This document shows, piece after piece, positions 1 through 64,000 of a stretch of 64,000 nucleotides of DNA; position 1 is the stretch's first letter, and every line of letters starts with the position of its first letter. Both the position numbers and the translations under genes were made by a program. The stretch covers positions 205,568-269,567 of the forward strand of contig JAUIFA010000004.1 of the NCBI GenBank assembly GCA_030429625.1, in the 5' to 3' direction. The stretch is from Alphaproteobacteria bacterium. GTDB taxonomy: Bacteria > Pseudomonadota > Alphaproteobacteria > Rickettsiales > UBA8987. The notes under the pieces were generated by a model, which saw only the letters and a list, made by a program, of their open reading frames with translations, searched no databases and had not been told where the DNA came from.

Positions 1-1212
1 GATGTTGGCCGTACGTTCTTTAACCGCTTTGTTGTGGACGCGTGCTGAAGAGGCTTTGGATTGTATTGCTGCTTGTGCGTTAGCAAAGAATGCTTCATCT
101 TTAGCACCATTGCCGGCATTGGCCACTGCTGAAATCTCGGAAAGTTTTTGTTTGGCAAAAGCCAACCATGAGGTTAATTCCTCGTCTAATTCTGTTTCAG
201 AATCTAGATCTACAGGAGAGTGAAGCAATGAACAAGATGGGCCAACAATCACACGATCTGAACCTAGCTTGGCAATAGCTTTTTCAACCGAAGCAAGCGC
301 TTGATCCAAATCCGCACGCCAGATGTTACGTCCGTCAATCACACCAAGTGAAAGGATTGTTTCCCCAGAAATTTGTGACAAAGCATTGTCCAATTGTCCA
401 GGGGCACGTACCAGATCAATATGCACGGCCGCAACAGGCAGGCCAAATGCGACAGCAGAGTTTTCACGCATGTCATCAAAATACGTTGCCAATAGAATCT
501 TAATAGAGCTTGCCTTACTTAAGCTTGCATACGCGTCTTTGTATGCTGTGATAGCATCGGCATTTTGATCCAATACCAAGCATGGCTCATCAATTTGTAC
601 CCAGTTGGCACCAACGGCTTCAAGCTTTTTAAGAACTTCTGTGTAGACAGGGAGTAATTTTGACAACAGGCTCAGTGCATCAAAACCATCCTCATGTGAT
701 TTGGCAAGCAGAAGGAATGAGACTGGCCCTAAAAGAACAGGCTTGGTGTCAATGCCCAATTCCTTGGCCTCTACAAATTCATCGACGATTTTATTGCTGG
801 AAAGTTTAAAGCTGGTTTTGCTGGAAAGTTCTGGGACAATAAAATGATAGTTGGTGTCAAACCATTTGGTCATTTCCATGGCCGTCACGTCTTTTTCACT
901 GGTTTGCTGGCCACGTGCCATGGCAAAATAGGTTTCCAAACTGACAGGCCCTTCCGGAGCATCGTAACGTTCTGGCACTGCGCCGACCAAGGCAATTGTA
1001 TCAAGGACATGGTCATAAAACGAGAAGTCGTTTGAAGGAATCAGGTCAATTCCAGCATCTTTTTGCATGTGCCAATGTATCTTACGCAGGTTCTTTGCTT
1101 CTGCCTGTAATTCGGCTTCAGAAAGATTGCCTTTCCAATAGCTTTCAACGGCTTTTTTTAATTCACGTTTTGCGCCGATGCGCGGGAAACCAAGGTTTGA
1201 AGAAATAACCAT
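1..1212 (-). CDS. metE: Cobalamin-independent methionine synthase (5-methyltetrahydropteroyltriglutamate--homocysteine methyltransferase), N-terminal ~404 codons; the 3' end lies beyond the window edge
   Basis: Absent from the ORF track because no stop is reached. My minus-strand translation from the ATG at 1212 gives MVISSNLGFPRIGAKRELKKAVESYWKGNLSEAELQAEAKNLRKIHWHMQKDAGIDLIPSNDFSFYDHVLD...MEMTKWFDTNYHFIVPE. This parallels E. coli MetE ([20 protein letters not shown]...EMTKWFNTNYHYMVPE). The frame stays open to position 1. Confidence 0.85.
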   Translation of the reverse strand, partial: MVISSNLGFPRIGAKRELKKAVESYWKGNLSEAELQAEAKNLRKIHWHMQKDAGIDLIPSNDFSFYDHVLDTIALVGAVPERYDAPEGPVSLETYFAMARGQQTSEKDVTAMEMTKWFDTNYHFIVPELSSKTSFKLSSNKIVDEFVEAKELGIDTKPVLLGPVSFLLLAKSHEDGFDALSLLSKLLPVYTEVLKKLEAVGANWVQIDEPCLVLDQNADAITAYKDAYASLSKASSIKILLATYFDDMRENSAVAFGLPVAAVHIDLVRAPGQLDNALSQISGETILSLGVIDGRNIWRADLDQALASVEKAIAKLGSDRVIVGPSCSLLHSPVDLDSETELDEELTSWLAFAKQKLSEISAVANAGNGAKDEAFFANAQAAIQSKASSARVHNKAVKERTANI

Positions 1213-1495
1213 TTCAGGTACTCCATTTTCTCTCTAAGTTGTGTTTTTGCAAGTGCTCTCCACCGACAAATGGGGGCGCATCATAACAACATTATTCCCA
1301 GATGCAAGTTTTTTGATTAATTGCCAGATTTATTTTGATTTCCCCATTCTGTATTAGAGGGGTGTGGTTAGTTTTTTTAAATAATATATTATTTAATAGG
1401 GGCGTTATTCTGGTTTTATAGAAAAAAACCTTTGCAAAATAATTGTCATACTGTAAAGCTGCGGCGAAATTAAATCAAGTGGAGTTGGCTTTTTT

Positions 1496-4042
1496 ATGGC
1501 ACAGCATGTAGTGATAGTCGAATCACCGGCAAAATGTAAAACAATTAACAAATATCTGGGTAAAGATTATACGGTGATGGCCTCGTTTGGTCATATTAGA
1601 GATTTGCCATCCAAGGACGGTTCGGTGCGCCCGGATGCGGATTTTGCCATGGACTATCAGATTTCCAGCGATTCAAAAAAGCATGTCAATGAGATTGCGG
1701 CTGCAGTGAAAAATGCCAGCAGTTTAATTTTAGCGACAGACCCTGATCGTGAGGGGGAGGCAATTTCTTGGCATGTGCTCGAAGCTTTACGTGAGAAGAA
1801 GGCGCTTAAAAAGGATACAAAAATTGAACGTGTGGCTTTTAGTTCGATTACTAAAGAAGCAGTGAAAACTGCCATAGCCAATCCCCGTGAGTTAGATATG
1901 GATTTGGTCAATGCTCAACAAGCAAGGCGTGCGTTGGACTATCTGGTTGGGTTTAATATTTCTCCAGTGTTGTGGCGTAAATTACCGGGCAGTAAGTCTG
2001 CCGGTCGGGTACAGTCGGTGGCACTGCGTTTGATCTGTGAACGCGAACATGAGATTGAGATTTTTAAAGAACAGGAATATTGGGATATCAAGGCTGATTT
2101 TCAAACTCCGGCCTCCGATAAGTTCTCTGCCATGTTGACCCATGTAGAAGGGCAGAAGCTGGAGAAGTTCGCTTTGCCCAATGAGGGCGCTGCAAAGAAA
2201 ATTGAAGCGGTTTTAGGCGATAAAAATTATGCGGTGACTTCGGTAGTTAAAAAACAATCCAAGCGCAGGCCTTATGCTCCTTTTACGACTTCCACGTTGC
2301 AGCAGGAGGCTTCACGTAAACTAGGCTTTTCAGCTAAAAGAACCATGATGACGGCTCAGAAGTTGTATGAAGGAATTTCTCTTGGTGGCGAAACTACCGG
2401 TGTGATTACCTACATGCGTACCGATGGGGTGACCGTAGCACCGGAGGCTGTTGAGCGTGCGCGTGGCTATATTGCTAAAGAATATGGCGATACATTCTTA
2501 CCGCAAAAACCGCGTTATTATGCAACCAAGCAAAAAAACGCGCAGGAGGCTCACGAAGCCATCCGCCCTACCGACCCAATGCGTACCCCGCAATCTATCC
2601 GGAGTTACCTTGAGGACGATCAGTTTAAATTATACGACCTCATTTGGAAGCGTTTGATCGCCAGCCAGATGGAAGATGTGGTGCTGGATCAGGTCGCGGC
2701 AGACATTGTCACCGACGATGGTTATGCCACGTTCCGCGCCAATGGATCAACCATCGTGTTTGCCGGATTTTATAAAGTATATCGTGAAGGTACTGACGAC
2801 GAGGATGGTGCAGAATCGGATGAAAAAACCTTGCCGCCGTTGAATGAAGGTGACGCACAAAGCTTGCTTGAGGTGGACGCGGCGCAGCACTTTACCCAAC
2901 CTCCCGCACGCTTTAGCGAGGCCAGTTTGGTAAAAAAGCTTGAGGAATTGGGCATTGGTCGTCCTTCGACCTACGCGGCGATTCTTTCTGTGTTGCAGGA
3001 ACGTGAATATGTGACATTGGATAAAAAACGTTTTATCCCTGAAATGCGTGGTCGGCTGGTAACGTCTTTTCTCACCAGCTTCTTTACCAAATATGTGGAA
3101 TATGATTTTACCGCTGAGCTGGAAAATGAGTTGGACGCTGTTTCTGCCGGTACGTTGGATTGGAAAGAAGCGTTGCGACAATTTTGGAATGATTTCTCGG
3201 TTTCGGTCAAAAGCGCGATGGATTTGGAGTTTAATCAGGTCATTAGCGAACTAAACAGAGAGCTGGAACTATTGCTTTTCCCGGGGGAGGGGGACATTGC
3301 ACAGCGCCGCAAATGTCCAAAATGTTCTACGGGCGAGATGAGCCTTAAGCTGGGCAAGTTTGGTGCGTTCTTGGGCTGTTCCAATTATCCGGAATGCAAT
3401 CATACAATACAGCTTGCTGCCAGTGGTGGGGATGACAAGGATGCTTCTGCGGCGGCAAATGCTGGCTTTGAAACAAAGAGTTTGGGCACAGATCCAGAAA
3501 GTGGGTTGGAAATTACTTTGCGCAAAGGGCCGTATGGTTTTTATGTCCAGCTTGGAGAAGCCGTGTCGGGAGATAAGAAGGCCAAGCCAAAACGCGCGTC
3601 CTTAGCCAAAGGCAAAAATCCAGAAGAGCTTACCTTAGAGGAAGCCATCACCATGCTGTCTTTACCGCGGACATTGGGCATTCATCCCGAAACAGGAAAG
3701 GAAATTGAGGCCAATGTTGGACGGTATGGGCCTTATGTAAAACATGACGGGAAATTTGTGTCCTTAAAACCGGAAGACGATGTCTATACAATTGGCTTAA
3801 ATCGTGCGGTAACACTCATTGCTGAAGCACCAAAAAAAGCAGGCAGTGAACCACTACGCAGCCTTGGCGAACACCCTGATGGGGGGGGTGAGTTGGCCAT
3901 TTATGACGGGCGGTATGGGCCGTATGTAAAACACGGAAAAATTAATGCCACGATTCCCAAGACGATGGACAAGGACAGCCTAACCTTGGAAGAGGCCGTT
4001 GAACTGGTCGCACAACAGAAAGCGAAGAAGAAGAAAAAATAA
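1496..4042 (+). CDS. topA: DNA topoisomerase I
   Basis: 848-aa ORF. Toprim N-terminus VVIVESPAKCKTINKYLG, acidic motif DPDREGEAISWH, active-site region ITYMRTDG, one zinc ribbon CPKCSTGE...CSNYPEC, and repeated C-terminal GRYGPYVKH motifs. Confidence 0.97.
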   Translation: MAQHVVIVESPAKCKTINKYLGKDYTVMASFGHIRDLPSKDGSVRPDADFAMDYQISSDSKKHVNEIAAAVKNASSLILATDPDREGEAISWHVLEALREKKALKKDTKIERVAFSSITKEAVKTAIANPRELDMDLVNAQQARRALDYLVGFNISPVLWRKLPGSKSAGRVQSVALRLICEREHEIEIFKEQEYWDIKADFQTPASDKFSAMLTHVEGQKLEKFALPNEGAAKKIEAVLGDKNYAVTSVVKKQSKRRPYAPFTTSTLQQEASRKLGFSAKRTMMTAQKLYEGISLGGETTGVITYMRTDGVTVAPEAVERARGYIAKEYGDTFLPQKPRYYATKQKNAQEAHEAIRPTDPMRTPQSIRSYLEDDQFKLYDLIWKRLIASQMEDVVLDQVAADIVTDDGYATFRANGSTIVFAGFYKVYREGTDDEDGAESDEKTLPPLNEGDAQSLLEVDAAQHFTQPPARFSEASLVKKLEELGIGRPSTYAAILSVLQEREYVTLDKKRFIPEMRGRLVTSFLTSFFTKYVEYDFTAELENELDAVSAGTLDWKEALRQFWNDFSVSVKSAMDLEFNQVISELNRELELLLFPGEGDIAQRRKCPKCSTGEMSLKLGKFGAFLGCSNYPECNHTIQLAASGGDDKDASAAANAGFETKSLGTDPESGLEITLRKGPYGFYVQLGEAVSGDKKAKPKRASLAKGKNPEELTLEEAITMLSLPRTLGIHPETGKEIEANVGRYGPYVKHDGKFVSLKPEDDVYTIGLNRAVTLIAEAPKKAGSEPLRSLGEHPDGGGELAIYDGRYGPYVKHGKINATIPKTMDKDSLTLEEAVELVAQQKAKKKKK

Positions 4043-4105
4043 TTACTGTTATTCAGGCAAATACAAACTATATTGTCATTGTTAAACAGAACATGTGAGT
4101 GAAAA

Positions 4106-5272
4106 TTGTCAAAGAAAATCACATTACAATTTGGGCCAAAATATAAGGAATATGAGGTTGGCGATATCGTTCATCTGGCCAAGGATAGTCCGTTGCGATT
4201 GGAGTGTGGAGCTGAGATTTCGGATTTTCCCATCGCGTATCAAACCTACGGCACGCTCAATGAAGACAAGAGTAATGCTATTTTGGTGTGTCATGGTTTA
4301 ACCGGCGATCAATATTTGATTGGGACACACCCGATTACCGGTAAGGCCGGTTGGTGGGAATCAATTGCCGGTAAAGGAAAGGCACTGGATACGGACAAAT
4401 ATTTTATCATCTGTCCGAACAGTTTAGGGGGATGTTTGGGGTCGTATGGGCCAAAACACATTAATTCAAAAACCGGCACAGCTTTTAACTTGGATTTTCC
4501 AGTGATCACCATCAAAGATATGATTGCCGCACAAAAATTGTTGGTAGAACATTTTGGCATTGAAAAATTATTGTGTGTTATTGGTGGTTCGATGGGTGGG
4601 ATGCAGGTGCTACAATGGGCTTCAACGTATCCTGAGGCAATGCATGCTTGTGTGCCCATCGCCGCCGCACCAAGGCATTCGGCACAAAATATTGCTTTCC
4701 ATGAAATTGGTCGTCAGTCGATTATTGTGGATCCGGAATTTTGTGGTGGCAATTACATTAACGAAGGCCGGTTCCCCGTCAACGGCTTGGCTGTGGCGCG
4801 GATGACCGCGCATGTGACCTATCTTTCTGAATCGGGTTTGCAGCGGAAGTTTGGTCGTAATTTACAAGACAGGTCGGAAAAATCCTATGGGTTTGAGGCG
4901 GATTTCCAAATTGAAAGCTATCTACGCCATCAGGGTATGGCGTTTGTGGAGCGGTTTGACCCTAATTCCTATTTGTACATCACCAGAGCGTTGGATTATT
5001 TTGATATGATTGAGGACAATGGTGGGGACCTGCGTAATGCTTTTTCCCATTCTACGGCGTCTTTCTGCATTATTTCCTTTTCTAGCGATTGGCTGTTCCC
5101 AACCTCTGAAGCTAAGAAGGTGGTGCGGGCATTGGCCGCCACGGCAGCGGATATCAGCTTTATGGAAATTCAAACCGATAAAGGACATGATGCGTTCCTG
5201 TTAGATGAACCTTTATTTATCAATGCGATAGAAGGCTTTATGAAAAAAATTCATAAAAAGGTGCTGGGGTAA
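4106..5272 (+). CDS. metX: Homoserine O-acetyltransferase
   Basis: 388-aa ORF with a TTG start. IAYQTYGTLNEDKSNAILVCHGLTGD and the nucleophile elbow GGSMGGMQ are typical of MetX. metW follows 2 nt later. Confidence 0.92.
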   Translation: MSKKITLQFGPKYKEYEVGDIVHLAKDSPLRLECGAEISDFPIAYQTYGTLNEDKSNAILVCHGLTGDQYLIGTHPITGKAGWWESIAGKGKALDTDKYFIICPNSLGGCLGSYGPKHINSKTGTAFNLDFPVITIKDMIAAQKLLVEHFGIEKLLCVIGGSMGGMQVLQWASTYPEAMHACVPIAAAPRHSAQNIAFHEIGRQSIIVDPEFCGGNYINEGRFPVNGLAVARMTAHVTYLSESGLQRKFGRNLQDRSEKSYGFEADFQIESYLRHQGMAFVERFDPNSYLYITRALDYFDMIEDNGGDLRNAFSHSTASFCIISFSSDWLFPTSEAKKVVRALAATAADISFMEIQTDKGHDAFLLDEPLFINAIEGFMKKIHKKVLG

Positions 5273-5273
5273 T

Positions 5274-5879
5274 ATGACATTAAACACCCACCAGAAAATT
5301 ATTTATTCTCTCATAGAAGAGGGAAGTAAAATCATTGATATCGGTTGCGGTGCGGGCAAGCTGCTCAAAGCACTGGAAAAAAAGAACGTGTCTGGGCATG
5401 GGCTTGAGCTGGAATCGGAAAAGGTTAGTGCGGCAGTTTCCAACGGGCTTTCGGTAATTCAGGGCGACGCGGACAATGACCTACAATATTATCCGGACAA
5501 TGGCTTTGATTATGCCATATTGGCGCTGTCTTTGCAAAGCATGAAAGAGCCAAAACATGTGTTGGAAGAAGCGCTACGAATTGCCAAACATGTGATGGTG
5601 GTTATCCCCAATTTCGGCAGCATTGAAAACAGGCTTTACCTTTTTGCCAAAGGAAGGATGCCGGTAACGTCACAGCTTTCTTACCAGTGGTACGAAACGC
5701 CCAACATCCACTTTTGTACCATCAGCGATTTTGTGGAGCTGACAAAAGAAATCGGCTGTACAATAGAAAAACGCATTGCGATTAATAAATCGGGTAAAAA
5801 CAAAGAATTTAAAGGCAATGGCTGTTTGGGAGCCAATCTTTTTAGTGAGCATGGTGTGTTTGAGTTAAGTAAGAATTAA
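5274..5879 (+). CDS. metW: Methionine biosynthesis protein MetW
   Basis: 201 aa with the methyltransferase-like glycine motif IIDIGCGAGKLL. It sits in the conserved position directly after metX. Confidence 0.88.
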   Translation: MTLNTHQKIIYSLIEEGSKIIDIGCGAGKLLKALEKKNVSGHGLELESEKVSAAVSNGLSVIQGDADNDLQYYPDNGFDYAILALSLQSMKEPKHVLEEALRIAKHVMVVIPNFGSIENRLYLFAKGRMPVTSQLSYQWYETPNIHFCTISDFVELTKEIGCTIEKRIAINKSGKNKEFKGNGCLGANLFSEHGVFELSKN

Positions 5880-6007
5880 TGCGTCTTCTTCTTAATCGTT
5901 TTGCTCTGAGAGTCGTCACGTTTCTTCTTCTTTAATTTCTTAATAAAATCCTCTATGTCGAGTTGTGAAGGGTGATTGCAGAAATAATGATTGTCTAGAT
6001 TGTGCAT
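5876..6007 (-). CDS. Hypothetical 43-aa lysine-rich protein (MHNLDNHYFCNHPSQLDIEDFIKKLKKKKRDDSQSKTIKKKTH)
   Basis: Below the ORF-track size cutoff. The ATG at 6007 is preceded by GGGAGA 7 nt upstream. Its stop overlaps the metW stop in a TTAA. No family recognised. Confidence 0.2.
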   Translation of the reverse strand: MHNLDNHYFCNHPSQLDIEDFIKKLKKKKRDDSQSKTIKKKTH

Positions 6008-6058
6008 AGCGATTCTCCCAAATCGTGTTCCGACAGTCTGATTATAGCATATTATGTG

Positions 6059-6074
6059 TTAATAAAAAGTTAAC
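6059..6074. promoter_or_regulatory. CtrA-box-like motif TTAA-N7-TTAAC
   Basis: TTAATAAAAAGTTAAC is an exact match to the alphaproteobacterial CtrA consensus architecture. It lies 92 nt upstream of the ftsY ATG. Confidence 0.3.
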
Positions 6075-6165
6075 AACACCAGATATTGTGGTTTTCTTAT
6101 TTCTTGCAATGTGAAACATAAAAATATAGATTGCGCCAACGCATCGCTGTTGATAAAGAAAATAT

Positions 6166-7080
6166 ATGAGTTGGTTTAAGAAGTTAACATCTGGGCTGTC
6201 AAAAAGCTCTACTAAGATTTCCCAAGGAATCAGTGATATTTTCACCAAGCGTAAGCTTGACGATGAAATGATCGAAGAGCTTGAAGAGCTCTTGATTATG
6301 GCGGATCTCGGCGCGGCAACCGCGGCAAAGGTCGTCAGGGGATTTGCCAAGGGAAAATTTGATAAGGAAATTGCTGAAGACGAGGTCAAAGAGGCTTTGG
6401 CGGAACAGATTTCCCAAATATTACAGCCAGTGGCACAACCCATCGCAATTGACAGAGATAAACATCCGCATGTGATTATGATGGTAGGTGTCAATGGTAA
6501 CGGTAAAACTACCACGTTGGGCAAGCTAGCACTGCAATATGGTAATCAGGGACATAAGGTGATGATGGTCGCATGCGATACGTTCCGTGCGGCAGCAGTA
6601 GAGCAATTGCAGGTGTGGGGTCAGCGTGCTGGCTGTACGGTGATTACCGGTGAGTCCAATGCGGATCCAGCCAGCGTGGCCTATGCGGCGATGGAAAAAG
6701 CTCGGCAAGAAGGGGCCGATATTTTGCTCATTGATACGGCCGGCCGCCTACAAAATAAAAAAGACTTAATGGAAGAATTGGCTAAAATTTCCCGGGTGGT
6801 AAAAAAAATTGATCCAAGCGCACCTCATGATACGGTTCTGGTACTTGACGCAACAACAGGGCAGAATGCCCACAGTCAGGCGCAATCGTTCAAAGACATT
6901 GCCGATATTTCAGGTATCATTGTTACCAAACTTGATGGCACGGCCAAAGGCGGTGTGGTGGTGGGTTTGGCGGAAGCGTTTAAATTGCCCATACATGCGG
7001 TGGGTGTTGGGGAGCAGATTGAAGACCTGAATGCTTTTGATGCCAGAGATTTTTCTAAAGGTTTGATGGGGATAGAGTAG
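6166..7080 (+). CDS. ftsY: Signal recognition particle receptor FtsY
   Basis: 304 aa. SRP-GTPase motifs GVNGNGKTTT, DTAGR and TKLDG. Confidence 0.95.
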   Translation: MSWFKKLTSGLSKSSTKISQGISDIFTKRKLDDEMIEELEELLIMADLGAATAAKVVRGFAKGKFDKEIAEDEVKEALAEQISQILQPVAQPIAIDRDKHPHVIMMVGVNGNGKTTTLGKLALQYGNQGHKVMMVACDTFRAAAVEQLQVWGQRAGCTVITGESNADPASVAYAAMEKARQEGADILLIDTAGRLQNKKDLMEELAKISRVVKKIDPSAPHDTVLVLDATTGQNAHSQAQSFKDIADISGIIVTKLDGTAKGGVVVGLAEAFKLPIHAVGVGEQIEDLNAFDARDFSKGLMGIE

Positions 7081-7091
7081 GGGCGTTATTA

Positions 7092-8669
7092 ATGATAAAG
7101 CGAATAAAAAATCATATACTGACATTACCGCAGAAGGTTGAGCTGTTAGTGCTCTATGGGGCGGTGATGTTTGCTTTGGGGATTGGGTTGAATTATCTAT
7201 CCTCGCCGGATTATCCGGATTATTATGACATTGAGGAAGAGGGAATTCCCATCGAAGAGGTTGCTGATTTTGATAGGGATTATGTGGCACCAAAACAAGG
7301 CATATCCTTTAATCAGGAATCGGTTGACATTAAACTCTCAGAACTTCCTGCAGAATTACCGGAGAAGGGGGTGTATGATGTGGTGCCTAAGGTCAAGAAA
7401 TCTGATGCCGCACTACCTACGCAAGAGGCAGAAGATAAGAAATATGAAAAAAATCAGGACGTAGTCAAGCTGCTAAAAGAAATAGAAATTCCAGAAGTCT
7501 CTGACAATCAACATCTTCTTGACCAAACATTGAAATCGATAGAATCAGCGCCAAAGCAATCGGAATATGTGTATGACTATGCGGTGGAAAAAGGCGACAC
7601 ACTGACTAACTTGCTAATCAAGGCCGGAGTGAATCGCGATGAGGTTTTCTTTATCGGCAAGGCGGTAGATAAAGTATATGACAGCCGAAACATAAAAGTT
7701 GGGCAGAAAATAAGCATTACTCTAAGGGAAAAAAACATAGATGATGACGGTGGGGAGCTTGAATTTGCTCTTTTGAGAATCTTCCTGCCGGAGAAAACAC
7801 TACATATTGTAAGTCAGGGAGGAGGTAAATATCAGGCATCTGAGGAGAAAAAACCACTAAATAAAACCTTTGTTTTCAAAAAAGGGAAGATAGAAACTAG
7901 CCTTTTCGCCCTAGGGAACAAACTCAAAATTCCAGCAAATCTGATGGTAGAGTTTATGCGGCAATACAGCTTTGATGTTGATTTTCAGAGGGACATACGT
8001 GAAGGCAATATGTTTGAAATATTGTATGAAGTTTACCGAGATGGTGACGGTAAGGGTGTCAAGTATGGGAATTTGGTTTATGGGCTGTTAACTGTCGATA
8101 ACAGCAATTTAAAAATTTATCGTTACAGCGTTTCAAATAATGATGAGGATGCAGATTATTACACAGAAACCGGCCAAACTCTAAGACGCGGATTATTAAA
8201 AACACCCATTAGTGGTGCGGTCATCTCTTCGCCGTTTGGCAAGCGCAAACATCCTATTATGGGGTACACTAAAATGCATAAAGGGGTTGATTTTGCTGCC
8301 GACAGAGGCACACCATTTTATGCAAGCGGAGATGGAAAAATTGTTTTCATCGGAAGAAAAGGCGGGTATGGGAATTACATACGTATACGCCACAGCGCGG
8401 ACTATGAAACGGCTTATGGGCATATCTATAAATTTGCTAAAGGCATGCGCAAAGGGCGTAAGGTAAAACAAGGTCAAATCATTGCCTATGTTGGATCTAC
8501 GGGCAAATCCACCGGCCCACATCTGCACTATGAAATTCTAAAAAATGGCAAACAAGTTAACCCGATGAAGGTAAAATTGCCTGCGGGTAAAAAACTAAAA
8601 AGCAAGGATCTGGACAAATTTATTATTTATAAGTCTGAAATAGAAAAGATTCTTGCAACCAAGAAATAA
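7092..8669 (+). CDS. Membrane-anchored M23 family metallopeptidase with a LysM/OapA-like domain
   Basis: 525 aa. N-terminal TM helix LLVLYGAVMFALGIGL, LysM-like segment YAVEKGDTLTNLLIKAGV...KVGQKISITL, and a C-terminal M23 core HKGVDFAADRGTPFYASGDG...GSTGKSTGPHLHYEI. Confidence 0.9.
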   Translation: MIKRIKNHILTLPQKVELLVLYGAVMFALGIGLNYLSSPDYPDYYDIEEEGIPIEEVADFDRDYVAPKQGISFNQESVDIKLSELPAELPEKGVYDVVPKVKKSDAALPTQEAEDKKYEKNQDVVKLLKEIEIPEVSDNQHLLDQTLKSIESAPKQSEYVYDYAVEKGDTLTNLLIKAGVNRDEVFFIGKAVDKVYDSRNIKVGQKISITLREKNIDDDGGELEFALLRIFLPEKTLHIVSQGGGKYQASEEKKPLNKTFVFKKGKIETSLFALGNKLKIPANLMVEFMRQYSFDVDFQRDIREGNMFEILYEVYRDGDGKGVKYGNLVYGLLTVDNSNLKIYRYSVSNNDEDADYYTETGQTLRRGLLKTPISGAVISSPFGKRKHPIMGYTKMHKGVDFAADRGTPFYASGDGKIVFIGRKGGYGNYIRIRHSADYETAYGHIYKFAKGMRKGRKVKQGQIIAYVGSTGKSTGPHLHYEILKNGKQVNPMKVKLPAGKKLKSKDLDKFIIYKSEIEKILATKK

Positions 8670-8674
8670 TATTA

Positions 8675-8690
8675 TTAAATTATAGTTAAA
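8675..8690. promoter_or_regulatory. CtrA-box-like motif TTAA-N7-TTAA(A)
   Basis: TTAAATTATAGTTAAA lies immediately upstream of the predicted -35 element of the virB8 operon promoter. Confidence 0.2.
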
Positions 8691-8691
8691 G

Positions 8692-8721
8692 TTGTAAAAC
8701 TGCCGCATATTTAGCTATAAT
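8692..8721 (+). promoter_or_regulatory. Candidate sigma70-type promoter of the virB8-virD4 operon
   Basis: TTGTAA (8692-8697), an 18-nt spacer, then a perfect TATAAT (8716-8721), about 115 nt upstream of the virB8 ATG. Confidence 0.3.
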
Positions 8722-8837
8722 AGCGGACAAACGTAGCAATATATAGATATTTTCATGGACATAGTCCGTAGATTAACCTATAACTTTAATATATTTAGTG
8801 CTTTACGTAGAGGCATGGTGGATAGGCATTAGCTGTT

Positions 8838-9563
8838 ATGAAGAACTTTTTGGTAATGAAAAAGGACGAGAAAAACCCCTCTGATGAAGGTGGTAATCGC
8901 CCGTTTCGTCTTGTTGAAACCAAGAACTGGTATAAAGACAGATATCAGATAGTTGTTGTTCAGCGAAATGTTCTGGTCATATTTACCATTGTCGCTCTTA
9001 TAGGATTGGTTGGATTAGTGATTAACGTAGCTGCTTTAAGTAATAGTAAAATCTTTGAACCGTTTGTGATTCAGCTGGATGAGAAAACTGGTATTGTTAC
9101 CAAGGTGGATACAAAATCAGTTGAAAAGCTTACGGCGCTTGAGTCCGTTACACGGGCGCAGCTTTCTCAATATGTGATGGCGCGTGAGTCTTATTCTTTT
9201 CATAGCTATTTCCACAATTATCATCGGGTGGTTCGTGTGCTTTCCTCGGACAATGTGTATGAGGATTTTAGATTTTCCATTGCTCGTGGTGCGCAGGATA
9301 GTCCGTTAAATTTACAAAATAGTGCGACAAGAAGGACCAAAATAAAATCCATAACATTCTTGGATAAGCAAACAGCGCAGGTAAGAATCGCTGTTGACGA
9401 AATTTCTTACCCAAGGGGTGAGTTACTGCATTCACGGCATTACATATTGACGATGTCATTCGAATTTGACCCAAGTCGGGGATTAAGTCCTCAAGAGCGT
9501 TACTTAAACCCGCTTGGCTTTAAAATTACAGGATATTCAAGAGAAACGGAGTTTGTACAATGA
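8838..9563 (+). CDS. virB8: Type IV secretion system protein VirB8
   Basis: 241 aa. Short cytoplasmic N-terminus, one TM helix (VLVIFTIVALIGLVGLVINV), a periplasmic domain ending in NPLGFKITGY, and its position at the head of virB9-11. Confidence 0.88.
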   Translation: MKNFLVMKKDEKNPSDEGGNRPFRLVETKNWYKDRYQIVVVQRNVLVIFTIVALIGLVGLVINVAALSNSKIFEPFVIQLDEKTGIVTKVDTKSVEKLTALESVTRAQLSQYVMARESYSFHSYFHNYHRVVRVLSSDNVYEDFRFSIARGAQDSPLNLQNSATRRTKIKSITFLDKQTAQVRIAVDEISYPRGELLHSRHYILTMSFEFDPSRGLSPQERYLNPLGFKITGYSRETEFVQ

Positions 9564-10399
9564 TAGTTCGTAAATCTTTGGCCCTTATGCTGGTTATGCT
9601 TTCATTACTGAATGTAGGCATTGCAATGGCAGGAGAGCCACTTTCGGCAGACAGTCGCATCAGAACATTTGTTTATAGTGAAAATGAAGTCTTTAGGCTT
9701 GTGACGAGGTTTGGTTACCAGTCAAACATAGAGCTTGGAAAAGAAGAAGAAATATTAACCCTTTCGGTTGGGGATGCCAGTGCGTTTAAAATAACGCCTT
9801 CTACGGGTAGGATTTTTGTCAAAGCCATGCGCAATGACAGCATCACGAATATGACTCTGGTAACAAACAAGCGTGCCTATCAGTTTGAGCTTTCGTCTGT
9901 GGTGGAGTCAAATAGGGATATTATTTACGTAATGCGCTTCTTTTATCCTAGTGCGCCAGGTGATGATGAGTATGGTAGCAAAAACATCTCTCCTCAAGAA
10001 ATCAAAAAGAGGATAATGGCTTCACGTGTGCCATCAGCCTCAAAGGGATCGGGTGACGCGCAGAGATACAGTTTTGATATTGCACAGAGTTCAGCAGACA
10101 TGCAAATAAAATCGGTGTTAAATACCCAATATTCTAAAAGTGGGGATATGACTATTGCGCCAGAAAGAGTTTTTGATGATGGAAGGTCAACATTTTTTAA
10201 ATTTGCAGACAGCATTGCCTATGTTCCATCTTTTTACACCGTCTTAGAAAATGGTAATGAGCGCTCTATACCTGCCCGTAAGGAAGGGTTATATGTTGTG
10301 GTAAGTGGTATATATCCAAAACTGGCATTGCGCTCGGGGCCTTCAGTTATATGTATTTTTAATGACAAAATATCTCCTAGGAAACTAGCAGCAGGGTAG
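9560..10399 (+). CDS. virB9: Type IV secretion system protein VirB9
   Basis: 279 aa. Signal peptide MLVMLSLLNVGIAMA and N-domain IRTFVYSENEVFRLVTRFGYQSNIEL...VGDASAFKITP. The start overlaps the virB8 stop (ATGA). Confidence 0.88.
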   Translation: MIVRKSLALMLVMLSLLNVGIAMAGEPLSADSRIRTFVYSENEVFRLVTRFGYQSNIELGKEEEILTLSVGDASAFKITPSTGRIFVKAMRNDSITNMTLVTNKRAYQFELSSVVESNRDIIYVMRFFYPSAPGDDEYGSKNISPQEIKKRIMASRVPSASKGSGDAQRYSFDIAQSSADMQIKSVLNTQYSKSGDMTIAPERVFDDGRSTFFKFADSIAYVPSFYTVLENGNERSIPARKEGLYVVVSGIYPKLALRSGPSVICIFNDKISPRKLAAG

Positions 10400-10403
10400 T
10401 GGA

Positions 10404-11687
10404 ATGGTTAAAGACAAAAACGAATACACAGAAGATCAAAATCAGGAAGTAAGCGATCAGCAGTCTTCTTGGTCACAAGATGATTTGGAAAATGAGGAAC
10501 AAAAACCTGCGGTCGCTGAAAGCGGCAATAAGGGTAAGCTTGTTGTAATTATAGTGGGTGTGGTGGTGTTATTCCTCCTATATTCTATCTTCACCGAGGA
10601 AGAGCAAAAACCCTCAAACACAGTCAATGTTGAAGACATTGTTCAAAAGGCACAAGGGCCGGTTGGCAGCGTTGCTTCTCGTTCGTCTATGCCGTTGGAC
10701 ATTGAACCTCCTATGCCTCCTGCGGCTGAGATGGCGAGTGTGCCCCCTCCTCCTCCCCCTCCTCCGCCGCCAGCACCTCCGGTGATTGAGGCTCCTCCAC
10801 CAATTGAGTCTCCAAATAAGGTTTTTGGTGGTTTTGGCGCGGGATTTACGATTCCCAAAGAAATTGAAGGGAGAATTAAGTCGAAAATGTTTGTGTCTGG
10901 CAGTGGAGGCGGCAGCGGTGGTATGTCACGTTCAGAAAATTCAGGTTTTTTCGGTGGTGGAAGCAGCAGCAGTCGTGAAAACGTTCCTTCATCTATTGCA
11001 GCAAGTCTTGCTCCCTCAAGTGCGGTGTATGTGGATGCCACATTGGCTAGCGACCCACGTTATACTATTGGTATGGGCAAGATTATGGATGCGGTGCTTG
11101 AAACAGGCATTAACACCCAGCTTCCAGGCATATTGCGTGCGGTCATTAGTCAGGATGTTTACGCTGAGCAGGGTCGGGCAATTCTGATCCCTAGAGGCTC
11201 TCGTCTGATTGGTGTATATGATACTGAGATTTCTCGCGGACAAGGGCGTGTGTTTATCACATGGAACCGTGTCATAAGACCTGATGGAATCGATATTATG
11301 ATTGATAGTCCTGCGGCGGATCTTCTGGGTCGTGCCGGTATGGAAGGTGAGGTTGATTCACGTTACCTTGAGATATTTAGCAATTCAATCCTTCTGAGTA
11401 CGCTAAGCGTAGCGTTTGCAGTTGCGGGGGATGAGATTGTTGACGGGGGTAGTGTGACGCAAGGTGAAACCGGCAGCGGTGATGCAACACAAAGTGGTAG
11501 CGTTGGCAGTATTGCCCTGCTTGATGCGGTGGATGATTTCGGGAATACGGTTGAAGGTGTTGCCAGAGATTTGATTGATATCAGCCCAATTATAACAGTG
11601 GATCAGGGGACTAGAATTAAAGTTTTTGCCAATAAGGATATTAAATTCCCGACAGGTTTTGGTTCTGGTGTAGAAGTAATTAGATAG
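10404..11687 (+). CDS. virB10: Type IV secretion system protein VirB10 (TrbI family)
   Basis: 427 aa. Acidic N-terminus, TM helix LVVIIVGVVVLFLLY, poly-proline tract PPPPPPPPPPAPP, Gly/Ser-rich linker, and a C-terminal TrbI-like barrel (ILIPRGSRLIGVYD...VFITWNRVIRPDG...VDQGTRIKVF). Confidence 0.92.
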   Translation: MVKDKNEYTEDQNQEVSDQQSSWSQDDLENEEQKPAVAESGNKGKLVVIIVGVVVLFLLYSIFTEEEQKPSNTVNVEDIVQKAQGPVGSVASRSSMPLDIEPPMPPAAEMASVPPPPPPPPPPAPPVIEAPPPIESPNKVFGGFGAGFTIPKEIEGRIKSKMFVSGSGGGSGGMSRSENSGFFGGGSSSSRENVPSSIAASLAPSSAVYVDATLASDPRYTIGMGKIMDAVLETGINTQLPGILRAVISQDVYAEQGRAILIPRGSRLIGVYDTEISRGQGRVFITWNRVIRPDGIDIMIDSPAADLLGRAGMEGEVDSRYLEIFSNSILLSTLSVAFAVAGDEIVDGGSVTQGETGSGDATQSGSVGSIALLDAVDDFGNTVEGVARDLIDISPIITVDQGTRIKVFANKDIKFPTGFGSGVEVIR

Positions 11688-12668
11688 ATGAGTTTAGCAG
11701 CCTTAGATGCTTTTTTAGGCCCCATTCGTGAGATATTGGAGAGGGAAGGTGTAAATGAGATCTCCATTAACAGACCTCATGAAGTTTGGCTTGAATCTAA
11801 GGGTGAATTCATTACTGAGCACATACCTGATCTCACGCTGGACCATTTAAAGTCTTTGGCTCGATTGATAGCCCAATCTACAAATCAGGTTATCAGTGAA
11901 GAAAAACCCTTGCTTTCGGCCACATTACCCGCAGGATATCGTATCCAGATTGTCTATCCCCCTGCCGTTGAACCGGGCACATTGGCGATGTCTATTCGTA
12001 AGGCCAATGCGCTTTCTCTTTCTTTGAAGCAATACGAGGCTCTGGGTGCTTTCCAGAGTACGTCAAACCGTGCCATTGGGGATAAAAATAACGCACGACT
12101 GAAAAAATTGCTTGATGATGGCGAGATACGTAAATTTCTCAGTGAGGCTGTTAAAGCCAAGAAAAATATGATTGTGAGCGGGGGTACGTCTTCGGGTAAA
12201 ACAACATTCTTGAATGCGGCCTTGGGTGAAATTCCCTTTAATGAAAGGCTTATTACGATTGAGGATGCGCGTGAGATTTCTCTCAATCAGCCCAATAGGG
12301 TACATTTGATGGTCTCAAAAGGGGATCAGGGTCGGGCAAAAGTCAGTACGATGGATTTGATTGAAGCATGTTTACGGCTTGCTCCCTCCCGTGTTTTGGT
12401 GGGTGAGTTGCGTGGCGCTGAGGCATTTAGCTTTTTACGTGCGGTCAATACAGGGCACCCAGGTTCTGTAGCCACGTTGCACGCGGACACACCAGCGCTA
12501 GCTTTTGAACAATTGGTGATGATGGTGATGCAGGCCGGTATTGGCATGACGCGTGAAGAAATTGTCCGCTATATTCATGATGTGATAGAAATTGTGGTGC
12601 AGCTTAAGAAAGGCGCAGGCGGGCGGCGTTATGTGTCTGAGATATATTTTAATCCCATAGACATGTAA
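11688..12668 (+). CDS. virB11: Type IV secretion ATPase VirB11
   Basis: 326 aa. Walker A GGTSSGKTT, His box TGHPGSVATLHA, and RVLVGELRG. It starts 1 nt after the virB10 stop. Confidence 0.95.
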   Translation: MSLAALDAFLGPIREILEREGVNEISINRPHEVWLESKGEFITEHIPDLTLDHLKSLARLIAQSTNQVISEEKPLLSATLPAGYRIQIVYPPAVEPGTLAMSIRKANALSLSLKQYEALGAFQSTSNRAIGDKNNARLKKLLDDGEIRKFLSEAVKAKKNMIVSGGTSSGKTTFLNAALGEIPFNERLITIEDAREISLNQPNRVHLMVSKGDQGRAKVSTMDLIEACLRLAPSRVLVGELRGAEAFSFLRAVNTGHPGSVATLHADTPALAFEQLVMMVMQAGIGMTREEIVRYIHDVIEIVVQLKKGAGGRRYVSEIYFNPIDM

Positions 12669-12756
12669 TATTTTGACTAACGGTTCTTAGAAGATTATAT
12701 TCCAGATGCTGTGTTTTTTGACATTAGGTGTAGATTAAGAGTCTGAGGGGTTTGGT

Positions 12757-14694
12757 TTGGCGGCTCATAATATTAAAAATAATTTGCTTATTGGCATTGT
12801 GGTTCTCACGGTGTTTGCCGGATGTTTTCTTTTCGGGAGTATCATTCCTACCTATATTATGGTGCATGGATTTGATAAATTTAGCTTTGATGGGCTGTTT
12901 TCAAAATACGAGGAGATATTGGCGTATTGGTGGAAGTGGCGCAGCAATCCTCACCCCTCAATACAAACCTTAACATTACAGATATTCGGCCCTATGGGTG
13001 GTTCGGCGGCACTTTTTGGGGTGTGTATTTTCTTGTTACGTGCGCCATTGTTTGACGTACGTCCCTTTAAGAAGAAAGAATTACTGCACGGTGATGCACG
13101 TTGGGCGACGGAAGCAGACGTAAAGAAAATGGGGTTGCGCTCCAAACATGGTGTGTTGTTGGGCAACAGTCCACGTGGGTATTTATGCGCGGATGGTTTC
13201 CAACATGTATTATTATTTGCTCCTACCGGTTCGGGTAAAGGTGTGGGATTTGTTATTCCTAACCTCCTATGGTGGCAGGATTCGGTGGTGGTACACGATA
13301 TTAAGCTGGAAAACTATGAGCTTACCAGTGGCTATCGCCAGAAAGTGCTTAAGCAGAAAGTGTATCTTTGGAATGCCGCCAGCCCTGATGGGGTGACGCA
13401 TTGTTATAATCCGTTTGATTGGGTGAGTACCAAGATGGGGCAGATGGTTGACGATATCCAAAAAATCAGTAACCTTCTTTGTCCAGAGCAGGAGTTCTGG
13501 GAGAACGAAGCCCGCTCTCTGTTTGTTGGGGTTTCCCTGTATCTTTTGGCCTGTAAGGACAAGGTAGCCTCTTTAGGAGAGGTGGTCCGAACGTTACGCA
13601 GTGACGATGTGGTGTATAATCTGGCGGTGGTGTTGGATACGATGGGCAAAGAGATTCATCCTGTGTCGTACATGAACCTTGCGGCTTTTTTGCAAAAAGC
13701 AGACAAAGAACGTTCGGGTGTAATTTCCACATTAAACTCCAAACTGGAATTATGGACAAACCCATTGATTGATGCAGCCACTGCATCGAGTGATTTTGAT
13801 TTTAATAAAATCAAAAAAGAACGCATGACTATTTATGTTGGTTTAACACCGGACAATATTGACCGTTTAAAACCACTGATGCAGATTTTCTATCAACAAG
13901 CCGCACAGATAATGACCAAACATATGCCCCGTCCCGATGAGCCAGTTGGGGTAATGCTTTTGATGGACGAGTTCCCAACTTTGGGGAATATGGCACAATT
14001 TAAACAAGGGATTGCCTATTTCCGTGGGTATAAAGTACGGCTTTTCTTAATTATTCAGGATACCGAACAATTAAAAGATATTTATGAAGAAGCCGGAATG
14101 AATTCATTTCTGGCCAACTCAACTTACCGCGTCACTTTTGCGGCCAATACGGTGCAAACGGCAGAGTTAATCTCTAACCTTATTGGGAACAAAACCGTAA
14201 CCCAGCTTTCCCGTAACTCTCCGGTGTTCTTGGATTTGAACCCAGCATCACGTTCCAAAACAGTTTCAGAAGCACAACGGGCACTGTTGTTGCCACAGGA
14301 AGTTATTGGTTTGCCGCGAGATCAGGAAATTATATTGATTGAGTCTGAGCCGCCGATTCGAACCAAGAAGATTTTCTATTATAAAGACAAATTCTTCACC
14401 AGTAAGTTAATGGACATGGTGCATATTCCTACTCAAGAGCCGTTTGATCCGGAAAAGAAAAAACGTGAACTGGAAGAAAAATTGCGGCGGGAGGAAGAAG
14501 AACGTGCACGCATAGAGGCCGAGAGACAGGCAAAAGAATCGGAAGAAAGGGGTGCTGAAACGTCACAAGATCAGGAAAATGAGCCTATCAAAATAGAGCG
14601 GCCAAAACGCAATATGCGACCCTTCCCATCAACGTTAGAAGAAGAAAAAGACAGTGACACACAGGAGGATGAAGAACAACCATCGGGTCAGTAA
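12757..14694 (+). CDS. virD4: Type IV coupling protein VirD4 (TraG/TraD family) with a long charged C-terminal tail
   Basis: 645 aa, TTG start with GAGGGG upstream. Two N-terminal TM helices, Walker A FAPTGSGKGVGFVIPN, and Walker B MLLMDEFPTLG. Confidence 0.92.
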   Translation: MAAHNIKNNLLIGIVVLTVFAGCFLFGSIIPTYIMVHGFDKFSFDGLFSKYEEILAYWWKWRSNPHPSIQTLTLQIFGPMGGSAALFGVCIFLLRAPLFDVRPFKKKELLHGDARWATEADVKKMGLRSKHGVLLGNSPRGYLCADGFQHVLLFAPTGSGKGVGFVIPNLLWWQDSVVVHDIKLENYELTSGYRQKVLKQKVYLWNAASPDGVTHCYNPFDWVSTKMGQMVDDIQKISNLLCPEQEFWENEARSLFVGVSLYLLACKDKVASLGEVVRTLRSDDVVYNLAVVLDTMGKEIHPVSYMNLAAFLQKADKERSGVISTLNSKLELWTNPLIDAATASSDFDFNKIKKERMTIYVGLTPDNIDRLKPLMQIFYQQAAQIMTKHMPRPDEPVGVMLLMDEFPTLGNMAQFKQGIAYFRGYKVRLFLIIQDTEQLKDIYEEAGMNSFLANSTYRVTFAANTVQTAELISNLIGNKTVTQLSRNSPVFLDLNPASRSKTVSEAQRALLLPQEVIGLPRDQEIILIESEPPIRTKKIFYYKDKFFTSKLMDMVHIPTQEPFDPEKKKRELEEKLRREEEERARIEAERQAKESEERGAETSQDQENEPIKIERPKRNMRPFPSTLEEEKDSDTQEDEEQPSGQ

Positions 14695-14709
14695 TCTTAG
14701 GAGAAAACT

Positions 14710-15492
14710 ATGTTAAACGATAAAGTTGCACTCATTACCGGTTCGACAAGTGGAATTGGGCTGGGGATAGCACATGAGCTGGCAAACCAAGGCTGTAAAA
14801 TTATGCTAAACGGTTTTGGAGATCCACTGGAAATTGACGCCATAAGAGAAGCCATAGAAACCAAATATTCTGTTGAGGTTCAGTTTCTTGGGGCAGACCT
14901 TGGTCACAGTGTTGAGGCAACGGAACTCATTGAAGAAACCGAGGCAGCTTTTGGTCGTATCGACATATTGGTTAACAATGCGGGCATTCAGCATGTTAGT
15001 CCAATAGAGGCGTTTCCTATCGAAAAATGGGAGGACATCATTAATATCAATCTTTCGGCTGCATTTTACACAATAAGGGCGGCGTTGCCAAAGATGCGGG
15101 AAAAAGGGTGGGGACGAATTATTAATGTGGCTTCGGCGCATGGCAAGGTTGCTAGCGTTAATAAAGCTGCTTATGTTGCGGCAAAGCATGGCATCGTTGG
15201 TCTTACAAAAGTTGTTGGCCTTGAAACCGCGCAGGAAAATATTACCTGTAATGCGATTTGTCCAGGCTGGGTAAAGACCCCGTTGGTAGAAAAACAGATA
15301 GATACTATTGCGGAACGTGAGGGTATATCGGTTGATGAGGCAAGTCGAAAATTGCTGGGAGACAAGCAGCCCTCTATGCGGTTTGTAAGTCCGGAGGAGA
15401 TTGGAGCAATGGCGGTATATCTGTGCAGTGAGGTGGCAAGTAATGTCACCGGAACAGCCATTTCCATTGACGGTGGTTGGACGGCGCAATAA
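14710..15492 (+). CDS. bdhA: 3-hydroxybutyrate dehydrogenase (short-chain dehydrogenase/reductase)
   Basis: 260 aa. TGSTSGIGLGIA cofactor motif, NNAGIQ, and catalytic YVAAKHG. The overall pattern resembles D-beta-hydroxybutyrate dehydrogenases. Confidence 0.85.
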   Translation: MLNDKVALITGSTSGIGLGIAHELANQGCKIMLNGFGDPLEIDAIREAIETKYSVEVQFLGADLGHSVEATELIEETEAAFGRIDILVNNAGIQHVSPIEAFPIEKWEDIININLSAAFYTIRAALPKMREKGWGRIINVASAHGKVASVNKAAYVAAKHGIVGLTKVVGLETAQENITCNAICPGWVKTPLVEKQIDTIAEREGISVDEASRKLLGDKQPSMRFVSPEEIGAMAVYLCSEVASNVTGTAISIDGGWTAQ

Positions 15493-15541
15493 ATTTCTTG
15501 CCCAAATGTTACAATTATGTTACATTAAGCGCCATATTAAT

Positions 15542-15976
15542 ATGAATATTAGCAATATGGCAGATATATTAGAAGAAATGGATCAGATTCACGAAGGGCG
15601 GGAATTGTTTGGTTCACGCATGGTCAAGGCTGGTCTAATCACGCAGGATCAGTGCAATGTTGTGCTTAACATTCAGGTTCAGCTGCGTGTGGACGGTGAC
15701 AATCTGCGTTTTGGTGATATTGCGATTGAGCAAGGGTTCTGCTCTCCGGATCAGATAGAAAACATGTCTGGCTTTATTGGAAAACAGATGAAAGAAGCGG
15801 GTCTGTTAACGCCGGAACAACAAGATGCACTGGTGCAATGGCAGAGTAAGTTACGCTCAAAAGGTTTTAGTGTTCGCTTTGGAGATCTTTTGGTAAGTGA
15901 GGGCTTCTGCACCCGTGAGGAAGTTGAAAAGCTTCTGGGTATGATGGAAGGCAGCCCCTCTGATTCGGTACATTAA
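15542..15976 (+). CDS. Hypothetical protein made of two MshEN/T2SSE_N-like repeat modules
   Basis: The track ORF at 15401 overlaps bdhA. In-frame ATGs after the bdhA stop are at 15506, 15542 and 15557, and none has a clear SD. It contains two internal repeats, GSRMVKAGLITQDQ...LRFGDIAIEQGFCSPDQIE and GKQMKEAGLLTPEQ...VRFGDLLVSEGFCTREEVE. It is a paralogue of 52079-52921. Confidence 0.65.
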   Translation: MNISNMADILEEMDQIHEGRELFGSRMVKAGLITQDQCNVVLNIQVQLRVDGDNLRFGDIAIEQGFCSPDQIENMSGFIGKQMKEAGLLTPEQQDALVQWQSKLRSKGFSVRFGDLLVSEGFCTREEVEKLLGMMEGSPSDSVH

Positions 15977-16074
15977 TCGGCAGACATAAAATTTCTATTT
16001 AACCCCTCGGTTATATACTTTACTTTAAAAACAAAGCTTTTATACTTGCAAACGATATCAATTTGGAGAGAGAG

Positions 16075-17364
16075 ATGTCTGTAACGGCAATGACTGTGTC
16101 TATGGATAATGTTCAAAATGAAGTTCTTGAAATAGCAAAACGTGCTAAAGACGCTGCCTATGAGATTGCAGCAGCGAATTCTGATGTAAAAAACAGGGCA
16201 TTATTAGAGGCCGCAAAATCAATAAGAAGCCGTATGTCAGACATACAGGCGGCCAATGATATTGATGTAAGCTTAGCAAAAGACAATGGCATCACTGGTT
16301 CGTTCCTTGATAGACTGGTTCTTAATGAGGCGCGCATTGAGGCGATGGCAAAGGGGCTAGAAGACATTGCCGCGTTGGAGGATCCTGTGGGCAGAGAGCT
16401 TGCAAGTTGGAGTCGCAAGGAAAACGGCTTGAATATAAAGCGGGTGGCTGTACCTTTGGGGGTTATTGGGGTAATTTATGAATCGCGTCCCAACGTGACG
16501 GCTGATGCCGGTGCGTTGTGCTTGAAGGCAGGTAATTGTGCGATATTACGCGGCGGGTCGGAGAGCTTAAATTCGTCCAAAGCCATTATGGAATCATTAC
16601 ACAAAGGCTTAAAAGAAGCCGGTCTTTGCCAAGACATAATTCAACTTATTCCCACCAAAGATAGGCAAGCAGTTGGCCATATGTTACAACTATCAGACTA
16701 TATTGATGTGATCATTCCTCGCGGCGGAAAAAGCTTGATACAGCGCATCATTGATGAGAGTAAAATACCTACCTTTCAACATCTTGATGGCAATTGTCAC
16801 AGCTATGTTCATGGCGATGCAGACATTCAAAAAGCCGTATCGGTGATTGTAAACGCAAAAATGCGGCGCACAGGAATTTGCGGTGCGACCGAATCTGTCG
16901 TTGTCGATAGAAGCATTGCCGATCGGTTGGTGCCAGAGCTGGTTGATGTGCTGGATAAGAAGAATTGTGAAGTGCGCGGAGGGCAAGACGTACAGGCTAT
17001 AGATTCTCGGGTTAAAAAAGCGTCAGAAGAAGATTACGATACCGAATATCTTGATGCGATTCTTTCGGTCAAAATCGTCGAGAATATTGATCAGGCCATT
17101 TCTTTTATCAATCAGCATGGGTCTCATCATACGGATGCGATTATGACCGAAGACAATGCGGCCGCAGAAAAATTTCTTAATGGAGTGGACAGCGCCATTG
17201 TTATGCTCAATACGTCTACCCAATTTGCCGATGGTGGCGAGTTTGGTATGGGCGCAGAAATAGGCATTGCCACAGGCAAGCTGCACGCGCGCGGACCGGT
17301 AGGCATTGAGCAATTATGTACGTTTAAATATCAGGTTCGTAGCGATGGAGCAACAAGAGTATAG
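16075..17364 (+). CDS. proA: Gamma-glutamyl phosphate reductase
   Basis: The ATG at 16075 follows GGAGAGAGAG; the track ORF starts at a TTG 12 nt upstream. Aldehyde-dehydrogenase-like ProA pattern (VIGVIYESRPNVT, HLDGNCH, catalytic Cys in TGICGATES, HGSHHTDAI). Confidence 0.95.
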   Translation: MSVTAMTVSMDNVQNEVLEIAKRAKDAAYEIAAANSDVKNRALLEAAKSIRSRMSDIQAANDIDVSLAKDNGITGSFLDRLVLNEARIEAMAKGLEDIAALEDPVGRELASWSRKENGLNIKRVAVPLGVIGVIYESRPNVTADAGALCLKAGNCAILRGGSESLNSSKAIMESLHKGLKEAGLCQDIIQLIPTKDRQAVGHMLQLSDYIDVIIPRGGKSLIQRIIDESKIPTFQHLDGNCHSYVHGDADIQKAVSVIVNAKMRRTGICGATESVVVDRSIADRLVPELVDVLDKKNCEVRGGQDVQAIDSRVKKASEEDYDTEYLDAILSVKIVENIDQAISFINQHGSHHTDAIMTEDNAAAEKFLNGVDSAIVMLNTSTQFADGGEFGMGAEIGIATGKLHARGPVGIEQLCTFKYQVRSDGATRV

Positions 17365-17408
17365 GTTACTAAACCGAAAGGTTAATAAATAGAGTATCAA
17401 GGAATTAT

Positions 17409-17699
17409 ATGGCAAAAAAATATTCATCTAAAGAGCTTGATGCGGTGTTTCATAGTCTGGCAAATGCCACACGACGTAAGATCATTGCCCGGTTATGTGA
17501 AACTCCTTGTACAGTGAGTCAGTTGGCTGAGCCTTTTGAGATGTCAATGGCGGCGGTTTCTAAGCATATAAAGGTGCTCGAGAAGGCGAATCTGGTGCGT
17601 AAAGAAAATGATGGTACCATTCACCGTTGCCACATTAATGCTGAGCCAGCCATATCGGCAGGTGCGTTTGTAAAGTTCCTTGAAAATAAGGCTGAATAA
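17409..17699 (+). CDS. ArsR/SmtB family transcriptional regulator
   Basis: 96 aa. FHSLANATRRKIIARL...TVSQLAEPFEMSMAAVSKHIKVLEKANLV is a typical winged-HTH ArsR signature. Confidence 0.85.
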   Translation: MAKKYSSKELDAVFHSLANATRRKIIARLCETPCTVSQLAEPFEMSMAAVSKHIKVLEKANLVRKENDGTIHRCHINAEPAISAGAFVKFLENKAE

Positions 17700-17702
17700 C
17701 TA

Positions 17703-17729
17703 ACTTAACCATATAGTTAAGTATTTTCT
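17703..17729 (+). terminator. Weak AT-rich hairpin plus T-run between the convergent arsR-like and uvrD genes
   Basis: ACTTAAC (17703-17709), a 6-nt loop, GTTAAGT (17716-17722), then ATTTTCT. The right arm overlaps the uvrD stop codon. The stem is AT-rich and short. Confidence 0.2.
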
Positions 17730-19957
17730 ACGTAATCGTCCATCAGAGTTCTGGTGCTTCCCTTTTCAAAAGCAATATGCAGCTGTTTCCCGTTGATACT
17801 GATAATTTTTCCGTAGCCAAATTTCTGATGAAAGATGCGTTGGTGTAGTCGGAACCCTGCCGCACTTTGTTTTGTTGCACCGTCTTCAGCGAAACCGCCT
17901 TTAGAGAAACTACCTTTTCTGTGGCGTGCTGCGGGTTTGTTTTGTGAAAAAATAAGGCTTTTTTGAGGAGTCTGGCCATAACCAGGCCCTTGATTATTAT
18001 GGCGTTGAATATGTTTCTCAGGCAACTCATCAATGAAACGTGAGGGAATACAACTCAAGGTCTGGCCAAAACTATACCGGCTGGCGACAAAGCAAATGGT
18101 CAAATATTTTTTCGCGCGTGTCATGGCAACATAGGCCAATCTGCGCTCCTCTTCCAAACCTTTTGTACCGGATTCATCAAGTGACCGTTGACTGGGGAAT
18201 AAGCCTTCTTCCCAGCCGCCAAGGAATACCGCTTCAAACTCAAGACCTTTGGCTGCGTGCATGGTCATGACGCTGACCATGTCACCATTTGGTGTTTCAT
18301 CACCATCACTGATCAGGCTGACATGTTCAAGAAACTGTTCAATATTTTCAAATTCGCCAAGAGCAGTGATAAGTTCTTTTAAGTTTTCTACCCTGCCTTG
18401 AGCCTCCGGCGATTTGTCGGCTTTCCACATATCGATGTAACCCGATTGAGTTAAAATCGTGTCGACTACCTGATCATGGTTTTGTTCATCAAACAGTTTT
18501 TTCCAATGAGAGAAATTCTCAACCATAGTGTTAAATACTTTGTCCAAAGAGGGTTTAAAGCTCTTTTCCTCTAGCATTTTTTTGATGGCACTCATCATTG
18601 AGATGGAGTTGTTTCTGGCATAGTTTCGAATGGACTCAATGGTTTTCCCTCCAATGCCACGTTTTGGCAGGTTGATGATTCTTTCCAGGGCAAGATCGTT
18701 ACTTTCTTGCCATGTAGCGCGGATATAGGCAATAGCGTCGCGAATTTCCATCCGTTCATAGAAACGCAAGCCACCAATAATTCGGTAAGGAATTCCACGA
18801 TTTATGAAACATTCCTCAAAGGCACGGGTTTGGTATCCGGCGCGCACAAGGATGGCTATTTCCTCCAAGGAAAGCTGTTTGATCTGTTGTAGGGATTCTA
18901 TTTCATCGGCAATATAGCGTGCTTCTGCTTTGTCGTCCCAAAGGCTGACCAGCTTGACTTTTTCTCCGGCGGGAATATTTGAATATAAGGTTTTTCCCAG
19001 ACGCCCTTCATTGTTGGCAATGACTGAGGAGGCAGCAGAAAGGATGTCCGGTGTGGAGCGATAATTTTCTTCCAGGCGGATGATACGCGCACCCTCAAAA
19101 TCATGCTCAAATTTTAGAATATTACCAATTTCTGCCCCACGCCAGCCATAGATGGATTGGTCATCGTCGCCCACGCAGCAAATATTATGAGAATGAGTAG
19201 CCAACAAACGTAGCCAAAGATATTGGGCAATGTTGGTGTCTTGATATTCATCAACCAGCATGTATTTAAAACGACGGTGATATTCTGCTAAGATATCTGG
19301 GTGTTTGGAGAACAGTGTGATGCATAACAAAATAAGGTCTCCAAAATCCATGACGCCCAGCTGCTTTAGGCGTTGTTGGTAGGTCACATAGATGGCAGAA
19401 AATTGTTGATCCTGACGGGTGTCAATTTTGTCAGGGGTAAGGGCCTTGTCTTTCCATCGGCTGATGATGTCTGCCACCAACTTTGGGGGTGTTTGTTTGA
19501 TATCAAGGCCTTTTTCCTGCATGATTTGTTTGATCAGCCGAATTTGATCGTCGCTGTCAAGAATGGTAAAATCTTTAGGATAGCCTAAAATATCGGCATG
19601 ACGGCGCAGGATTTTCAGGCAAATAGAATGAAACGTTCCCAACCATAGGCTTGAAGCCTGATCTCCTACCATAGATTCAATACGTAGGCGCATTTCACGT
19701 GCGGCTTTGTTGGTGAAGGTAACAGAAAGAATTTGGTTAGGAAAGGCAAGATTTTGCTGTAATATGTAGGCAATGCGGGCGGTTAATACTCTGGTTTTAC
19801 CGGTTCCTGCTCCGGCAAGTACCAGCAAAGGCCCTTCGGTGGCGGTCACCGCCTCCTGTTGTGCGGGATTTAACGCATCAAGGTCAATCAGGCCAGAAGG
19901 TTCTTGGGCAGAGTGCCAATGTTCAGGGGGGATTGAATACATATTCAGAAATGCCAT
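17717..19957 (-). CDS. uvrD: ATP-dependent DNA helicase, UvrD/PcrA/Rep family
   Basis: 746 aa. Motif I AGAGTGKT, motif II LVDEYQDTN, motif III CCVGDDDQSIYGWRGA, motif V/VI region TMHAAKGLEF...RLAYVAMTRA. Confidence 0.93.
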   Translation of the reverse strand: MAFLNMYSIPPEHWHSAQEPSGLIDLDALNPAQQEAVTATEGPLLVLAGAGTGKTRVLTARIAYILQQNLAFPNQILSVTFTNKAAREMRLRIESMVGDQASSLWLGTFHSICLKILRRHADILGYPKDFTILDSDDQIRLIKQIMQEKGLDIKQTPPKLVADIISRWKDKALTPDKIDTRQDQQFSAIYVTYQQRLKQLGVMDFGDLILLCITLFSKHPDILAEYHRRFKYMLVDEYQDTNIAQYLWLRLLATHSHNICCVGDDDQSIYGWRGAEIGNILKFEHDFEGARIIRLEENYRSTPDILSAASSVIANNEGRLGKTLYSNIPAGEKVKLVSLWDDKAEARYIADEIESLQQIKQLSLEEIAILVRAGYQTRAFEECFINRGIPYRIIGGLRFYERMEIRDAIAYIRATWQESNDLALERIINLPKRGIGGKTIESIRNYARNNSISMMSAIKKMLEEKSFKPSLDKVFNTMVENFSHWKKLFDEQNHDQVVDTILTQSGYIDMWKADKSPEAQGRVENLKELITALGEFENIEQFLEHVSLISDGDETPNGDMVSVMTMHAAKGLEFEAVFLGGWEEGLFPSQRSLDESGTKGLEEERRLAYVAMTRAKKYLTICFVASRYSFGQTLSCIPSRFIDELPEKHIQRHNNQGPGYGQTPQKSLIFSQNKPAARHRKGSFSKGGFAEDGATKQSAAGFRLHQRIFHQKFGYGKIISINGKQLHIAFEKGSTRTLMDDYVENT

Positions 19958-20009
19958 TTGTGTTGTTTCGGACTATCCTAAATTTCCTATTGGCTTTTAC
20001 AAGTAAAAA

Positions 20010-20363
20010 CTAAGATTTTTTACGTTTCTTGGACTTGGGAGGATTACGCAGAGCGGCCTGATATCCTAATGTTGCCCAATGGGCAAGCTCGTTCTTTTCT
20101 TCAATAATGGATTCGTTCATACGGAAATACGACATTGTGGCGGTACCTTTTTTGGTCGTATAGGTGAACGGATCTAATCCAGAAAAATGCTTGCGGTTTG
20201 TGTTGTCGGCCTTAATGTATAACTCGTCCTCTGCGATGAGGGCAAAAAAGCAACCCTTGTGGTACAGGCCATAGCCTCCAAACATTGGACGGGCACTGCA
20301 GGAGCCAAAATCTTCAAGCTGTTCTAGAATATAACAACAATATTGATTTAGTCCTTTGGCCAT
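20010..20363 (-). CDS. TfoX N-terminal-domain family protein
   Basis: 117 aa. ARPMFGGYGLYHKGCFFALIAEDELYIKAD is the TfoX_N core, followed by a basic tail KSKKRKKS. The start overlaps the stop of the upstream EBP gene (TGATG). Confidence 0.72.
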   Translation of the reverse strand: MAKGLNQYCCYILEQLEDFGSCSARPMFGGYGLYHKGCFFALIAEDELYIKADNTNRKHFSGLDPFTYTTKKGTATMSYFRMNESIIEEKNELAHWATLGYQAALRNPPKSKKRKKS

Positions 20364-21793
20364 CAGGCGGCGTTATCCTTATGTTTTTCTTCAACGATAC
20401 CAAATTCTTCAATTTTACGGTATAAGGTGGATCGGCCGATATTCAAACGGCGCGAAACCTCGGAAATTTTCCACTTATAATGACCCAAGGCTTTTTGTAA
20501 TAATTCTCCTTCAAAGTCATGAAGGTTTTTAAACTCTCCTTTCTCGTCAAACAGTGCGATAAACCCATCCTCAGGAATGGCTGCATTTTTTGCTTCTTTA
20601 TGTGTACGATCCATTGCAGAAATAATGTGTTGGAAATCGTCCACACCTAGCATATTTCCATCGCACAGAACCACCGCACGGTAAACAGCATTTTCCAGTT
20701 GGCGAACATTGCCTGGCCAAGAATATTGACAAAGAATTTTTGTGGCCTCATCAGAGATGCCACGGATAGATTTGTTTTCCTGAGCAGAAAAAATATCGGC
20801 AAAATGTTCCAATAACTCAATAATGTCTCCCTTGCGCTCTTTAAGGGACGGAATGGTGAAAGGAAAGACGTTGATACGGTAATATAAATCTTCACGGAAA
20901 CTGCCTTTGGCCACCTCATCTTTAAGGTTACGATTGGTAGCAGAAATAAGGCGTACACTTACCTTTACAGGTTTTCCTGCCCCTACAGGCTCGACCTCAT
21001 TTTCTTGCAAGGCACGCAGAAGCTTGACCTGAACATCAAGACGTAATTCGCCAATTTCATCGAGAAAAAGTGTGCCGCCATCGGCTTCACGGAACTTGCC
21101 GATGGTTTTTTCAATGGCGCCGGTAAAAGACCCTTTCTCATGACCAAACAAAACGCTTTCAACCAGATTCTCAGGAATGGCTGCACAATTTACCGCAATA
21201 AAAGGCTTTCCCGAACGGGCACTTGACCCATGGATTGCGCTGGCAAATAACTCTTTACCCACCCCGCTTTCTCCCTTAATCAGGACAGGAATGTTGGATT
21301 GTGCCGCGCGTTCGGCAAGCGTTTTTGTTTTTTCGATCGCATCACTGGATCCGGTAATGTCGGAAAAATGTACCTGTCCGTCTGAAGAACGTTTGAGTCT
21401 GTGTACCTCGTGCTGCAACCTGTTAATACGGATGACATTTTCTATGCAGGTTTTTAATCGCTCTACCCCGTCTTGTTTTTCAATGAAATCCACTGCACCC
21501 TCCTGTAGAGCCTCTACCGCATGTTGGACATCCCCATGTGCGGTGTGGATAATAATAGGTATGTCAGGACGATGGGGTGTCACCTTGCGGAGTACATCGA
21601 TTCCTGAAATTTCAGGCATGGAAAGATCCAACAATACAAGATTTATCTCATCACCTTTTTTACCCAGCAGAAGGCCAATAGCCTCCGCACCACTGTTGCA
21701 GGCAGTTACCTTGTAACCAAGTTTGTTAAGATTAAGTTCCGCAGTACGTGATTGAATGGGATCATTATCGACAACAAGAACATGAATACTCAT
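20363..21793 (-). CDS. Sigma-54-dependent response regulator (REC-AAA+-Fis HTH; NtrC/NtrX/TacA-like)
   Basis: The ATG at 21793 follows GGGAAAGG; the track ORF is 15 codons longer. REC domain (VLVVDND...LLDLSMP), Walker A GESGVGKE, GAFTGA-type loop GSFTGA, FREDLYYRINV, and C-terminal HTH VSRRLNIGRSTLYRKI. Confidence 0.9.
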   Translation of the reverse strand: MSIHVLVVDNDPIQSRTAELNLNKLGYKVTACNSGAEAIGLLLGKKGDEINLVLLDLSMPEISGIDVLRKVTPHRPDIPIIIHTAHGDVQHAVEALQEGAVDFIEKQDGVERLKTCIENVIRINRLQHEVHRLKRSSDGQVHFSDITGSSDAIEKTKTLAERAAQSNIPVLIKGESGVGKELFASAIHGSSARSGKPFIAVNCAAIPENLVESVLFGHEKGSFTGAIEKTIGKFREADGGTLFLDEIGELRLDVQVKLLRALQENEVEPVGAGKPVKVSVRLISATNRNLKDEVAKGSFREDLYYRINVFPFTIPSLKERKGDIIELLEHFADIFSAQENKSIRGISDEATKILCQYSWPGNVRQLENAVYRAVVLCDGNMLGVDDFQHIISAMDRTHKEAKNAAIPEDGFIALFDEKGEFKNLHDFEGELLQKALGHYKWKISEVSRRLNIGRSTLYRKIEEFGIVEEKHKDNAA

Positions 21794-21940
21794 AATTTTA
21801 CCTTTCCCAAAAATAAATATTGTCCCAGATTGTAACATACAACCGGGAGTTCATCCAATATAATTTCCTCTCGCTGTGATAAAATTTGCAATGAATAAAA
21901 ATTCGTTGCGCGGATAATTGAAGTCTGATAACAGAAAGAT

Positions 21941-22618
21941 ATGGAACCAAACAATATAAAAATTGCCCCCTCGATCTTGTCTGCGGATTTTGCCAAGTTA
22001 GGTGAAGAAATTGCCGCGATCACAAAGGATGGAGCAGATTATGTTCACATTGATGTAATGGATGGGCACTTTGTTCCAAATCTGACGATTGGGCCTTGCG
22101 TGATCCAATCACTAAGAAAACATTCCAGCCTTCCTTTTGACGTGCATTTGATGATCAGTAATCCAGAACTGTACATTGAGGATTATGCTAAAGCGGGTGC
22201 GGACATTATTACCGTTCATGCTGAGGCGGTCACCCACCTTGATCGAGTGATTCATGCCATCAAGGATGCCGGATGTAAAGCGGGTGTATCGCTGGTGCCG
22301 TCGACCGCGCCGGACGTGTTGGATTATGTTATTGATCAACTGGATTTGGTATTGGTGATGAGTGTGAATCCTGGCTTTGGTGGGCAGTCTTTCATCGGGA
22401 AATCGGTTGAGAAGATTCGTGAGCTACGTTACATGATTGACGAAACGGAAAAAGATATTGACCTTGAAGTTGACGGTGGCGTGGTGGTGGACAATGTGGA
22501 ATATATCATCGAAGCTGGGGCCAATGTCTTGGTTGCTGGTTCTGCTGTTTTTAAGGATGGTCCTTCGGGCTATGCGGCAAACATCAAAGCGCTTCGAACA
22601 GGTAAGCCTTTGGCCTAA
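21941..22618 (+). CDS. rpe: Ribulose-phosphate 3-epimerase
   Basis: 225 aa. [40 protein letters not shown] and EVDGG motifs. Confidence 0.95.
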
Positions 22619-23403
22619 TTTGTTTTGAAGCCGTGTTTTTTCAATACGCTCTTTGCTTCGTCGGTTTTTAGAAATTCAAGAAATTTTTCGGCTTTTTTCA
22701 TGTTGTTATTTCCGGCTACCAATGCTGCATGATATTGTATTTTATCGTGAAGGGATGGGTCTATGTTCGACAATATCTTTATGTTTTTATTGCTGATCGC
22801 ATCGCTGTAATAGACAATGCCTGCGCCTTCTCCGATGTCAATCAGATGCAAATTTGTCCGGGCGTTGGCCACCCGTACGGCATAAGGCTCGAATTGCCCC
22901 CATTGGTTAATATTTTCGAGCATTTGTTTGGTGACATAGCCGATCCATGTTGTTTCTGGTTCAACAATATATAACAAGGTACGGTTTGTTAATTTATCCA
23001 GTGCCTTTTTAATGTCGATGGGCTTGCTTGCCATATCACTCAGGCGGTTATTCTTCGAGGTTACAAGCACCAGACGGTTTTCGGCAACGTCCACAATATT
23101 GTACACGTTTAATGTTCCCGCACGTTTGAGGCTTGTAAGCGTTTGGGGATGTTCCCCGATATAAACATCGGCCACATCTCCGGCCTGAATATTGTATTCC
23201 AACTCGGTTGGGGAGTCAAAAATGGCGATGATGCTGATTTCTTTTCTTTGTGAATAGATGTTAATAAGTTCACTCAGGGCATTGGTCAAACTGGAAGAGG
23301 CCATGATGGTAATGGAGGCAGGGGCTTCTTGAACAACACCCCGCTTGGCCACCGCATTGCTGCTGATAAATAGTATGAATAAGGTGATAAAAATACGCAG
23401 CAT
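22615..23403 (-). CDS. ModA-like periplasmic molybdate/tungstate-family substrate-binding protein (orphan; no modBC adjacent)
   Basis: 262 aa with a signal peptide. [34 protein letters not shown] and [11 protein letters not shown] align along the length of E. coli ModA (ITVFAAASLTNAMQDI, ADLFISAD, LGIVYGSDA, YPVAIVEGHNN). Confidence 0.72.
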
Positions 23404-23405
23404 AC

Positions 23406-23786
23406 TTATTTATACAACTCTTCAGGAGGCGTTACAACATTTTGATTTATACCCCATTGTTTCTTTTTTGCGGTAAAAAAGAAACAACTATGTCTTCCCG
23501 TATGGCAGGCCACACCTTTTTGGCGTACTAAAGCAAGAAGGCTGTCACCATCGCAATCAAGCCGTATTTCCACCAGTTCTTGGGTTTGGTTGGAGCTTTC
23601 ACCTTTGCGCCAAAGTGATTTACGGGAACGTGAATAATAATACATTTGTCCGGTTTCAAGAGTCTTTTTAAAGGCTTCCTCGTTCATCCAAGCCAGCATA
23701 AGCACCTCATTATTGTCTGCATTCTGGGCAATAACCGGAATAAGGCCATCTTCGTTAAAGGTAATTTTTTCTATCAAATTGTCCAT
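23406..23786 (-). CDS. hisI: Phosphoribosyl-AMP cyclohydrolase (monofunctional HisI)
   Basis: 126 aa. GLIPVIAQNADNNEVLMLAWMNEEA, YYSRSRKSLWRKGESS, DCDGDSLL and ACHTGRHSCF motifs. Confidence 0.9.
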   Translation of the reverse strand: MDNLIEKITFNEDGLIPVIAQNADNNEVLMLAWMNEEAFKKTLETGQMYYYSRSRKSLWRKGESSNQTQELVEIRLDCDGDSLLALVRQKGVACHTGRHSCFFFTAKKKQWGINQNVVTPPEELYK

Positions 23787-23800
23787 ATTTAACCGTCATG

Positions 23801-24460
23801 CTATAAAAGAGATCGTGACAACCATACTACTCTGCCTAGAATTTGTACAGAATCAGTATTGGCATTGTAGGGTTCATATTTTTTATTGTCTGAGATGATT
23901 CGCAACATAGGAGGTTTGGAATTGCCAATATATTCCAATCTCTTTATGGTGATACCCACCCCGTCAAAAATAGCAAAAAGCCCTGCCGGATTTGCGGATT
24001 TCTTTGAGATGTCAATCAACACCTGATCATCTTCATCAAGCGTTGGGGACATTGTATCACCTAGCACTTTAACCAGTCTTAGATCGGCCGGATCGGTTTT
24101 TAATTGGTTTTTTATCCAAGAAAGTTGAAAGAAATTAGGAATTCCTTCCATGGTTTCAATGTTGATATGACTACCATTTGAGCGGGCAATTAAATGGGGG
24201 ATGGTGATCATGTCGTCTGGGATGGCGGGATTCTTTACATGTTCATCAGAGCTGCCATACATCAGGTATAGCGGGGAGACACCAAGGATATGGGCAATGG
24301 CAGTTAATTTTTCAATGGTAGGATTTCTGGATTTTCCACTTAAGATGTCATAGACAAAAGACTGGCCAACATTAGCCCGTTCTGCAAGCTCATGGGCATT
24401 TATATTGCTGTCCGCCATGGCATCTTTTAACCGCTGAATTATAGATTCTTCTTCTCTCAC
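23801..24460 (-). CDS. XRE-family HTH plus S24 (LexA/CI-like) peptidase-domain transcriptional regulator
   Basis: 219 aa. N-terminal HTH (INAHELAERANVGQSFVYDILSGKSRNPTIEKLTAIAHILGV). The C-terminal S24 fold has GDTMSPTL (normally G-x-S-M) and ITIKRL (the catalytic Lys position). Confidence 0.85.
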   Translation of the reverse strand: MREEESIIQRLKDAMADSNINAHELAERANVGQSFVYDILSGKSRNPTIEKLTAIAHILGVSPLYLMYGSSDEHVKNPAIPDDMITIPHLIARSNGSHINIETMEGIPNFFQLSWIKNQLKTDPADLRLVKVLGDTMSPTLDEDDQVLIDISKKSANPAGLFAIFDGVGITIKRLEYIGNSKPPMLRIISDNKKYEPYNANTDSVQILGRVVWLSRSLL

Positions 24461-24525
24461 AAATAAACTGCCGTCTATGTTACTTCCTACTATCGGTTAT
24501 CGTTATTTACACGCATATAAAGTCA

Positions 24526-24554
24526 ATTGCAATATATGCTTAAATTGTTATAAT
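24526..24554 (+). promoter_or_regulatory. Candidate sigma70-type promoter for the chpT-like gene
   Basis: TTGCAA (24526-24531), a 17-nt spacer, then TATAAT (24549-24554), 40 nt upstream of the ATG at 24594. The inverted repeat GCATATA-N13-TATATGC (24512-24538) overlaps the -35. Confidence 0.35.
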
Positions 24555-24593
24555 CACAGATTCTTTAGAGGAAGCATTAGGGGATTTATAATT

Positions 24594-25232
24594 ATGGGCA
24601 GCATTTCTACCGAAAGCAGTAAGCTAACAGAGCTTTTAAGCACACGTTTTTGTCATGATTTGGCCGGTGCAATTAGTGCGGTGAACAATGGGGTTGAACT
24701 CTTGTTGGGCGACGACGTGGACGATCAGATGCAAAAACAGGTGATGGATCTATTGTCCCTAAGCTCACACGAGGCATTGGCCAAATTGCAAATGTATCGT
24801 ATGGCGTATGGTCGTGCAGAACAGGGGATCAGTGCGGATGTTTCGGAAGTTATAGACATCGCCAGCACCTTTTTTGCCAAAGGGAAGGTGGTGTTGGATT
24901 GGTCAAAAGAGGATTTGGGCGGTTTTGAAACCAAAATAGATATTTCCCTGCGGCGGATAGTTACCCTTATGATTGTGATTCTTTCCAGCCTCACGATTTT
25001 TGGTGGGCGTATCTCTGTATCTCGCAGTAACAATACAATAAAGGTTGTGGCTTCCAACGAAAGACTAAAAGATCTGGAAGAGCTTAATGAAATTGTTTCG
25101 GGCAAGGATACTGTTGAGATGACGGTAGATAATGTTGTTATCTTTTACCTTGTTACGGTGGTAAAAGAGAGGGGTTTCAACTTGTCTTATGGGCAGGGCG
25201 GGGACAGTAAATATTTGGAGTTGAGCGTTTAA
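24594..25232 (+). CDS. chpT: ChpT-family histidine phosphotransferase
   Basis: The ATG at 24594 follows AGGGGA; the longer track ORF at 24477 would start upstream of the predicted promoter. LLSTRFCHDLAGAISAVNNGVELL...LSLSSHEALAKLQMYRMAYG parallels Caulobacter ChpT (LAARLCHDFISPASAIVSGLDLL...LQFTRVAFG). Confidence 0.75.
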   Translation: MGSISTESSKLTELLSTRFCHDLAGAISAVNNGVELLLGDDVDDQMQKQVMDLLSLSSHEALAKLQMYRMAYGRAEQGISADVSEVIDIASTFFAKGKVVLDWSKEDLGGFETKIDISLRRIVTLMIVILSSLTIFGGRISVSRSNNTIKVVASNERLKDLEELNEIVSGKDTVEMTVDNVVIFYLVTVVKERGFNLSYGQGGDSKYLELSV

Positions 25233-25346
25233 TTTTTTAGACGGTTGGAAGATAAAATATCTAGAAAAAGATGGTAAACCGCGTTATGGTGTTGTATGAT
25301 ACACGTTGGGGTAGAAGAAAGCTAAGAATCTTTTTTGGTGGGCGTA

Positions 25347-28181
25347 ATGGATGATTTAATAAGCGAATTTTTAGTTGAGACAAACGAGAGTCTTGAGGCA
25401 TTGGACCTTGATTTTGTTGAGCTTGAACAAGACCCCGGCAATACAGCAATTATAGGTAATATCTTTCGGGTAATGCATACCATCAAGGGTACGTGTGGGT
25501 TTTTGGGTTTGTCACGTTTGGAGAAAGTGGCGCATGCGGCTGAAAATGTGATGGACAAGTTACGGGATCAGGTTTTTGAAGCGGATGCAGACGTCATCTC
25601 GCTGATTTTGGAGGCCAATGATCGGATCAAGGCGTTGATTGAGGTGCTTGAAGAAACGGAAGCTGAGCCGGAAGGGTCAGACCAAGAGCTTATCGACAAA
25701 CTTAACAGTTGCGCAGAGAATAATGGTGTGGTTGCTGGAGGGGGCAGTGCGCCGATTGAGAATGGTCTTTCAGAGAAGAAAGATCAGCCAGCTGCAGGAA
25801 CATCTGATTTGGATGAAGAAATAGACTTTACCCCTGTTGTGGCGGACTATGCTGCGGATGAAAATGAGCCTGAGGCTACAGGAACATCTGATTTGGATGA
25901 AGAAATAGACTTTACTCCCGTTGTGGCGGACTATGCTACTCCTGGTGGCGAGGTAGAAGAAACGCAGAGCGTAAAAATTTCAGAAGAAGCAAAAAAAGAA
26001 GCAGTTTCAACCGGGTTGGATGTTGCGAGCAAGGAAGATGGTGCGGATAAAAAGAAAGCGACGGTTAACCAGTCTATACGGGTCAATCTTGATATTTTGG
26101 AAGATTTGATGCAGATGGTTGGTGAGCTTGTATTAACCCGAAATCAGCTCTTGCAGCTAATGCGTAACAACACCGACGGGAATAACAGTGGCGATCTGGC
26201 CACACCGTTGCAAAGGCTCAATCACATTACTACCGAACTGCAGGAAGGGGTGATGAAAACCCGAATGCAGCCTATTGGCAATGCGTGGGCAAAATTTCCC
26301 CGGCTGGTTAGAGACCTTGCCCATGACCTTGGCAAAAAGATAGAGCTTAAAATGATCGGCGCTGATACGGATCTTGATCGCCAGATGCTTGAAGCAATAA
26401 AAGACCCTTTGACCCACATGGTGCGCAACTCGGCTGACCATGGGATTGAGTCGGTAGAAAATCGCATTGCTGCGGGTAAGCCAGAAACCGGAACAGTCAC
26501 GCTAAGTGCGTATCATGAAGGCGGGCACATCATTATTAAAATTGCTGATGACGGTAAGGGTCTGGACATTGAGAGGATAAAAGCCAAGGCAGTAGAAAAT
26601 AACCTTGTGACGCCGGAAGAACTTGAAACCTTAAGTGAAAAACAAATTTATCAGTTTGTTTTCAAGCCAGGATTTTCCACAGCAGCAGAAGTTACGGCAG
26701 TCTCTGGTCGTGGGGTTGGCATGGACGTAGTGGTCAGTAATATTGAGAAAACTGGCGGGCATGTAGAGATTAATTCGTGGCCGGGAAGAGGGTCAGAGTT
26801 TTTAATTCGGTTGCCGTTAACGCTGGCCATTATGCCGGTTCTGATTGTACAAAGTGGCGAGGAAATTTTTGCTATTCCGCAGATACGTGTGTCAGAAATA
26901 GTACGTATTGATAAAGACGATCAGGAAGACGGAAACGATATTGAAATCATAAACAACTCACCTGTTTTAAGGTTGCGGGGGAGGCTGTTGCCGCTGATAT
27001 CGCTTTCTAGGACGCTTAATATTTCACGGCAGAAACTTCACGATAACGACAATGAAGATGTGGATAGGAAAAAAGAAGAGGCCATAGAACCATTTATTGT
27101 TGTGTGCGAGGTTGGATCTCAGAGTTTTGGTATTATGGTGGATAAGGTGTTCCACACAGAGGAAATTGTGGTCAAGCCAAATTCAAGCCTTATAAAAGAT
27201 TTGGAGGTTTATTCAGGCTGTACCATTCTGGGGGATGGAACGGTGATTATGATCCTTGACCCTAGTGGTATCATACGCACAGGAGGCATTGCAGGGATTT
27301 CAGAAGATCAGCAGAGTGATAAAGACAGCAGCATTCAGGATGGATCCATGGAAAGCTTCTTGGTATTTAATGCCTGGAATAAAACGCCAAGAGCCATTCC
27401 TTTGGAACTTGTTTCCCGCCTTGAAGAGATTGATGCGGCTAAAATTGAATGGTCGGGTGGAAGTCGGGTGATACAATATCGTGGGGGGCTGATGCGTCTT
27501 ATCATTATGGACGACGCTGTCGATTTTCCGGAAGAGGGCATAGTTGAAGTCATTGTCTTCACCGACGGTGATAGAGCTATGGGTATTGTGGTTGAAGAGA
27601 TTGTCGACATTGAGCGCCATTCTATGGACATAAAATCCGTGAGCAGTCACGAGGGGATTTTGGGGAGCTTAATCATAAATGAAGTGGCTACCGACCTTAT
27701 TGATGTCAGTCATTATTTTGCCAAGGTGTTTACCGGATGGCTTTCACACAAAGATGCCAGTGATAGCTTCGGCAAAGAAGAGACAGACATTGCTGCAAGA
27801 ATATTACTGCTTGATGACAGCACGTTTTTTAGAAAATTTATGGAGCCAGTTTTGGTGGTGGCCGGGTATGACGTTGTTTCTGTGGGCGCTGGCCAGCAGG
27901 CTTTGGACATCCTCAATGATGCGGACGAACATTTTGATTTAATCATTACCGACATTGATATGCCGGAGATGAATGGTATTGAATTTGCTGCCAAATGTCG
28001 GGAAATTCATAAGCTGAGTCATACGCCAATTATTGCCCTTAGCTCGCACGAACAAGAAGATTTAGGGGACGATATCAGTAGCTTGGGCTTTACTAGCTTT
28101 GTAACAAAATCGGACAGGGATAAGCTGGTGGCAGTTGTCTCAGAAATATTGGCAAAACACACCAGTGATGAGGCAGCATAA
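25347..28181 (+). CDS. cheA: Chemotaxis histidine kinase CheA with a C-terminal receiver domain (CheA-REC hybrid), no recognisable P2 domain
   Basis: ATG at 25347 (MDDLISEF). P1/Hpt FRVMHTIKGTCGFLG, P3 QSIRVNLDILEDLM, P4 N/G boxes (HMVRNSADHGIE, DDGKGLD, GRGVGMDVV), a P5 CheW-like region, then REC (ILLLDDS...LIITDIDMPEMNG). Confidence 0.95.
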   Translation: MDDLISEFLVETNESLEALDLDFVELEQDPGNTAIIGNIFRVMHTIKGTCGFLGLSRLEKVAHAAENVMDKLRDQVFEADADVISLILEANDRIKALIEVLEETEAEPEGSDQELIDKLNSCAENNGVVAGGGSAPIENGLSEKKDQPAAGTSDLDEEIDFTPVVADYAADENEPEATGTSDLDEEIDFTPVVADYATPGGEVEETQSVKISEEAKKEAVSTGLDVASKEDGADKKKATVNQSIRVNLDILEDLMQMVGELVLTRNQLLQLMRNNTDGNNSGDLATPLQRLNHITTELQEGVMKTRMQPIGNAWAKFPRLVRDLAHDLGKKIELKMIGADTDLDRQMLEAIKDPLTHMVRNSADHGIESVENRIAAGKPETGTVTLSAYHEGGHIIIKIADDGKGLDIERIKAKAVENNLVTPEELETLSEKQIYQFVFKPGFSTAAEVTAVSGRGVGMDVVVSNIEKTGGHVEINSWPGRGSEFLIRLPLTLAIMPVLIVQSGEEIFAIPQIRVSEIVRIDKDDQEDGNDIEIINNSPVLRLRGRLLPLISLSRTLNISRQKLHDNDNEDVDRKKEEAIEPFIVVCEVGSQSFGIMVDKVFHTEEIVVKPNSSLIKDLEVYSGCTILGDGTVIMILDPSGIIRTGGIAGISEDQQSDKDSSIQDGSMESFLVFNAWNKTPRAIPLELVSRLEEIDAAKIEWSGGSRVIQYRGGLMRLIIMDDAVDFPEEGIVEVIVFTDGDRAMGIVVEEIVDIERHSMDIKSVSSHEGILGSLIINEVATDLIDVSHYFAKVFTGWLSHKDASDSFGKEETDIAARILLLDDSTFFRKFMEPVLVVAGYDVVSVGAGQQALDILNDADEHFDLIITDIDMPEMNGIEFAAKCREIHKLSHTPIIALSSHEQEDLGDDISSLGFTSFVTKSDRDKLVAVVSEILAKHTSDEAA
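25795..25937 (+). repeat. In-frame direct duplication inside the cheA P1-P3 linker (two 59-bp copies, 84-bp period)
   Basis: 25795-25853 and 25879-25937 are 57/59 identical, and both differences are synonymous. Each copy encodes GTSDLDEEIDFTPVVADYA. Confidence 0.9.
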
Positions 28182-28657
28182 TGACAAATACACAACTTGT
28201 TTCGTCTAAAAATAATGAGTTATTATCGGTTAACTCTAAAACAAAACAATTTGTTACCATGATGGTTGGGGATCAGCTTTTTGGGATTCCGGTTTTGATG
28301 GTAGAAGATGTGTTGCGTCCTCAGAAAATAACCAAAATACCATTGGCCTCTGATACAATTTTAGGGGCAATTAATTTGCGTGGACGCATTGTGACAGTAA
28401 TAAATATGCGCCGCCGGTTGGGAATAGAGGACCATGAGAACAGTTATAACTGTATGCATGTTGTGGTGGAACATAAAGATGAGCAATATAGTTTTATCGT
28501 GGATAAGATTGGTGATGTTCTAAAACTTTCACTGGATGATTTTGAAAAGAACCCCGCTAATTTATCAAGCAATTGGCAAGATGTTTCGTTGGGTGTTTAT
28601 CGGCTTGACGGCAAGATACTGGTGGTTTTGGATGTTGAAAGCTTATTAAATTTGTGA
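28181..28657 (+). CDS. cheW: Chemotaxis coupling protein CheW
   Basis: 158 aa. FVTMMVGDQLFGIPVLMVEDVL...INLRGRIVTVINMRRRLG. The start overlaps the cheA stop (TAATG). Confidence 0.93.
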   Translation: MTNTQLVSSKNNELLSVNSKTKQFVTMMVGDQLFGIPVLMVEDVLRPQKITKIPLASDTILGAINLRGRIVTVINMRRRLGIEDHENSYNCMHVVVEHKDEQYSFIVDKIGDVLKLSLDDFEKNPANLSSNWQDVSLGVYRLDGKILVVLDVESLLNL

Positions 28658-28726
28658 TATGACTAGAAATCACTTTATGTCATTAAGGTGGGGTGTTTGT
28701 TTATGAAGGAAGGGAAGGGATTTTAG

Positions 28727-29095
28727 ATGCCTTTATCGATGGTTGTTGACGACTCAAAGGTTGTAAGGACGGTTTCTAGGCGTATTTTAGAAGATTTAGG
28801 TTACGATGTGGTTGAGGCTGAAGACGGACAGGATGCTTTGAATAAAGCAAAAGAAGGCGTGCCGGAGCTGATATTGTTGGACTGGAACATGCCGGTAATG
28901 AATGGGCTTGAGTTTCTTCTTGCGTTCCGCCAATTTAAAGAACACGCAAGCACCAAAGTCATTTTTTGTACAACAGAAAACGATATTACAAAGATTCAAG
29001 AGGCCATTGCGTCGGGGGCAGATGAGTATGTTATGAAGCCTTTTGACTCTGAAATTATAAAAGGGAAATTACAGCAGTTGGGGATGATAGATTAA
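28727..29095 (+). CDS. cheY: Chemotaxis response regulator CheY
   Basis: 122 aa single REC domain. VVDDS, LLDWNMPVMNG and YVMKPF. Confidence 0.92.
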   Translation: MPLSMVVDDSKVVRTVSRRILEDLGYDVVEAEDGQDALNKAKEGVPELILLDWNMPVMNGLEFLLAFRQFKEHASTKVIFCTTENDITKIQEAIASGADEYVMKPFDSEIIKGKLQQLGMID

Positions 29096-29156
29096 CCTTT
29101 TATCGTGCCGGTTTTTGTGGTAGTTTTCTTTTTATTTTTATCTTCAGGAGGATATC

Positions 29157-30272
29157 TTGCTGTCCAACATAGTGGGACAAATAAACGTAATGATTGTGGA
29201 CGATTCCGCAGTTATACGCGGTTTGTTATCCGGCATTCTTAAAGAAGAAAAAAACATAAATATTGTTTATACGGCATCAAACGGTGACATGGCCGTGAGC
29301 TATCTGAAAAAACATCCTGAAAATATAGATGTGGTGACTCTTGATATACAAATGCCAGAAAAAGATGGACTTTCCGCATTGCCAGAATTATTGGAGGCTT
29401 CGCCGGACATCAAAGTGATTATGGTTTCAACTTTGTCGCATGAAGGGGCAAAAGAAACTGTGCAGGCACTCGCAAAAGGTGCGGCTGACTATATTGCGAA
29501 GCCTGCTAATCATCGGCAGGAAAATGCAATAAATATTTTTGCAGGTGAGCTTATCGAAAAGATAAATGCGTTAGGTAAGGCACAATTAAAAAACAGAAAT
29601 GTGACCCAAGCGGTCACAGCAAACAACAAGGATTCTGGTGGAACACCACAGATAACCCTTCGTCCACTCCCCTTGGTGATGAACAAGCCAGAGGCATTGG
29701 TGATAGGCTCTTCCACTGGAGGGCCACAAGCCCTTCTGGAAGTGTTTAAGCATTTTTCAGGCAGAGAAATACAAGTACCCATTTTTATTACCCAACACAT
29801 GCCTGCGGAATTTACCGGGCTTTTAGCCAAACAAATAAATGCTTCTTCAGGAGTAGTTACCAAGGAGGGTGAAAACGGAGAAAAGGTGCAGGCCGGTGTG
29901 GCATATATTGCTCCAGGAGATTTTCATATGCTGGTGGAAGAAAAAGAAGGCGCCAAATACATCAAGCTGGACAAAGGGCAGGCAGAAAATTATTGTCGTC
30001 CGGCTGTTGACCCTATGCTCAGAAGTATCGTTTCGGCTTACGGGGGAAAGAAAACATTGATGATGATGTTAACCGGTATGGGATCGGACGGATTGGCCAG
30101 TGCTAAGATACTTGTCGATGAGGGGGGTGTTGTCATTGCGCAAGACAAGCAGACCAGTGTGGTTTGGGGCATGCCTGGGGCGGTTGCCATGGCGGGGCTT
30201 TGTGCTCATGTCTTGCCATTGCACAACATAGCTGATAAATTTATTGAGCTATCAAAGGGGCAGATAAGATGA
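29157..30272 (+). CDS. cheB: Protein-glutamate methylesterase/glutaminase CheB
   Basis: 371 aa. TTG start 5 nt after AGGAGG. REC (VMIVDDSAVIRG, TLDIQMPEKDG) plus an esterase domain (IGSSTGGPQAL, ITQHMPAEFT, GMGSDG). Confidence 0.93.
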   Translation: MLSNIVGQINVMIVDDSAVIRGLLSGILKEEKNINIVYTASNGDMAVSYLKKHPENIDVVTLDIQMPEKDGLSALPELLEASPDIKVIMVSTLSHEGAKETVQALAKGAADYIAKPANHRQENAINIFAGELIEKINALGKAQLKNRNVTQAVTANNKDSGGTPQITLRPLPLVMNKPEALVIGSSTGGPQALLEVFKHFSGREIQVPIFITQHMPAEFTGLLAKQINASSGVVTKEGENGEKVQAGVAYIAPGDFHMLVEEKEGAKYIKLDKGQAENYCRPAVDPMLRSIVSAYGGKKTLMMMLTGMGSDGLASAKILVDEGGVVIAQDKQTSVVWGMPGAVAMAGLCAHVLPLHNIADKFIELSKGQIR

Positions 30273-31096
30273 CTTTGGGAACTCAGGATTTTGCGTATTT
30301 AAGCGATTTGATTAGGAAGAAGTCGGGTATCAGCCTATCAGAAGATAAAATGTACCTTATTGAATCCCGCTTGTTGCCTTTGGCCAGAAGCCATAGCCTA
30401 CATAACATCACTGAATTGGTCAATAAAGTTAGGGGTGGCGATGCTGGGCTGGTGGTAGAACTGATCGAAGCAATGACCACCAATGAAACCTCATTTTTCC
30501 GTGACATGAAGCCGTTTCAGCTTTTTGATAATGATGTTATGCCGCACATTAAAGCGCATAATATTGATAACAATGTGCGGATTTGGTGTGCGGCGTGTTC
30601 CACCGGTCAGGAACCGTATTCTCTGGCGATGAATATCAACGAAAAAAAGATAGCATATCCCGGACTTTCTTTTGATATTCAGGCAACCGATATTGACAAG
30701 AAGGTTTTACAGAAAGCATCCGAGGGAATCTACAGCCAGTTTGAGATTCAGCGCGGGCTTCCCATCACCTTATTGATGAAGTATTTCACCCAAATGCAAA
30801 GTTACGGTGAAAAATGGGAGATGAAAGAAGATCTTAGGAAGATGGTGACGTTTAAATATCTAAATTTGCTTGAGAGTTATGCATCTATGGGCAAGTTTGA
30901 TGTAATATTCTGTCGTAATGTTTTGATTTATTTTGAGCCGGAAACCAAGTCGGACATTTTAAACCGTTTGGCAGACTGCCTAAAGCCGCATGGGGTTCTA
31001 TTTCTCGGCAGTGCTGAAACCATTAATGATCTGACCGACAAACTCACGACCTTTAAAGATATCCGCTCTATTCACTGTCTAAAACAGCCAAAATAA
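30269..31096 (+). CDS. cheR: Chemotaxis protein methyltransferase CheR
   Basis: 275 aa. TNETSFFRD, IWCAACSTGQEPYSLAM and IFCRNVLIYF. It overlaps the cheB stop by 4 nt. Confidence 0.93.
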   Translation: MTLGTQDFAYLSDLIRKKSGISLSEDKMYLIESRLLPLARSHSLHNITELVNKVRGGDAGLVVELIEAMTTNETSFFRDMKPFQLFDNDVMPHIKAHNIDNNVRIWCAACSTGQEPYSLAMNINEKKIAYPGLSFDIQATDIDKKVLQKASEGIYSQFEIQRGLPITLLMKYFTQMQSYGEKWEMKEDLRKMVTFKYLNLLESYASMGKFDVIFCRNVLIYFEPETKSDILNRLADCLKPHGVLFLGSAETINDLTDKLTTFKDIRSIHCLKQPK

Positions 31097-31102
31097 ACAA
31101 TC

Positions 31103-32401
31103 TTACAACAAAGGTGACCAGGCAGGGTCACTGGCTTCACCAGGGGTTTTTATTTTCCGCTCATTATATCCGGTCAAGTCAATGCTGTACAAATAGGTTT
31201 TGCCCTGCTGAGTTTTTGACCCTCGGGATTGGCGGGTAAACATAATGACTCGACCGTTGGGTGACCATGTTGGCCCTTCGTCGAGATAGCTTTCGGTCAA
31301 CAGTCTTTCACCAGAACCGTCTGGGCGCATCACTCCAATATAGAACTTGCCGTTATACATTCGTGTGAAGGCAATTAAGTCTCCACGAGGGGACCATACC
31401 GGAGTGGCATAACTTCCTTTGCCCAAACTGATACGTTTTACGTTGTTGCCGTCTTTGTCCATCACATAGATTTGTTGTGAACCGCCTCGGTCAGAATTGA
31501 ACGTAATTCTTTTACCGTCTGGACTGTAAGAGGGAGACGTGTCAATGGAAGAACCCCAGCTTATCTGCTTATGTGCTCCGCTGTTCAAATCAAGGCTATA
31601 GATTTTACTTTTTCCGTCCATAGCTGCAGAAAGAATGGCACTTCTCCCATCGGGAGAAAAGCGAGGTGAGAAGGTCATGTTTTTAAACGAGCCAAGGAGT
31701 TTTTCTTTGCCGGTCTGTAAATCGTATAAATAAACACGCGGCCTATTGTTGTAATAGGCCATGTAGATAATGCGTTGAGATTTTTTGTCAAAACGTGGGG
31801 TAAGCTCCAGATATTTCCCGTTGGTAAGGAACTGATGATTGGCTCCGTCCTGATCCATAATGGCCAAACGCTTGGTGCGTTTTTTCCAATTGCCGCTTTC
31901 AGCAATATAGATGATTCTTGAATCAAAATAGGGATCTTCCCCCGTCAAACGGGAATAGATTTCATCGGCTACTTTATGGGCAAGACGTCGCCAGTTATTG
32001 TGGATAAAATATTTATAGATGATCTTTTTGCTGGAAAAAACATCGTACAGACTGAAAGTAATTTTAATTTTGCCGCCAGACATATTTTCCACGTCGGCGG
32101 TGATTATGGCTTGCGTGTCAATTTTACGCCAGTCGGCAAAATGTGGCTCGGTGGTGCCGTTGTTTATTTTCTGGATAAATGCTTTGGGGTCTACCGCGTT
32201 GAAAAGCCCAGAGCTTTGCAGGTCGTTTTTTATAACGCCAGCAATGTCTTGGGCGAAGGAATTATTGCCACCAAAATGGGTAATGGCAATGGGTAGAGGA
32301 GATACGCTCCCTTTGGTAATGTCTATTTTTAGTATTTCAGCATGCGCATGGCTTGGAATGAACGTAATGAGCAATAATAATATAGTATATAGATGTTTCA
32401 T
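31103..32401 (-). CDS. tolB: Tol-Pal system beta-propeller protein TolB
   Basis: 432 aa with a signal peptide. Repeated PxFSPDG / PxWSPxG propeller motifs (PRFSPDGRS, PSYSPDGKR, PVWSPRGD, PTWSPNGR, PAWSP). Confidence 0.93.
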   Translation of the reverse strand: MKHLYTILLLLITFIPSHAHAEILKIDITKGSVSPLPIAITHFGGNNSFAQDIAGVIKNDLQSSGLFNAVDPKAFIQKINNGTTEPHFADWRKIDTQAIITADVENMSGGKIKITFSLYDVFSSKKIIYKYFIHNNWRRLAHKVADEIYSRLTGEDPYFDSRIIYIAESGNWKKRTKRLAIMDQDGANHQFLTNGKYLELTPRFDKKSQRIIYMAYYNNRPRVYLYDLQTGKEKLLGSFKNMTFSPRFSPDGRSAILSAAMDGKSKIYSLDLNSGAHKQISWGSSIDTSPSYSPDGKRITFNSDRGGSQQIYVMDKDGNNVKRISLGKGSYATPVWSPRGDLIAFTRMYNGKFYIGVMRPDGSGERLLTESYLDEGPTWSPNGRVIMFTRQSRGSKTQQGKTYLYSIDLTGYNERKIKTPGEASDPAWSPLL

Positions 32402-32433
32402 TCAGCTCTTCTCCTTCTTATGCGCGCATTATA

Positions 32434-33450
32434 CTAATACATGTCACGTGGGTCAAAATTAAATTCCATTTCTTTCCAGCTGTCATAACGATCCTGTGGC
32501 AGGTTCTGTAAAGGGCTGCATCGTAATACGGCACGTACTGCATTGTCTGCCGCCGCTTTGAATACCGGATCACTGTTATAGCGGCTTTTGTCGGTGACGT
32601 TCACTGATCCGGCTACCGACCCGCTCTTGTTAAGTTTAAAGCGCACAGAAACAGCGATTTTGGCTGCCTCTCTTGCGCCGGGAAGAATGCGCCAACACGC
32701 CACAAGTTGGTTGCGGATGGCATCAATCTGACTTAAGGAAAGCGGTTTAGCAGCATCGTAGTTGCTGCTAACCTGCTTTGTTTTTTCCGGCTTGGCCAAT
32801 TTGTCTAACTCCGCGGCCATTTGGGTAAATGATTTTTTCACCTCTTTCACCTTTGGTTTTGTCGGAGGTTTCTTTGCCGCTACCTTAGGCGCAGGTTTGG
32901 GTTTTTCTGGAGCTTTAGGCTTTGCTTTTGGCGGTTTTGGCTTTTCTGCCAATTTCTTGGGCTTAAACGGTTTAGGAGGGGGTGTTGGTCGGGTTGCTAT
33001 TTTCTTTACCGGGCTTTTGGGAGCTGCCGCAGGTTTGTTGGCTTGAGGTTTCTTGCCTTCCACCGGTTTGACGTTGGTTTTCTCCTTAATAGGCAGTAAT
33101 TCTAAAGTGATGGTTCTGGGTGGGGTCATTTTAGGAGGGTCTTGAGCAAACGGAATGGCACCTATGATGCAGATTAGGATAAACAAATGTAGCATCCCTG
33201 AGCGAAAAGGCCCAGGATATGTATTGGCCAGTTTTTGCACATATAGCCACAGGTGGTTAAGAATAGGTTTGGTGATTTTCCACATCAGGCGCAAAATCAT
33301 CATCACCGTAGGAGCAATTAGCGCCCAGAGATCTTCAATGACGTACCAGCACGACCAGGCAATGTTTTTTAGATGTGAAATAAGCCCGATTTGTTCGTCG
33401 TGCGTCCCGATATTATCATAGTCCAGACGTTTTTGCGCCCTGTCGTCCAT
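32434..33450 (-). CDS. tolA: TolA-like cell-envelope integrity protein with an unusually long N-terminal extension
   Basis: 338 aa. Central Lys/Pro/Ala-rich spacer (KPKPPKAKPKAPEKPKPAPK) and a C-terminal TolA/TonB-C-like domain (IRNQLVACW...VSVRFKLNKSGSV). Positioned between tolR and tolB. The start overlaps the tolR stop (TAATG). Confidence 0.7.
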   Translation of the reverse strand: MDDRAQKRLDYDNIGTHDEQIGLISHLKNIAWSCWYVIEDLWALIAPTVMMILRLMWKITKPILNHLWLYVQKLANTYPGPFRSGMLHLFILICIIGAIPFAQDPPKMTPPRTITLELLPIKEKTNVKPVEGKKPQANKPAAAPKSPVKKIATRPTPPPKPFKPKKLAEKPKPPKAKPKAPEKPKPAPKVAAKKPPTKPKVKEVKKSFTQMAAELDKLAKPEKTKQVSSNYDAAKPLSLSQIDAIRNQLVACWRILPGAREAAKIAVSVRFKLNKSGSVAGSVNVTDKSRYNSDPVFKAAADNAVRAVLRCSPLQNLPQDRYDSWKEMEFNFDPRDMY

Positions 33451-33911
33451 TATTTAGGCTGCTCCGTTATCAACGCAACTTTTAAAAAACCTGCCAGATT
33501 GATTGCGTTCATTACTTCCATCATCCGGCCATAATCAACATGTTTGTCCCCGCGGATAAAAATACGCATGTCGGTGTTGCGGTTGCTGATGGCCATGAGT
33601 TTCGGTTTGATTTCATCCAGGTCAATTTTGGTTTTGGAGATAAAAATATAACCATTGCTGTCGATTGAAATTTCCAGCGGCTCTTCTTTGGCAGGCAAAG
33701 GCTGGGCATCGGATTCTGGCAAATCTACCACAATGCCCGGCGTTAGTAATGGTGCGGTGACCATAAAGATAATCAGCAAAACCAGCATGACATCCACAAA
33801 AGGGGTAACGTTGATTTCGTTCATCAGGGCAGAGTTACGTGAGCGCTTACGACGACGGCCGGCTTTGCTACCAAGGCGATTGCCAACCCCATTATGCAAT
33901 TGTAAAGCCAT
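33450..33911 (-). CDS. tolR: Biopolymer transport protein TolR (ExbD family)
   Basis: 153 aa. INVTPFVDVMLVLLIIFMVTAP, then a periplasmic domain (IFIRGDKHVDYGRMMEVMNAI). Confidence 0.88.
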   Translation of the reverse strand: MALQLHNGVGNRLGSKAGRRRKRSRNSALMNEINVTPFVDVMLVLLIIFMVTAPLLTPGIVVDLPESDAQPLPAKEEPLEISIDSNGYIFISKTKIDLDEIKPKLMAISNRNTDMRIFIRGDKHVDYGRMMEVMNAINLAGFLKVALITEQPK

Positions 33912-33920
33912 AATTCTTCC

Positions 33921-34733
33921 TTAATATTTGTCAAGTTCTCGGGCAATGACAGAGGCAAATTCATCAGAGAATTCATCAATTCTGTCTGAAATGCCCCCGC
34001 ACTGAGTAGAAAACTTGTTGTAAAAAATCACAGCAGGAATAGCAGCAAAAAGCCCGATGGCCGTAGCAAACAAAGCTTCGGCGATGCCGGGAGCTACGAC
34101 GGCCAGTGTTGAGTTTTGCGAATGAGCGATGGCCTGAAAACTGTTCATAATTCCCCAGACTGTACCAAAAAGGCCAATAAACGGGGCGGAAGAACCTACG
34201 GTTGCCAGAAAGCTTAAGCCTTTTTCCAGCGCGGCGATTTCACGATTTCTTACACTGTCCATCGCGTGCCAGACACGATCCTTGATTTCACCACGCCGTG
34301 CATAATCACCTTCTTTTGGCAGTGAAGGCAGCAGATCCAAACTCTTTTGTTTGCCACTTTCGGCAGCATTTTCTCCTTTAAGCCTCATCCATTCATGCAT
34401 TCCAGCGATAAATACCCGTGCAATGGGATTGTCCGCCGTTGCTTTGATGGTTTCATAATAATGTTCCAGCGATTGACATGCCCAGATGTTTTTCTCAAAC
34501 TTCTTCATTCTTTTCTGTAATATTCTTAATGTATTAAACTTGTCAAAAAAGATGGCCCAACACCAGAAAGAGGCACATAAAAGAAGCACGATCACCAGTT
34601 GGACAATAATATCCGCATTAACAAACATAGAATAAATACTCAGATCGTGGGCGGGAGCGCCGCCCGTACCCGCGACAGTAGGTATGTTCATGGATTGGCC
34701 TTCAATGGATGTGATTGGTACAGCTTTTGGCAT
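33921..34733 (-). CDS. tolQ: Tol-Pal system protein TolQ (MotA/TolQ/ExbB family)
   Basis: 270 aa. The C-terminal channel motif LATVGSSAPFIGLFGTVWGIMNSF...VAPGIAEALFATAIGLFAAIPAVIFYN is characteristic. An alternative ATG at about 34691 would remove 14 aa. Confidence 0.9.
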   Translation of the reverse strand: MPKAVPITSIEGQSMNIPTVAGTGGAPAHDLSIYSMFVNADIIVQLVIVLLLCASFWCWAIFFDKFNTLRILQKRMKKFEKNIWACQSLEHYYETIKATADNPIARVFIAGMHEWMRLKGENAAESGKQKSLDLLPSLPKEGDYARRGEIKDRVWHAMDSVRNREIAALEKGLSFLATVGSSAPFIGLFGTVWGIMNSFQAIAHSQNSTLAVVAPGIAEALFATAIGLFAAIPAVIFYNKFSTQCGGISDRIDEFSDEFASVIARELDKY

Positions 34734-34943
34734 TCTAGTCTTCCCTTACAATGATCGGTAAAATAAACCTTGAACATCATAGTATAATTTTGACCCTCCA
34801 TCAAGAGAACTTCATAGGAATTTAGCGGTTTTTTTGCTTTGTCACAAAATATTCATATTTCAAATTGTCACTGTATAACAATATGTTAACTGGCATGTCG
34901 TCCAAATAGATAAAATTTTATTAATTTTTTCCATAAAAACACT

Positions 34944-34958
34944 TTAATATTTAGTTAA
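34944..34958. promoter_or_regulatory. CtrA-box-like motif TTAA-N7-TTAA
   Basis: TTAATATTTAGTTAA in the AT-rich tolQ/carA intergenic region. It could be a chance match in AT-rich DNA. Confidence 0.15.
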
Positions 34959-35048
34959 TATGTGTTATATTACGTGTATAGATGTTAACAATTTGATTAC
35001 CCTTGGGAGAGAGTAATAAAAATAACAACTATGATTTAAGAGAGAGAT

Positions 35049-35156
35049 ATCAAGATCACCCCCCCTAATTGATCTTGTATGAGAACACAACATTTCCCCT
35101 AATGCTTGATGTTCTCTTTTATTTATGGCGCTACGCAATGTAGCGCCATTTTTCTT
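35049..35156 (+). ncRNA. Candidate small RNA (or cis leader): two stem-loops with C-rich loops plus an intrinsic terminator
   Basis: Hairpin 1 is 35051-35058/35070-35077 with loop CCCCCCCTAAT. Hairpin 2 is 35081-35087/35110-35116 with a loop containing TTTCCCCTAATGCTT. The terminator is at 35127-35156. No plausible ORF is present. The 5' end is unknown. Confidence 0.3.
35127..35156 (+). terminator. Rho-independent terminator
   Basis: GGCGCTAC, loop GCAAT, GTAGCGCC (8-bp GC-rich stem), followed by ATTTTTCTTT. On the opposite strand the trailing sequence is A-rich, so the element is oriented to the + strand. Confidence 0.55.
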
Positions 35157-35215
35157 TGGGCTGGCTATGGGGGGTTAAAGAGTGTTTTTTTCTGTAAGAT
35201 TCTGCCGATTTATTA

Positions 35216-35244
35216 TTGACAATAACGTGAATCACGCCTAGTTT
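35216..35244 (+). promoter_or_regulatory. Candidate sigma70-type promoter for carAB
   Basis: TTGACA (35216-35221), a 17-nt spacer, then TAGTTT (35239-35244), 26 nt upstream of the carA ATG. Confidence 0.35.
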
Positions 35245-35269
35245 CGCCAAAATTCACTAAGAGAGAAAG

Positions 35270-36460
35270 ATGAACACTGCACAAGAACATATATCTCCTG
35301 CAGACACGAATGCTGCGCTTGTTTTGGCCGATGGCAAAATATTTTGGGGGTATGGAGTTGGTGCAGAGGGCAAAACGATTGGTGAATTGTGTTTTAACAC
35401 CTCCATTACCGGATATCAGGAAATTCTTACCGATCCTTCTTATGCAGGGCAAATCATTACTTTTACCTTCCCACATATTGGCAATGTGGGGGTGAACGAT
35501 CAGGACATAGAAAAAGATAAGATAGCTGCGTGTGGCCTTATTGTACGTGAGGCAATTACCTCACCGGCAAATTACCGTGCTCAATCTCATTTGAACGATT
35601 GGCTGGTTCAAAAGAAAGTGACGGGAATTTGTGGTATTGATACACGTGCGTTGACCCGACACATACGCCTAAATGGGGCACAGAATGGTTATATTATCTA
35701 CTGTCAGAATGCGGAGATAGATATTTCTGCTGCGATGGAAGAGCTTAAAGATTATCCGTCCTTAAAAGGTATGGAGCTGGCGGGGAAGGTGACATGCAAA
35801 GAACCACATCAGTGGGATGAAAAATTGTGGGAAATAACCACTGGCTATCAAAAGCAGGATAAACCGAAATATCATATTGTGGCGGTGGATTTTGGGGTGA
35901 AATATAATATTCTGCGCCATCTGGCAGAGCGGGAGTGTAAGATTACCGTGGTGCCGGCAAGAACCAGTGCAGAAGAAATCTTTGCGCTTAATCCGGATGG
36001 GATTTTTCTTTCCAATGGGCCTGGGGATCCGGCAGCCACGGGAAAATATGCCTTGCCGATGATTAAAGAAGTGGTGAAGTCCGGTATACCGGTCTTCGGT
36101 ATTTGTTTGGGGCATCAGATGTTGGCTTTGTCACAAGGCTGTGGCACAGAAAAAATGCACCAAGGCCATCGCGGTGCCAATCATCCCGTACAAGATTTGG
36201 ATACGAAGAAGGTGGAAATTACCAGCCAGAATCATGGCTTTGTGGTGAGCGAAAACAATCTGCCAGAAAATGTTAAGGTCACCCATAAATCATTGTTCGA
36301 CGGCACGGTACAGGGCATTGCGCTGACCAACGCCCCGGCCTTTTCGGTGCAGGGACACCCCGAAGCTTCGCCCGGCCCGCATGACAGCGCCTATTTGTTT
36401 GACCAATTTATTGCCGCCATCGCAGACCATAAACAACGGGAAGAAAAGCAACATGCCTAA
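35270..36460 (+). CDS. carA: Carbamoyl-phosphate synthase small (glutaminase) subunit
   Basis: 396 aa. [17 protein letters not shown], and a GATase triad region GICLGHQ...HRGANHP...VQGHPE. Confidence 0.96.
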
Positions 36461-39400
36461 ACGTACGGACATAAAATCGATTCTTATCATTGGCGCGGGG
36501 CCGATTGTCATCGGGCAGGCTTGTGAGTTTGATTATTCCGGAGCACAGGCATGTAAGGCCTTACGGGAAGAAGGCTATCGGGTGATTCTGGTCAATTCCA
36601 ACCCGGCAACGATTATGACCGATCCGGATATGGCCGATGCGACCTATATTGAGCCGATCATCCCACGCTCGGTAGAAAAAATTATCGCCAAGGAAAAACC
36701 CGATGCGATCTTGCCGACCATGGGCGGGCAAACCGCACTCAATTGTACATTGGAGCTGCATGCGCAAGGCGTGTTGGAGAAGTATAACGTACAAATCATT
36801 GGTGCGTCGATTGATGCTATTGATAAGGCGGAGAGCCGTTCACGCTTCAATGAAGCCATGGCGAAGATTGGGCTGGAAGTGCCACGTAATAGGGTTGTTG
36901 AGTCCATTGAAGAAGCCCGTGAATATCTTGCAAAAGTCGGGTTGCCAGCGATCATCCGTCCGTCCTTCACTCTTGGTGGTTCTGGTGGCGGTGTGGCTCA
37001 TACGGAAGAAGAATTTGAACAGATTGTTGCCAGCGGGCTGGAAGCTTCACCCACCACTCAAGTGTTGATTGATGAATCTTTGTTGGGCTGGAAAGAATAT
37101 GAAATGGAAGTGGTGCGGGATAAAAAAGACAATTGTATCATCATCTGTTCGATTGAGAATGTGGATCCGATGGGCGTGCATACGGGGGATTCTATCACCG
37201 TGGCTCCGGCGCTGACACTGACCGATAAAGAATATCAGATTATGCGTGATGCTTCGCTGGCGGTATTGCGGGAAATTGGAGTGGAAACAGGCGGTTCAAA
37301 CGTACAATTCGGGGTCAATCCGGAAGATGGGCGCATGGTGGTCATTGAAATGAATCCACGGGTGTCACGGTCTTCGGCGCTGGCCTCGAAAGCCACCGGA
37401 TTCCCGATTGCCAAAGTGGCGGCAAAGCTAGCAGTGGGATACACGCTCGATGAAATCCTTAATGATTGTACTAAAGCAACTCCGGCCTCATTTGAGCCAA
37501 CGATAGATTATGTGGTGACGAAAATCCCACGTTTTACTTTTGAAAAATTTACCGGTGCAAAAGCGGAGTTAACTTCGGCGATGAAATCAGTGGGTGAGGC
37601 AATGGCCATTGGCGGTAGTTTTGCTGAAAGTTTACAAAAGGCATTACGCTCTTTGGAAACGGATTTGGATGGGTTGGACGATAAGCCGGAGAGAGACTTA
37701 AAAGCTGAACTTTCCAAGCTCACCCCCAAGCGTATTTTGCTTATTGCCCAAGCTTTTAGAGAAGGATGGACGATTGAGCAGGTGGAAGAATGTACCGGTT
37801 GGGATCGTTGGTTCTTAGGGCAGATAGAAGAGATTGTTGCGGCCGAAGAAACAATAAGAAAAGAAGGGATTCCTGAAGGAAAATATCCACTTCTGGCTTT
37901 GAAGCAAATGGGGTTTTCTGACCGGAGAATTGGTAAATTATGCGGCAAAACCCATAAGGAAATTCGTGAGTTACGTCATAAGCTTGATGTGCGTCCGGTA
38001 TATAAAAGGGTGGACACATGCGCGGCAGAATTTGAAGCCATTACGCCCTATATGTATTCCACCTATCATGGGGCAGAAGATCGTGATTTTGGTTGTGAGT
38101 CAGACCCCACAGACAGAGAGAAAATCATTATTCTTGGCTCGGGTCCAAACCGAATCGGGCAGGGCATTGAATTTGATTATACGTGTGTGCACGCAGCATT
38201 TGCGCTCAAAGAAGCGGGCTATGAAACCATTATGGTCAATTGTAATCCGGAAACCGTTTCCACCGATTATGACACGTCAGATCGTTTGTATTTTGAGCCG
38301 TTGACTCAGGAAGATGTGTTGGAACTCATTGCCGTGGAACAGGCAACGGGTCACTTGAAAGGGGTGATTGTACAGTTTGGCGGGCAGACTCCTTTAAAAT
38401 TGGCCAGAGCGCTGGAAGAAGCCAATATCCCGATTCTAGGGACATCACCAGAAGCAATTGATCTGGCGGAAGACCGAGAATTGTTCAAAGCATTGTTAGA
38501 AAAGCTCAATTTACGTCAACCGGACAATGCCATTGCGGAATCCAAAGCAGCTTTGTTGGAAACCGTGGCTGAAATTGGTTATCCTATTGTGGTGCGCCCA
38601 TCCTTTGTGTTGGGTGGTAGAGCCATGCGGGTGGTGTTTGAAGAAGCCGGATTGCGGCAATATCTCGAAGATTTCCCCAATTGTTTCGATGGTGGGCCTC
38701 TGCTATTAGACGGATTCCTGCGCCACGCCATTGAAGTGGATGTGGACGCAATTTGTGACGGTAAGCAAGTCTATGTGGCCGGAGTGATGCAGCATATTGA
38801 AGAGGCGGGCATTCATTCGGGTGATTCTGCCTGTACGTTGCCGCCCTATAGCCTGTCAAATAAGGTGATTGAAGAGATTAAAAACCAGACCCGTGCCTTG
38901 GCACTGGAGTTAAAAGTTTGTGGCCTGATGAACGTACAATTTGCGGTGCAAGATGAAGATATTTATATTCTTGAGGTTAACCCTCGTGCGTCCAGAACCG
39001 TACCGTTTGTGGCCAAAGCCACAGGTGTTTCGGTGGCAAAGATCGCGTCTAAGGTCAAAGCCGGTGCTAAATTATCTGATTTTCCAGAATTGGAAGGGCA
39101 AGAGGAAAAACGCCTTAACCCAACGCATATTGCGGTCAAAGAAGCGGTGTTCCCATTTACCCGTTTCGCGGATGTGGATACGATCTTGGGGCCTGAAATG
39201 AAATCTACCGGTGAGGTAATGGGCATGGCATCAAGCTTTGAAGCCGCCTTCTCAAAAGCACAGCTGGGCGCAGGGTTTAAATTCCCAATGGATGGGACAG
39301 CTTTTATCTCGGTAAAAAATGATGATAAGGAATTAATCGTACCGATAGCGGCTATGCTTAAGGAAATAGGGTTTGACATTATTGCCACAAAAGGAACGGC

Positions 39401-39692
39401 TGAATTTCTTAAGCAAAAAGGTTTAGATGCTGATGTTATAAATAAGGTTATGGATGGCAGCCCGCACATTGTTGACCGCTTGAAAGAAGGCGCAGTACAG
39501 CTTGTGATCAACACCACGGAAGGGGATCAGTCTATTCTTGACAGTAAGTCTATCCGCCAGACGGCGCTGATGAACAAAGTCGCTTATAGTACCACAGCAA
39601 CGGGTGCGCGTGAGCTTGTAAAGTCGATTAAATTGCTAAAAAGTAATCATAGTCTTGAAGTTACCTCCTTACAGGATTATTTTGTAGCATAG
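36453..39692 (+). CDS. carB: Carbamoyl-phosphate synthase large subunit
   Basis: ATG at 36453 ([30 protein letters not shown]), overlapping carA by 8 nt; the track ORF starts 24 codons earlier in carA. Duplicated ATP-grasp halves and a C-terminal MGS-like domain. Confidence 0.97.
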
Positions 39693-39718
39693 AACTTATG
39701 TAAGTGAAGGATAGTGTA

Positions 39719-40192
39719 ATGGAAAAAATGCCTATTACGGCTGCAGGCTATGAGGCAATGGAAAAAGAATTGCATCAGTTGAAAACAATTGAACGTCCGG
39801 CAGTGATTGAACAAATTGCCGATGCCAGAGAGCATGGTGACTTGAAAGAGAATGCGGAGTATCATGCCGCGCGTGACAAACAAAGCTTCTTGGAAGGGCG
39901 GATTCAGGAATTGGAGAGTGCCATTGCGTTGGCCGATGTAATTGACGTTGTAGAGCTTTCAGGTGATCGGGTGGTCTTTGGTGCTACGGTGGAAATTGTG
40001 GACGAGGATACAGACGAAGAACATCGTTATCAAATTGTTGGGGAAATGGAATCGGATTTAGGAAAAGGTTTGATCTCTTTGAAATCTCCCATTGCCCGTG
40101 CGCTAATTGGTAAGGAAGAGGGGGACAGCGTGAAAGTACAAACCCCAGGCGGCACCAAGCACTATGAAATATTGAGTGTGTCGTTTGGATAG
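39719..40192 (+). CDS. greA: Transcription elongation factor GreA
   Basis: The ATG at 39719 follows GAAGGA. MPITAAGYEAMEKELHQLK...AREHGDLKENAEYHAAR coiled coil and a C-terminal SLKSPIARALIGKEEGDSV. Confidence 0.93.
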   Translation: MEKMPITAAGYEAMEKELHQLKTIERPAVIEQIADAREHGDLKENAEYHAARDKQSFLEGRIQELESAIALADVIDVVELSGDRVVFGATVEIVDEDTDEEHRYQIVGEMESDLGKGLISLKSPIARALIGKEEGDSVKVQTPGGTKHYEILSVSFG

Positions 40193-40197
40193 TTGCT

Positions 40198-41172
40198 ATG
40201 AGCAAGATATGGGTGCTAACAGACGATAGAACCGGGCATAACAACCAGTCCATCGCTGTGGCAGAAAATCTTGGTCTTCCTTATGAGATTAAAAAGATCC
40301 ACTATAATATTTTTGCTCGCTTACCCAATTTCCTAAAATCATCAGGGCTTACTGGTGTTGACCGCCACGTGCATGAGATATTTCCTCCATGGCCGGATCT
40401 GGTCATTGCTTCAGGGCGGCGTCTTGCCCCTATCGCCCGCTACATAAAGAAAAAATCCGGCGGAAAAACATTTTTATGTCAGATGATGTGGCCGGATTGC
40501 CCGGTGGAGGATTTTGATATTTTGGCGGTGCCGGAACATGATAAACATGTGGGAGATAATGTTATTACCACCATTGGTGCACCGAATAATATTACAAAAG
40601 AAAAATTGGCGGAAGCCGAAGCTCGATGGCTTAAAGACCGTGCATTGCCGACCCCACCGGTTATTACCCTACTTGTTGGTGGTGACAGTAGTAAGAGCCG
40701 GTTCACCCATCCCATGGCCATGGAACTGATACAAAGTGTGAAGAATAAAGTTCAGGAAGAGTGTGCCACACTTTTTGTCACGGTCAGCCGCCGAACGTCC
40801 GCGCAGAGGATTGAAGATATTAGACAGGAATTACCATCGGGAGCACATTTTTATAATCCGGCGGAAGAGAGTGAAGATAACCCCTATCTTTCCTATCTAG
40901 CGATGGCGGATGTGATTGTGGTCACGGGAGATTCAGTGTCGATGTGTACAGAAGCTTGTGCCACGGGCAAGCTGGTTTATATTTTTGATCCCACAGAATT
41001 CATTCCTGCCAAACATCGCAAACTGCACAGTTCTTTATATTACACAAAACACGCTCTTTCCTTTGATGATTGGGGGGGCTGGTATGCAGGTCATACACAA
41101 CCTAACACAGCACCGCTAAACGAGGCCATCAAAATTGCTAACACGATTAAAACCAAAATGGGTTTGAATTAA
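40198..41172 (+). CDS. ELM1 (mitochondrial fission ELM1 / DUF1022) family protein
   Basis: 324 aa. IWVLTDDRTGHNNQSIAVAENLG, LVIASGRRLAP, LLVGGDS and VTGDSVSMCTEACATGK resemble the ELM1/glycosyltransferase-like family found in alphaproteobacteria. Confidence 0.78.
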   Translation: MSKIWVLTDDRTGHNNQSIAVAENLGLPYEIKKIHYNIFARLPNFLKSSGLTGVDRHVHEIFPPWPDLVIASGRRLAPIARYIKKKSGGKTFLCQMMWPDCPVEDFDILAVPEHDKHVGDNVITTIGAPNNITKEKLAEAEARWLKDRALPTPPVITLLVGGDSSKSRFTHPMAMELIQSVKNKVQEECATLFVTVSRRTSAQRIEDIRQELPSGAHFYNPAEESEDNPYLSYLAMADVIVVTGDSVSMCTEACATGKLVYIFDPTEFIPAKHRKLHSSLYYTKHALSFDDWGGWYAGHTQPNTAPLNEAIKIANTIKTKMGLN

Positions 41173-41185
41173 CAGGATATTTCTA

Positions 41186-42187
41186 ATGGCGTACAAAGAA
41201 ATACAAATTTATTGTCCTAAGGAAAAATTTGACGAAATCGCGTTAATTGCCAGTCAACCTGAAGTCATAGAATTTCACAGTGCGTTACAGAAAGATAAGA
41301 CGACATATTTTTCACTTTTGGTTGCCTCAGAAAAAGTACAATTGATTACCGATCGAATCCAGCATGCGTTAGGTAAAAACCCGACCTATAGAACCATAGT
41401 GATGACAGTGGATACGGTCATTCCTAAGCCAGACGCTCAGAGTGAAGATGAGGCAGGTAAAAAATCGCAAAAATTTATTGGGGTCAGCCGTGAGGAGCTG
41501 TTGGAGATTATCTCAAAAGGCGTGATGCTTGACTATAATTTCTTTTTACTGGCGGTTTTTTCTACCATCGTTGCGGCCATTGGTCTGTTAGAAGATAACG
41601 TGGCGGTGGTCATCGGAGCCATGGTGATTGCGCCGTTGCTGGGGCCAAATCTGGCCTTAGCTTTTGCTGCTTCACTGGGCGATATGGACATGATGAAACA
41701 GGCGATCAAAACCAATCTTGTTGGGTTTTCCGCCTGTCTACTTGTTGCATTTTTGATCGGCAAATTATGGCCATATAATCTCGAAAGCCAGGAGCTTCTT
41801 ATGCGTACGGATGTGGGGTTTGATGGGGTAATTCTGGCCATTGTGTCCGGTGCTACGGCGGTGCTGTCCTTAACCAAGGGGATTTCCAGCGTGATGGTTG
41901 GGGTGATGGTGGCAGTAGCATTATTGCCTCCGGCAACAACCTTTGGCATTATGCTGGGTGCAGAAAAATGGCCACAGGCTTATGGTGCGTTCTTGTTGCT
42001 GACGGTAAACATTGTATGTGTAAATCTGTCGGCCAAGCTTGCCTTATTGTATAAGGGAGTAAAGCCTCGCACATGGTACGAAAAAAAATCTGCCAAAAGC
42101 ACTATATTTTGGTATTTACTGTTTTGGGCTATTGCACTTTCGGTCTTGTTGGTAGTGATCTATTTAAAAAGTAACAGTCAGGTGTAG
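41186..42187 (+). CDS. TIGR00341/DUF389 family membrane protein
   Basis: 333 aa. A soluble N-domain followed by multiple TM helices with the VIGAMVIAPLLGPNLALAFA signature. Confidence 0.75.
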   Translation: MAYKEIQIYCPKEKFDEIALIASQPEVIEFHSALQKDKTTYFSLLVASEKVQLITDRIQHALGKNPTYRTIVMTVDTVIPKPDAQSEDEAGKKSQKFIGVSREELLEIISKGVMLDYNFFLLAVFSTIVAAIGLLEDNVAVVIGAMVIAPLLGPNLALAFAASLGDMDMMKQAIKTNLVGFSACLLVAFLIGKLWPYNLESQELLMRTDVGFDGVILAIVSGATAVLSLTKGISSVMVGVMVAVALLPPATTFGIMLGAEKWPQAYGAFLLLTVNIVCVNLSAKLALLYKGVKPRTWYEKKSAKSTIFWYLLFWAIALSVLLVVIYLKSNSQV

Positions 42188-42188
42188 C

Positions 42189-43376
42189 TCAGACGTACAT
42201 TCCTGCGCTGTTGCCCGATGCCCATGCCCACTGGAAGTTATACCCTCCTAGCCAGCCGGTGACGTCCACCACCTCCCCGATAAAATACAAACCCTTCACT
42301 TTCTTGCTTTCCATTGTTTTGGAAGATAATTCGTTGGTATTTATTCCGCCTCTGGTGACCTCAGCCTTGGCATAACCCTCTGAATCTGAAGGAATTAGTG
42401 TGAAGTTATGGAGATGATCGGCAATTTCTTCGAGTTCTATTTTTTTACATTCGGCCAAGATTTTCTCGCAAGGAAATCTCTCTAGCCATAGGCCTACAAA
42501 ACGTTTTGGGAAGAGTTTGCTCAGTACAGTGGAGAGCTGTGATTTGCCATTTTGTTTTGCTTTGAGCAGCTCTAATACATCATTTTCTGGCAGGAGATTG
42601 ATCGTAATTGCATCACCCTTATTCCAATAGGAGGAGATTTGTAAAATTGCCGGTCCGCTAAGCCCTCTGTGGGTAAATAGAATATTTTCTCGGAACGATA
42701 CGCCATTGCAGTTCACCACTGAATCTATAGAAACACCACTTAAGCTTTGGCAGAATTCCAAATCCTTACCATCAAGTTTTAAAGGCACAAGGGCGGGCTC
42801 TGGTGTGATGATGTCTATGCCAAATTGTTTGGCGATTCTAAAACCGAAATCACTGGCTCCCATCTTCGGGATAGAAAGCCCACCGGTAGCAATGACCAAA
42901 CTTGTGCAGATAAACTCACTATTTGAGGTTTGTAGAATGAATTCATCAGGTTTCTCGATGCTCTTAATCTCACAATCCACTAGGATCTCGCCGCCATTTT
43001 GGCGCACAAGCGCTACAAGCATCTCAATGATTTGCTGAGAGGAATCGTCGCAAAAGAGCTGGCCATGTACGTCTTTGTGCACGTTCTTTTCATGGAACAA
43101 AATACCGTGTTTTTTGACCAAGGCGATAAAATTATGGGGTGAGAAGCATGACAAAGCAGATTTACAAAAATGCGGGTTTTGGGAGATGTAATTCTCAGGT
43201 TGGGCATAGAGGTTGGTAAAATTGCATCGTCCCCCGCCGGAAATACGAATTTTCTCACCTATTTTTGGGTTTTTCTCAATCAGTAGGACAGAACGTCCTC
43301 GTTGGGCAGCTTTATACGCACAAAACAAACCAGCCGCTCCGGCTCCAACAATGATAACATCATATTTTTTAGGCAT
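42189..43376 (-). CDS. HI0933/YhiN (BaiN-like) family NAD(P)/FAD-dependent oxidoreductase
   Basis: 395 aa. YDVIIVGAGAAGLFCA, ISGGGRCNFTN and C-terminal LYFIGEVVDVTGWLGGYNFQWAWASG. Confidence 0.85.
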   Translation of the reverse strand: MPKKYDVIIVGAGAAGLFCAYKAAQRGRSVLLIEKNPKIGEKIRISGGGRCNFTNLYAQPENYISQNPHFCKSALSCFSPHNFIALVKKHGILFHEKNVHKDVHGQLFCDDSSQQIIEMLVALVRQNGGEILVDCEIKSIEKPDEFILQTSNSEFICTSLVIATGGLSIPKMGASDFGFRIAKQFGIDIITPEPALVPLKLDGKDLEFCQSLSGVSIDSVVNCNGVSFRENILFTHRGLSGPAILQISSYWNKGDAITINLLPENDVLELLKAKQNGKSQLSTVLSKLFPKRFVGLWLERFPCEKILAECKKIELEEIADHLHNFTLIPSDSEGYAKAEVTRGGINTNELSSKTMESKKVKGLYFIGEVVDVTGWLGGYNFQWAWASGNSAGMYV

Positions 43377-43767
43377 TGCTAGTTTCTATGGATCTAGGTT
43401 TACGGTTTTCATCTACGGAAACAAAAGTAAACACCCCTTCAGTGGCCTTGGCGTAACAATCTTCAAATTGTCGTTTGATCCATGCTTCAACTTTAATGGT
43501 TATAGAGGTTTTACCCTGTTTGACCACTTCGCAATAACAGCCAATCGTATCTCCTACAAATACTGGCAGATGAAACTCCATCGCATCGATGGCCACGGTA
43601 ACGGTACGTCCACCAGCAATTCTGCTTGCTAATAAATATCCTGCATTGTCCATCTCACACAGTAGCCAGCCACCAAAAATGTCCCCTGACGGATTGGTGT
43701 CCTTAGGCATACACAATGTGCGGGTCATCATCTCACCGCAAGGTTTCTCCATATTACAAACATCCAT
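43369..43767 (-). CDS. Acyl-CoA thioesterase, hotdog fold (YciA-like)
   Basis: 132 aa. PKDTNPSGDIFGGWLLCEMDNAG...VTVAIDAMEFHLPVFVGD. The true start may be an internal ATG a few codons downstream. Confidence 0.85.
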   Translation of the reverse strand: MDVCNMEKPCGEMMTRTLCMPKDTNPSGDIFGGWLLCEMDNAGYLLASRIAGGRTVTVAIDAMEFHLPVFVGDTIGCYCEVVKQGKTSITIKVEAWIKRQFEDCYAKATEGVFTFVSVDENRKPRSIETSNA

Positions 43768-43874
43768 AATCTTACCTATTGTTATCGTTGTGCCACATTA
43801 ACATGGGCATCATTTTATGGAAACCAAATTTAGGAGAATATGTTTTGAAATTGGACATATGAAAGAATCTTAAA

Positions 43875-43949
43875 TGGAGCGGGTGAAGAGATTCGAACTC
43901 TCGACTTCGACCTTGGCAAGGTAGCGCTCTACCCCTGAGCTACACCCGC
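43875..43949 (-). tRNA. tRNA-Gly (anticodon GCC), CCA encoded
   Basis: The reverse complement reads GCGGGTG TA GCTC AGGGGTA GAGC G CTACC TTGCCAA GGTCG AAGTC GAGAG TTCGAAT CTCTT CACCCGC T CCA. It folds as a cloverleaf and is closely similar to E. coli tRNA-Gly(GCC). There is one U28:C42 mismatch in the anticodon stem. Confidence 0.92.
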
Positions 43950-44044
43950 TCTAAATAAGAGTTGGGCAGTATAGACAATGTTTTTTCTTTTGCAATAAGA
44001 AATAATAATGTTATATGTCATTTTTAGGAAAAATTGGTAAGATT

Positions 44045-44230
44045 ATGGCAGAAAATAAAGAAATATCTCCAGAATTGCTTAAGATTCTCGTATGCCCTTT
44101 GACCAAAGAAGCGTTGATTTACGACAAGGAGTCACAGGAACTTATCAGTAAAAAAGCCTCTCTGGCTTACCCTATTCGCTCGGGAATTCCTATCATGCTC
44201 ATTGACGAAGCACGCAAAATAAAAGATTAA
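44045..44230 (+). CDS. Trm112/YcaR (UPF0434) family protein
   Basis: ATG at 44045, 61 aa. [46 protein letters not shown] is the family signature. Confidence 0.8.
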
Positions 44231-44376
44231 TAATAGCCCAGATCTCTGAGCGCTTGAACAATTTCGGACAAAGATTTTGCCTTTAAAACAACATTGCCTT
44301 TCTCGTCTTTATCGGCAAGTTTCACGTCCAGCATAAATACCGCCTCTTTTAATATTTCTTCAGGTTTTCTGCCCAT
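44227..44376 (-). CDS. Hypothetical 49-aa protein ([49 protein letters not shown])
   Basis: Below the ORF-track cutoff. AAGGAA lies 5 nt upstream of the ATG at 44376. It begins 52 nt downstream of mnmA on the same strand, and its stop overlaps the trm112-like stop. Confidence 0.25.
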
Positions 44377-44428
44377 CACATTCCTTAATATCTAGTCTGG
44401 CGAGGATAGCATATTCTGGGTATTTCGT

Positions 44429-45547
44429 CTATAAATCTCTTTCCTGATGGTCACGTGTTATCCATCCTCCGCCCAGAACCCGGCTCTTATCATAGGCCAC
44501 ACAAGCCTGTCCGGAAGAAATGGCTTTTTGCGGCTCATCAAACGTTACCTTATAATGGCGTGCATCGTGGGGGTATAGGGTTGCGCCCAGCATGTCACCA
44601 GATGAGCGAATCCGAACATGTGTTTTTAGACCTTCATTGGGAATCGGATCGGCCAGCCAATTAAGGTCTTTGATGAGGAAAGATTTTTTATACAGCGCCT
44701 CTTCAGGGCCAACAATTACGTCGTTGGTTTGTGGGTTGATGTTAACAACATACAGAATTTCTCCACCGCCAATATCAAGCCCGCGCCGTTGCCCGATTGT
44801 GTATTTAATAATTCCATCATGTGTTTTAAGGACTCGGCCGTCCACATGTACAATATTACCTTTTTCCATTGCGCCGGGGCGCAGTTTTTCCACCACAGAG
44901 CTGTAATTTCCATTGGGGACAAAACAAATATCTTGGCTTTCTGCCTTATCTGCTGTTTGTAGACCAAAACGCTCCGCTTCTTTTCGGGTTTGTTCTTTGC
45001 TCATGCCACCAAGGGGAAAGTGCAGAAAGTTCAATTGCTCAGCAGTCGTCGCAAAGAGAAAATAGGATTGATCCTTGCTATCGTCTAAACCCTTATGCAG
45101 TTGGGCAATATTATTGTTTTCAATCTTCTGAACATAGTGACCGGTGACCATTGCATCGGCATCTAGATCTTTGGCAACCTTAAGTAAATCACGAAACTTA
45201 ACCGTTTGGTTGCACTTAACGCAAGGGATCGGGGTTTCCCCTCTTATGTAGCTGTCAGCAAAATCTTCCATCACCGAATTTTTAAACAGACTTTCATAAT
45301 TTAATACATAATGGGGGATGCCTAATTCTTCACATACCCTGCGAGCATCTTCGATATCCTGTCCTGCACAGCAAGCATTTTTCTTCTCAATGGCGGCTCC
45401 ATGGTCATAGAGTTGCAAGGTGATGCCGATGGTTTCATAACCCTGTTCATGAATTAACGCTGCGGCCACAGAGCTGTCCACCCCGCCGCTCATGGCAACA
45501 ACCACACGAGTTTTGTTTTTAGGCTTGTTTAGGGCGAGTTGGTTCAT
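44429..45547 (-). CDS. mnmA: tRNA-specific 2-thiouridylase MnmA
   Basis: 372 aa. PP-loop VVAMSGGVDSSVAA, CNQTVKFRDLL and SKDQSYFL. Confidence 0.95.
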   Translation of the reverse strand: MNQLALNKPKNKTRVVVAMSGGVDSSVAAALIHEQGYETIGITLQLYDHGAAIEKKNACCAGQDIEDARRVCEELGIPHYVLNYESLFKNSVMEDFADSYIRGETPIPCVKCNQTVKFRDLLKVAKDLDADAMVTGHYVQKIENNNIAQLHKGLDDSKDQSYFLFATTAEQLNFLHFPLGGMSKEQTRKEAERFGLQTADKAESQDICFVPNGNYSSVVEKLRPGAMEKGNIVHVDGRVLKTHDGIIKYTIGQRRGLDIGGGEILYVVNINPQTNDVIVGPEEALYKKSFLIKDLNWLADPIPNEGLKTHVRIRSSGDMLGATLYPHDARHYKVTFDEPQKAISSGQACVAYDKSRVLGGGWITRDHQERDL

Positions 45548-45590
45548 TATATATAACGTAGCTATAGTTTTTCTAAAAAAGGTTAATACG

Positions 45591-47024
45591 ATGAAAAAAT
45601 CAGTCCATCTGTTGTTATTTTTTACGCTATTAAGCCTAAATTTCTTTATATTGCAAGCTTTTGATGCAGCAGCACAGCGGCAAGTTCCCCAATCGCAGGG
45701 TCAGATTGTTTTGTCCTATGCGCCATTGGTGGCACAATCAGCACCAGCGGTGGTCAATATTTATACTTCGGCAAAGGTAAAAGTGCGTGGGGGAGGGCTA
45801 TCACCTTTTTTTAATGATCCATTTTTTAGTAAATTCTTTGACTCAGGCGTTCTTGGCCGTGGTTTGGGGCGGATTCAGGAGAAGGAAATCAGCACGCTAG
45901 GCTCTGGGGTTATCGTCAGCTCGGACGGGTTGGTCATTACAAACAACCATGTGGTTAAGGAAGGCGGAGAGATTAAGGTTGTGCTAAATAATAAGCAAGA
46001 ATTTGATGCCAAGCTGGTTATTTCTGATGAAAAAAGTGATTTGGCATTGTTAAAGATTGAGGTAGACAGAAAGCTCCCTTATTTACACATTGCACAGCAC
46101 GATAATTTACAGGTGGGTGACATTGTTCTGGCTATTGGAAACCCTTTTGGGGTTGGGCAAACGGTTACTGGTGGCATTGTTTCAGCTTTGGCACGCACCG
46201 CCGTTGGAATTGGGGATTATGACTTCTTTATCCAAACGGATGCGGCAATTAATCCGGGCAATTCCGGTGGTGCGTTGGTGAATATGCAGGGGGAATTGGT
46301 AGGTATTAACACTGCAATTTACAGTAAAACCGGTACCAGTGCGGGCATTGGCTTTGCAACGCCGTCAATCATGGCCAAAATTATTCTGGACAATTACCGG
46401 CGTGGCAACAGCAAGGTGATACGGCCTTGGTTCGGTGCTTCCACTCAAAATGTTACAGCAGAGTTGGCGGAATCTCTTGGTCTGGATAAGCCGGTTGGTG
46501 TTTTGATTAAGGAAATTTTTCCTAAGAGCAGCGCAGAAGATGCTGGCATAAAAACCGGAGATGTCATTGTTTCTATTAATGACAAAGAAGTTTCAGATGA
46601 AGATTTTCTTAGATTTTATATGGCGACGTACTCCATTGGACAAAAGGCTAAATTAAATATCATGCGTTCTGGACAATATCGAACGGTTGATATTTTGATG
46701 GAAGAGGCCAAAGAATATCCATTGCGCAATACCACCGAAATTAAGGGTAACAACCCTATGGAAGGTGCGATCGTGGAAAATCTTTCACCGGTTTTGGCCG
46801 ATGAAATAGGTATTTCTATCAGCAAAGGCGTTATCATTCGTGATGTGCCACTGGGGTCTTATGCCGCACGTATATTTAAATCTGGTGACATTCTGGAGTC
46901 GGTTAATGGCATAAATATCAAAGAAGTTAACCAACTAGTTAAATTACTAAATCAGCCAAAGAAAGGGTGGAAGATTAAGGCGCGCAGAGGGGCGCAAACC
47001 ATATCTATTTCCATTGCATTGTGA
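45591..47024 (+). CDS. degP: Periplasmic serine endoprotease DegP/DegQ (HtrA family), two PDZ domains
   Basis: ATG at 45591 gives the signal peptide MKKSVHLLLFFTLLSLNFFILQAFDAAA; the track ORF at 45492 overlaps mnmA. Catalytic triad context TNNHVV, DLALLK, GNSGGAL. Confidence 0.93.
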   Translation: MKKSVHLLLFFTLLSLNFFILQAFDAAAQRQVPQSQGQIVLSYAPLVAQSAPAVVNIYTSAKVKVRGGGLSPFFNDPFFSKFFDSGVLGRGLGRIQEKEISTLGSGVIVSSDGLVITNNHVVKEGGEIKVVLNNKQEFDAKLVISDEKSDLALLKIEVDRKLPYLHIAQHDNLQVGDIVLAIGNPFGVGQTVTGGIVSALARTAVGIGDYDFFIQTDAAINPGNSGGALVNMQGELVGINTAIYSKTGTSAGIGFATPSIMAKIILDNYRRGNSKVIRPWFGASTQNVTAELAESLGLDKPVGVLIKEIFPKSSAEDAGIKTGDVIVSINDKEVSDEDFLRFYMATYSIGQKAKLNIMRSGQYRTVDILMEEAKEYPLRNTTEIKGNNPMEGAIVENLSPVLADEIGISISKGVIIRDVPLGSYAARIFKSGDILESVNGINIKEVNQLVKLLNQPKKGWKIKARRGAQTISISIAL

Positions 47025-48337
47025 TGCCTGATCTTTTTGAATCCGATTTAGAAAACAATGATACGTCTGATGCCAATCGTCCGCTGGCCGACCGTATGCG
47101 GCCTAAGAGTTTCGCTGAGGTTCTTGGTCAGGAAGAAATGTTAGGACAGAACAGCTTATTTTCGGATGCGTTACAATCGGAGTCTGTCTTCCCTAGTATT
47201 ATTTTTTGGGGTACGCCGGGATGCGGTAAAACCACTATCGCCCGCTTGATTGCCGATCATACGGACGCTAAATTTGTCATGATTTCCGCCATTACCAGCG
47301 CCACAGCCGAACTGAGAAAGATTTTTCAACAGGCGGAGTTAGATAAGAGACTGGGCAAAAGAACCTTGCTCTTGGTGGATGAGATTCACCGTTTTAATCG
47401 CAGCCAGCAGGATTTATTCCTCCCCTACATTGAAAACGGCACGATCATTCTCATTGGTGCAACGACAGAGAACCCTTCTTTTGAACTAAACTCTGCTCTG
47501 CTGAGCCGCTGTAAGGTTCTGGTGTTAAAGCCGATGAGTGATGATTCTTTAAGGGAGTTAACCTATCGGGCAGAAAAATTTATTGGCAAAAAATTACCCA
47601 TTGACGAAGAGGCCAGAAAAACCCTCTGCGCCTTGGCAAATGGTGATGCACGGGCGTTGCTCGGCATGTGTGAGGATTTATTTAACCACAAGGTTAAGAA
47701 GAAGATAGGGCAGGCTTTACTGCTCGAATTAATTGGCAAAAGAAAGCCAATATACGACAAATCACAAGACGGGCATTATAATTTGCTTAGTGCGTTTCAC
47801 AAATCCATGCGCGCGTCGGATGCCGATGCAGCGATTTATTGGGCAGCGCGCATGCTTGATGGTGGGGAAGATCCGGCCACCATTATCCGTAGAATGGTGG
47901 CGTGTGCAGGAGAAGATGTGGGTATGGCAGACCCGCAGGCGCTGATTCAGGCACTGGCGGCCAAGGATGCTTATGAATATCTTGGTTGGCCGGAATCACG
48001 GCAGGCCATGGCACAGGCGATTATTTATATTTGTACCGCCCCCAAATCCAACGCGTCGTACATGGCAATGAATGCGGCGCTTGCCGATGCAAAAAATGAT
48101 AAATCCTATATGCCACCCAAACATGCGCTGAACGCCCCCACAAAAATGATGAAAGAGCAAGGCTATTCAGACGGATATGTGTACGACCACGATACACCGG
48201 AAGGCTTTAGCGGTCTGTCGTATTTTCCCAAAGAGACCGGCCGCAGAAGCTATTATCAGCCCAACGAACGCGGATTTGAGCGTGACATCAAAAAACGCAT
48301 GGAATATTTTGAGAAACGGCGCAAGCCAAGCGACTAA
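47021..48337 (+). CDS. rarA: Replication-associated recombination protein A (MgsA/RarA AAA+ ATPase)
   Basis: 438 aa. Walker [10 protein letters not shown], Walker [12 protein letters not shown], and C-terminal [23 protein letters not shown]. Confidence 0.94.
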
Positions 48338-49824
48338 CCCAATTTCTTCTTCAAGATTTCGTTCACCGCTGCTGGGTTAGCTTTGCCTTTAGAGGCTTGC
48401 ATCACCTGACCGACAAAGAAGCCGAACAATTTATCTTTACCACTGCGATATTGTTCTACTTTATCCTGATTGGCGTTGAGTACTTCATCAATAATGGCTT
48501 CAATCGCGCCGGTATCGGTGACTTGTTTGAGGCCTTTTTCCTCGATGATTGCGTCTGCATCTTTGCCACTTTCCATCATAATATCTAGCACATCTTTGGC
48601 GATTTTTCCTGAGATTGTATTATCTTTTATCAGATTAATTAAACCAGATAGTTGAATAGATGAAACATTACACTCATCAATGGATTGACCGGATTTATTG
48701 AGCCTTCCGAACAGCTCCGCCGTGACCCATGTTAGGGCCAGTTTGGCATCGCCGGTTTTTTCCAACACCACATCAAAATAATCGGCATTTACCTTATCTG
48801 CCGTTAGCACTCCGGCGTCGTAGGCGCTGATGTTGAACTGCTCCATATAGCGGTTTTTCTTTTCGTCCGGCAATTCAGGTAGATTGTCGTTTATGGCGTC
48901 GATAAAAGACTGCTCAATGACCAGTGGGTAGAGGTCAGGATCTGGGAAATAGCGATAATCATGAGCGTCTTCTTTGGTGCGCATGACACGGGTTTCTCCG
49001 CTGTTTGGGTCAAACAAACGCGTTGCCTGTTCCACTACGCCACCGCTTTCGAGCAGGTCAATTTGACGGCGAGCCTCATAATTAATCGCACTGATGATGT
49101 TGCGGATGGAGTTCAGGTTTTTGATTTCGTTGCGTGTACCGAATTCTGCGCCCGGGCGGCGTACGGAAATGTTGGCATCGCAACGCATTGAGCCTTTTTC
49201 CATGTCGCCGTCACACGTGCCAAGATAGCGTACAATAGCGCGTAATTTCTTCATGTATTGTCCGGCTTCTTCGGCCGAGCGCATGTCCGGCATAGAGACA
49301 ATTTCCATCAAAGCAATGCCCGAACGGTTTAGATCAATAAAGGATTTAGTAGGGTCTTGGTCGTGGATGGATTTGCCGGCATCCTGTTCCAGATGGATGC
49401 GTTCAATGCCGACTTGACGCGTGGAACCATCGGGCATGTCCAGCGTGATGATACCGTTGCCGACAATGGGATCGCTAAATTGGGAAATTTGATAGCCTTG
49501 GGGCAAATCGGCGTAAAAATAGTTTTTGCGGTCAAACACAGAGCGCAAATTGATCTGTGCCTTTAGTCCCAAACCCGTGCGTACCGCCTGCTCCACGCAA
49601 TATTTGTTCAGCACCGGCAGCATCCCCGGCATGGCAGCGTCCACCAATGAAACTTGACTGTTCGGCTGAGCGCCAAACGACGTATCGCTGCCGGAAAATA
49701 GTTTGGAATTAGAACTCACCTGAGCGTGGACTTCCAGCCCAATGACCAGTTCCCAATCGCCGCTATTGCCCTTTACTAAGTTTTCAGGACGGGTTGCTAC
49801 GTTACTGTGTCTGAATTCTGTCAT
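48334..49824 (-). CDS. gatB: Asp/Glu-tRNA(Asn/Gln) amidotransferase subunit B
   Basis: 496 aa. [25 protein letters not shown], and a C-terminal YqeY-like tail. Confidence 0.96.
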
Positions 49825-49825
49825 G

Positions 49826-51310
49826 TTATTCTCCCTTTAATAAGGTCGGGATGGAATCAAAATTCGCCGCTTTCTCAATGGCTGCGCCCACGTTGAAGAC
49901 GGTTTGTTCGTCCCATGGCTTGCCAAGAATTTGCAGACCTAAAGGAGTGCCCTGAGAACTCAACCCCGCCGGAACCGACATGCCGGGAAGACCCGCCAAA
50001 CTCGCCGGAACAGTGAACAAGTCGTTAAGATACATAGCAACAGGATCATCCATTTTTTCACCAATTCCAAACGCTGCAGACGGGGTGGTTGGGGTTAAAA
50101 TAGCGTCTACCTTCTCAAACGCCTGATTAAAATCCTGCGCGATCAAGCGGCGGATTTTCTGTGCCTTAAGGTAATAGGCGTCATAATAACCATGCGAAAG
50201 AACGTAGGTGCCGATAAAGATACGGCGTTTGACTTCGTCACCAAAACCCTCTTCGCGGGTTTGCTCATACATTTCATCGAGCGATTTCACCGGCTTGGAG
50301 GTGCGGTGGCCATAGCGTACACCATCGTAACGCGCTAAATTAGACGAGGCTTCGGCCGGAGCCACAATGTAATATGTCGGCAGGGCATATTTTGTGTAGG
50401 GAAGGGAAATCTCCACGATTTCCGCACCGGCTTCTTTTAGCCAAGCCGCACCTTTCTCCCACAAAGCTTTGATTTCAGAGGGCATACCGTCGGCGATATA
50501 TTCTTTAGGAATGCCGATTCTTTTGCCTTTCATGTCCGCAGAAATAGAGGACGACCATTTAGGCACATCTTTGTTCACGCTGGTGGAGTCTTTTTCATCA
50601 TAGCCGGCAATGGCCTCCAACATAAAGGCACAATCAAGGGTGTTTTTACCAAAGACGCCAGCCTGATCCAGTGAGCTGGCAAAGGCGACTGTTCCCCAGC
50701 GCGAGCATCGGCCATAGGTGGGTTTGATGCCGACTGTGCCGGTGAAAGCGGCCGGTTGACGGATCGATCCTCCCGTGTCGGTTCCTAACGCTGCGGCGCA
50801 TAATCTGGCCGAAACTGCTGCCGCAGAACCACCGGAAGACCCACCAGGCACAAGGTTTGTTTCGTCACCGTTACGTTTCCACGGATTTATTACGTTTCCG
50901 TAATGACTTGTAATGTTTGCCGAGCCCATAGCGAATTCATCGAGGTTGGTTTTGCCCACCATCACCGCACCGTGGGCAAATAAATTTTTCGTGATGCTGG
51001 ATTCATAAGGCGGTATAAAATTACCAAGAATATGGGAGGCAGCGGTTGTTTTAACCCCAGTGGTGCAGAACAAGTCTTTCACTCCAACCGTAATGCCTTC
51101 AAGCAAACCGGCATTACCGGCGGCAATCTTATTATCGGACTGTTTGGCCTGCTCCAGCGCTTTATCCTCAGTGAGGGTGATAAAGGCATTTAGAGATTCG
51201 TATTTTTTACAATGGTTAAGATACTCTGTGGTGAGTTCAACCGAAGAAAAATCTTTATTCTTTAGGCCATCAACGGATTCTTTGATCGATAAATGCGTAA
51301 GATTTGTCAT
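49826..51310 (-). CDS. gatA: Glu-tRNA(Gln) amidotransferase subunit A
   Basis: 494 aa. Amidase signature [13 protein letters not shown]...[12 protein letters not shown]. Confidence 0.96.
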
Positions 51311-51597
51311 TAGCCCACCACCTTTGGTACGACGTAGCAGTCAAAATTGGACTCAGGTGCGTTAGAAAGTACCTTATCCTGAACATTGCCGTCATTGACG
51401 ACATCTTCGCGCAGGCGTGCAGTATAATCACCCACTCCAGCCATTGGTTCAATCCCATCAGTATTGACTTCCTGCAATTGCTCAATCCAATTGAAAATAC
51501 CGTTAAGGTCTTCGGTCATTTTCTTTTTTTCATCATCTGTCACCGCGATACGAGCCAATTTAGCGATTTTACTGACATCCTTACTATCTAAAGACAT
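51310..51597 (-). CDS. gatC: Asp/Glu-tRNA amidotransferase subunit C
   Basis: 95 aa. [44 protein letters not shown]. The stop overlaps the gatA start. Confidence 0.93.
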
Positions 51598-51704
51598 TGC
51601 TTGTACTCTTTATTGTTTTTATATAAGTTGGGTTGCGAAGAGTTTTCTAGTATATTTAATCTCTGCCGTCAAACATAACCATCGATGAACGAAGCAAAAT
51701 AATC

Positions 51705-52073
51705 ATGAACAGGCCAATACCGAAAATTACCATACTCTTACTTGTATCAATAATACTCATATTTCCTGCTGTGTCGTATGCACAAGAAAGTGAAGAGACA
51801 GATTTTGTATCAGAAGACGATATGTCGGCCAACGAATTGTTTGAAGCCGCAGTAGAACATATGGGAGAGGGTGTGAAGAGAATGTTGAAGAAAGACCAGG
51901 AGAAATGGAAAATTGAGGGAACAGAGTCAAAGCAAAAAGACTGCAAGGTACATCGCAAAAAATGCGTAGATATGGCGGCTAAGGGGGGATTTAAAAACAG
52001 AGTGATGGAGATTTTTAGGATTGAGTTTTGTAAAGAAGCTCGGAAAGTCTGTGATGGAGATTGGCACGAATAA
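51705..52073 (+). CDS. Hypothetical secreted protein, 4 Cys
   Basis: 122 aa. Signal peptide with a predicted cleavage site after SYA, an acidic then basic mature part, and four Cys in the C-terminal 45 residues. No family recognised. Confidence 0.5.
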   Translation: MNRPIPKITILLLVSIILIFPAVSYAQESEETDFVSEDDMSANELFEAAVEHMGEGVKRMLKKDQEKWKIEGTESKQKDCKVHRKKCVDMAAKGGFKNRVMEIFRIEFCKEARKVCDGDWHE

Positions 52074-52078
52074 TCGCG

Positions 52079-52921
52079 TTACCAATCTTCGTCAGTAAGC
52101 TTTTGGGTTCTTTCGTCAATAAGGGTTTGCACCTGTTCGTGGGTACAAAAACCGTGCTTAATTGCCAAGTCTCCCAAGCGAATATTTTTCCCACTTTCTT
52201 TAAAGGTTTGTGCTTGTTCTTCTGTCAGAAGGTCACGCTGTGTCGGCGTAATAAGTCCGGCTGTAATCAGGCGTGAGCCCATCCAGTTCTTATCGTTGCT
52301 TTCTTTACCAAGGAAGGAAGAGGGTTCAATGTTCTGTTGTTCTAAAACATTTTGGATTTGTTTTGCACTACAATAACCCAACTTCACTACCAACTCACCA
52401 AAGCGGATATCAATATTTCTTGTCATCAGTTTGCGTTGTTGACTGATAACAATATAGCGTTGCCAATGGGTTAGTAGCCCGGCATTTATCAGCTTGGCAC
52501 CGAGTTTGGTTGTGTCTTCTTCAATAGGATTATCAAAAAGACCCTCATCCATGGCCTGTTTGCTGAGTTCCGTTAACTCTTCTTCTGTCAGCTTTAATTC
52601 ATTTATGATCTTGTCAATGTCTTCGTCTATTGAGGTTTCAATTTCATCGTTTTCTACCGCCGCAAGCATTTGGAAGGTAGAAAAATGTTCAATGGAAACA
52701 GGGTCTTTGGAAGCTACGTTTGCGGACATATCAATGTCGCTGTCTTGCTCAGGGACTTCGTCAGTGTTGATGATTGGGTTGGTATCTTCAGGAGGGAGAG
52801 GTAGTTCTTGGTCTGGGCTGTCTTTATAATCATTGGCAATAATGGTGGGCAAAGGGTCGTAGTTTGGATCGACAAAACTACGCAAAACATCTTTGAAACT
52901 ATACCCTTGTCTGTATGACAT
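52079..52921 (-). CDS. Hypothetical protein: acidic disordered N-terminal half plus two MshEN/T2SSE_N-like repeat modules
   Basis: 280 aa. It begins 17 nt downstream of proB on the same strand. C-terminal repeats are GAKLINAGLLTHWQ...IRFGELVVKLGYCSAKQIQ and GSRLITAGLITPTQ...IRLGDLAIKHGFCTHEQVQ, the same module as in 15542-15976. Confidence 0.68.
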   Translation of the reverse strand: MSYRQGYSFKDVLRSFVDPNYDPLPTIIANDYKDSPDQELPLPPEDTNPIINTDEVPEQDSDIDMSANVASKDPVSIEHFSTFQMLAAVENDEIETSIDEDIDKIINELKLTEEELTELSKQAMDEGLFDNPIEEDTTKLGAKLINAGLLTHWQRYIVISQQRKLMTRNIDIRFGELVVKLGYCSAKQIQNVLEQQNIEPSSFLGKESNDKNWMGSRLITAGLITPTQRDLLTEEQAQTFKESGKNIRLGDLAIKHGFCTHEQVQTLIDERTQKLTDEDW

Positions 52922-52938
52922 GTTTGCTATGACTCATA

Positions 52939-54051
52939 TTAATTTACCATTACCAGATCCGACCTATGAATCATCTCCGTACGTCCATCATACTGTAAAA
53001 TTGTTTCTATTTCACTAGTTTTTCTTCCTAATATCTTTTTTGCTTCTTCTGCCGAGAAAGCAACAAGCCCACGCGCGACTTCGGCACCATGAGCGTTTTT
53101 AATTGTGACAGCATCGCCACGTTCAAAATCCCCCTCAACATTGGTTACTCCTGCCGGCAGGAGACTTTTGCCACGGCTTAGGGCTTCTTCGGCACCGTTG
53201 TCTACACTCAAAGAGCCGGAAGGTTTTAATGTGTGAGCAATCCAGTTCTTACGGGCGGTTTTGGCATCTTCAGACGCTTTGAACAGGGTATGATTATTCG
53301 AGCCATCCAAGAGTTTCTTGATTGGGTGGGGGTCTTTTCCTGAAGTAATGATTGTATGACAGCCGACACTTGCGGCAATCTTTGCGGCCATAATTTTAGT
53401 TTTCATCCCACCAGAACCTACATTGGAGCTTATCCCGTCAGCCATATTTTCAATTGCCTGGTCAATATTTTCTACTACCGCAATGTGCTTTGCTTCGGGG
53501 TGGCTATGGGGATTAGCATCGTACAATCCATCAACATCGGAAAGCAGGATTAAATGCTCTGCCTCAACCATTTGGGCAATACGGGCGGCCAGACGGTCAT
53601 TATCGCCAAAGCGTATTTCATCGGTAGAAATAGTATCATTTTCATTGATGATGGGCACAATGCCCCTTTTTAGCAAAATATTGATAGTGTTGCGGGCATT
53701 TAAATAACGCCGTCTGTTTTCAGAATCTTCCAGAGTGAGTAATATCTGGGCAGCTTTTAAGCCATGGGTATTGAGATGTTTCTCATAATTGTTGATCAAA
53801 GCCAGTTGACCACAGGCGGCAGCGGCCTGTTTTTCATCCAAACGCAGGGGACGGGATTTTATGTTCAGCGCGTCCTTTCCCAATCCAATAGAGCCGGAAG
53901 AGACAAGGATAACATCTACCGATTTTTGCTTTAAATCGGCAATGTCCTCGCACACAGACTGCACCCATTTTGTGCGCAGACGACCGTCACCATCGATTAA
54001 CAAAGCGGAGCCGATTTTTATGATAATTTTCTTGCTTTTAAGTAAGTTCAT
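52939..54051 (-). CDS. proB: Glutamate 5-kinase (with C-terminal PUA domain)
   Basis: 370 aa. IIIKIGSALL, VILVSSGSIGLG, IPIINENDT and FGDNDRLAA, with a PUA-like C-terminus (GDAVTIKN...GLVAFSAEE). Confidence 0.95.
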   Translation of the reverse strand: MNLLKSKKIIIKIGSALLIDGDGRLRTKWVQSVCEDIADLKQKSVDVILVSSGSIGLGKDALNIKSRPLRLDEKQAAAACGQLALINNYEKHLNTHGLKAAQILLTLEDSENRRRYLNARNTINILLKRGIVPIINENDTISTDEIRFGDNDRLAARIAQMVEAEHLILLSDVDGLYDANPHSHPEAKHIAVVENIDQAIENMADGISSNVGSGGMKTKIMAAKIAASVGCHTIITSGKDPHPIKKLLDGSNNHTLFKASEDAKTARKNWIAHTLKPSGSLSVDNGAEEALSRGKSLLPAGVTNVEGDFERGDAVTIKNAHGAEVARGLVAFSAEEAKKILGRKTSEIETILQYDGRTEMIHRSDLVMVN

Positions 54052-54189
54052 AGGCGAATCCTAACGTTTTTTATGGGTTGTGTCGATAGGTAAAATAACA
54101 TAAAAACCACGCTAAAATAGGGGTTGGAATTGAGGGGATAATATGCTATTTCTCACAGAATAATAATTCTTATCCATCTGGGGGAGCTT

Positions 54190-54852
54190 ATGGAACATAA
54201 AGTTATTACGATTTCTCAGCAAAAAGGTGGGGCGGGAAAAACGACCGTAGCGGCGCATCTGGCAATTGGCTTTATGCAGAAGGGATACAAGGTGGCAACG
54301 TTAGACGTTGATCCACAAGGTAGCCTTAGTGCGTGGTACAATGCCAGAGAGGTGTCTCTTGGGGCAGAGAATACCGGCCTTTATTGCGATGTTATGACCG
54401 ACAATTGGGGGCTGGATTATGAAATTGATAAGCTTCAGGAAGAATACGACATTGTGATTATTGATTGTCCGCCACACACTAAGGACAACGCACAAAAGGC
54501 TGTGCGTAAGGCAGATTTGGTATTGATTCCTATTCAGCCTAGCCCTACTGATTTGTGGGCCACTACGAATACGGTATTACTAACCAATCAGGAAAATGCC
54601 CACACCTATCTTTTGTTAAATCGGGTGGTACAAAATTCCAATCTGGCCAAACGTTTTATTAAAGATTTGCCTCGGTCACGCCTTAAAGCAGTTCTGGGCA
54701 ATCGCATCTCTTTCCCAACGGCCATGTCGGAAGGGCTGTGCGTGACTGAAACTCAGCCTTCGAGCAAAGCCGCCAAAGAGGTACAGTCTGTTCTCAAAGA
54801 AGTTATCTCTATTCTTAAGGCACAGGATAAGGAACTTAGAAAGACCGCATAA
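54190..54852 (+). CDS. ParA/MinD-family ATPase (orphan; no parB adjacent)
   Basis: 220 aa. Deviant Walker A SQQKGGAGKTT, LDVDPQGS, and Walker B IVIIDCPP. Confidence 0.87.
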   Translation: MEHKVITISQQKGGAGKTTVAAHLAIGFMQKGYKVATLDVDPQGSLSAWYNAREVSLGAENTGLYCDVMTDNWGLDYEIDKLQEEYDIVIIDCPPHTKDNAQKAVRKADLVLIPIQPSPTDLWATTNTVLLTNQENAHTYLLLNRVVQNSNLAKRFIKDLPRSRLKAVLGNRISFPTAMSEGLCVTETQPSSKAAKEVQSVLKEVISILKAQDKELRKTA

Positions 54853-54966
54853 TGTGGCTACACCACATAGGTTGAGTTTCAACATCATAAATCATCTTTT
54901 TGTTGCAATTAAAGAATTGTTGCTTATACTGCGGAGCATAATTGGAGCTTGGGGGAGCCTAGGATT

Positions 54967-55083
54967 ATGGATACGTCAAAAATAAAAGAAGCTATGGCTT
55001 ATTTTTACTTCGCCCTTTGTCTAGGGATGGCCGCTTTGGCCATTATCCTAGGCGAGGCGGCAAGCCGAAGCCTTTTGCTATAG
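54967..55083 (+). CDS. Hypothetical 38-aa single-TM peptide (MDTSKIKEAMAYFYFALCLGMAALAIILGEAASRSLLL)
   Basis: Below the track cutoff. GGGGGAG lies about 10 nt upstream. The hydrophobic core is compatible with a small membrane protein. The stop overlaps the convergent 55078-55650 gene. Confidence 0.2.
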   Translation: MDTSKIKEAMAYFYFALCLGMAALAIILGEAASRSLLL

Positions 55084-55650
55084 GCCGGAGATGTTGGTAT
55101 CAATGCCTAAGGACGATATTAGTTCATAGTAAAAGAAAAGCGATAAGACAAAAAACACAAACAATATAATTTCATGTTTAAACTGGTGGGAGTGGAAAAA
55201 GCTTCGGTCTTTGTGGTGTAAAACATCCATCAACTCGTCGCCAAAACGGATAGAAAGAAACGTCCCGCCGCAGGAGAGCAAAATAATGCTCCAATAGGGA
55301 TAGGGCTGTGTCAGTACCTTATGCAGAATCTGGGTCAGTAAGGTGGTATCGTAATAGTGAGGCGCGGAAAATAAGGCAAACAGATTCAGCGAGATGGCAA
55401 TAACCCACACACCTATTTCTGAGGCAATCATCCGGATACCAAAAAGCAGACGCAGGGGAAAATCCAGCAGAAATCCGGCATCGGCGATGGGGGTACATAA
55501 AACAAAGAAGCTCCAGCTTAGTGCGGCTGCAAATCCACCTGTAACAATATCGTATTTGTAGCTAAGATAAGCAAAATACCCCACCATAATTGCCAACAGG
55601 ACAACAAATTTTATTAAGACTTGTTTTTTTGGTTTTATGGTAATTTTCAT
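55078..55650 (-). CDS. Hypothetical multi-pass membrane protein
   Basis: 190 aa with about 5 hydrophobic segments. No family recognised. Confidence 0.55.
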   Translation of the reverse strand: MKITIKPKKQVLIKFVVLLAIMVGYFAYLSYKYDIVTGGFAAALSWSFFVLCTPIADAGFLLDFPLRLLFGIRMIASEIGVWVIAISLNLFALFSAPHYYDTTLLTQILHKVLTQPYPYWSIILLSCGGTFLSIRFGDELMDVLHHKDRSFFHSHQFKHEIILFVFFVLSLFFYYELISSLGIDTNISGL

Positions 55651-55666
55651 GGCTTCCTGAGTATGT

Positions 55667-55999
55667 TTGCAATCTGTTGAAAGACTAAGCTATTATATAC
55701 CATTTTACATATTTGTTAAACAGGCTTATACAGAAGTAAATAGTTTTGGGGAAAATATCCTGCATGATCCGGACGAGAAAGCGCATGCGTTTATTGCAAA
55801 TTACCAAAAGCTTGGTTTTATCACCGATGACTCATTGGTTATTTTAAAACCTGGAAAGAATTATGTGCAATACAGAAATGGAAAGAATGTGCCGGAAAAG
55901 CATGTTGATAAAAAGTTGTTGTTAGAAACAATTTCCTACTACAAACATGCGGCGAATTGGAAGGAGCATATATTAAAAATTCCCACTGTGAAGCAGTAA
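55667..55999 (+). CDS. Hypothetical protein (weak call; no in-frame ATG)
   Basis: 110-codon ORF opened only by a TTG, 16 nt from the divergent gene start. There is no ATG anywhere in frame and no SD. It may be shorter, a relic, or not coding. Confidence 0.3.
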   Translation: MQSVERLSYYIPFYIFVKQAYTEVNSFGENILHDPDEKAHAFIANYQKLGFITDDSLVILKPGKNYVQYRNGKNVPEKHVDKKLLLETISYYKHAANWKEHILKIPTVKQ

Positions 56000-56160
56000 C
56001 ATCTTCAGGGGAACAACTAAAAACCACAAACACCACACACCGCGTGAGACACAGAAAATAGGCTAAGATATTGAAATATAACTAGAAGATTATGGTGGGG
56101 CAGTTAATGACTTGATCACCTAGCCATCCGTTTCCCTGATAACCCCTTATTTACAGGGTA

Positions 56161-56190
56161 ATTTTAGAAAATAACAGGGAACGCCCCGTT
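56161..56190 (-). terminator. Possible weak intrinsic terminator after cusA
   Basis: The minus strand reads AACGGGG, loop CGTT, CCCTGTT (7 bp including one G:U), followed by ATTTTCT. The stem abuts the cusA stop codon. Confidence 0.3.
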
Positions 56191-59100
56191 TAGATTTTAT
56201 ACTTTCTTCCTTCCCACAGATAGTAAACCACCGGAATGACGATCAATGTTAACAATGTGGTAGATACCATGCCCCCCACCATCGGCAGAGCAATACGCCG
56301 CATAACATCCGCACCCAGACCCTCGGTTATAAACACCGGCAACAGCCCCACAATAATAACGGACACGGTCATTAATTTTGGCCGCACGCGTAGCACAGCA
56401 CCGTGCATTACCGCCTCAAAGAGTTGTGGAAGGTTATGCGGCGGGTGATAACGCGCTTGCTGGTCGAGATAAATCAGCATAACCACAGCGGTTTCAACCG
56501 CTATTCCTGCCAGTGCAATAAAGCCCACCGCTACCGCCACAGAGAAATTATAGTCTGCTAGATATAACAACCACACACCACCGGTCAGACCGAAAGGCAA
56601 TGACAACATTACCATCAATGTTCTGTCTAAACGTCCGAAATGCAGCACTAGTAGCACGAAGATTATAGCAATAACGGCAGGAATGGCGATGTTCAACCGC
56701 GCACGCGCTTCAACCATTTGCTCAAACTGCCCTGACCAGCCAATGGAATAGCCGGCCGGCAGTTTTACCTTCTCAGCAACCACCCTTTGTGCGTCCTCTA
56801 CATAGCCACCAATATCTCGATCGGCAATGTCCACATAGACCCACCCGTTCAATCTCGCATTCTCTGAGATGATCATTGGCGGGGCTGCTTCCAGTTTGAT
56901 CTCCGCCAGCTCTCCCAATGCTATCTGCTTGCGGTTTAGGGAATATACCAGCAATTTACTTACGTCCTCGATAGTTTCGCGGAAAGGGCGGTCATAACGC
57001 AGCATAATTCCATACCGTTCGCGCCCTTGTACGGATTCTCCCAGTTTCATGCCACCAAGAGCGCTGGCAACAACTTGTTGTAGGTCGCCCATGTCCACCT
57101 GTTCTTGCAGCATGATCTGGCGGTTGGGTTCAATGGTTATGTATTTTGCTCCCTTTACCCTATCGGCAAAGGCGGAACGGGTGCCGGGGATGGCTTTTAC
57201 GACCTGTTCGACTTGCAAAGCGATGTCATTAATACCGGCAAGGTCTGGTCCGGAAATCTTGATACCGATTGGGGTACGGATACCGGTCGTCACCATATCT
57301 ATACGGGTTTTGATGGGGTATCCGAAGGAATTAATTAGACCCGGTATTTTGGTTAGCCTATCCAATTCCTTTATCAGCTTTTGCGTTGTCATCCCCTCCC
57401 GCCATTGTTCTTTTGGTTTGAGGCGAATCCATGTCTCAATCATGGAAATAGGCGCAGGATCAGTGGCTGTATCGGAGCGTCCAGCCTTGCCGAACACAGT
57501 CTCCACCTCCGGTACGGTTTTGATGATACGGTTGGTTGTTTGCAACACTTCTTTGGCCTTGGTAATGGAGACGCCCGGCAGAGTGGTTGGCATGTAAAGC
57601 AGATCGCCTTCATACAGTGCCGGCATAAACTCCGTACCGGTATGTTTTAACGGCCATGCTACACTTAACAACAACACTCCTACGAGCATAAGGGTCGGCC
57701 ATTTTGCTCTAAGTGCCAATGCTAATATTGGTGTATATATGGCGATAAAAAAACGGTTTATCGGGTTTTGATCTTCCCGAAGCATTCGCCCCCGAATTAA
57801 CCACATCATGAGCAATGGAACAACAGTAACGGAAAGAATTGCCGCTGCCGCCATAGAATAGGTCTTCGTATAAGCCAACGGCGAAAACAGCCGTTCAGAT
57901 TGCCCCGTAAGGGCAAATACCGGCATAAATGAGACGGTGATAATGAGTAATGAGAAAAACAGCCCCGGCCCAACCTCTTTGGCGGCCAATAATAATGCCT
58001 GACTTTTCTCAGCAGGTTCGGCATCTTGCCGTAATGTTGATAATTTTCGGTGGGCATTTTCCACCATCACGATACTTGCATCAACCATCGCACCAATGGC
58101 AATGGCAATGCCGCCAAGCGACATAATATTGGCGGTAATTCCCTGCCATGACATGACTATAAAGGCTGCTAGCACACCCAGTGGCAGCGTCACTATGGCA
58201 ACAAAAGACGAACGCACATGTAACAGAAAAATCAGACATACTAGCGAGACAACGATAGCTTCCTCAATGAGCTTATGCGTAAGGTATTGCACCGAACCCT
58301 CGATCAATGGCATGCGGTCATAGACCGGCACAATCTCAACCCCTTCTGGCAGTCCGGGTGTGATGGATTGAATTTTCTTTTTAATCGCCTTGATCACCTC
58401 CAGAGCATTACTCCCCGGACGCATGACGATAATGCCGGCAGGTACCTCCCCTTCACCGTTAAGTTCCGTTACGCCACGGCGCAGTTCTGGCCCTTCAATA
58501 ACACGCGCCACATCTCCAACTGCCGAGGGAATTCCGTATATGCTATGCACCACCAATTTTTCTAAGTCTTCTGCGGTGCCGACATAACCTTTGGTGCGAA
58601 CAATGAATTCCGTCTCTGCCTGCTCGATGGTACGTCCTCCTGATTCTCGGCTGGCATGACGAATCGCCTCAATAATGGTAGTCAGTGGGATACCCCTCTT
58701 ATGGGCTTCTTTAGGATCGACAAGCACCTGATATTCTTTCACGAAACCTCCGACACTTGCCACTTCGGCCACCCCCGGCACTGTGGCCAGCTCGTATTTG
58801 AGGAACCAATCCTGAACAGCGCGCAATTGCGCAAGATCGTGCTTCCCACTCTTATCCACCAATGCGTATTGGTAAACCCAGCCGACTCCCGTTGCGTCTG
58901 GCCCAAGTTGCGCATTGGCACCTTCGGGCAGTGTGGCTTGCACTTTAGATAAGGCCTCTAATACCCGTGAACGTGCCCAGTATAAATCCGTTCCGTCATG
59001 AAAGATAACATAGACAAACGATACACCAAACATAGAATATCCCCGTACTATTTTGGCCTTAGGCACCCCAAGCATGGCCGAAGAAAGCGGATAGGTCACA

Positions 59101-59330
59101 AGATCTTCAACGATTTGTGGTGCTTGCCCGTTAAAATCAGTACGCACGATCACTTGCGTATCAGAAAGATCAGGGATAGCATCCAATGGCATGTGCCGGA
59201 TGGCAAAACTCCCACTTACTAATATTGCCAGCACTAAGATGGAAATCAGCAATGGGTTATGTACCGACCATTCAATGATACGGGCAATGACACTTTGTGT
59301 TGGATCGTGTGGTGCGTTAGTGTCCTGCAT
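56190..59330 (-). CDS. cusA: Heavy-metal efflux RND transporter, CusA/CzcA family
   Basis: The ATG at 59330 is preceded by GGGAGGTGA; the track ORF is 18 codons longer. About 1046 aa with 12-TM RND architecture. [12 protein letters not shown] and [11 protein letters not shown] at the N-terminus are typical of the HME-RND family. Confidence 0.92.
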
Positions 59331-59847
59331 GCTCACCTCCCTGAAACTTTTCCAATGCTTCACGCAGATTGGATTCGGCATCAATCATAAACTGGGCCCG
59401 TGTGACAATGTTCTCACCTTCCGTAAGACCGGAAATTATTTGTGTATTGCTATAGGAAATGTTCCCGATGGTAACATCACGACCCTGAAAACGCCCATTG
59501 CCCAGTGCGACGATGACATGGCCGCCTTCACTGCTACGCAGGATGGCAGAATTTGGAATGTACAATATGCCATTCTCCCTGCTTACCGGTTGCGTACGTA
59601 CTCCCATCGTTTGAATCGTACCAGACTCGATGGTGATTATCGGTTTTTCATCCGGTGCTGTTATATTATGATTATGTGCACCAGCATCTATTGGAACCAA
59701 TGTCATGCCGCAAATAGGGCATGTGCCGGGCTTATCCTCTATGATTTGCGGATGCATTGGGCATGTATATTTAACCGCATGCTCTGCGTAAGCGGTCACC
59801 GTGCTGAGCAGCAAAACGGCAATGGTTAAAATAATATGTTTCATCAT
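59317..59847 (-). CDS. cusB: Truncated CusB-like periplasmic adaptor: signal peptide, CPMHP/CPxCGM metal-binding motif and membrane-proximal domain only
   Basis: 176 aa. [26 protein letters not shown], then [19 protein letters not shown] joined directly to [36 protein letters not shown]...[22 protein letters not shown]. These align with the N- and C-terminal ends of E. coli CusB. It overlaps the cusA start by 14 nt. Confidence 0.75.
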
Positions 59848-59927
59848 TTCTGTCCTTATAGGTTAACATATGGATGGAACGCCACTGTGCTCCGTATAGC
59901 ATAAGGCTTATACGGACGTGACAAAGC

Positions 59928-59949
59928 AAACTGACGATTTCGTCAGTTT
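59928..59949. promoter_or_regulatory. Perfect 10-2-10 palindrome resembling a CusR/CopR copper box (alternatively a terminator hairpin)
   Basis: AAACTGACGA TT TCGTCAGTTT is centred about 91 nt upstream of the cusB-like ATG and begins 4 nt after the stop of the Cys-rich gene. For comparison, the E. coli CusR box as I recall it is AAAATGACAA NN TTGTCATTTT. Confidence 0.4.
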
Positions 59950-59952
59950 GTT

Positions 59953-60315
59953 TTAGGACAGAATACGGGGAGGTTGTTTATCCGGCATGAGCAGAACAGA
60001 CATGGCCTGCTCGTTATCCAGTATGAATGTTATATTAGTTCCCCCAAAAGTACCAACCTGAACGGTGGTAGGGGCGTAGAAAACAGAGAAAGAGGACATG
60101 CCGCAACGAGCAGAACCATCATCACAGCATTTGTTTTTATTGCCGTCATTCTTATCATGCGACATGCAGTCAGGACAATGGGCACAATCCATCGTTTGCA
60201 TATCGCCGCCCCGTTTCATCGGGCAGGCCGACACATCCGGAGCAATTCCCATTGAAGAGAATACCAACGCAAAAACGATAAACACTGTACTAAGTTTTTT
60301 AAACATAACTTTCAT
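59953..60315 (-). CDS. Hypothetical secreted Cys/Met/His-rich protein (putative metal-binding)
   Basis: From the ATG at 60315 (or 60306) it reads MKVMFKKLSTVFIVFALVFSSMGIA (signal peptide), then ACPMKRGGDMQTMDCAHCPDCMSHDKNDGNKNKCCDDGSARCGM with 7 Cys. It lies upstream of cusB-cusA on the same strand. Confidence 0.55.
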   Translation of the reverse strand: MKVMFKKLSTVFIVFALVFSSMGIAPDVSACPMKRGGDMQTMDCAHCPDCMSHDKNDGNKNKCCDDGSARCGMSSFSVFYAPTTVQVGTFGGTNITFILDNEQAMSVLLMPDKQPPRILS

Positions 60316-60440
60316 TCTGTGGATTCTACAGAATTTTATGGTAAAAGTAAATGACTTCGTCCTGTGAACTATATTTGTTACTAATAATAAAGCTATGGGT
60401 CTAAAGAAAAGCACAACGAGCAGATTAAGTTAAATGTTTT

Positions 60441-60821
60441 CTAAAACAACCCTTTTTCTTTAAAAGCTTTTATTAACTTCTCTTTGGAGAGTTGTTTCGA
60501 AATGAATCCATCCGCTCCAGCCATTTTTGCTAGTGTCTGCCCTTCTTGATCATCGCCAACAGCCGTGTATAAAAAAACAATAATGTTACTGTGCACTTGT
60601 TTGATTAACTCTACCATTTTAACGCCATCCACACCGGGAATATGCCAATCCATTAACACCACACTTATATTATTAATATCTTGTTTTCCGTGTTTTTCAA
60701 AATACATCCCGACTTCAGCAGCACACCTTGCTGTTTCAACATTGAAACCTAATCCTTTGAGTAGGACTGTCGCTTTTGCTCGATTAAAATCAATATCATC
60801 CACAATAAGGCAGGTTTTCAT
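60441..60821 (-). CDS. Single-domain response regulator (CheY-like receiver)
   Basis: The ATG at 60821 follows GGGGAAA; the track start at 60833 lacks an SD. CLIVDDID, VLMDWHIPGVDG and FISKQL. Confidence 0.87.
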   Translation of the reverse strand: MKTCLIVDDIDFNRAKATVLLKGLGFNVETARCAAEVGMYFEKHGKQDINNISVVLMDWHIPGVDGVKMVELIKQVHSNIIVFLYTAVGDDQEGQTLAKMAGADGFISKQLSKEKLIKAFKEKGLF

Positions 60822-60858
60822 ATATTTCCCCATTGTACGGGTGTTGATATAATTTCTA

Positions 60859-61191
60859 TCAATAGATCGCTTCCAGAAAATCTTTTACTTTCTGGTACTC
60901 TGCTTTTATTCCTTCAAGCATGGTTTGTTTCTCCGCTGCAGGAGCATCGTATTTTTCCTGAGCTTCTTTGCACAGCTCCCCAAGTTTATCAGCTCCCAAA
61001 TTAATGGAGGTGCCTTTGAGTGCGTGGGCACTCGTACGAAAACCCTCATTTTCACCATCCACACAGCTGTTTTCCATGCCCACAATGCATTCTTCTGAAG
61101 ACGAAAAGAACTCATCGAATAACATCTTTTCCATCTCAACGTCACCGTCAGTCATTTCTCGAAGGTTGGTTAAATTTACCGGATCACTCAT
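60859..61191 (-). CDS. Hpt-domain histidine phosphotransfer protein
   Basis: 110 aa. Phosphorylatable His in SAHALKGTSINLGADKL. The start overlaps the stop of the upstream RR (TGATG). Confidence 0.85.
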   Translation of the reverse strand: MSDPVNLTNLREMTDGDVEMEKMLFDEFFSSSEECIVGMENSCVDGENEGFRTSAHALKGTSINLGADKLGELCKEAQEKYDAPAAEKQTMLEGIKAEYQKVKDFLEAIY

Positions 61192-61634
61192 CAGCTATTC
61201 TCCTCTTCTTTGGCTGCAATAAACTTATCAATAGATTCGTATATTTTATCTTTTGTATACGGCTTGACCACAAAGCCTTTGGCACCAAATTGGTCTGCCT
61301 TTCTTGCGTCTTCCTGATAAGAATTTGCTGTGACCATTACAATAAAAGCATTTTTGTCCAGTTGTGTCAGTAGCTTTAACACATTATGCCCACTTATTTT
61401 TGGGAGCTCTATGTCTAAGAATACGATATCCGGAGCATTTTTTATGTATTCTGCCAGTGCCTCTTCTCCGGTGGCAACATCAATTACGCTGTAGTTTTTA
61501 GCAAGAAAATTTTTAAGCATCAGGCGGGAAAATTTTTGATCTTCTACTATCAGAATTTGTAGATCATCTCTTCTTTCACGGCTCTTTAATGCTGCTTCAA
61601 ATGTTTCTTTATTAATCTGTGTATTGTCCAACAT
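61191..61634 (-). CDS. Single-domain response regulator with a ~25-aa N-terminal extension
   Basis: ATG at 61634. ILIVEDQ, VFLDIELPKISG and FVVKPY. Confidence 0.85.
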   Translation of the reverse strand: MLDNTQINKETFEAALKSRERRDDLQILIVEDQKFSRLMLKNFLAKNYSVIDVATGEEALAEYIKNAPDIVFLDIELPKISGHNVLKLLTQLDKNAFIVMVTANSYQEDARKADQFGAKGFVVKPYTKDKIYESIDKFIAAKEEENS

Positions 61635-61736
61635 AATTTTACTGCTACAACCTTTAGATGAATTATTACTGGAAGATTGCAAAAAAAAGGTTATACTAAA
61701 AGTTGTTTATATATCCCATACTAGAATAGGCTTAAG

Positions 61737-64000
61737 ATGCTAGAATTACCAGAATTTTTTTTCATATACGGCTCTGCTCCCAAAAATGCTGAGTCGGGCA
61801 CCTACATTATGCCGTTGGTTGCCTTGTCTTACATTGTTGCCTCTCTTGCCTCTTACACGGCACTGGATCTTGCTACCCATTTGGCAAGCAAACATAAAAA
61901 CAATAAAGTTATTTTGCACATTGGCGGTTCGTTTGCCATGGGTGCTGGGATTTGGGCAATGCATTTCATCGGCATGCTTGCCTACAAGATGGCAATGTAT
62001 GTTGAGTATGATCCGTTTCTAACATTTCTCTCTATGTTTGTGGCCATTGCCATTGCCTATTTTGTGTTGGACATTGTTAAGGGAGAAAGGTTAAGCGTTT
62101 ACCAGATTACGGTGGGCGCAATTTTATTGGGCATTGGAATTTGCGCGATGCATTATACCGGAATGGCAGCCATGATAATGGATGGTGATATTCGTTATAC
62201 GCCAGGGCTATTTGCGCTCTCAGTGGCGATTGCTATTTCTGCTTCGGCAGCGGCCTTGTTGATTGCTTTTACCCTAGCTCGGCACAAAGGAAGGTTTCAA
62301 TATTTGTTTAAGGGGATTGCTGCGCTTGTGATGGGTGCCGCCATTTGCGGTATGCATTATACCGGAATGGCGGCCACTGTCTTTATTCCTTGGGCAGAGT
62401 GTCGCTACGATCCGGAGCAAAGCTTTACGGGCATCGCTTTAGGCATTGCAGGTGTGACCTTCCTTATTCTGGGCACGGCCCTTTATTTTGGTGTACGTTA
62501 TCGGGAAGAAGGCAAGAGCAAATCCACTATTTTTGCTAAGCATCAGACTTACATGCCGGTTGTAGCGGCGGTAGTGTTTGGGATTTTTATCTCCTTCTTT
62601 GTTTTTTATTTTATCAGAGACGTACAACAGAAAGAAACACACAAATATTTTGTGCTGGAGTCTAGGGTCTATTCCCAGGCGCTAGAATTATTAGCCCGTG
62701 ATCTTTCCGATCAGGGCATTGTTAATTCTGCCGAGCTTATTGACCAGCTGGAGAAGCAAAAAGAAAATTTAGAAAATTATGGTTTGCAGGCAACCTTCTC
62801 TGTGTTGGGAAATAATCTTCCTGAGACAGAAAAGGATAACTTTATCTTTCAGGACATAATTAGAGTTTCGAAAAATCAAATATACACTACCTTTTTTCCT
62901 AAGCCCGGGAGATTTGAGCGTAAAAAATGGCCAGAATTTTCAGTTTTGTTTGGTGGAATGGGCATCACTCTCTTAATTGCCGGCTACTTTTATCTTTTAA
63001 TTCAACAGCAGCGCAAAGAGAAAGGGAGAAGAAAGGAATTACGTAAACAAATAACAGAAAAAGAACATCTCCAAAAGCAGCTAGAAGAATATATTGAAAA
63101 TGTACAGCAAGCCCAACTTGAAGCCATAGAGGCAGGCAAAAGATTGTGGGGTGAAAAAGAGCATATTCGAGCCATTGTGGATAATGTGAAGGAAGGAATT
63201 ATTACCATAAATAAAGAAGGTATTATCCAGTCTTTCAATGCCGAAGCAGAAAAAATGTTTGGCTATAAGAAAGAGGAAGCCATTGGCCAGAATGTGAAAA
63301 TAATTGTACCGGAGCCGGACAGAAGTAAGCATGATGGATATTTAAAAAGGTATCTTAAGACCGGCGAAGCTAAGGTTATTGGGGTTGGCAGAGAGTTAAC
63401 CTCCGTTGATAAAAATGGGAAAAAATTTCCGGTGTATTTGAATGTTACAAAAATAGAAATAAACAAAGAATTGTTGTTTATTGGTCTGGTTCGTGACATT
63501 ACGGAACAAAAGCAAAAGGAGCAAGAATTAAGAGACGCAAAGGAGACTGCCGAAGCCGCCAGCGCGGCAAAAGGAGACTTTCTGGCAAATATGAGCCACG
63601 AAATTCGTACTCCGATGAATGGCGTGTTGGGGATGGCCGGACTGTTGCTGGACACAAAACTTACAGCAGAACAACATGGTTGGGCCAACATTATCAAAAC
63701 ATCGGGTGAAAATTTGTTGGATATCATCAATGACATTCTTGATTTTTCCAAAATAGAAGCGGGGAAGTTAGAACTGGAGCCCATCAATTTTAATCTTTCT
63801 TCGGCGGTGGAAGAAGTAACAGACGTGTTGCGCTTGCAGACCCAGGAAAAAGGCCTTGAATTATTGGTGCAGTTTGCGCCGGACGTGCCAGAATTTGTAG
63901 TGGGAGATCCTGGGCGCGTGCGTCAAATCCTTCTGAATCTTACCAACAATGCCATTAAATTTACGGAAAAAGGACATGTGCTTATTGAAATAAAGGCAAA
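61737..64000 (+). CDS. Sensor histidine kinase: MHYT membrane domain, TM/coiled coil, PAS, HisKA, HATPase (partial; continues past the window end, possibly a hybrid kinase)
   Basis: Absent from the ORF track because no stop is reached. My translation from the ATG at 61737 shows three MHYT repeats (AMHFIGMLA, AMHYTGMAA, GMHYTGMAA), a PAS segment (IVDNVKEGIITINKEGIIQSFNAEAEKMFGY), the H box FLANMSHEIRTPMNG and the N box ILLNLTNNAIKFT. Confidence 0.9.
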   Translation, partial: MLELPEFFFIYGSAPKNAESGTYIMPLVALSYIVASLASYTALDLATHLASKHKNNKVILHIGGSFAMGAGIWAMHFIGMLAYKMAMYVEYDPFLTFLSMFVAIAIAYFVLDIVKGERLSVYQITVGAILLGIGICAMHYTGMAAMIMDGDIRYTPGLFALSVAIAISASAAALLIAFTLARHKGRFQYLFKGIAALVMGAAICGMHYTGMAATVFIPWAECRYDPEQSFTGIALGIAGVTFLILGTALYFGVRYREEGKSKSTIFAKHQTYMPVVAAVVFGIFISFFVFYFIRDVQQKETHKYFVLESRVYSQALELLARDLSDQGIVNSAELIDQLEKQKENLENYGLQATFSVLGNNLPETEKDNFIFQDIIRVSKNQIYTTFFPKPGRFERKKWPEFSVLFGGMGITLLIAGYFYLLIQQQRKEKGRRKELRKQITEKEHLQKQLEEYIENVQQAQLEAIEAGKRLWGEKEHIRAIVDNVKEGIITINKEGIIQSFNAEAEKMFGYKKEEAIGQNVKIIVPEPDRSKHDGYLKRYLKTGEAKVIGVGRELTSVDKNGKKFPVYLNVTKIEINKELLFIGLVRDITEQKQKEQELRDAKETAEAASAAKGDFLANMSHEIRTPMNGVLGMAGLLLDTKLTAEQHGWANIIKTSGENLLDIINDILDFSKIEAGKLELEPINFNLSSAVEEVTDVLRLQTQEKGLELLVQFAPDVPEFVVGDPGRVRQILLNLTNNAIKFTEKGHVLIEIKA

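What the first reader, a model, noticed from the sequence alone, without database searches (positions are those of the whole stretch)
35049..35156. Candidate small RNA whose loop is a perfect 13-nt complement of the chpT ribosome-binding site
The + strand of the 536-bp AT-rich tolQ/carA intergenic region carries three elements in order. Hairpin 1 is CAAGATCA (35051-35058) / TGATCTTG (35070-35077) with the loop CCCCCCCTAAT. Hairpin 2 is GAGAACA (35081-35087) / TGTTCTC (35110-35116) with a loop containing TTTCCCCTAATGCTT. A canonical intrinsic terminator follows (GGCGCTAC/GTAGCGCC plus ATTTTTCTTT, 35127-35156). Only very short ORFs of 18 codons or fewer, with no plausible coding signal, precede the terminator. 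A good carA promoter (TTGACA-17-TAGTTT, 35216-35244) lies downstream of it, so the terminator seems to end a separate short transcript. A weak possible promoter for that transcript is TTGATT (34993) -18- TAAAAA. Both loops share CCCCTAAT. Loop 2 (TCCCCTAATGCTT, 35095-35107) is the exact reverse complement of AAGCATTAGGGGA at 24572-24584. That sequence is the Shine-Dalgarno region, ending 9 nt before the chpT-like ATG. Loop 1 matches 8/8 (ATTAGGGG). Both loci are on the + strand, so the two RNAs would pair antiparallel. By my rough estimate, some 13-mer match between a ~110-nt element and this window has a chance expectation of about 0.2. Only about 1 percent of the window is RBS, so landing on an SD is unlikely by chance. 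My hypothesis is an anti-SD sRNA controlling translation of the ChpT phosphotransferase, and possibly the che operon behind it. The alternative is a cis-acting carAB leader, since the G6 run at 35169-35174 could pair with the C runs.
Basis: partly seen in the sequence, partly recalled or inferred. Interest (0 to 1): 0.7.

Follow-up and report, generated by a model that had tools for sequence, protein, structure and literature searches.

The report
Conserved small RNA with C-rich loops
The tolQ/carA spacer of this uncultured alphaproteobacterium very probably encodes a real, previously undescribed small regulatory RNA of a familiar type (cytosine-rich hairpin loops that block G-rich ribosome-binding sites), and its best predicted target in the window is the chpT gene, though that pairing remains unproven.

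Summary
The only retrievable relative (TolQ 65% identical) has the same element next to tolQ. There the downstream gene is a convergent rpe, not carA, so the carAB-leader alternative fails. Between the two species the stems differ by 9 double-sided compensatory changes and no pair is broken. Two C-run loops (C4-8 followed by U(U)A(A)U) and the terminator are kept, and no ORF is conserved. An ~85-nt upstream block is about 88% identical and holds an invariant TTAA-N7-TTAA (CtrA-type) box overlapping an extended -10 promoter. This is a non-coding sRNA gene with no Rfam match.

The chpT link is plausible but unproven. It is the best of 56 translation-initiation regions after accessibility correction, by a small margin. 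A 13-mer inside such a region arose in 9 of 2000 shuffles. Only 6 of the 13 nt lie in the predicted apical loop. The relative's chpT 5' region could not be retrieved, so covariation is untested.

It is a new family of a known kind (C-rich-loop anti-SD sRNAs). Caulobacter CcnA is the closest functional analogue.

The parts
34944..34958 (+). TTAA-N7-TTAA box (CtrA-type consensus) overlapping the -35 position of the candidate sRNA promoter
   Evidence: One search finds it. It is invariant in the relative (L082 8580-8594; alignment). Three of the four such boxes in the window are intergenic, against 0.59 expected (P = 0.019). Binding by CtrA is an inference.
34963..34971 (+). Extended -10 element TGtTATATT of the candidate promoter. 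The inferred transcription start is near 34978.
   Evidence: The promoter scan reports TTAATA-16-TATATT with TG. The relative has TGcTATAAA at the aligned position. That site fails the scanner's last-base rule, so the start site is uncertain.
34978..35048 (+). 5' domain. Its first 36 nt, GATGTTAAcAATTtGaTTACcCTTGGGAGAGAGT, are almost invariant and include a small hairpin CUU-GGGA-GAG (35002-35011). This may be transcribed RNA or part of the promoter/operator.
   Evidence: The alignment shows the conservation. All 5 tip-hairpin pairs are kept but invariant, so they say nothing about structure. CTTGGGAGAGAG is unique in the window.
35051..35077 (+). Hairpin 1: 8-bp stem, loop CCCCCCCUAAU, fully accessible
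   Evidence: Compared with hairpin A of the relative there are 4 double-sided compensatory changes and none broken. The opening energy of the loop is 0.0 kcal/mol.
35081..35116 (+). Hairpin 2: 7-bp basal stem, weak upper stem, apical loop UCCCCU. It contains the 13-mer 35095-35107 that is complementary to the chpT SD.
   Evidence: It is orthologous to hairpin B of the relative: the stem core AGAAC/GTTCT is shared and the 2 flanking pairs are compensated.
35117..35124 (+). U/A-rich single-stranded spacer before the terminator, a possible Hfq-type site
   Evidence: Read from the sequence. The relative has UCUUUUGCUUG at this position. Hfq binding is an inference.
35125..35157 (+). Intrinsic terminator: 10-11-bp GC-rich stem, then UUUUUCUUU
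   Evidence: The equivalent in the relative is found by the same scan. There are 3 compensatory pairs and 1 G-U change.
24572..24584 (+). Predicted target site AAGCAUUAGGGGA, covering the Shine-Dalgarno sequence of the ChpT-family gene (ATG at 24594)
   Evidence: The public gene call starts at this ATG (P0121, 212 aa).

Best explanation
The element is an independently transcribed, non-coding, trans-acting small RNA of about 130-180 nt.

**Transcription.** It most likely starts near 34978 from a conserved promoter that carries a CtrA-type box. It ends at the intrinsic terminator near 35156.

**Working parts.** These are two hairpins whose loops expose runs of cytosines followed by U(U)A(A)U.

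**Mechanism.** The loops pair with G-rich Shine-Dalgarno sequences (AUUAGGGG-like), block ribosome binding and so repress translation. This is how other C-rich-loop sRNAs work.

**Target.** In this organism the strongest predicted site is the Shine-Dalgarno of the ChpT-family gene that heads the che cluster. Pairing would start at the UCCCCU apical loop of hairpin 2 and spread into its weak upper stem, reaching 11-13 bp.

**Shown here:** the structure, its conservation and covariation, the terminator, the lack of coding potential, and the complementarity with its rarity.

**Inferred:** the transcript and its 5' end, repression of chpT, CtrA control, and use of Hfq.
For: - **Fold.** z = -7.3 for the window element and z = -5.7 for the relative's version.
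- **Conserved beside tolQ despite a different downstream gene.** The relative has TolQ 65% identical and a convergent rpe downstream.
- **Covariation.** There are 9 double-sided compensatory changes across the three stems and none is disrupted. The terminator was also counted on the alignment: 3 of 10 pairs are compensated, and slid controls give 0.
- **C-run loops are rare.** Hairpins with a C-run loop and a stem of at least 7 bp number 36 in 1.67 Mb of alphaproteobacterial loci. Tandem pairs with C5+ loops are found only in the relative's element; in the window only hairpin 1 passes, because hairpin 2 has just four Cs.
- **No conserved ORF**.
- **No Rfam family** matches, even at E up to 10.
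- **Unidirectional terminator** in both species.
- **Promoter.** The CtrA-type box and extended -10 lie in a block about 88% identical between species.
- **chpT site.** It is an exact 13-mer. It is the second-best non-self duplex for loop 2 over both strands of the window. It is the best of 56 initiation regions after accessibility correction. A match like it inside an initiation region arises in 9/2000 shuffles.
- **Precedent.** CcnA, 6C and the cuckoo RNAs use C-rich loops against G-rich ribosome-binding sites (PMC8959179, PMC6486639, PMC4615179).
Against: - There are no expression data, so the 5' end is uncertain. The -10 in the relative ends in A and is not flagged by the scanner.
- Only one independent relative exists, so covariation rests on two lineages.
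- The margin of chpT over the next initiation regions is small: -7.4 against -6.2 and -6.15 kcal/mol.
- Seven of the 13 nt are paired within the sRNA, and the chpT leader partly sequesters the site (opening cost 6.7 kcal/mol).
- The GCUU extension of the match is absent from the relative's orthologous loop.
- In the relative, the best initiation region on its contig is tolQ, not a che gene.
- More distant relatives with the same carA|tolQ arrangement have short spacers and no such element.
- ctrA is not in the window, so CtrA control cannot be anchored.
Confidence: 0.5

Rival explanations
1. The sRNA is real, but the 13-nt chpT match is fortuitous or secondary. Its true regulon would be other GGGG-type Shine-Dalgarno sites across the genome, or sites recognised by the highly conserved 5' region rather than the loops.
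For: - Eight of 56 initiation regions carry GGGG.
- An M23 peptidase gene (7092) and a ParA/MipZ-like gene (54190) score nearly as well as chpT.
- In the relative, tolQ is the best site.
- The 5' block is conserved far better than the loop flanks.
- Only 64 kb of the genome could be scanned.
Against: - A 13-mer inside an initiation region is rare by chance, 9/2000.
- chpT still ranks first.
- No convincing partner for the 5' block was found in the window.
Confidence: 0.3
2. It is not an RNA gene. The conserved block would be a DNA-level promoter/operator for tolQ, and the hairpins would be structural DNA repeats or an orphan terminator.
For: - The conserved block lies upstream of tolQ in both species.
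- A weak - strand promoter-like site can be read inside the block from the sequence: TTGTTA-16-TATAAC.
- There are no expression data.
Against: - The T-run follows the GC hairpin only on the + strand in both species.
- Stems are kept by compensatory changes while their sequences diverge, which indicates selection on RNA structure.
- The candidate - strand -10 elements end in C in both species.
- The block lies 200-280 bp from the tolQ start, and the sequence between them is poorly conserved.
Confidence: 0.1
3. It is a cis-acting leader or attenuator of carAB, with the C-runs pairing to the downstream G6 run.
For: - A G6 run sits 13 nt after the U-tract.
- In the relative, 12 nt after the terminator are perfectly complementary to hairpin B.
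Against: - In the relative the element is followed by a convergent rpe and there is no carA.
- A good carA promoter lies downstream of the terminator.
- Relatives that keep carA|tolQ lack the element.
Confidence: 0.03
4. It is a protein-titrating RNA. The conserved GGGA-capped hairpin and GAGAG repeats would bind an RNA-binding protein, and the C-loops would be incidental.
For: - The tip hairpin CUU-GGGA-GAG is invariant.
- The window also has a second GAGAGAG run at 35040-47.
Against: - There is only one GGGA hairpin, whereas sponge RNAs usually carry many sites.
- The second GAGAG run is not conserved in the relative.
- Two C-run loops are the conserved repeated feature.
Confidence: 0.05

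Closest known systems
CcnA of Caulobacter crescentus (PMC8959179)
   Same: - Alphaproteobacterial sRNA of about 180 nt (CcnA is 182 nt).
- A CtrA box in the promoter.
- A hairpin loop with CCCC that binds GGGG next to the start codon in 5' UTRs of cell-cycle regulators (ctrA, gcrA).
- It acts on the ribosome-binding site.
- It feeds back on the CtrA pathway.
   Different: - No detectable sequence or structure homology.
- CcnA lies in the replication origin, whereas this element lies beside tolQ.
- CcnA activates ctrA by freeing its ribosome-binding site, whereas simple occlusion of chpT is predicted here.
- This element has two C-run loops with a UAAU tail.
- Its CtrA dependence is only inferred.
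6C sRNA of Actinobacteria (Rfam 6C; PMC6486639)
   Same: - Two hairpin loops with runs of cytosines.
- The loops bind single-stranded G-rich ribosome-binding sites such as AGGGGGG.
- It has many targets.
   Different: - It belongs to a different phylum with high-GC genomes.
- No Rfam match at E up to 10.
- 6C acts without a chaperone, whereas this element has a typical U-rich, Hfq-type 3' end.
Cuckoo / CcsR (RSs0680, C14) family of Alphaproteobacteria (PMC4615179)
   Same: - A modular series of 2-4 adjacent hairpins with the same C-rich loop motif.
- The stems vary freely through compensatory changes.
- The number of hairpins differs between species.
   Different: - The defining loop motif CCUCCUCCC is absent. 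The loops here are C7UAAU and UCCCCUAAU.
- The genomic context is different.
RsaE/RoxS and other C-rich-motif sRNAs of Firmicutes
   Same: Unpaired CCCC motifs that occlude Shine-Dalgarno sequences. This rests on established knowledge and is discussed in PMC4615179.
   Different: They are phylogenetically unrelated. The weak Rfam similarity to RsaOG (22.8 bits against a gathering score of 50) comes from the terminator only.

Membership tests
Cuckoo (CcsR/RSs0680/C14) RNA family | Each hairpin loop carries CCUCCUCCC | tested here: not met
   The loops read CCCCCCCUAAU and UUUCCCCUAAUGCUU. In the relative they read UCCCCCCCCUUAU and GUCCCCCCUUAAU.
Cuckoo (CcsR/RSs0680/C14) RNA family | 2-4 adjacent hairpins with variable stems | tested here: met
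   There are 2 hairpins in the window and 3 in the relative, with stems compensated.
6C RNA (Rfam) | Match to the family covariance model | tested here: not met
   There is no hit at the gathering threshold or at E up to 10.
6C RNA (Rfam) | Two loops, each with a run of about six cytosines | tested here: inconclusive
   Loop 1 has C7, but loop 2 has only C4. The relative has C8 and C6.
CcnA | Sequence homology to Caulobacter ccnA and a location in the replication origin | not tested
The cumulative GC skew shows no origin-like turn near 35 kb.
CcnA | CtrA box in the promoter | tested here: met
   TTAA-N7-TTAA at 34944-58 spans about -34 to -20 relative to the inferred start, and it is invariant in the relative. 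Only the motif was tested, not binding.
CcnA | Loop CCCC pairing with GGGG next to a start codon of a CtrA-pathway gene | tested here: met
   UCCCCU pairs with AGGGGA, which ends 9 nt upstream of the chpT-family ATG. This is in silico only.
Intrinsically terminated trans-acting sRNA (generic class) | Own promoter, no conserved ORF, Rho-independent terminator, intergenic position, conserved structure | tested here: met
   The promoter and transcript themselves are not testable with these tools.
ChpT (the target gene's family) | Match to ChpT models | tested here: inconclusive
   Pfam HPTransfase gives E = 4.6e-11. The NCBIfam ChpT equivalogs match over the full length at E = 2.6e-23, but at 82.5 bits against a cutoff of 240. 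The PDB ChpT chains 4qpj and 4fmt are hit.

The most novel reading that the evidence does not exclude
The sRNA is switched on by phosphorylated CtrA through the conserved TTAA-N7-TTAA box. It then blocks translation of ChpT, the phosphotransferase that passes phosphate to CtrA. That would make an RNA-based negative feedback loop on the CckA-ChpT-CtrA phosphorelay. The same loop would gate the chemotaxis operon behind chpT, and perhaps cell-envelope and division genes with GGGG ribosome-binding sites (an M23 peptidase, a MipZ/ParA-like ATPase, and tolQ in the relative).
Probability: 0.2. Interest if true: 0.75.

Novelty: new member of a known kind. Interest (0 to 1): 0.45.

Why it matters
Regulatory RNAs are almost unknown in uncultured, deep-branching alphaproteobacteria. 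This candidate is well supported by comparison, and its anatomy (C-run loops on freely evolving stems) shows again that this anti-ribosome-binding-site design has arisen repeatedly. If the chpT pairing and CtrA control are real, this would be the second known sRNA wired into the CtrA cell-cycle circuit, after CcnA. It would be the first to act at the phosphotransfer step, and it would link cell-cycle signalling to chemotaxis gene expression. The prediction can be tested directly with a two-plasmid reporter assay, without growing the organism.

Tried and rejected
1. **Rfam.** Searches at the gathering threshold and at E up to 10 found only sub-threshold, terminator-driven similarities (RsaOG, RyhB).
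2. **GTDB species genomes via TolQ.** The best hit is 51% identical, so there is no close relative.
3. **The relative's chpT leader.**
   - The ChpT protein search returned only the query itself and a 34% hit from another organism.
   - The CheA N-terminus search returned only more distant organisms.
   - An exact-DNA scan for the end of contig L083 returned 0 hits.
   - The loop/SD covariation test therefore could not be done.
4. **Metagenome scan with TTACNCTTGGGAGAGAGT.** It gave 30 hits, about the number expected by chance. L094 and L097 show some extra similarity but lie in unrelated contexts, so I treated them as chance.
5. **Five more TolQ relatives at 55-59% identity.** Their tolQ upstream spacers are short (about 110-235 bp) and lack the element.
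6. **Whole-length duplex folding against the window.** It was uninformative, giving huge internal loops. I replaced it with loop-only and accessibility-corrected scans.
7. **Covariance model.** I did not build one. MAFFT could not put the hairpins of the two species in register. I ran a hairpin-descriptor scan instead.
Its -10 is not conserved.
10. **Small-protein gene.** Rejected, because no ORF is conserved on either strand.

Full report
**1. Observation**

Every coordinate in the finding is correct.
- Hairpin 1 is CAAGATCA (35051-58) / TGATCTTG (35070-77) with the loop CCCCCCCTAAT.
- Hairpin 2 is GAGAACA (35081-87) / TGTTCTC (35110-16).
- The GC-rich hairpin followed by TTTTTCTTT at 35125-57 is the only terminator-like site the scan finds in 34500-35500.
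- The 121-nt stretch folds at -40.8 kcal/mol, against a shuffle mean of -19.7 (z = -7.3).
- TCCCCTAATGCTT (35095-107) is the exact reverse complement of 24572-84. That site ends 9 nt before ATG 24594.
- The flanking genes are tolQ (33921-34733, - strand) and carA (35270-36460, + strand).
- The ORF at 24594 is a ChpT-family protein. Pfam HPTransfase matches. The NCBIfam ChpT equivalogs match over the full length at E = 2.6e-23 but below their cutoff. PDB ChpT chains are hit.
- That ORF is followed by cheA, cheW, cheY, cheB and cheR.

Two details need correcting.
- In the predicted structure only UCCCCU is in the apical loop of hairpin 2. The rest of the 13-mer lies in a weak upper stem.
- With TTG starts allowed there are ORFs of 21-37 codons on the + strand. 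None is conserved.

**2. Chance**

I made 2000 dinucleotide-preserving shuffles of the 76-nt two-hairpin region.
- It fell wholly inside a translation-initiation region in only 9 shuffles (0.45%). I defined that region as -25 to +5 around each of 56 crudely predicted starts, which is 1.4% of the sequence.

The match is therefore nominally unlikely, with the caveat that it was noticed after the fact.

**3. What it is: comparative evidence**

The genome is an orphan. The best TolQ among GTDB species representatives is 51% identical. In the 5.8-billion-protein collection the only closer relative is a JGI metagenome organism at 65% (P0002). L081 is the same organism as the window.

The relative's contigs (L082-L084) have a 535-bp spacer upstream of tolQ. 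The gene on the other side is rpe, which converges on the element. It is not carA. The spacer aligns with the window and shows these features.
- An ~85-nt block corresponding to window 34928-35013 is about 88% identical, while the rest of the spacer has diverged.
- The block is followed by hairpins whose stems have different sequences but stay perfectly paired.
- Two loops carry C-runs followed by U(U)A(A)U: UCCCCCCCCUUAU and GUCCCCCCUUAAU.
- A GC-rich terminator with a TTTTCTTTT tail follows.

I matched the hairpins by position and by the shared stem core AGAAC/GTTCT.
- Hairpin 1 against hairpin A: 4 double-sided compensatory changes.
- Hairpin 2 against hairpin B: 2.
- The terminators: 3, plus one C-G to U-G change.
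- No pair is broken.

The terminator count was confirmed on the MAFFT alignment, where slid controls gave none. The relative has a third hairpin without a C-run, so the number of modules varies.

No ORF is conserved on either strand. No Rfam family matches, even at E up to 10.

In 1.67 Mb of alphaproteobacterial loci plus the window, only 36 hairpins have a C-run loop and a stem of at least 7 bp. Tandem pairs were found only in the relative's element. In the window only hairpin 1 passed, because hairpin 2 has just four Cs.

I conclude that this is a structured, non-coding transcription unit that travels with tolQ. This removes the carAB-leader alternative.

More distant relatives (TolQ 55-59%) have short tolQ spacers without the element. 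Two of them keep the carA|tolQ arrangement. The family therefore looks young or fast-evolving.

**4. Promoter**

The conserved block contains TTAATA-16-TGtTATATT at 34944-34971, flagged by the scan. The relative has TGcTATAAA there, which fails the scanner's last-base rule. The start near 34978 is therefore an inference, and the RNA length of about 180 nt is uncertain.

The -35 region is a perfect TTAA-N7-TTAA, the consensus CtrA box by established knowledge, and it is invariant in the relative.
- The window has four such boxes, against 2.9 expected.
- Three are intergenic, against 0.59 expected (P = 0.019). They lie upstream of ftsY, upstream of a virB8-like type IV secretion cluster, and here.

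ctrA itself is not in the window. CtrA control is a hypothesis.

**5. Target**

*Loop-only duplex scan over both strands.* The chpT Shine-Dalgarno site scores -23.1 kcal/mol. That is the second-best non-self site for loop 2, and the background is -6.4 +/- 3.0. The best site (-23.5) lies at 24031-60 on the + strand, antisense to a lexA/CI-like ORF.

*Helix scan with opening energies for both RNAs over 56 initiation regions.*
- chpT ranks first at -7.4 kcal/mol: hybrid -18.6, sRNA opening 4.5, mRNA opening 6.7.
- An M23 peptidase gene (7092) scores -6.2 with loop 1.
- A ParA/MipZ-like gene (54190) scores -6.15 (annotations).

Eight of the 56 initiation regions contain GGGG. The loops are thus generic readers of GGGG-type Shine-Dalgarno sequences, and chpT has the longest match.

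In the relative, the best of 14 initiation regions on the contig is tolQ itself (UAAGGGG, -6.4).

The relative's chpT leader lies just beyond the contig ends. It could not be recovered by three routes. The GCUU part of the 13-mer has no counterpart in the relative's orthologous loop.

**6. Mechanism**

The most likely mechanism is a trans-acting sRNA whose exposed C-runs nucleate on AGGGG-type Shine-Dalgarno sequences and occlude the ribosome-binding site. chpT, and possibly the che genes behind it, is the prime candidate target in this organism. The U-rich stretch before the terminator and the U-tail fit an Hfq-type 3' end. That last point is an inference.

| Claim | Confidence |
|---|---|
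| It is a genuine sRNA gene | about 0.8 |
| It works by C-loop/Shine-Dalgarno pairing that includes chpT | about 0.5 |
| It is CtrA-dependent | about 0.35 |

**7. Comparison with known systems**

C-rich-loop anti-SD sRNAs are a well-known class.
- **Cuckoo/CcsR family** (PMC4615179). It shares the modular hairpins with variable stems. Its defining CCUCCUCCC loop motif is absent here, so this element is not a member.
- **6C** (PMC6486639). It has two C-rich loops that bind AGGGGGG-type sites. It is actinobacterial, and its model does not match.
- **Caulobacter CcnA** (PMC8959179). This is the closest functional analogue: 182 nt, a CtrA box in the promoter, and a loop CCCC that binds GGGG next to the start codons of ctrA and gcrA. 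I did not test homology. The locus differs, since CcnA lies in the replication origin.

The element is therefore a new family of a known kind.

**8. Verdict**

The sRNA reading is well supported, the carA-leader reading is rejected, and the chpT target is plausible but unproven. Interest is moderate. The mechanism is ordinary. A CtrA-sRNA-ChpT feedback loop that also gates chemotaxis would be a notable addition to alphaproteobacterial cell-cycle control, and it can be tested with simple reporters.

Noticed in passing
L120 9245-9262 (tolQ|carA spacer of a relative with TolQ 57% identical): The 172-bp spacer contains CAATTAGGGGGGTATT on the carA-sense strand. That reads CCCCCCTAATTG on the tolQ-sense strand, which is 12 nt identical to the window's loop 1 plus the start of its 3' arm. 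It is in the opposite orientation and has no sRNA-type hairpins or terminator. It could be a remnant, a target-like site or convergence.
   Followed up: partly
L082 about 8341-8352 (- strand); window 35169-35174: In the relative, the 12 nt right after the terminator U-tract (GGGGACAGTTCT) are a perfect complement of hairpin B's 5' arm plus its C-run. In the window a G6 run sits 13 nt after the U-tract. A read-through form might mask a C-loop.
   Followed up: partly
window 24034-24049 (+): This is the best non-self duplex site for loop 2. It reads CATCAAGCGTTGGGGA, against CATCAAGCATTAGGGGA for the reverse complement of the sRNA. It lies antisense inside the lexA/CI-like repressor ORF (23801-24460, - strand), only 540 nt upstream of the chpT Shine-Dalgarno on the same strand.
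   Followed up: partly
window 6059-6073 and 8675-8689: Perfect TTAA-N7-TTAA(C) boxes lie in the spacers upstream of ftsY (6166) and of a virB8/virB9/virB10-like type IV secretion cluster (8838-11687). With the sRNA box, three of the four boxes are intergenic (P = 0.019).
   Followed up: partly
window 21941-35156 compared with L082: In the relative, rpe abuts the sRNA's 3' end. In the window, rpe (21941-22618) lies at the far side of the chpT-che-tol block. This fits an inversion of the whole chpT...tolQ-sRNA segment, which has stayed together.
   Followed up: no
L085 774-958 (- strand): The leader of a TonB-dependent receptor gene in a relative with TolQ 57% identical carries CCCCCTTAG twice. 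One copy is in the loop of a 7-bp hairpin, and the other is where the Shine-Dalgarno would be expected.
   Followed up: no
L094 1160-1230; L097 3840-3910: Two metagenome hits to TTACNCTTGGGAGAGAGT show extra similarity to the sRNA region. L094 has AAGATTAGTTT, then a C6 run, then TGGGGGGTTAA. L097 has CAATTTG, then a terminator with a TTTTTCTTTTG tail. Both sit in unrelated gene contexts, so they are probably chance.
   Followed up: partly
window 24477 versus 24594: The chpT-family ORF has an upstream in-frame ATG at 24477 (251 aa; called that way in a Logan assembly, P0243). The NCBI call uses 24594 (212 aa). ChpT models align from residue 6 of the short form, which favours 24594 and hence the targeted Shine-Dalgarno.
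   Followed up: partly

Follow-up and report, generated by a model that had tools for sequence, protein, structure and literature searches.

A naturally minimised CusB-type adaptor, encoded with cusA and made up of a metal site and a membrane-proximal domain, suggests a copper pump working without the usual outer-membrane duct

Adaptors of RND transporters are held to be an obligatory bridge from the inner-membrane pump to the outer-membrane channel, and in the case of CusB it is still debated whether the protein chiefly funnels metal or switches CusA in a metal-dependent way. In the window analyzed here (the whole stretch of DNA, 64,000 nucleotides), a sequence-only reading had recognized a CusB of just 176 aa, consisting of a metal-binding motif plus the membrane-proximal (MP) domain and encoded next to cusA. 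This raises the question of what an adaptor can do for its pump when the domains that reach the channel are absent. The gene, called mini-cusB in the following, and the segments of its product have these positions in the window:

59317..59847, minus strand: mini-cusB, ATG-started ORF, 176 aa; periplasmic adaptor of the CusB-type RND family
59785..59847, minus strand: Sec signal peptide, residues 1-21; predicted cleavage between AYA and EH, read from the sequence
59692..59772, minus strand: HMBD, residues 26-52, YTCPMHP...CPICGM; Pfam PF19335
59632..59691, minus strand: His-rich flexible linker, residues ~53-72; H58 and H60 (H-x-H) invariant in the family alignment
59380..59631, minus strand: MP beta-roll domain, residues ~73-156

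In mini-CusB the order is signal peptide, HMBD, His-rich linker, MP domain, C-terminal helix and a GGEHAGH tail. The signal peptide reads as cleavable and without a lipid anchor, and the AF2 model shows a helix (residues 2-17) in this region. The metal-binding motif noticed earlier (CPMHP...CPxCGM) matched PF19335 with an E value of 1.7e-15 and 57 bits, compared to a cutoff of 23.6, and residues C29, M31, H32, C43, C46 and M48 of the HMBD are invariant or nearly so in the family alignment. By homology to M44/C59/M61 of LpCopA (PMC11970713), residues M31, C46 and M48 are predicted to form a trigonal sulphur site for Cu(I)/Ag(I). In the AF2 model, linker residues 56-69 have pLDDT values below 50, whereas the MP domain was predicted with pLDDT values of 90-95.

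Alignment with E. coli CusB by BLASTP and phmmer showed that residues 18-90 of mini-CusB correspond to CusB 35-101 and residues 91-176 to CusB 321-405, confirming that the protein is related to the two ends of CusB. Within the MP domain, the N-terminal strand (about CusB 80-101) is fused straight to the equivalent of about CusB 321-385, and a MAFFT alignment that included E. coli CusB and its counterparts from the nearest relatives with a full-length protein contained a single clean internal gap in place of the beta-barrel, lipoyl and helical domains. The deletion is in frame and leaves E. coli CusB residues of about 102-320 without a counterpart. Nothing in mini-CusB aligns to the beta-barrel (CusB ~105-115/243-320) and, unlike for the full-length relatives, no Beta-barrel_RND Pfam match was obtained. 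Neither a lipoyl (barrel-sandwich hybrid) domain nor an alpha-helical hairpin or three-helix bundle was found in the alignment or in the predicted structure. In the case of the NCBIfam model for CusB (NF007303), only model positions 328-406 of 414 matched (mini-CusB residues 91-169), and mini-CusB stays below the family cutoffs of NF007303 (63 versus 390 bits), TIGR01730 (37.7 versus 94.9) and TIGR00999 (32.2 versus 319). When compared by Foldseek, 57-61 columns superposed on the MP domains of CusB, MexA, AcrA, MacA, BesA and ZneB at 1.3-3.3 A. Alignments, AF2 model and superposition agree that the MP domain is built from an N-terminal and a C-terminal segment, one of the features of an RND adaptor. 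These results clearly show that mini-CusB is a naturally minimised RND adaptor consisting of a metal site and an MP domain only, and the earlier claim that the other domains are cleanly absent while the frame is preserved is borne out.

E. coli CusB and Cupriavidus SilB possess a homologous N-terminal metal knuckle and MP domain, and their genes are also located directly upstream of cusA. We take the three-sulphur site of mini-CusB to be equivalent to M49/M64/M66 of CusB, although mini-CusB has a Cys/Met HMBD and CusB an all-Met site. The other difference is that mini-CusB is without the beta-barrel, the lipoyl domain and the three-helix bundle, which in CusB (~102-320) form the hexameric funnel and provide the reach to CusC. 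The top Foldseek match was PDB 5A4G, an engineered SilB of 180 residues that comprises the same two modules (N-terminal metal site and MP domain) at near-equal length; residues 27-169 of mini-CusB align to 5A4G 30-169 (E 2e-12). Whereas 5A4G was obtained in the laboratory by trimming a full-length tripartite adaptor for NMR, mini-cusB is a natural conserved gene in its own operon. The HMBD of LpCopA, a Cu(I)-ATPase from Legionella (PDB 8OVL), belongs to the same Pfam domain, with 52% identity over the aligned core and a Foldseek superposition of 2.1 A over 33 columns, but it lies in the cytoplasm as part of a P-type ATPase, whereas the HMBD of mini-CusB is located in the periplasm and joined to an RND-docking domain. 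The modularity of adaptors and the loss of single domains have precedents in BesA, which has no hairpin, and EmrA, which has no MP domain (PMC4446572; PMC4338810). However, each of these is without one domain and still bridges to an outer-membrane factor (OMF), whereas mini-CusB has retained the MP domain only and stands at the other extreme from EmrA. No natural MP-only adaptor is described in the same reviews (PMC4446572, PMC4338810), and no description of a natural MP-only, truncated or short CusB/HMBD adaptor was found in the literature.

The permease gene follows mini-cusB on the same strand:

56190..59330, minus strand: cusA, 1046 aa, best start ATG at 59330; Cu(I)/Ag(I)-type HME-RND permease
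59336..59341, minus strand: GGGAGG Shine-Dalgarno sequence of cusA, inside the 3' end of mini-cusB in the codons for a conserved GG, 5 nt upstream of cusA
56173..56190, minus strand: terminator-like hairpin with T-rich tail directly after the cusA stop; probable operon end

A good Shine-Dalgarno sequence (AAGGA) is located 6 nt 5' of the mini-cusB ATG and cusA overlaps mini-cusB by 14 nt (59317-59330), both in agreement with the sequence-only reading. Shine-Dalgarno sequence and overlap are kept in the junctions examined (L001, L002, L004 and L005). Judging from coordinates, a 14-nt overlap is also present in L091 and an overlap of 4 nt in L089, and the Fibrobacteria locus L088 has a 9-nt gap and no overlap; the full-length sister operon L008 has the same 14-nt cusB/cusA overlap. 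Mini-cusB is translationally coupled to cusA. The encoded CusA is 52% identical to E. coli CusA, scored 1114.6 bits with TIGR00914 (cutoff 701), and has kept the Met triad M573/M623/M672, three transmembrane Met pairs (391-1009, 403-486, 410-501) and the proton relay D405/E939/K984. Its docking subdomains are present without large deletions. The missing periplasmic M271/M755 pair was considered as an indication that the exit path had changed, which was discarded, because most tripartite comparators are also without it. The subdomains DN and DC of CusA are the binding place of the MP and barrel domains of CusB (PMC4338810). Among four sequences, and with subdomain limits set by analogy to AcrB/CusA, the mini clade has changed sites that tripartite CusAs conserve preferentially in DN/DC (5 of 47 versus 6 of 353 elsewhere), and with the same limits the window CusA is 60-63% identical to that of L009 in DN/DC and 78% overall. 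A734L and G793R are among the clade-specific changes, and CusB occupies DN/DC/PC sites of CusA in PDB 3NE5.

A survey of relatives for short orthologues beside cusA, which had been proposed along with the original observation, revealed about 10 alphaproteobacterial clusters of mini-CusB homologues with 150-204 aa and 50-66% identity, in which the metal ligands and the MP core are invariant. The module formed by an upstream gene (X), mini-cusB and cusA recurs among them in six independent genomic contexts. Besides the window's own 373-kb contig, MAGs with the module include GCA_024236395.1, GCA_017302755.1 and GCA_036263275.1. The CusAs associated with alphaproteobacterial mini-CusBs are monophyletic (100/100 bootstrap) and sister to those of the tripartite loci L008/L009/L096 (100/100), and a second mini clade from Fibrobacteria (L088 and L098), sister to the tripartite L074 (100/100), arose independently. 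Altogether, about 16 protein clusters, which belong to two phyla and have two independent origins, possess the mini architecture in intact form. The ancestor of the mini family was a normal X-cusC-cusB-cusA operon, and the clade of the window has lost cusC together with the channel-reaching adaptor domains. Planctomycete tblastn matches (L012-L016, L038 and others, among the matches listed) were considered as HMBD-MP mini proteins and rejected on the basis of L015, whose adaptor of about 690 aa has a second HMBD just before the C-terminal MP segment and whose locus has an OMF gene upstream. Also, P0011-P0013 and many matches named 'rubrerythrin' were set aside as C-terminal fragments of long HMBD-repeat adaptors on short contigs.

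Upstream of mini-cusB, the module comprises the following elements:

59953..60315, minus strand: gene X, secreted Cys/Met-rich protein of 120 aa; first gene of the module
59848..59952, minus strand: X/mini-cusB spacer, 105 nt, with two stable hairpins, predicted -34 kcal/mol (RNAfold)
60314..60351, minus strand: promoter-like TTTACT-17-TAGAAT, ending 8 nt before the X ATG; consensus match only

Protein X, with the motif CPM...C-HCP...CC-D...C...RPPxxLS, is a candidate periplasmic metal handler. Its family comprises 39 clusters, all unnamed and some precomputed as PF26622 (DUF8199). The window protein itself has no Pfam match at E<=0.1, and homologues with 59% identity are precomputed as PF26622. 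The idea that this Cys-rich protein is a partner of mini-CusB holds insofar as X homologues precede mini-cusB in every mini locus having upstream sequence, but tripartite operons, too, begin with an X homologue, located ahead of the OMF gene. X is therefore an accessory of a general kind and does not stand in for the missing adaptor parts. Hairpins at the same place between X and mini-cusB were detected in L002 and L005, and they are possibly an attenuator or an element of processing or stability. A palindrome (ATTCTGT-N7-ACAGAAT, also a consensus match only) overlaps the promoter-like element before X and may be a putative operator. Two-component genes (single-domain receivers, Hpt) are located directly upstream at 60441-61682, with hybrid kinases beyond; these genes are not CusRS-like and are not conserved in the other loci. 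On the other side of the module, the downstream ORFs 55078-55650 and 55667-55999 were considered as members and excluded, as no homologues occur in other loci.

Whether an outer-membrane channel is encoded with this pump bears directly on the function of mini-CusB. E. coli CusC as sole phmmer query missed almost all OMFs and therefore an iterated OMF HMM was built. Among the 80 comparator loci that encode a full-length HMBD-CusB, this HMM detected a neighbouring OMF in 56. The same HMM gave no match in window positions 45000-64000, nor in L001-L006 and L089-L091, and a cognate cusC is absent in all five loci of the window's clade that have at least 6 kb of upstream sequence. Neither an OMF nor a CusF homologue was found among the large ORFs tested elsewhere in the window. 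No mini locus, including window 45000-64000, gave a phmmer match to E. coli CusF, and there is no second adaptor gene near the mini loci. The earlier statement that cusC/OMF, cusF and cusRS genes are lacking nearby therefore stood for OMF and CusF within 45000-64000, whereas two-component genes, though not CusRS-like, do lie next to X. The correlated absence of an OMF gene from every alphaproteobacterial mini locus favours a two-part pump and suggests that this pump does without the customary duct leading to a channel in the outer membrane.

Alternatively, the pump might still cross the whole envelope, either because CusA and mini-CusB dock on an OMF encoded elsewhere or because a second, full-length adaptor pairs with mini-CusB, which would then serve for metal loading or activation only. 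OMF genes are often unlinked from pump genes, as in the case of tolC in E. coli, and the docking subdomains of CusA have remained without large deletions. Two different adaptors pair in TriABC, which was among the structural matches. BesA, although hairpin-less, still works with an OMF (PMC4446572), but it keeps both barrel and lipoyl domain, and no RND-OMF assembly without these two adaptor domains is found in the reviews (PMC4446572, PMC4338810). In the Fibrobacteria mini clade, a genuine OEP-family gene (Pfam 72.6 bits) lies in the same cluster as the mini locus L101/L102, 2.3 kb upstream and on the same strand. However, this gene diverges from CusC-type OMFs, and a multicopper oxidase gene comes after it. 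As no second adaptor gene is nearby and the cusC of the sister operons was lost together with the upper adaptor domains in all five loci with sufficient upstream sequence (>=6 kb), a trans-envelope pump appears unlikely.

The best explanation, to which we attach moderate confidence, is that mini-CusB is an activator docked on CusA that senses or loads Cu(I), without a dedicated outer-membrane duct. Homology and gene coupling suggest that the MP domain would dock on the periplasmic face of CusA, and in full-length adaptors it is the MP/C-terminal domain that contacts the transporter and stimulates it (PMC4338810). The tethered HMBD would bind periplasmic Cu(I), whether as the free ion or after transfer from protein X, and in its metal-loaded form it could be a metal-dependent switch and/or a loader for CusA. 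Both the HMBD of LpCopA and the N-terminal domain of SilB have been proposed to be Cu(I) sensors with a trigonal sulphur site, and the M/C/M site of the LpCopA HMBD is proposed to relieve autoinhibition (PMC11970713). CusA, driven by the proton gradient, would move Cu(I) out of the cytoplasm and the inner-membrane region via its conserved methionine relay, and the metal would be released to the periplasm and not via a dedicated outer-membrane duct. Such a release would be useful only if uptake occurs from the cytoplasm or the membrane, and cytoplasmic uptake by CusA reportedly rests on in vitro work with the E. coli protein. In mycobacteria, MmpS is a small periplasm-facing accessory encoded directly upstream of an RND permease (MmpL) that has no TolC-type duct, but MmpS shows no kinship to mini-CusB in sequence or fold, is membrane-anchored and does not bind metal. 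In broader terms, and more tentatively, these loci may represent a two-component inner-membrane HME-RND copper pump of diderm bacteria without a duct, in which the adaptor was pared down twice to a Cu(I)-sensing head and a transporter-activating MP domain.

It could also be thought that mini-CusB is a soluble periplasmic copper chaperone or buffer, analogous to CusF, which forms no stable complex with CusA, uses the MP domain as a mere scaffold and exchanges metal transiently with CusA or cuproenzymes. The lack of a CusF homologue in the mini loci, the long disordered tether that carries the HMBD and the His-rich stretches of linker and tail, which suit metal capture, and the cleavable signal peptide of the window protein, with no lipid anchor, are in line with this possibility. 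However, the MP domain is the best conserved part of mini-CusB and is 56-61% identical to the MP domain of the CusA-binding full-length adaptors of the sister operons, and translational coupling to cusA at the alphaproteobacterial junctions argues for stoichiometric assembly. Furthermore, the homologues from Fibrobacteria are lipoproteins (in P0176, a lipobox, LTGC, is found at the place of the signal peptide), as docking close to the membrane would predict. Considering this, we judge a free chaperone to be quite improbable.

For mini-cusB, pN values of 0.21-0.35 and pS values of 0.6-0.83 were obtained, and dN/dS is about 0.1-0.36 with dS being saturated. The CusAs of the same operons are under even stronger constraint. 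One outcome that the sequence-only reading had named as speaking against it did partly occur, as the nearest relatives outside the clade (L008/L009/L096) carry a full-length cusB, along with cusC, at this position. However, the deletion is old, common to divergent genomes and under purifying selection, and so it is not a lineage-specific copy decaying under relaxed selection, in agreement with the earlier view that mini-cusB is not a pseudogene. That it should be a non-functional remnant of an in-frame cusB deletion, left beside a pump no longer used, is extremely improbable in view of the recurrent intact architecture, an amino acid identity of 50-66% despite saturated synonymous sites, the complete catalytic residues of CusA and the conserved Shine-Dalgarno sequence and overlap.

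Mini-CusB is a natural deletion experiment that isolates the switch or loader function of CusB. If it activates or loads CusA in the way proposed, this function of RND adaptors would be separable from the bridging to a channel and could outlive it, and HME-RND pumps would be useful without a dedicated exit duct. Orphan cusA/czcA genes would then be read differently in genome annotation, where the partner proteins described here are labelled 'hypothetical'.

The short adaptor gene of the window, mini-cusB, belongs to a three-gene module, in and around which the following features were recognised:

60441-61682 and beyond (542-8316 of L001, the window's locus): phosphorelay cluster, directly 5' of the module
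60314-60351: palindrome ATTCTGT-N7-ACAGAAT overlapping a -10-like TAGAAT, which stops 8 nt short of the X start codon
59953..60315, minus strand: X, small secreted Cys-rich protein, first gene of the module
59848-59952: X/mini-cusB spacer, 105 nt, with two strong predicted hairpins (-34 kcal/mol)
59317..59847, minus strand: mini-cusB, ATG start, 176 aa
56190..59330, minus strand: cusA, 1046 aa, conserved ATG start at 59330 (MQDTNAPH...)

An AAGGA sequence is located 6 nt 5' of the mini-cusB ATG. The ORF listing of cusA begins at a TTG at 59384, but the ATG at 59330 is the conserved start, and with this start mini-cusB and cusA overlap by 14 nt. The cusA Shine-Dalgarno sequence (GGGAGG, 5 nt before its ATG) lies within mini-cusB, and a terminator-like hairpin follows the cusA stop. 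The family alignment indicates that the GG-x-HAGH tail of the mini-cusB product is common in the family, and as its codons overlap the Shine-Dalgarno sequence and the start codon of cusA, this tail is doubly constrained. At the position of the spacer, a hairpin is also present in the mini loci L002 and L005, and the spacer hairpins may set the ratio of X to pump expression. The X start has no Shine-Dalgarno sequence, and the palindrome may be an operator on a leaderless transcript. The phosphorelay genes (single-domain receiver, Hpt, receiver, MHYT/PAS hybrid kinase, FIST protein, and hybrid kinase, in this order) are not conserved beside the module in other genomes.

The sequence-only reading had described the short adaptor as a metal motif plus membrane-proximal (MP) domain 1 only, and this description proved accurate. 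Pfam detected in the mini protein only the heavy-metal binding domain (HMBD, PF19335; residues 26-52, E 1.7e-15), and the match to the NCBIfam CusB model was limited to the last 80 model positions (mini protein residues 91-169), with a score far under the family cutoff. When aligned with E. coli CusB, residues 18-90 correspond to CusB 35-101 and residues 91-176 to CusB 321-405. A MAFFT alignment that also included E. coli CusB and the nearest full-length relatives has one clean internal gap: the first MP strand runs directly into the C-terminal MP segment, and all of the intervening sequence is missing. Because it departs from RND_mfp/CusB in three of the four structural domains as well as in its score, the mini protein is described here as a CusB-derived minimal adaptor, not a CusB.

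An AlphaFold2 model, obtained with a shallow family alignment of 10 sequences, starts at the N-terminus with a signal-peptide helix, to which a small knuckle modelled at pLDDT about 90 is attached. Residues 56-69 are disordered (pLDDT below 50) and lead into a beta-rich domain (residues 79-155, 90-95) and a C-terminal helix. The best Foldseek match in the PDB was 5A4G, entitled 'NMR structure of a 180 residue construct encompassing the N-terminal metal-binding site and the membrane proximal domain of SilB', with CusB of the CusBA complex as the next match, and superposition on the MP domains of MexA, AcrA, MacA, BesA, and ZneB gave 1.3-3.3 A for about 57-62 columns. Residues 27-169 of the mini protein align with 30-169 of 5A4G, and the natural protein carries the deletion that structural biologists engineered in that SilB construct. 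The knuckle matches the HMBD of LpCopA (8OVL), whose Ag(I) ligands are M44, C59, and M61 (PMC11970713), and from this homology M31, C46, and M48 are predicted to form the trigonal sulphur site of the mini protein. These three residues are invariant or nearly so across the family alignment, and a linker H-x-H motif (H58, H60) is invariant. Reviews of adaptor architecture name as the atypical adaptors BesA, without the hairpin, and EmrA, without the MP domain, but not an MP-only adaptor (PMC4446572, PMC8277102, PMC4338810), and none was found in targeted full-text literature searches.

A search of 5.8 billion proteins detected nine further clusters with the mini architecture (150-204 aa, 50-66% identity), originating from alphaproteobacterial MAGs and metagenomes. 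In databases, the family is named 'hypothetical protein' or 'heavy metal-binding domain-containing protein'. In every context recovered (L001, L002/L003, L004, L005/L006, L089/L090, and L091) mini-cusB is located directly 5' of cusA, with an overlap of 14 nt in five contexts (junction sequences compared for L001, L002, L004, and L005, gene coordinates for L091) and of 4 nt in L089. X precedes mini-cusB wherever upstream sequence exists, and the genes flanking the module are unrelated from locus to locus. The mini adaptors are a family, not an accident. Their architecture is unusual among adaptors: in a profile search of 1.84 billion representatives, the only short single-stretch matches among the best 150 were P0004, P0007, P0008, and P0176, and the remaining matches were adaptors of 336-938 aa. 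In L089, an additional stand-alone secreted HMBD protein of 86 aa (9414-9674) is encoded between X and mini-cusB, and a phage-type integrase just upstream hints at mobility of the module.

The Fibrobacteria MAG protein P0176 is a lipoprotein form of the mini adaptor with an LTGC lipobox, and it heads a second short-protein clade (P0307-P0310 and P0312, 182-202 aa). In a bootstrapped CusA tree of 53 sequences, constructed by NJ only, the four CusAs that accompany alphaproteobacterial mini adaptors form a single clade (100/100), sister to the tripartite-operon clade L008+L009+L096 (100/100), and the Fibrobacteria mini-associated CusAs L088+L098 group together (100/100) with tripartite L074 as sister (100/100). 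As there are two separate mini clades, each sister to tripartite operons, adaptor reduction occurred at least twice. The alphaproteobacterial sister operons have the order X, OMF (outer-membrane factor), full-length CusB, CusA, and L008 CusB terminates in GGEHGGH with a 14-nt overlap like that of the window; the window's module corresponds to the sister operon from which cusC and the middle part of cusB are missing. In the nearest full-length adaptors, the CusBs of L008/L009 (6840-8270), the N-terminus has two metal knuckles in tandem, a Cys-type HMBD and a Met-type CusB-like copy (YWYDPM...SPFMDM), of which mini proteins keep only the Cys-type. P0029, a 280-aa lipoprotein adaptor of intermediate size on a 463-kb contig, reads as HMBD, MP strand, beta-barrel-like segment, and C-terminal MP segment, whereas lipoyl and helical domains are not obvious in it, which suggests that reduced metal adaptors form a graded series. 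In planctomycetes, CusB-like adaptors of about 680-720 aa (L015 6888-8981 of Thalassoglobus neptunius and the similar L012-L016, L018, L021, L022, and L038) have a second HMBD immediately before the C-terminal MP segment and a long acidic C-terminal extension.

The mini-CusB and CusA of the window are closest to those of other mini loci, whereas its X is 57-59% identical to X of tripartite operons, including L092 (5705-6067), and at most 27% identical to X of other mini loci (L003/L004/L089/L091). This discrepancy reflects either very rapid evolution of X in two subfamilies or replacement of the module's first gene through recombination. In L092, X adjoins resolvase, phage-replication, and S24-peptidase genes.

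With a TIGR00914 score of 1114.6 bits and 52% identity to E. coli CusA, the window's CusA is by sequence a genuine HME-RND permease of the Cu(I)/Ag(I) type, in which the three-methionine site (M573/M623/M672), the transmembrane methionine pairs (391-1009, 403-486, and 410-501), and the D405/E939/K984 relay are conserved. In its alignment, the docking subdomains DN and DC, to which the MP and barrel domains of CusB bind in CusA (PMC4338810), are free of large deletions; their limits were set by analogy with AcrB. Among sites at least 85% conserved in 44 non-mini CusAs, at least three of the four mini-clade sequences depart at 5 of 47 within these limits, including the fixed changes A734L and G793R, compared with 6 of 353 outside. 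Window and L009 CusA are 78% identical overall, with 63% in DN and 60% in DC, whereas the drop between L008 and L009 is smaller (84% to 80-81% in DN/DC). This pattern fits an adaptor interface remodelled after loss of the barrel domain, for which it is supportive only.

An HMM for OMFs, built iteratively with E. coli CusC and the L015 OMF as starting points, detected a neighbouring OMF gene at 56 of the 80 comparator loci with full-length HMBD-CusB, many of the others being cut by contig ends. Neither window 45000-64000 nor any of the alphaproteobacterial mini loci gave a match, although upstream sequence extends over at least 6 kb in five of these loci, and ten large ORFs elsewhere in the window encode unrelated enzymes and envelope proteins, none an OMF. 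As TolB is among the window's large ORFs, the organism is diderm; the MAG labels of its relatives place it in the Alphaproteobacteria. In the Fibrobacteria loci L101/L102, mini-cusB/cusA lies inside a copper island that includes an OEP-family gene:

L101 190-10010: copper island with Cu-ATPase, MerR, DUF305, OEP, multicopper oxidase, DUF3347, DUF2231, mini-cusB, and cusA

This OEP is genuine (72.6 bits), but shows no BLAST similarity to CusC-type OMFs and just 66 bits on their HMM. In Fibrobacteria, DUF3347 and DUF2231 genes always precede mini-cusB/cusA (L101, also L098). Given the OEP gene in L101/L102, OMF absence is a property of the window's clade, in which cusC loss is correlated with adaptor reduction, and need not hold for every mini adaptor. 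The main rival explanation, that the pump still uses an unlinked OMF or a second adaptor, is considered unlikely. That the mini protein is a freely diffusing chaperone ranks after it and seems more doubtful still. Decay of mini-cusB is essentially excluded, its pS of 0.6-0.83 (saturated) and pN of 0.21-0.35 giving a dN/dS of roughly 0.1-0.36, next to 0.04-0.18 for cusA.

In known adaptors, the C-terminal/MP domain contacts and stimulates the transporter (PMC4338810), and HMBD-type knuckles bind Cu(I)/Ag(I) via three sulphurs and have been suggested to serve LpCopA and SilB as sensors (PMC11970713). On balance, we infer as the probable mechanism that the MP domain would dock the mini protein on CusA and that the tethered HMBD would report or deliver periplasmic Cu(I), possibly received from X, thereby switching on or loading CusA, which would expel Cu(I) taken up via the methionine relay with no dedicated duct across the outer membrane.
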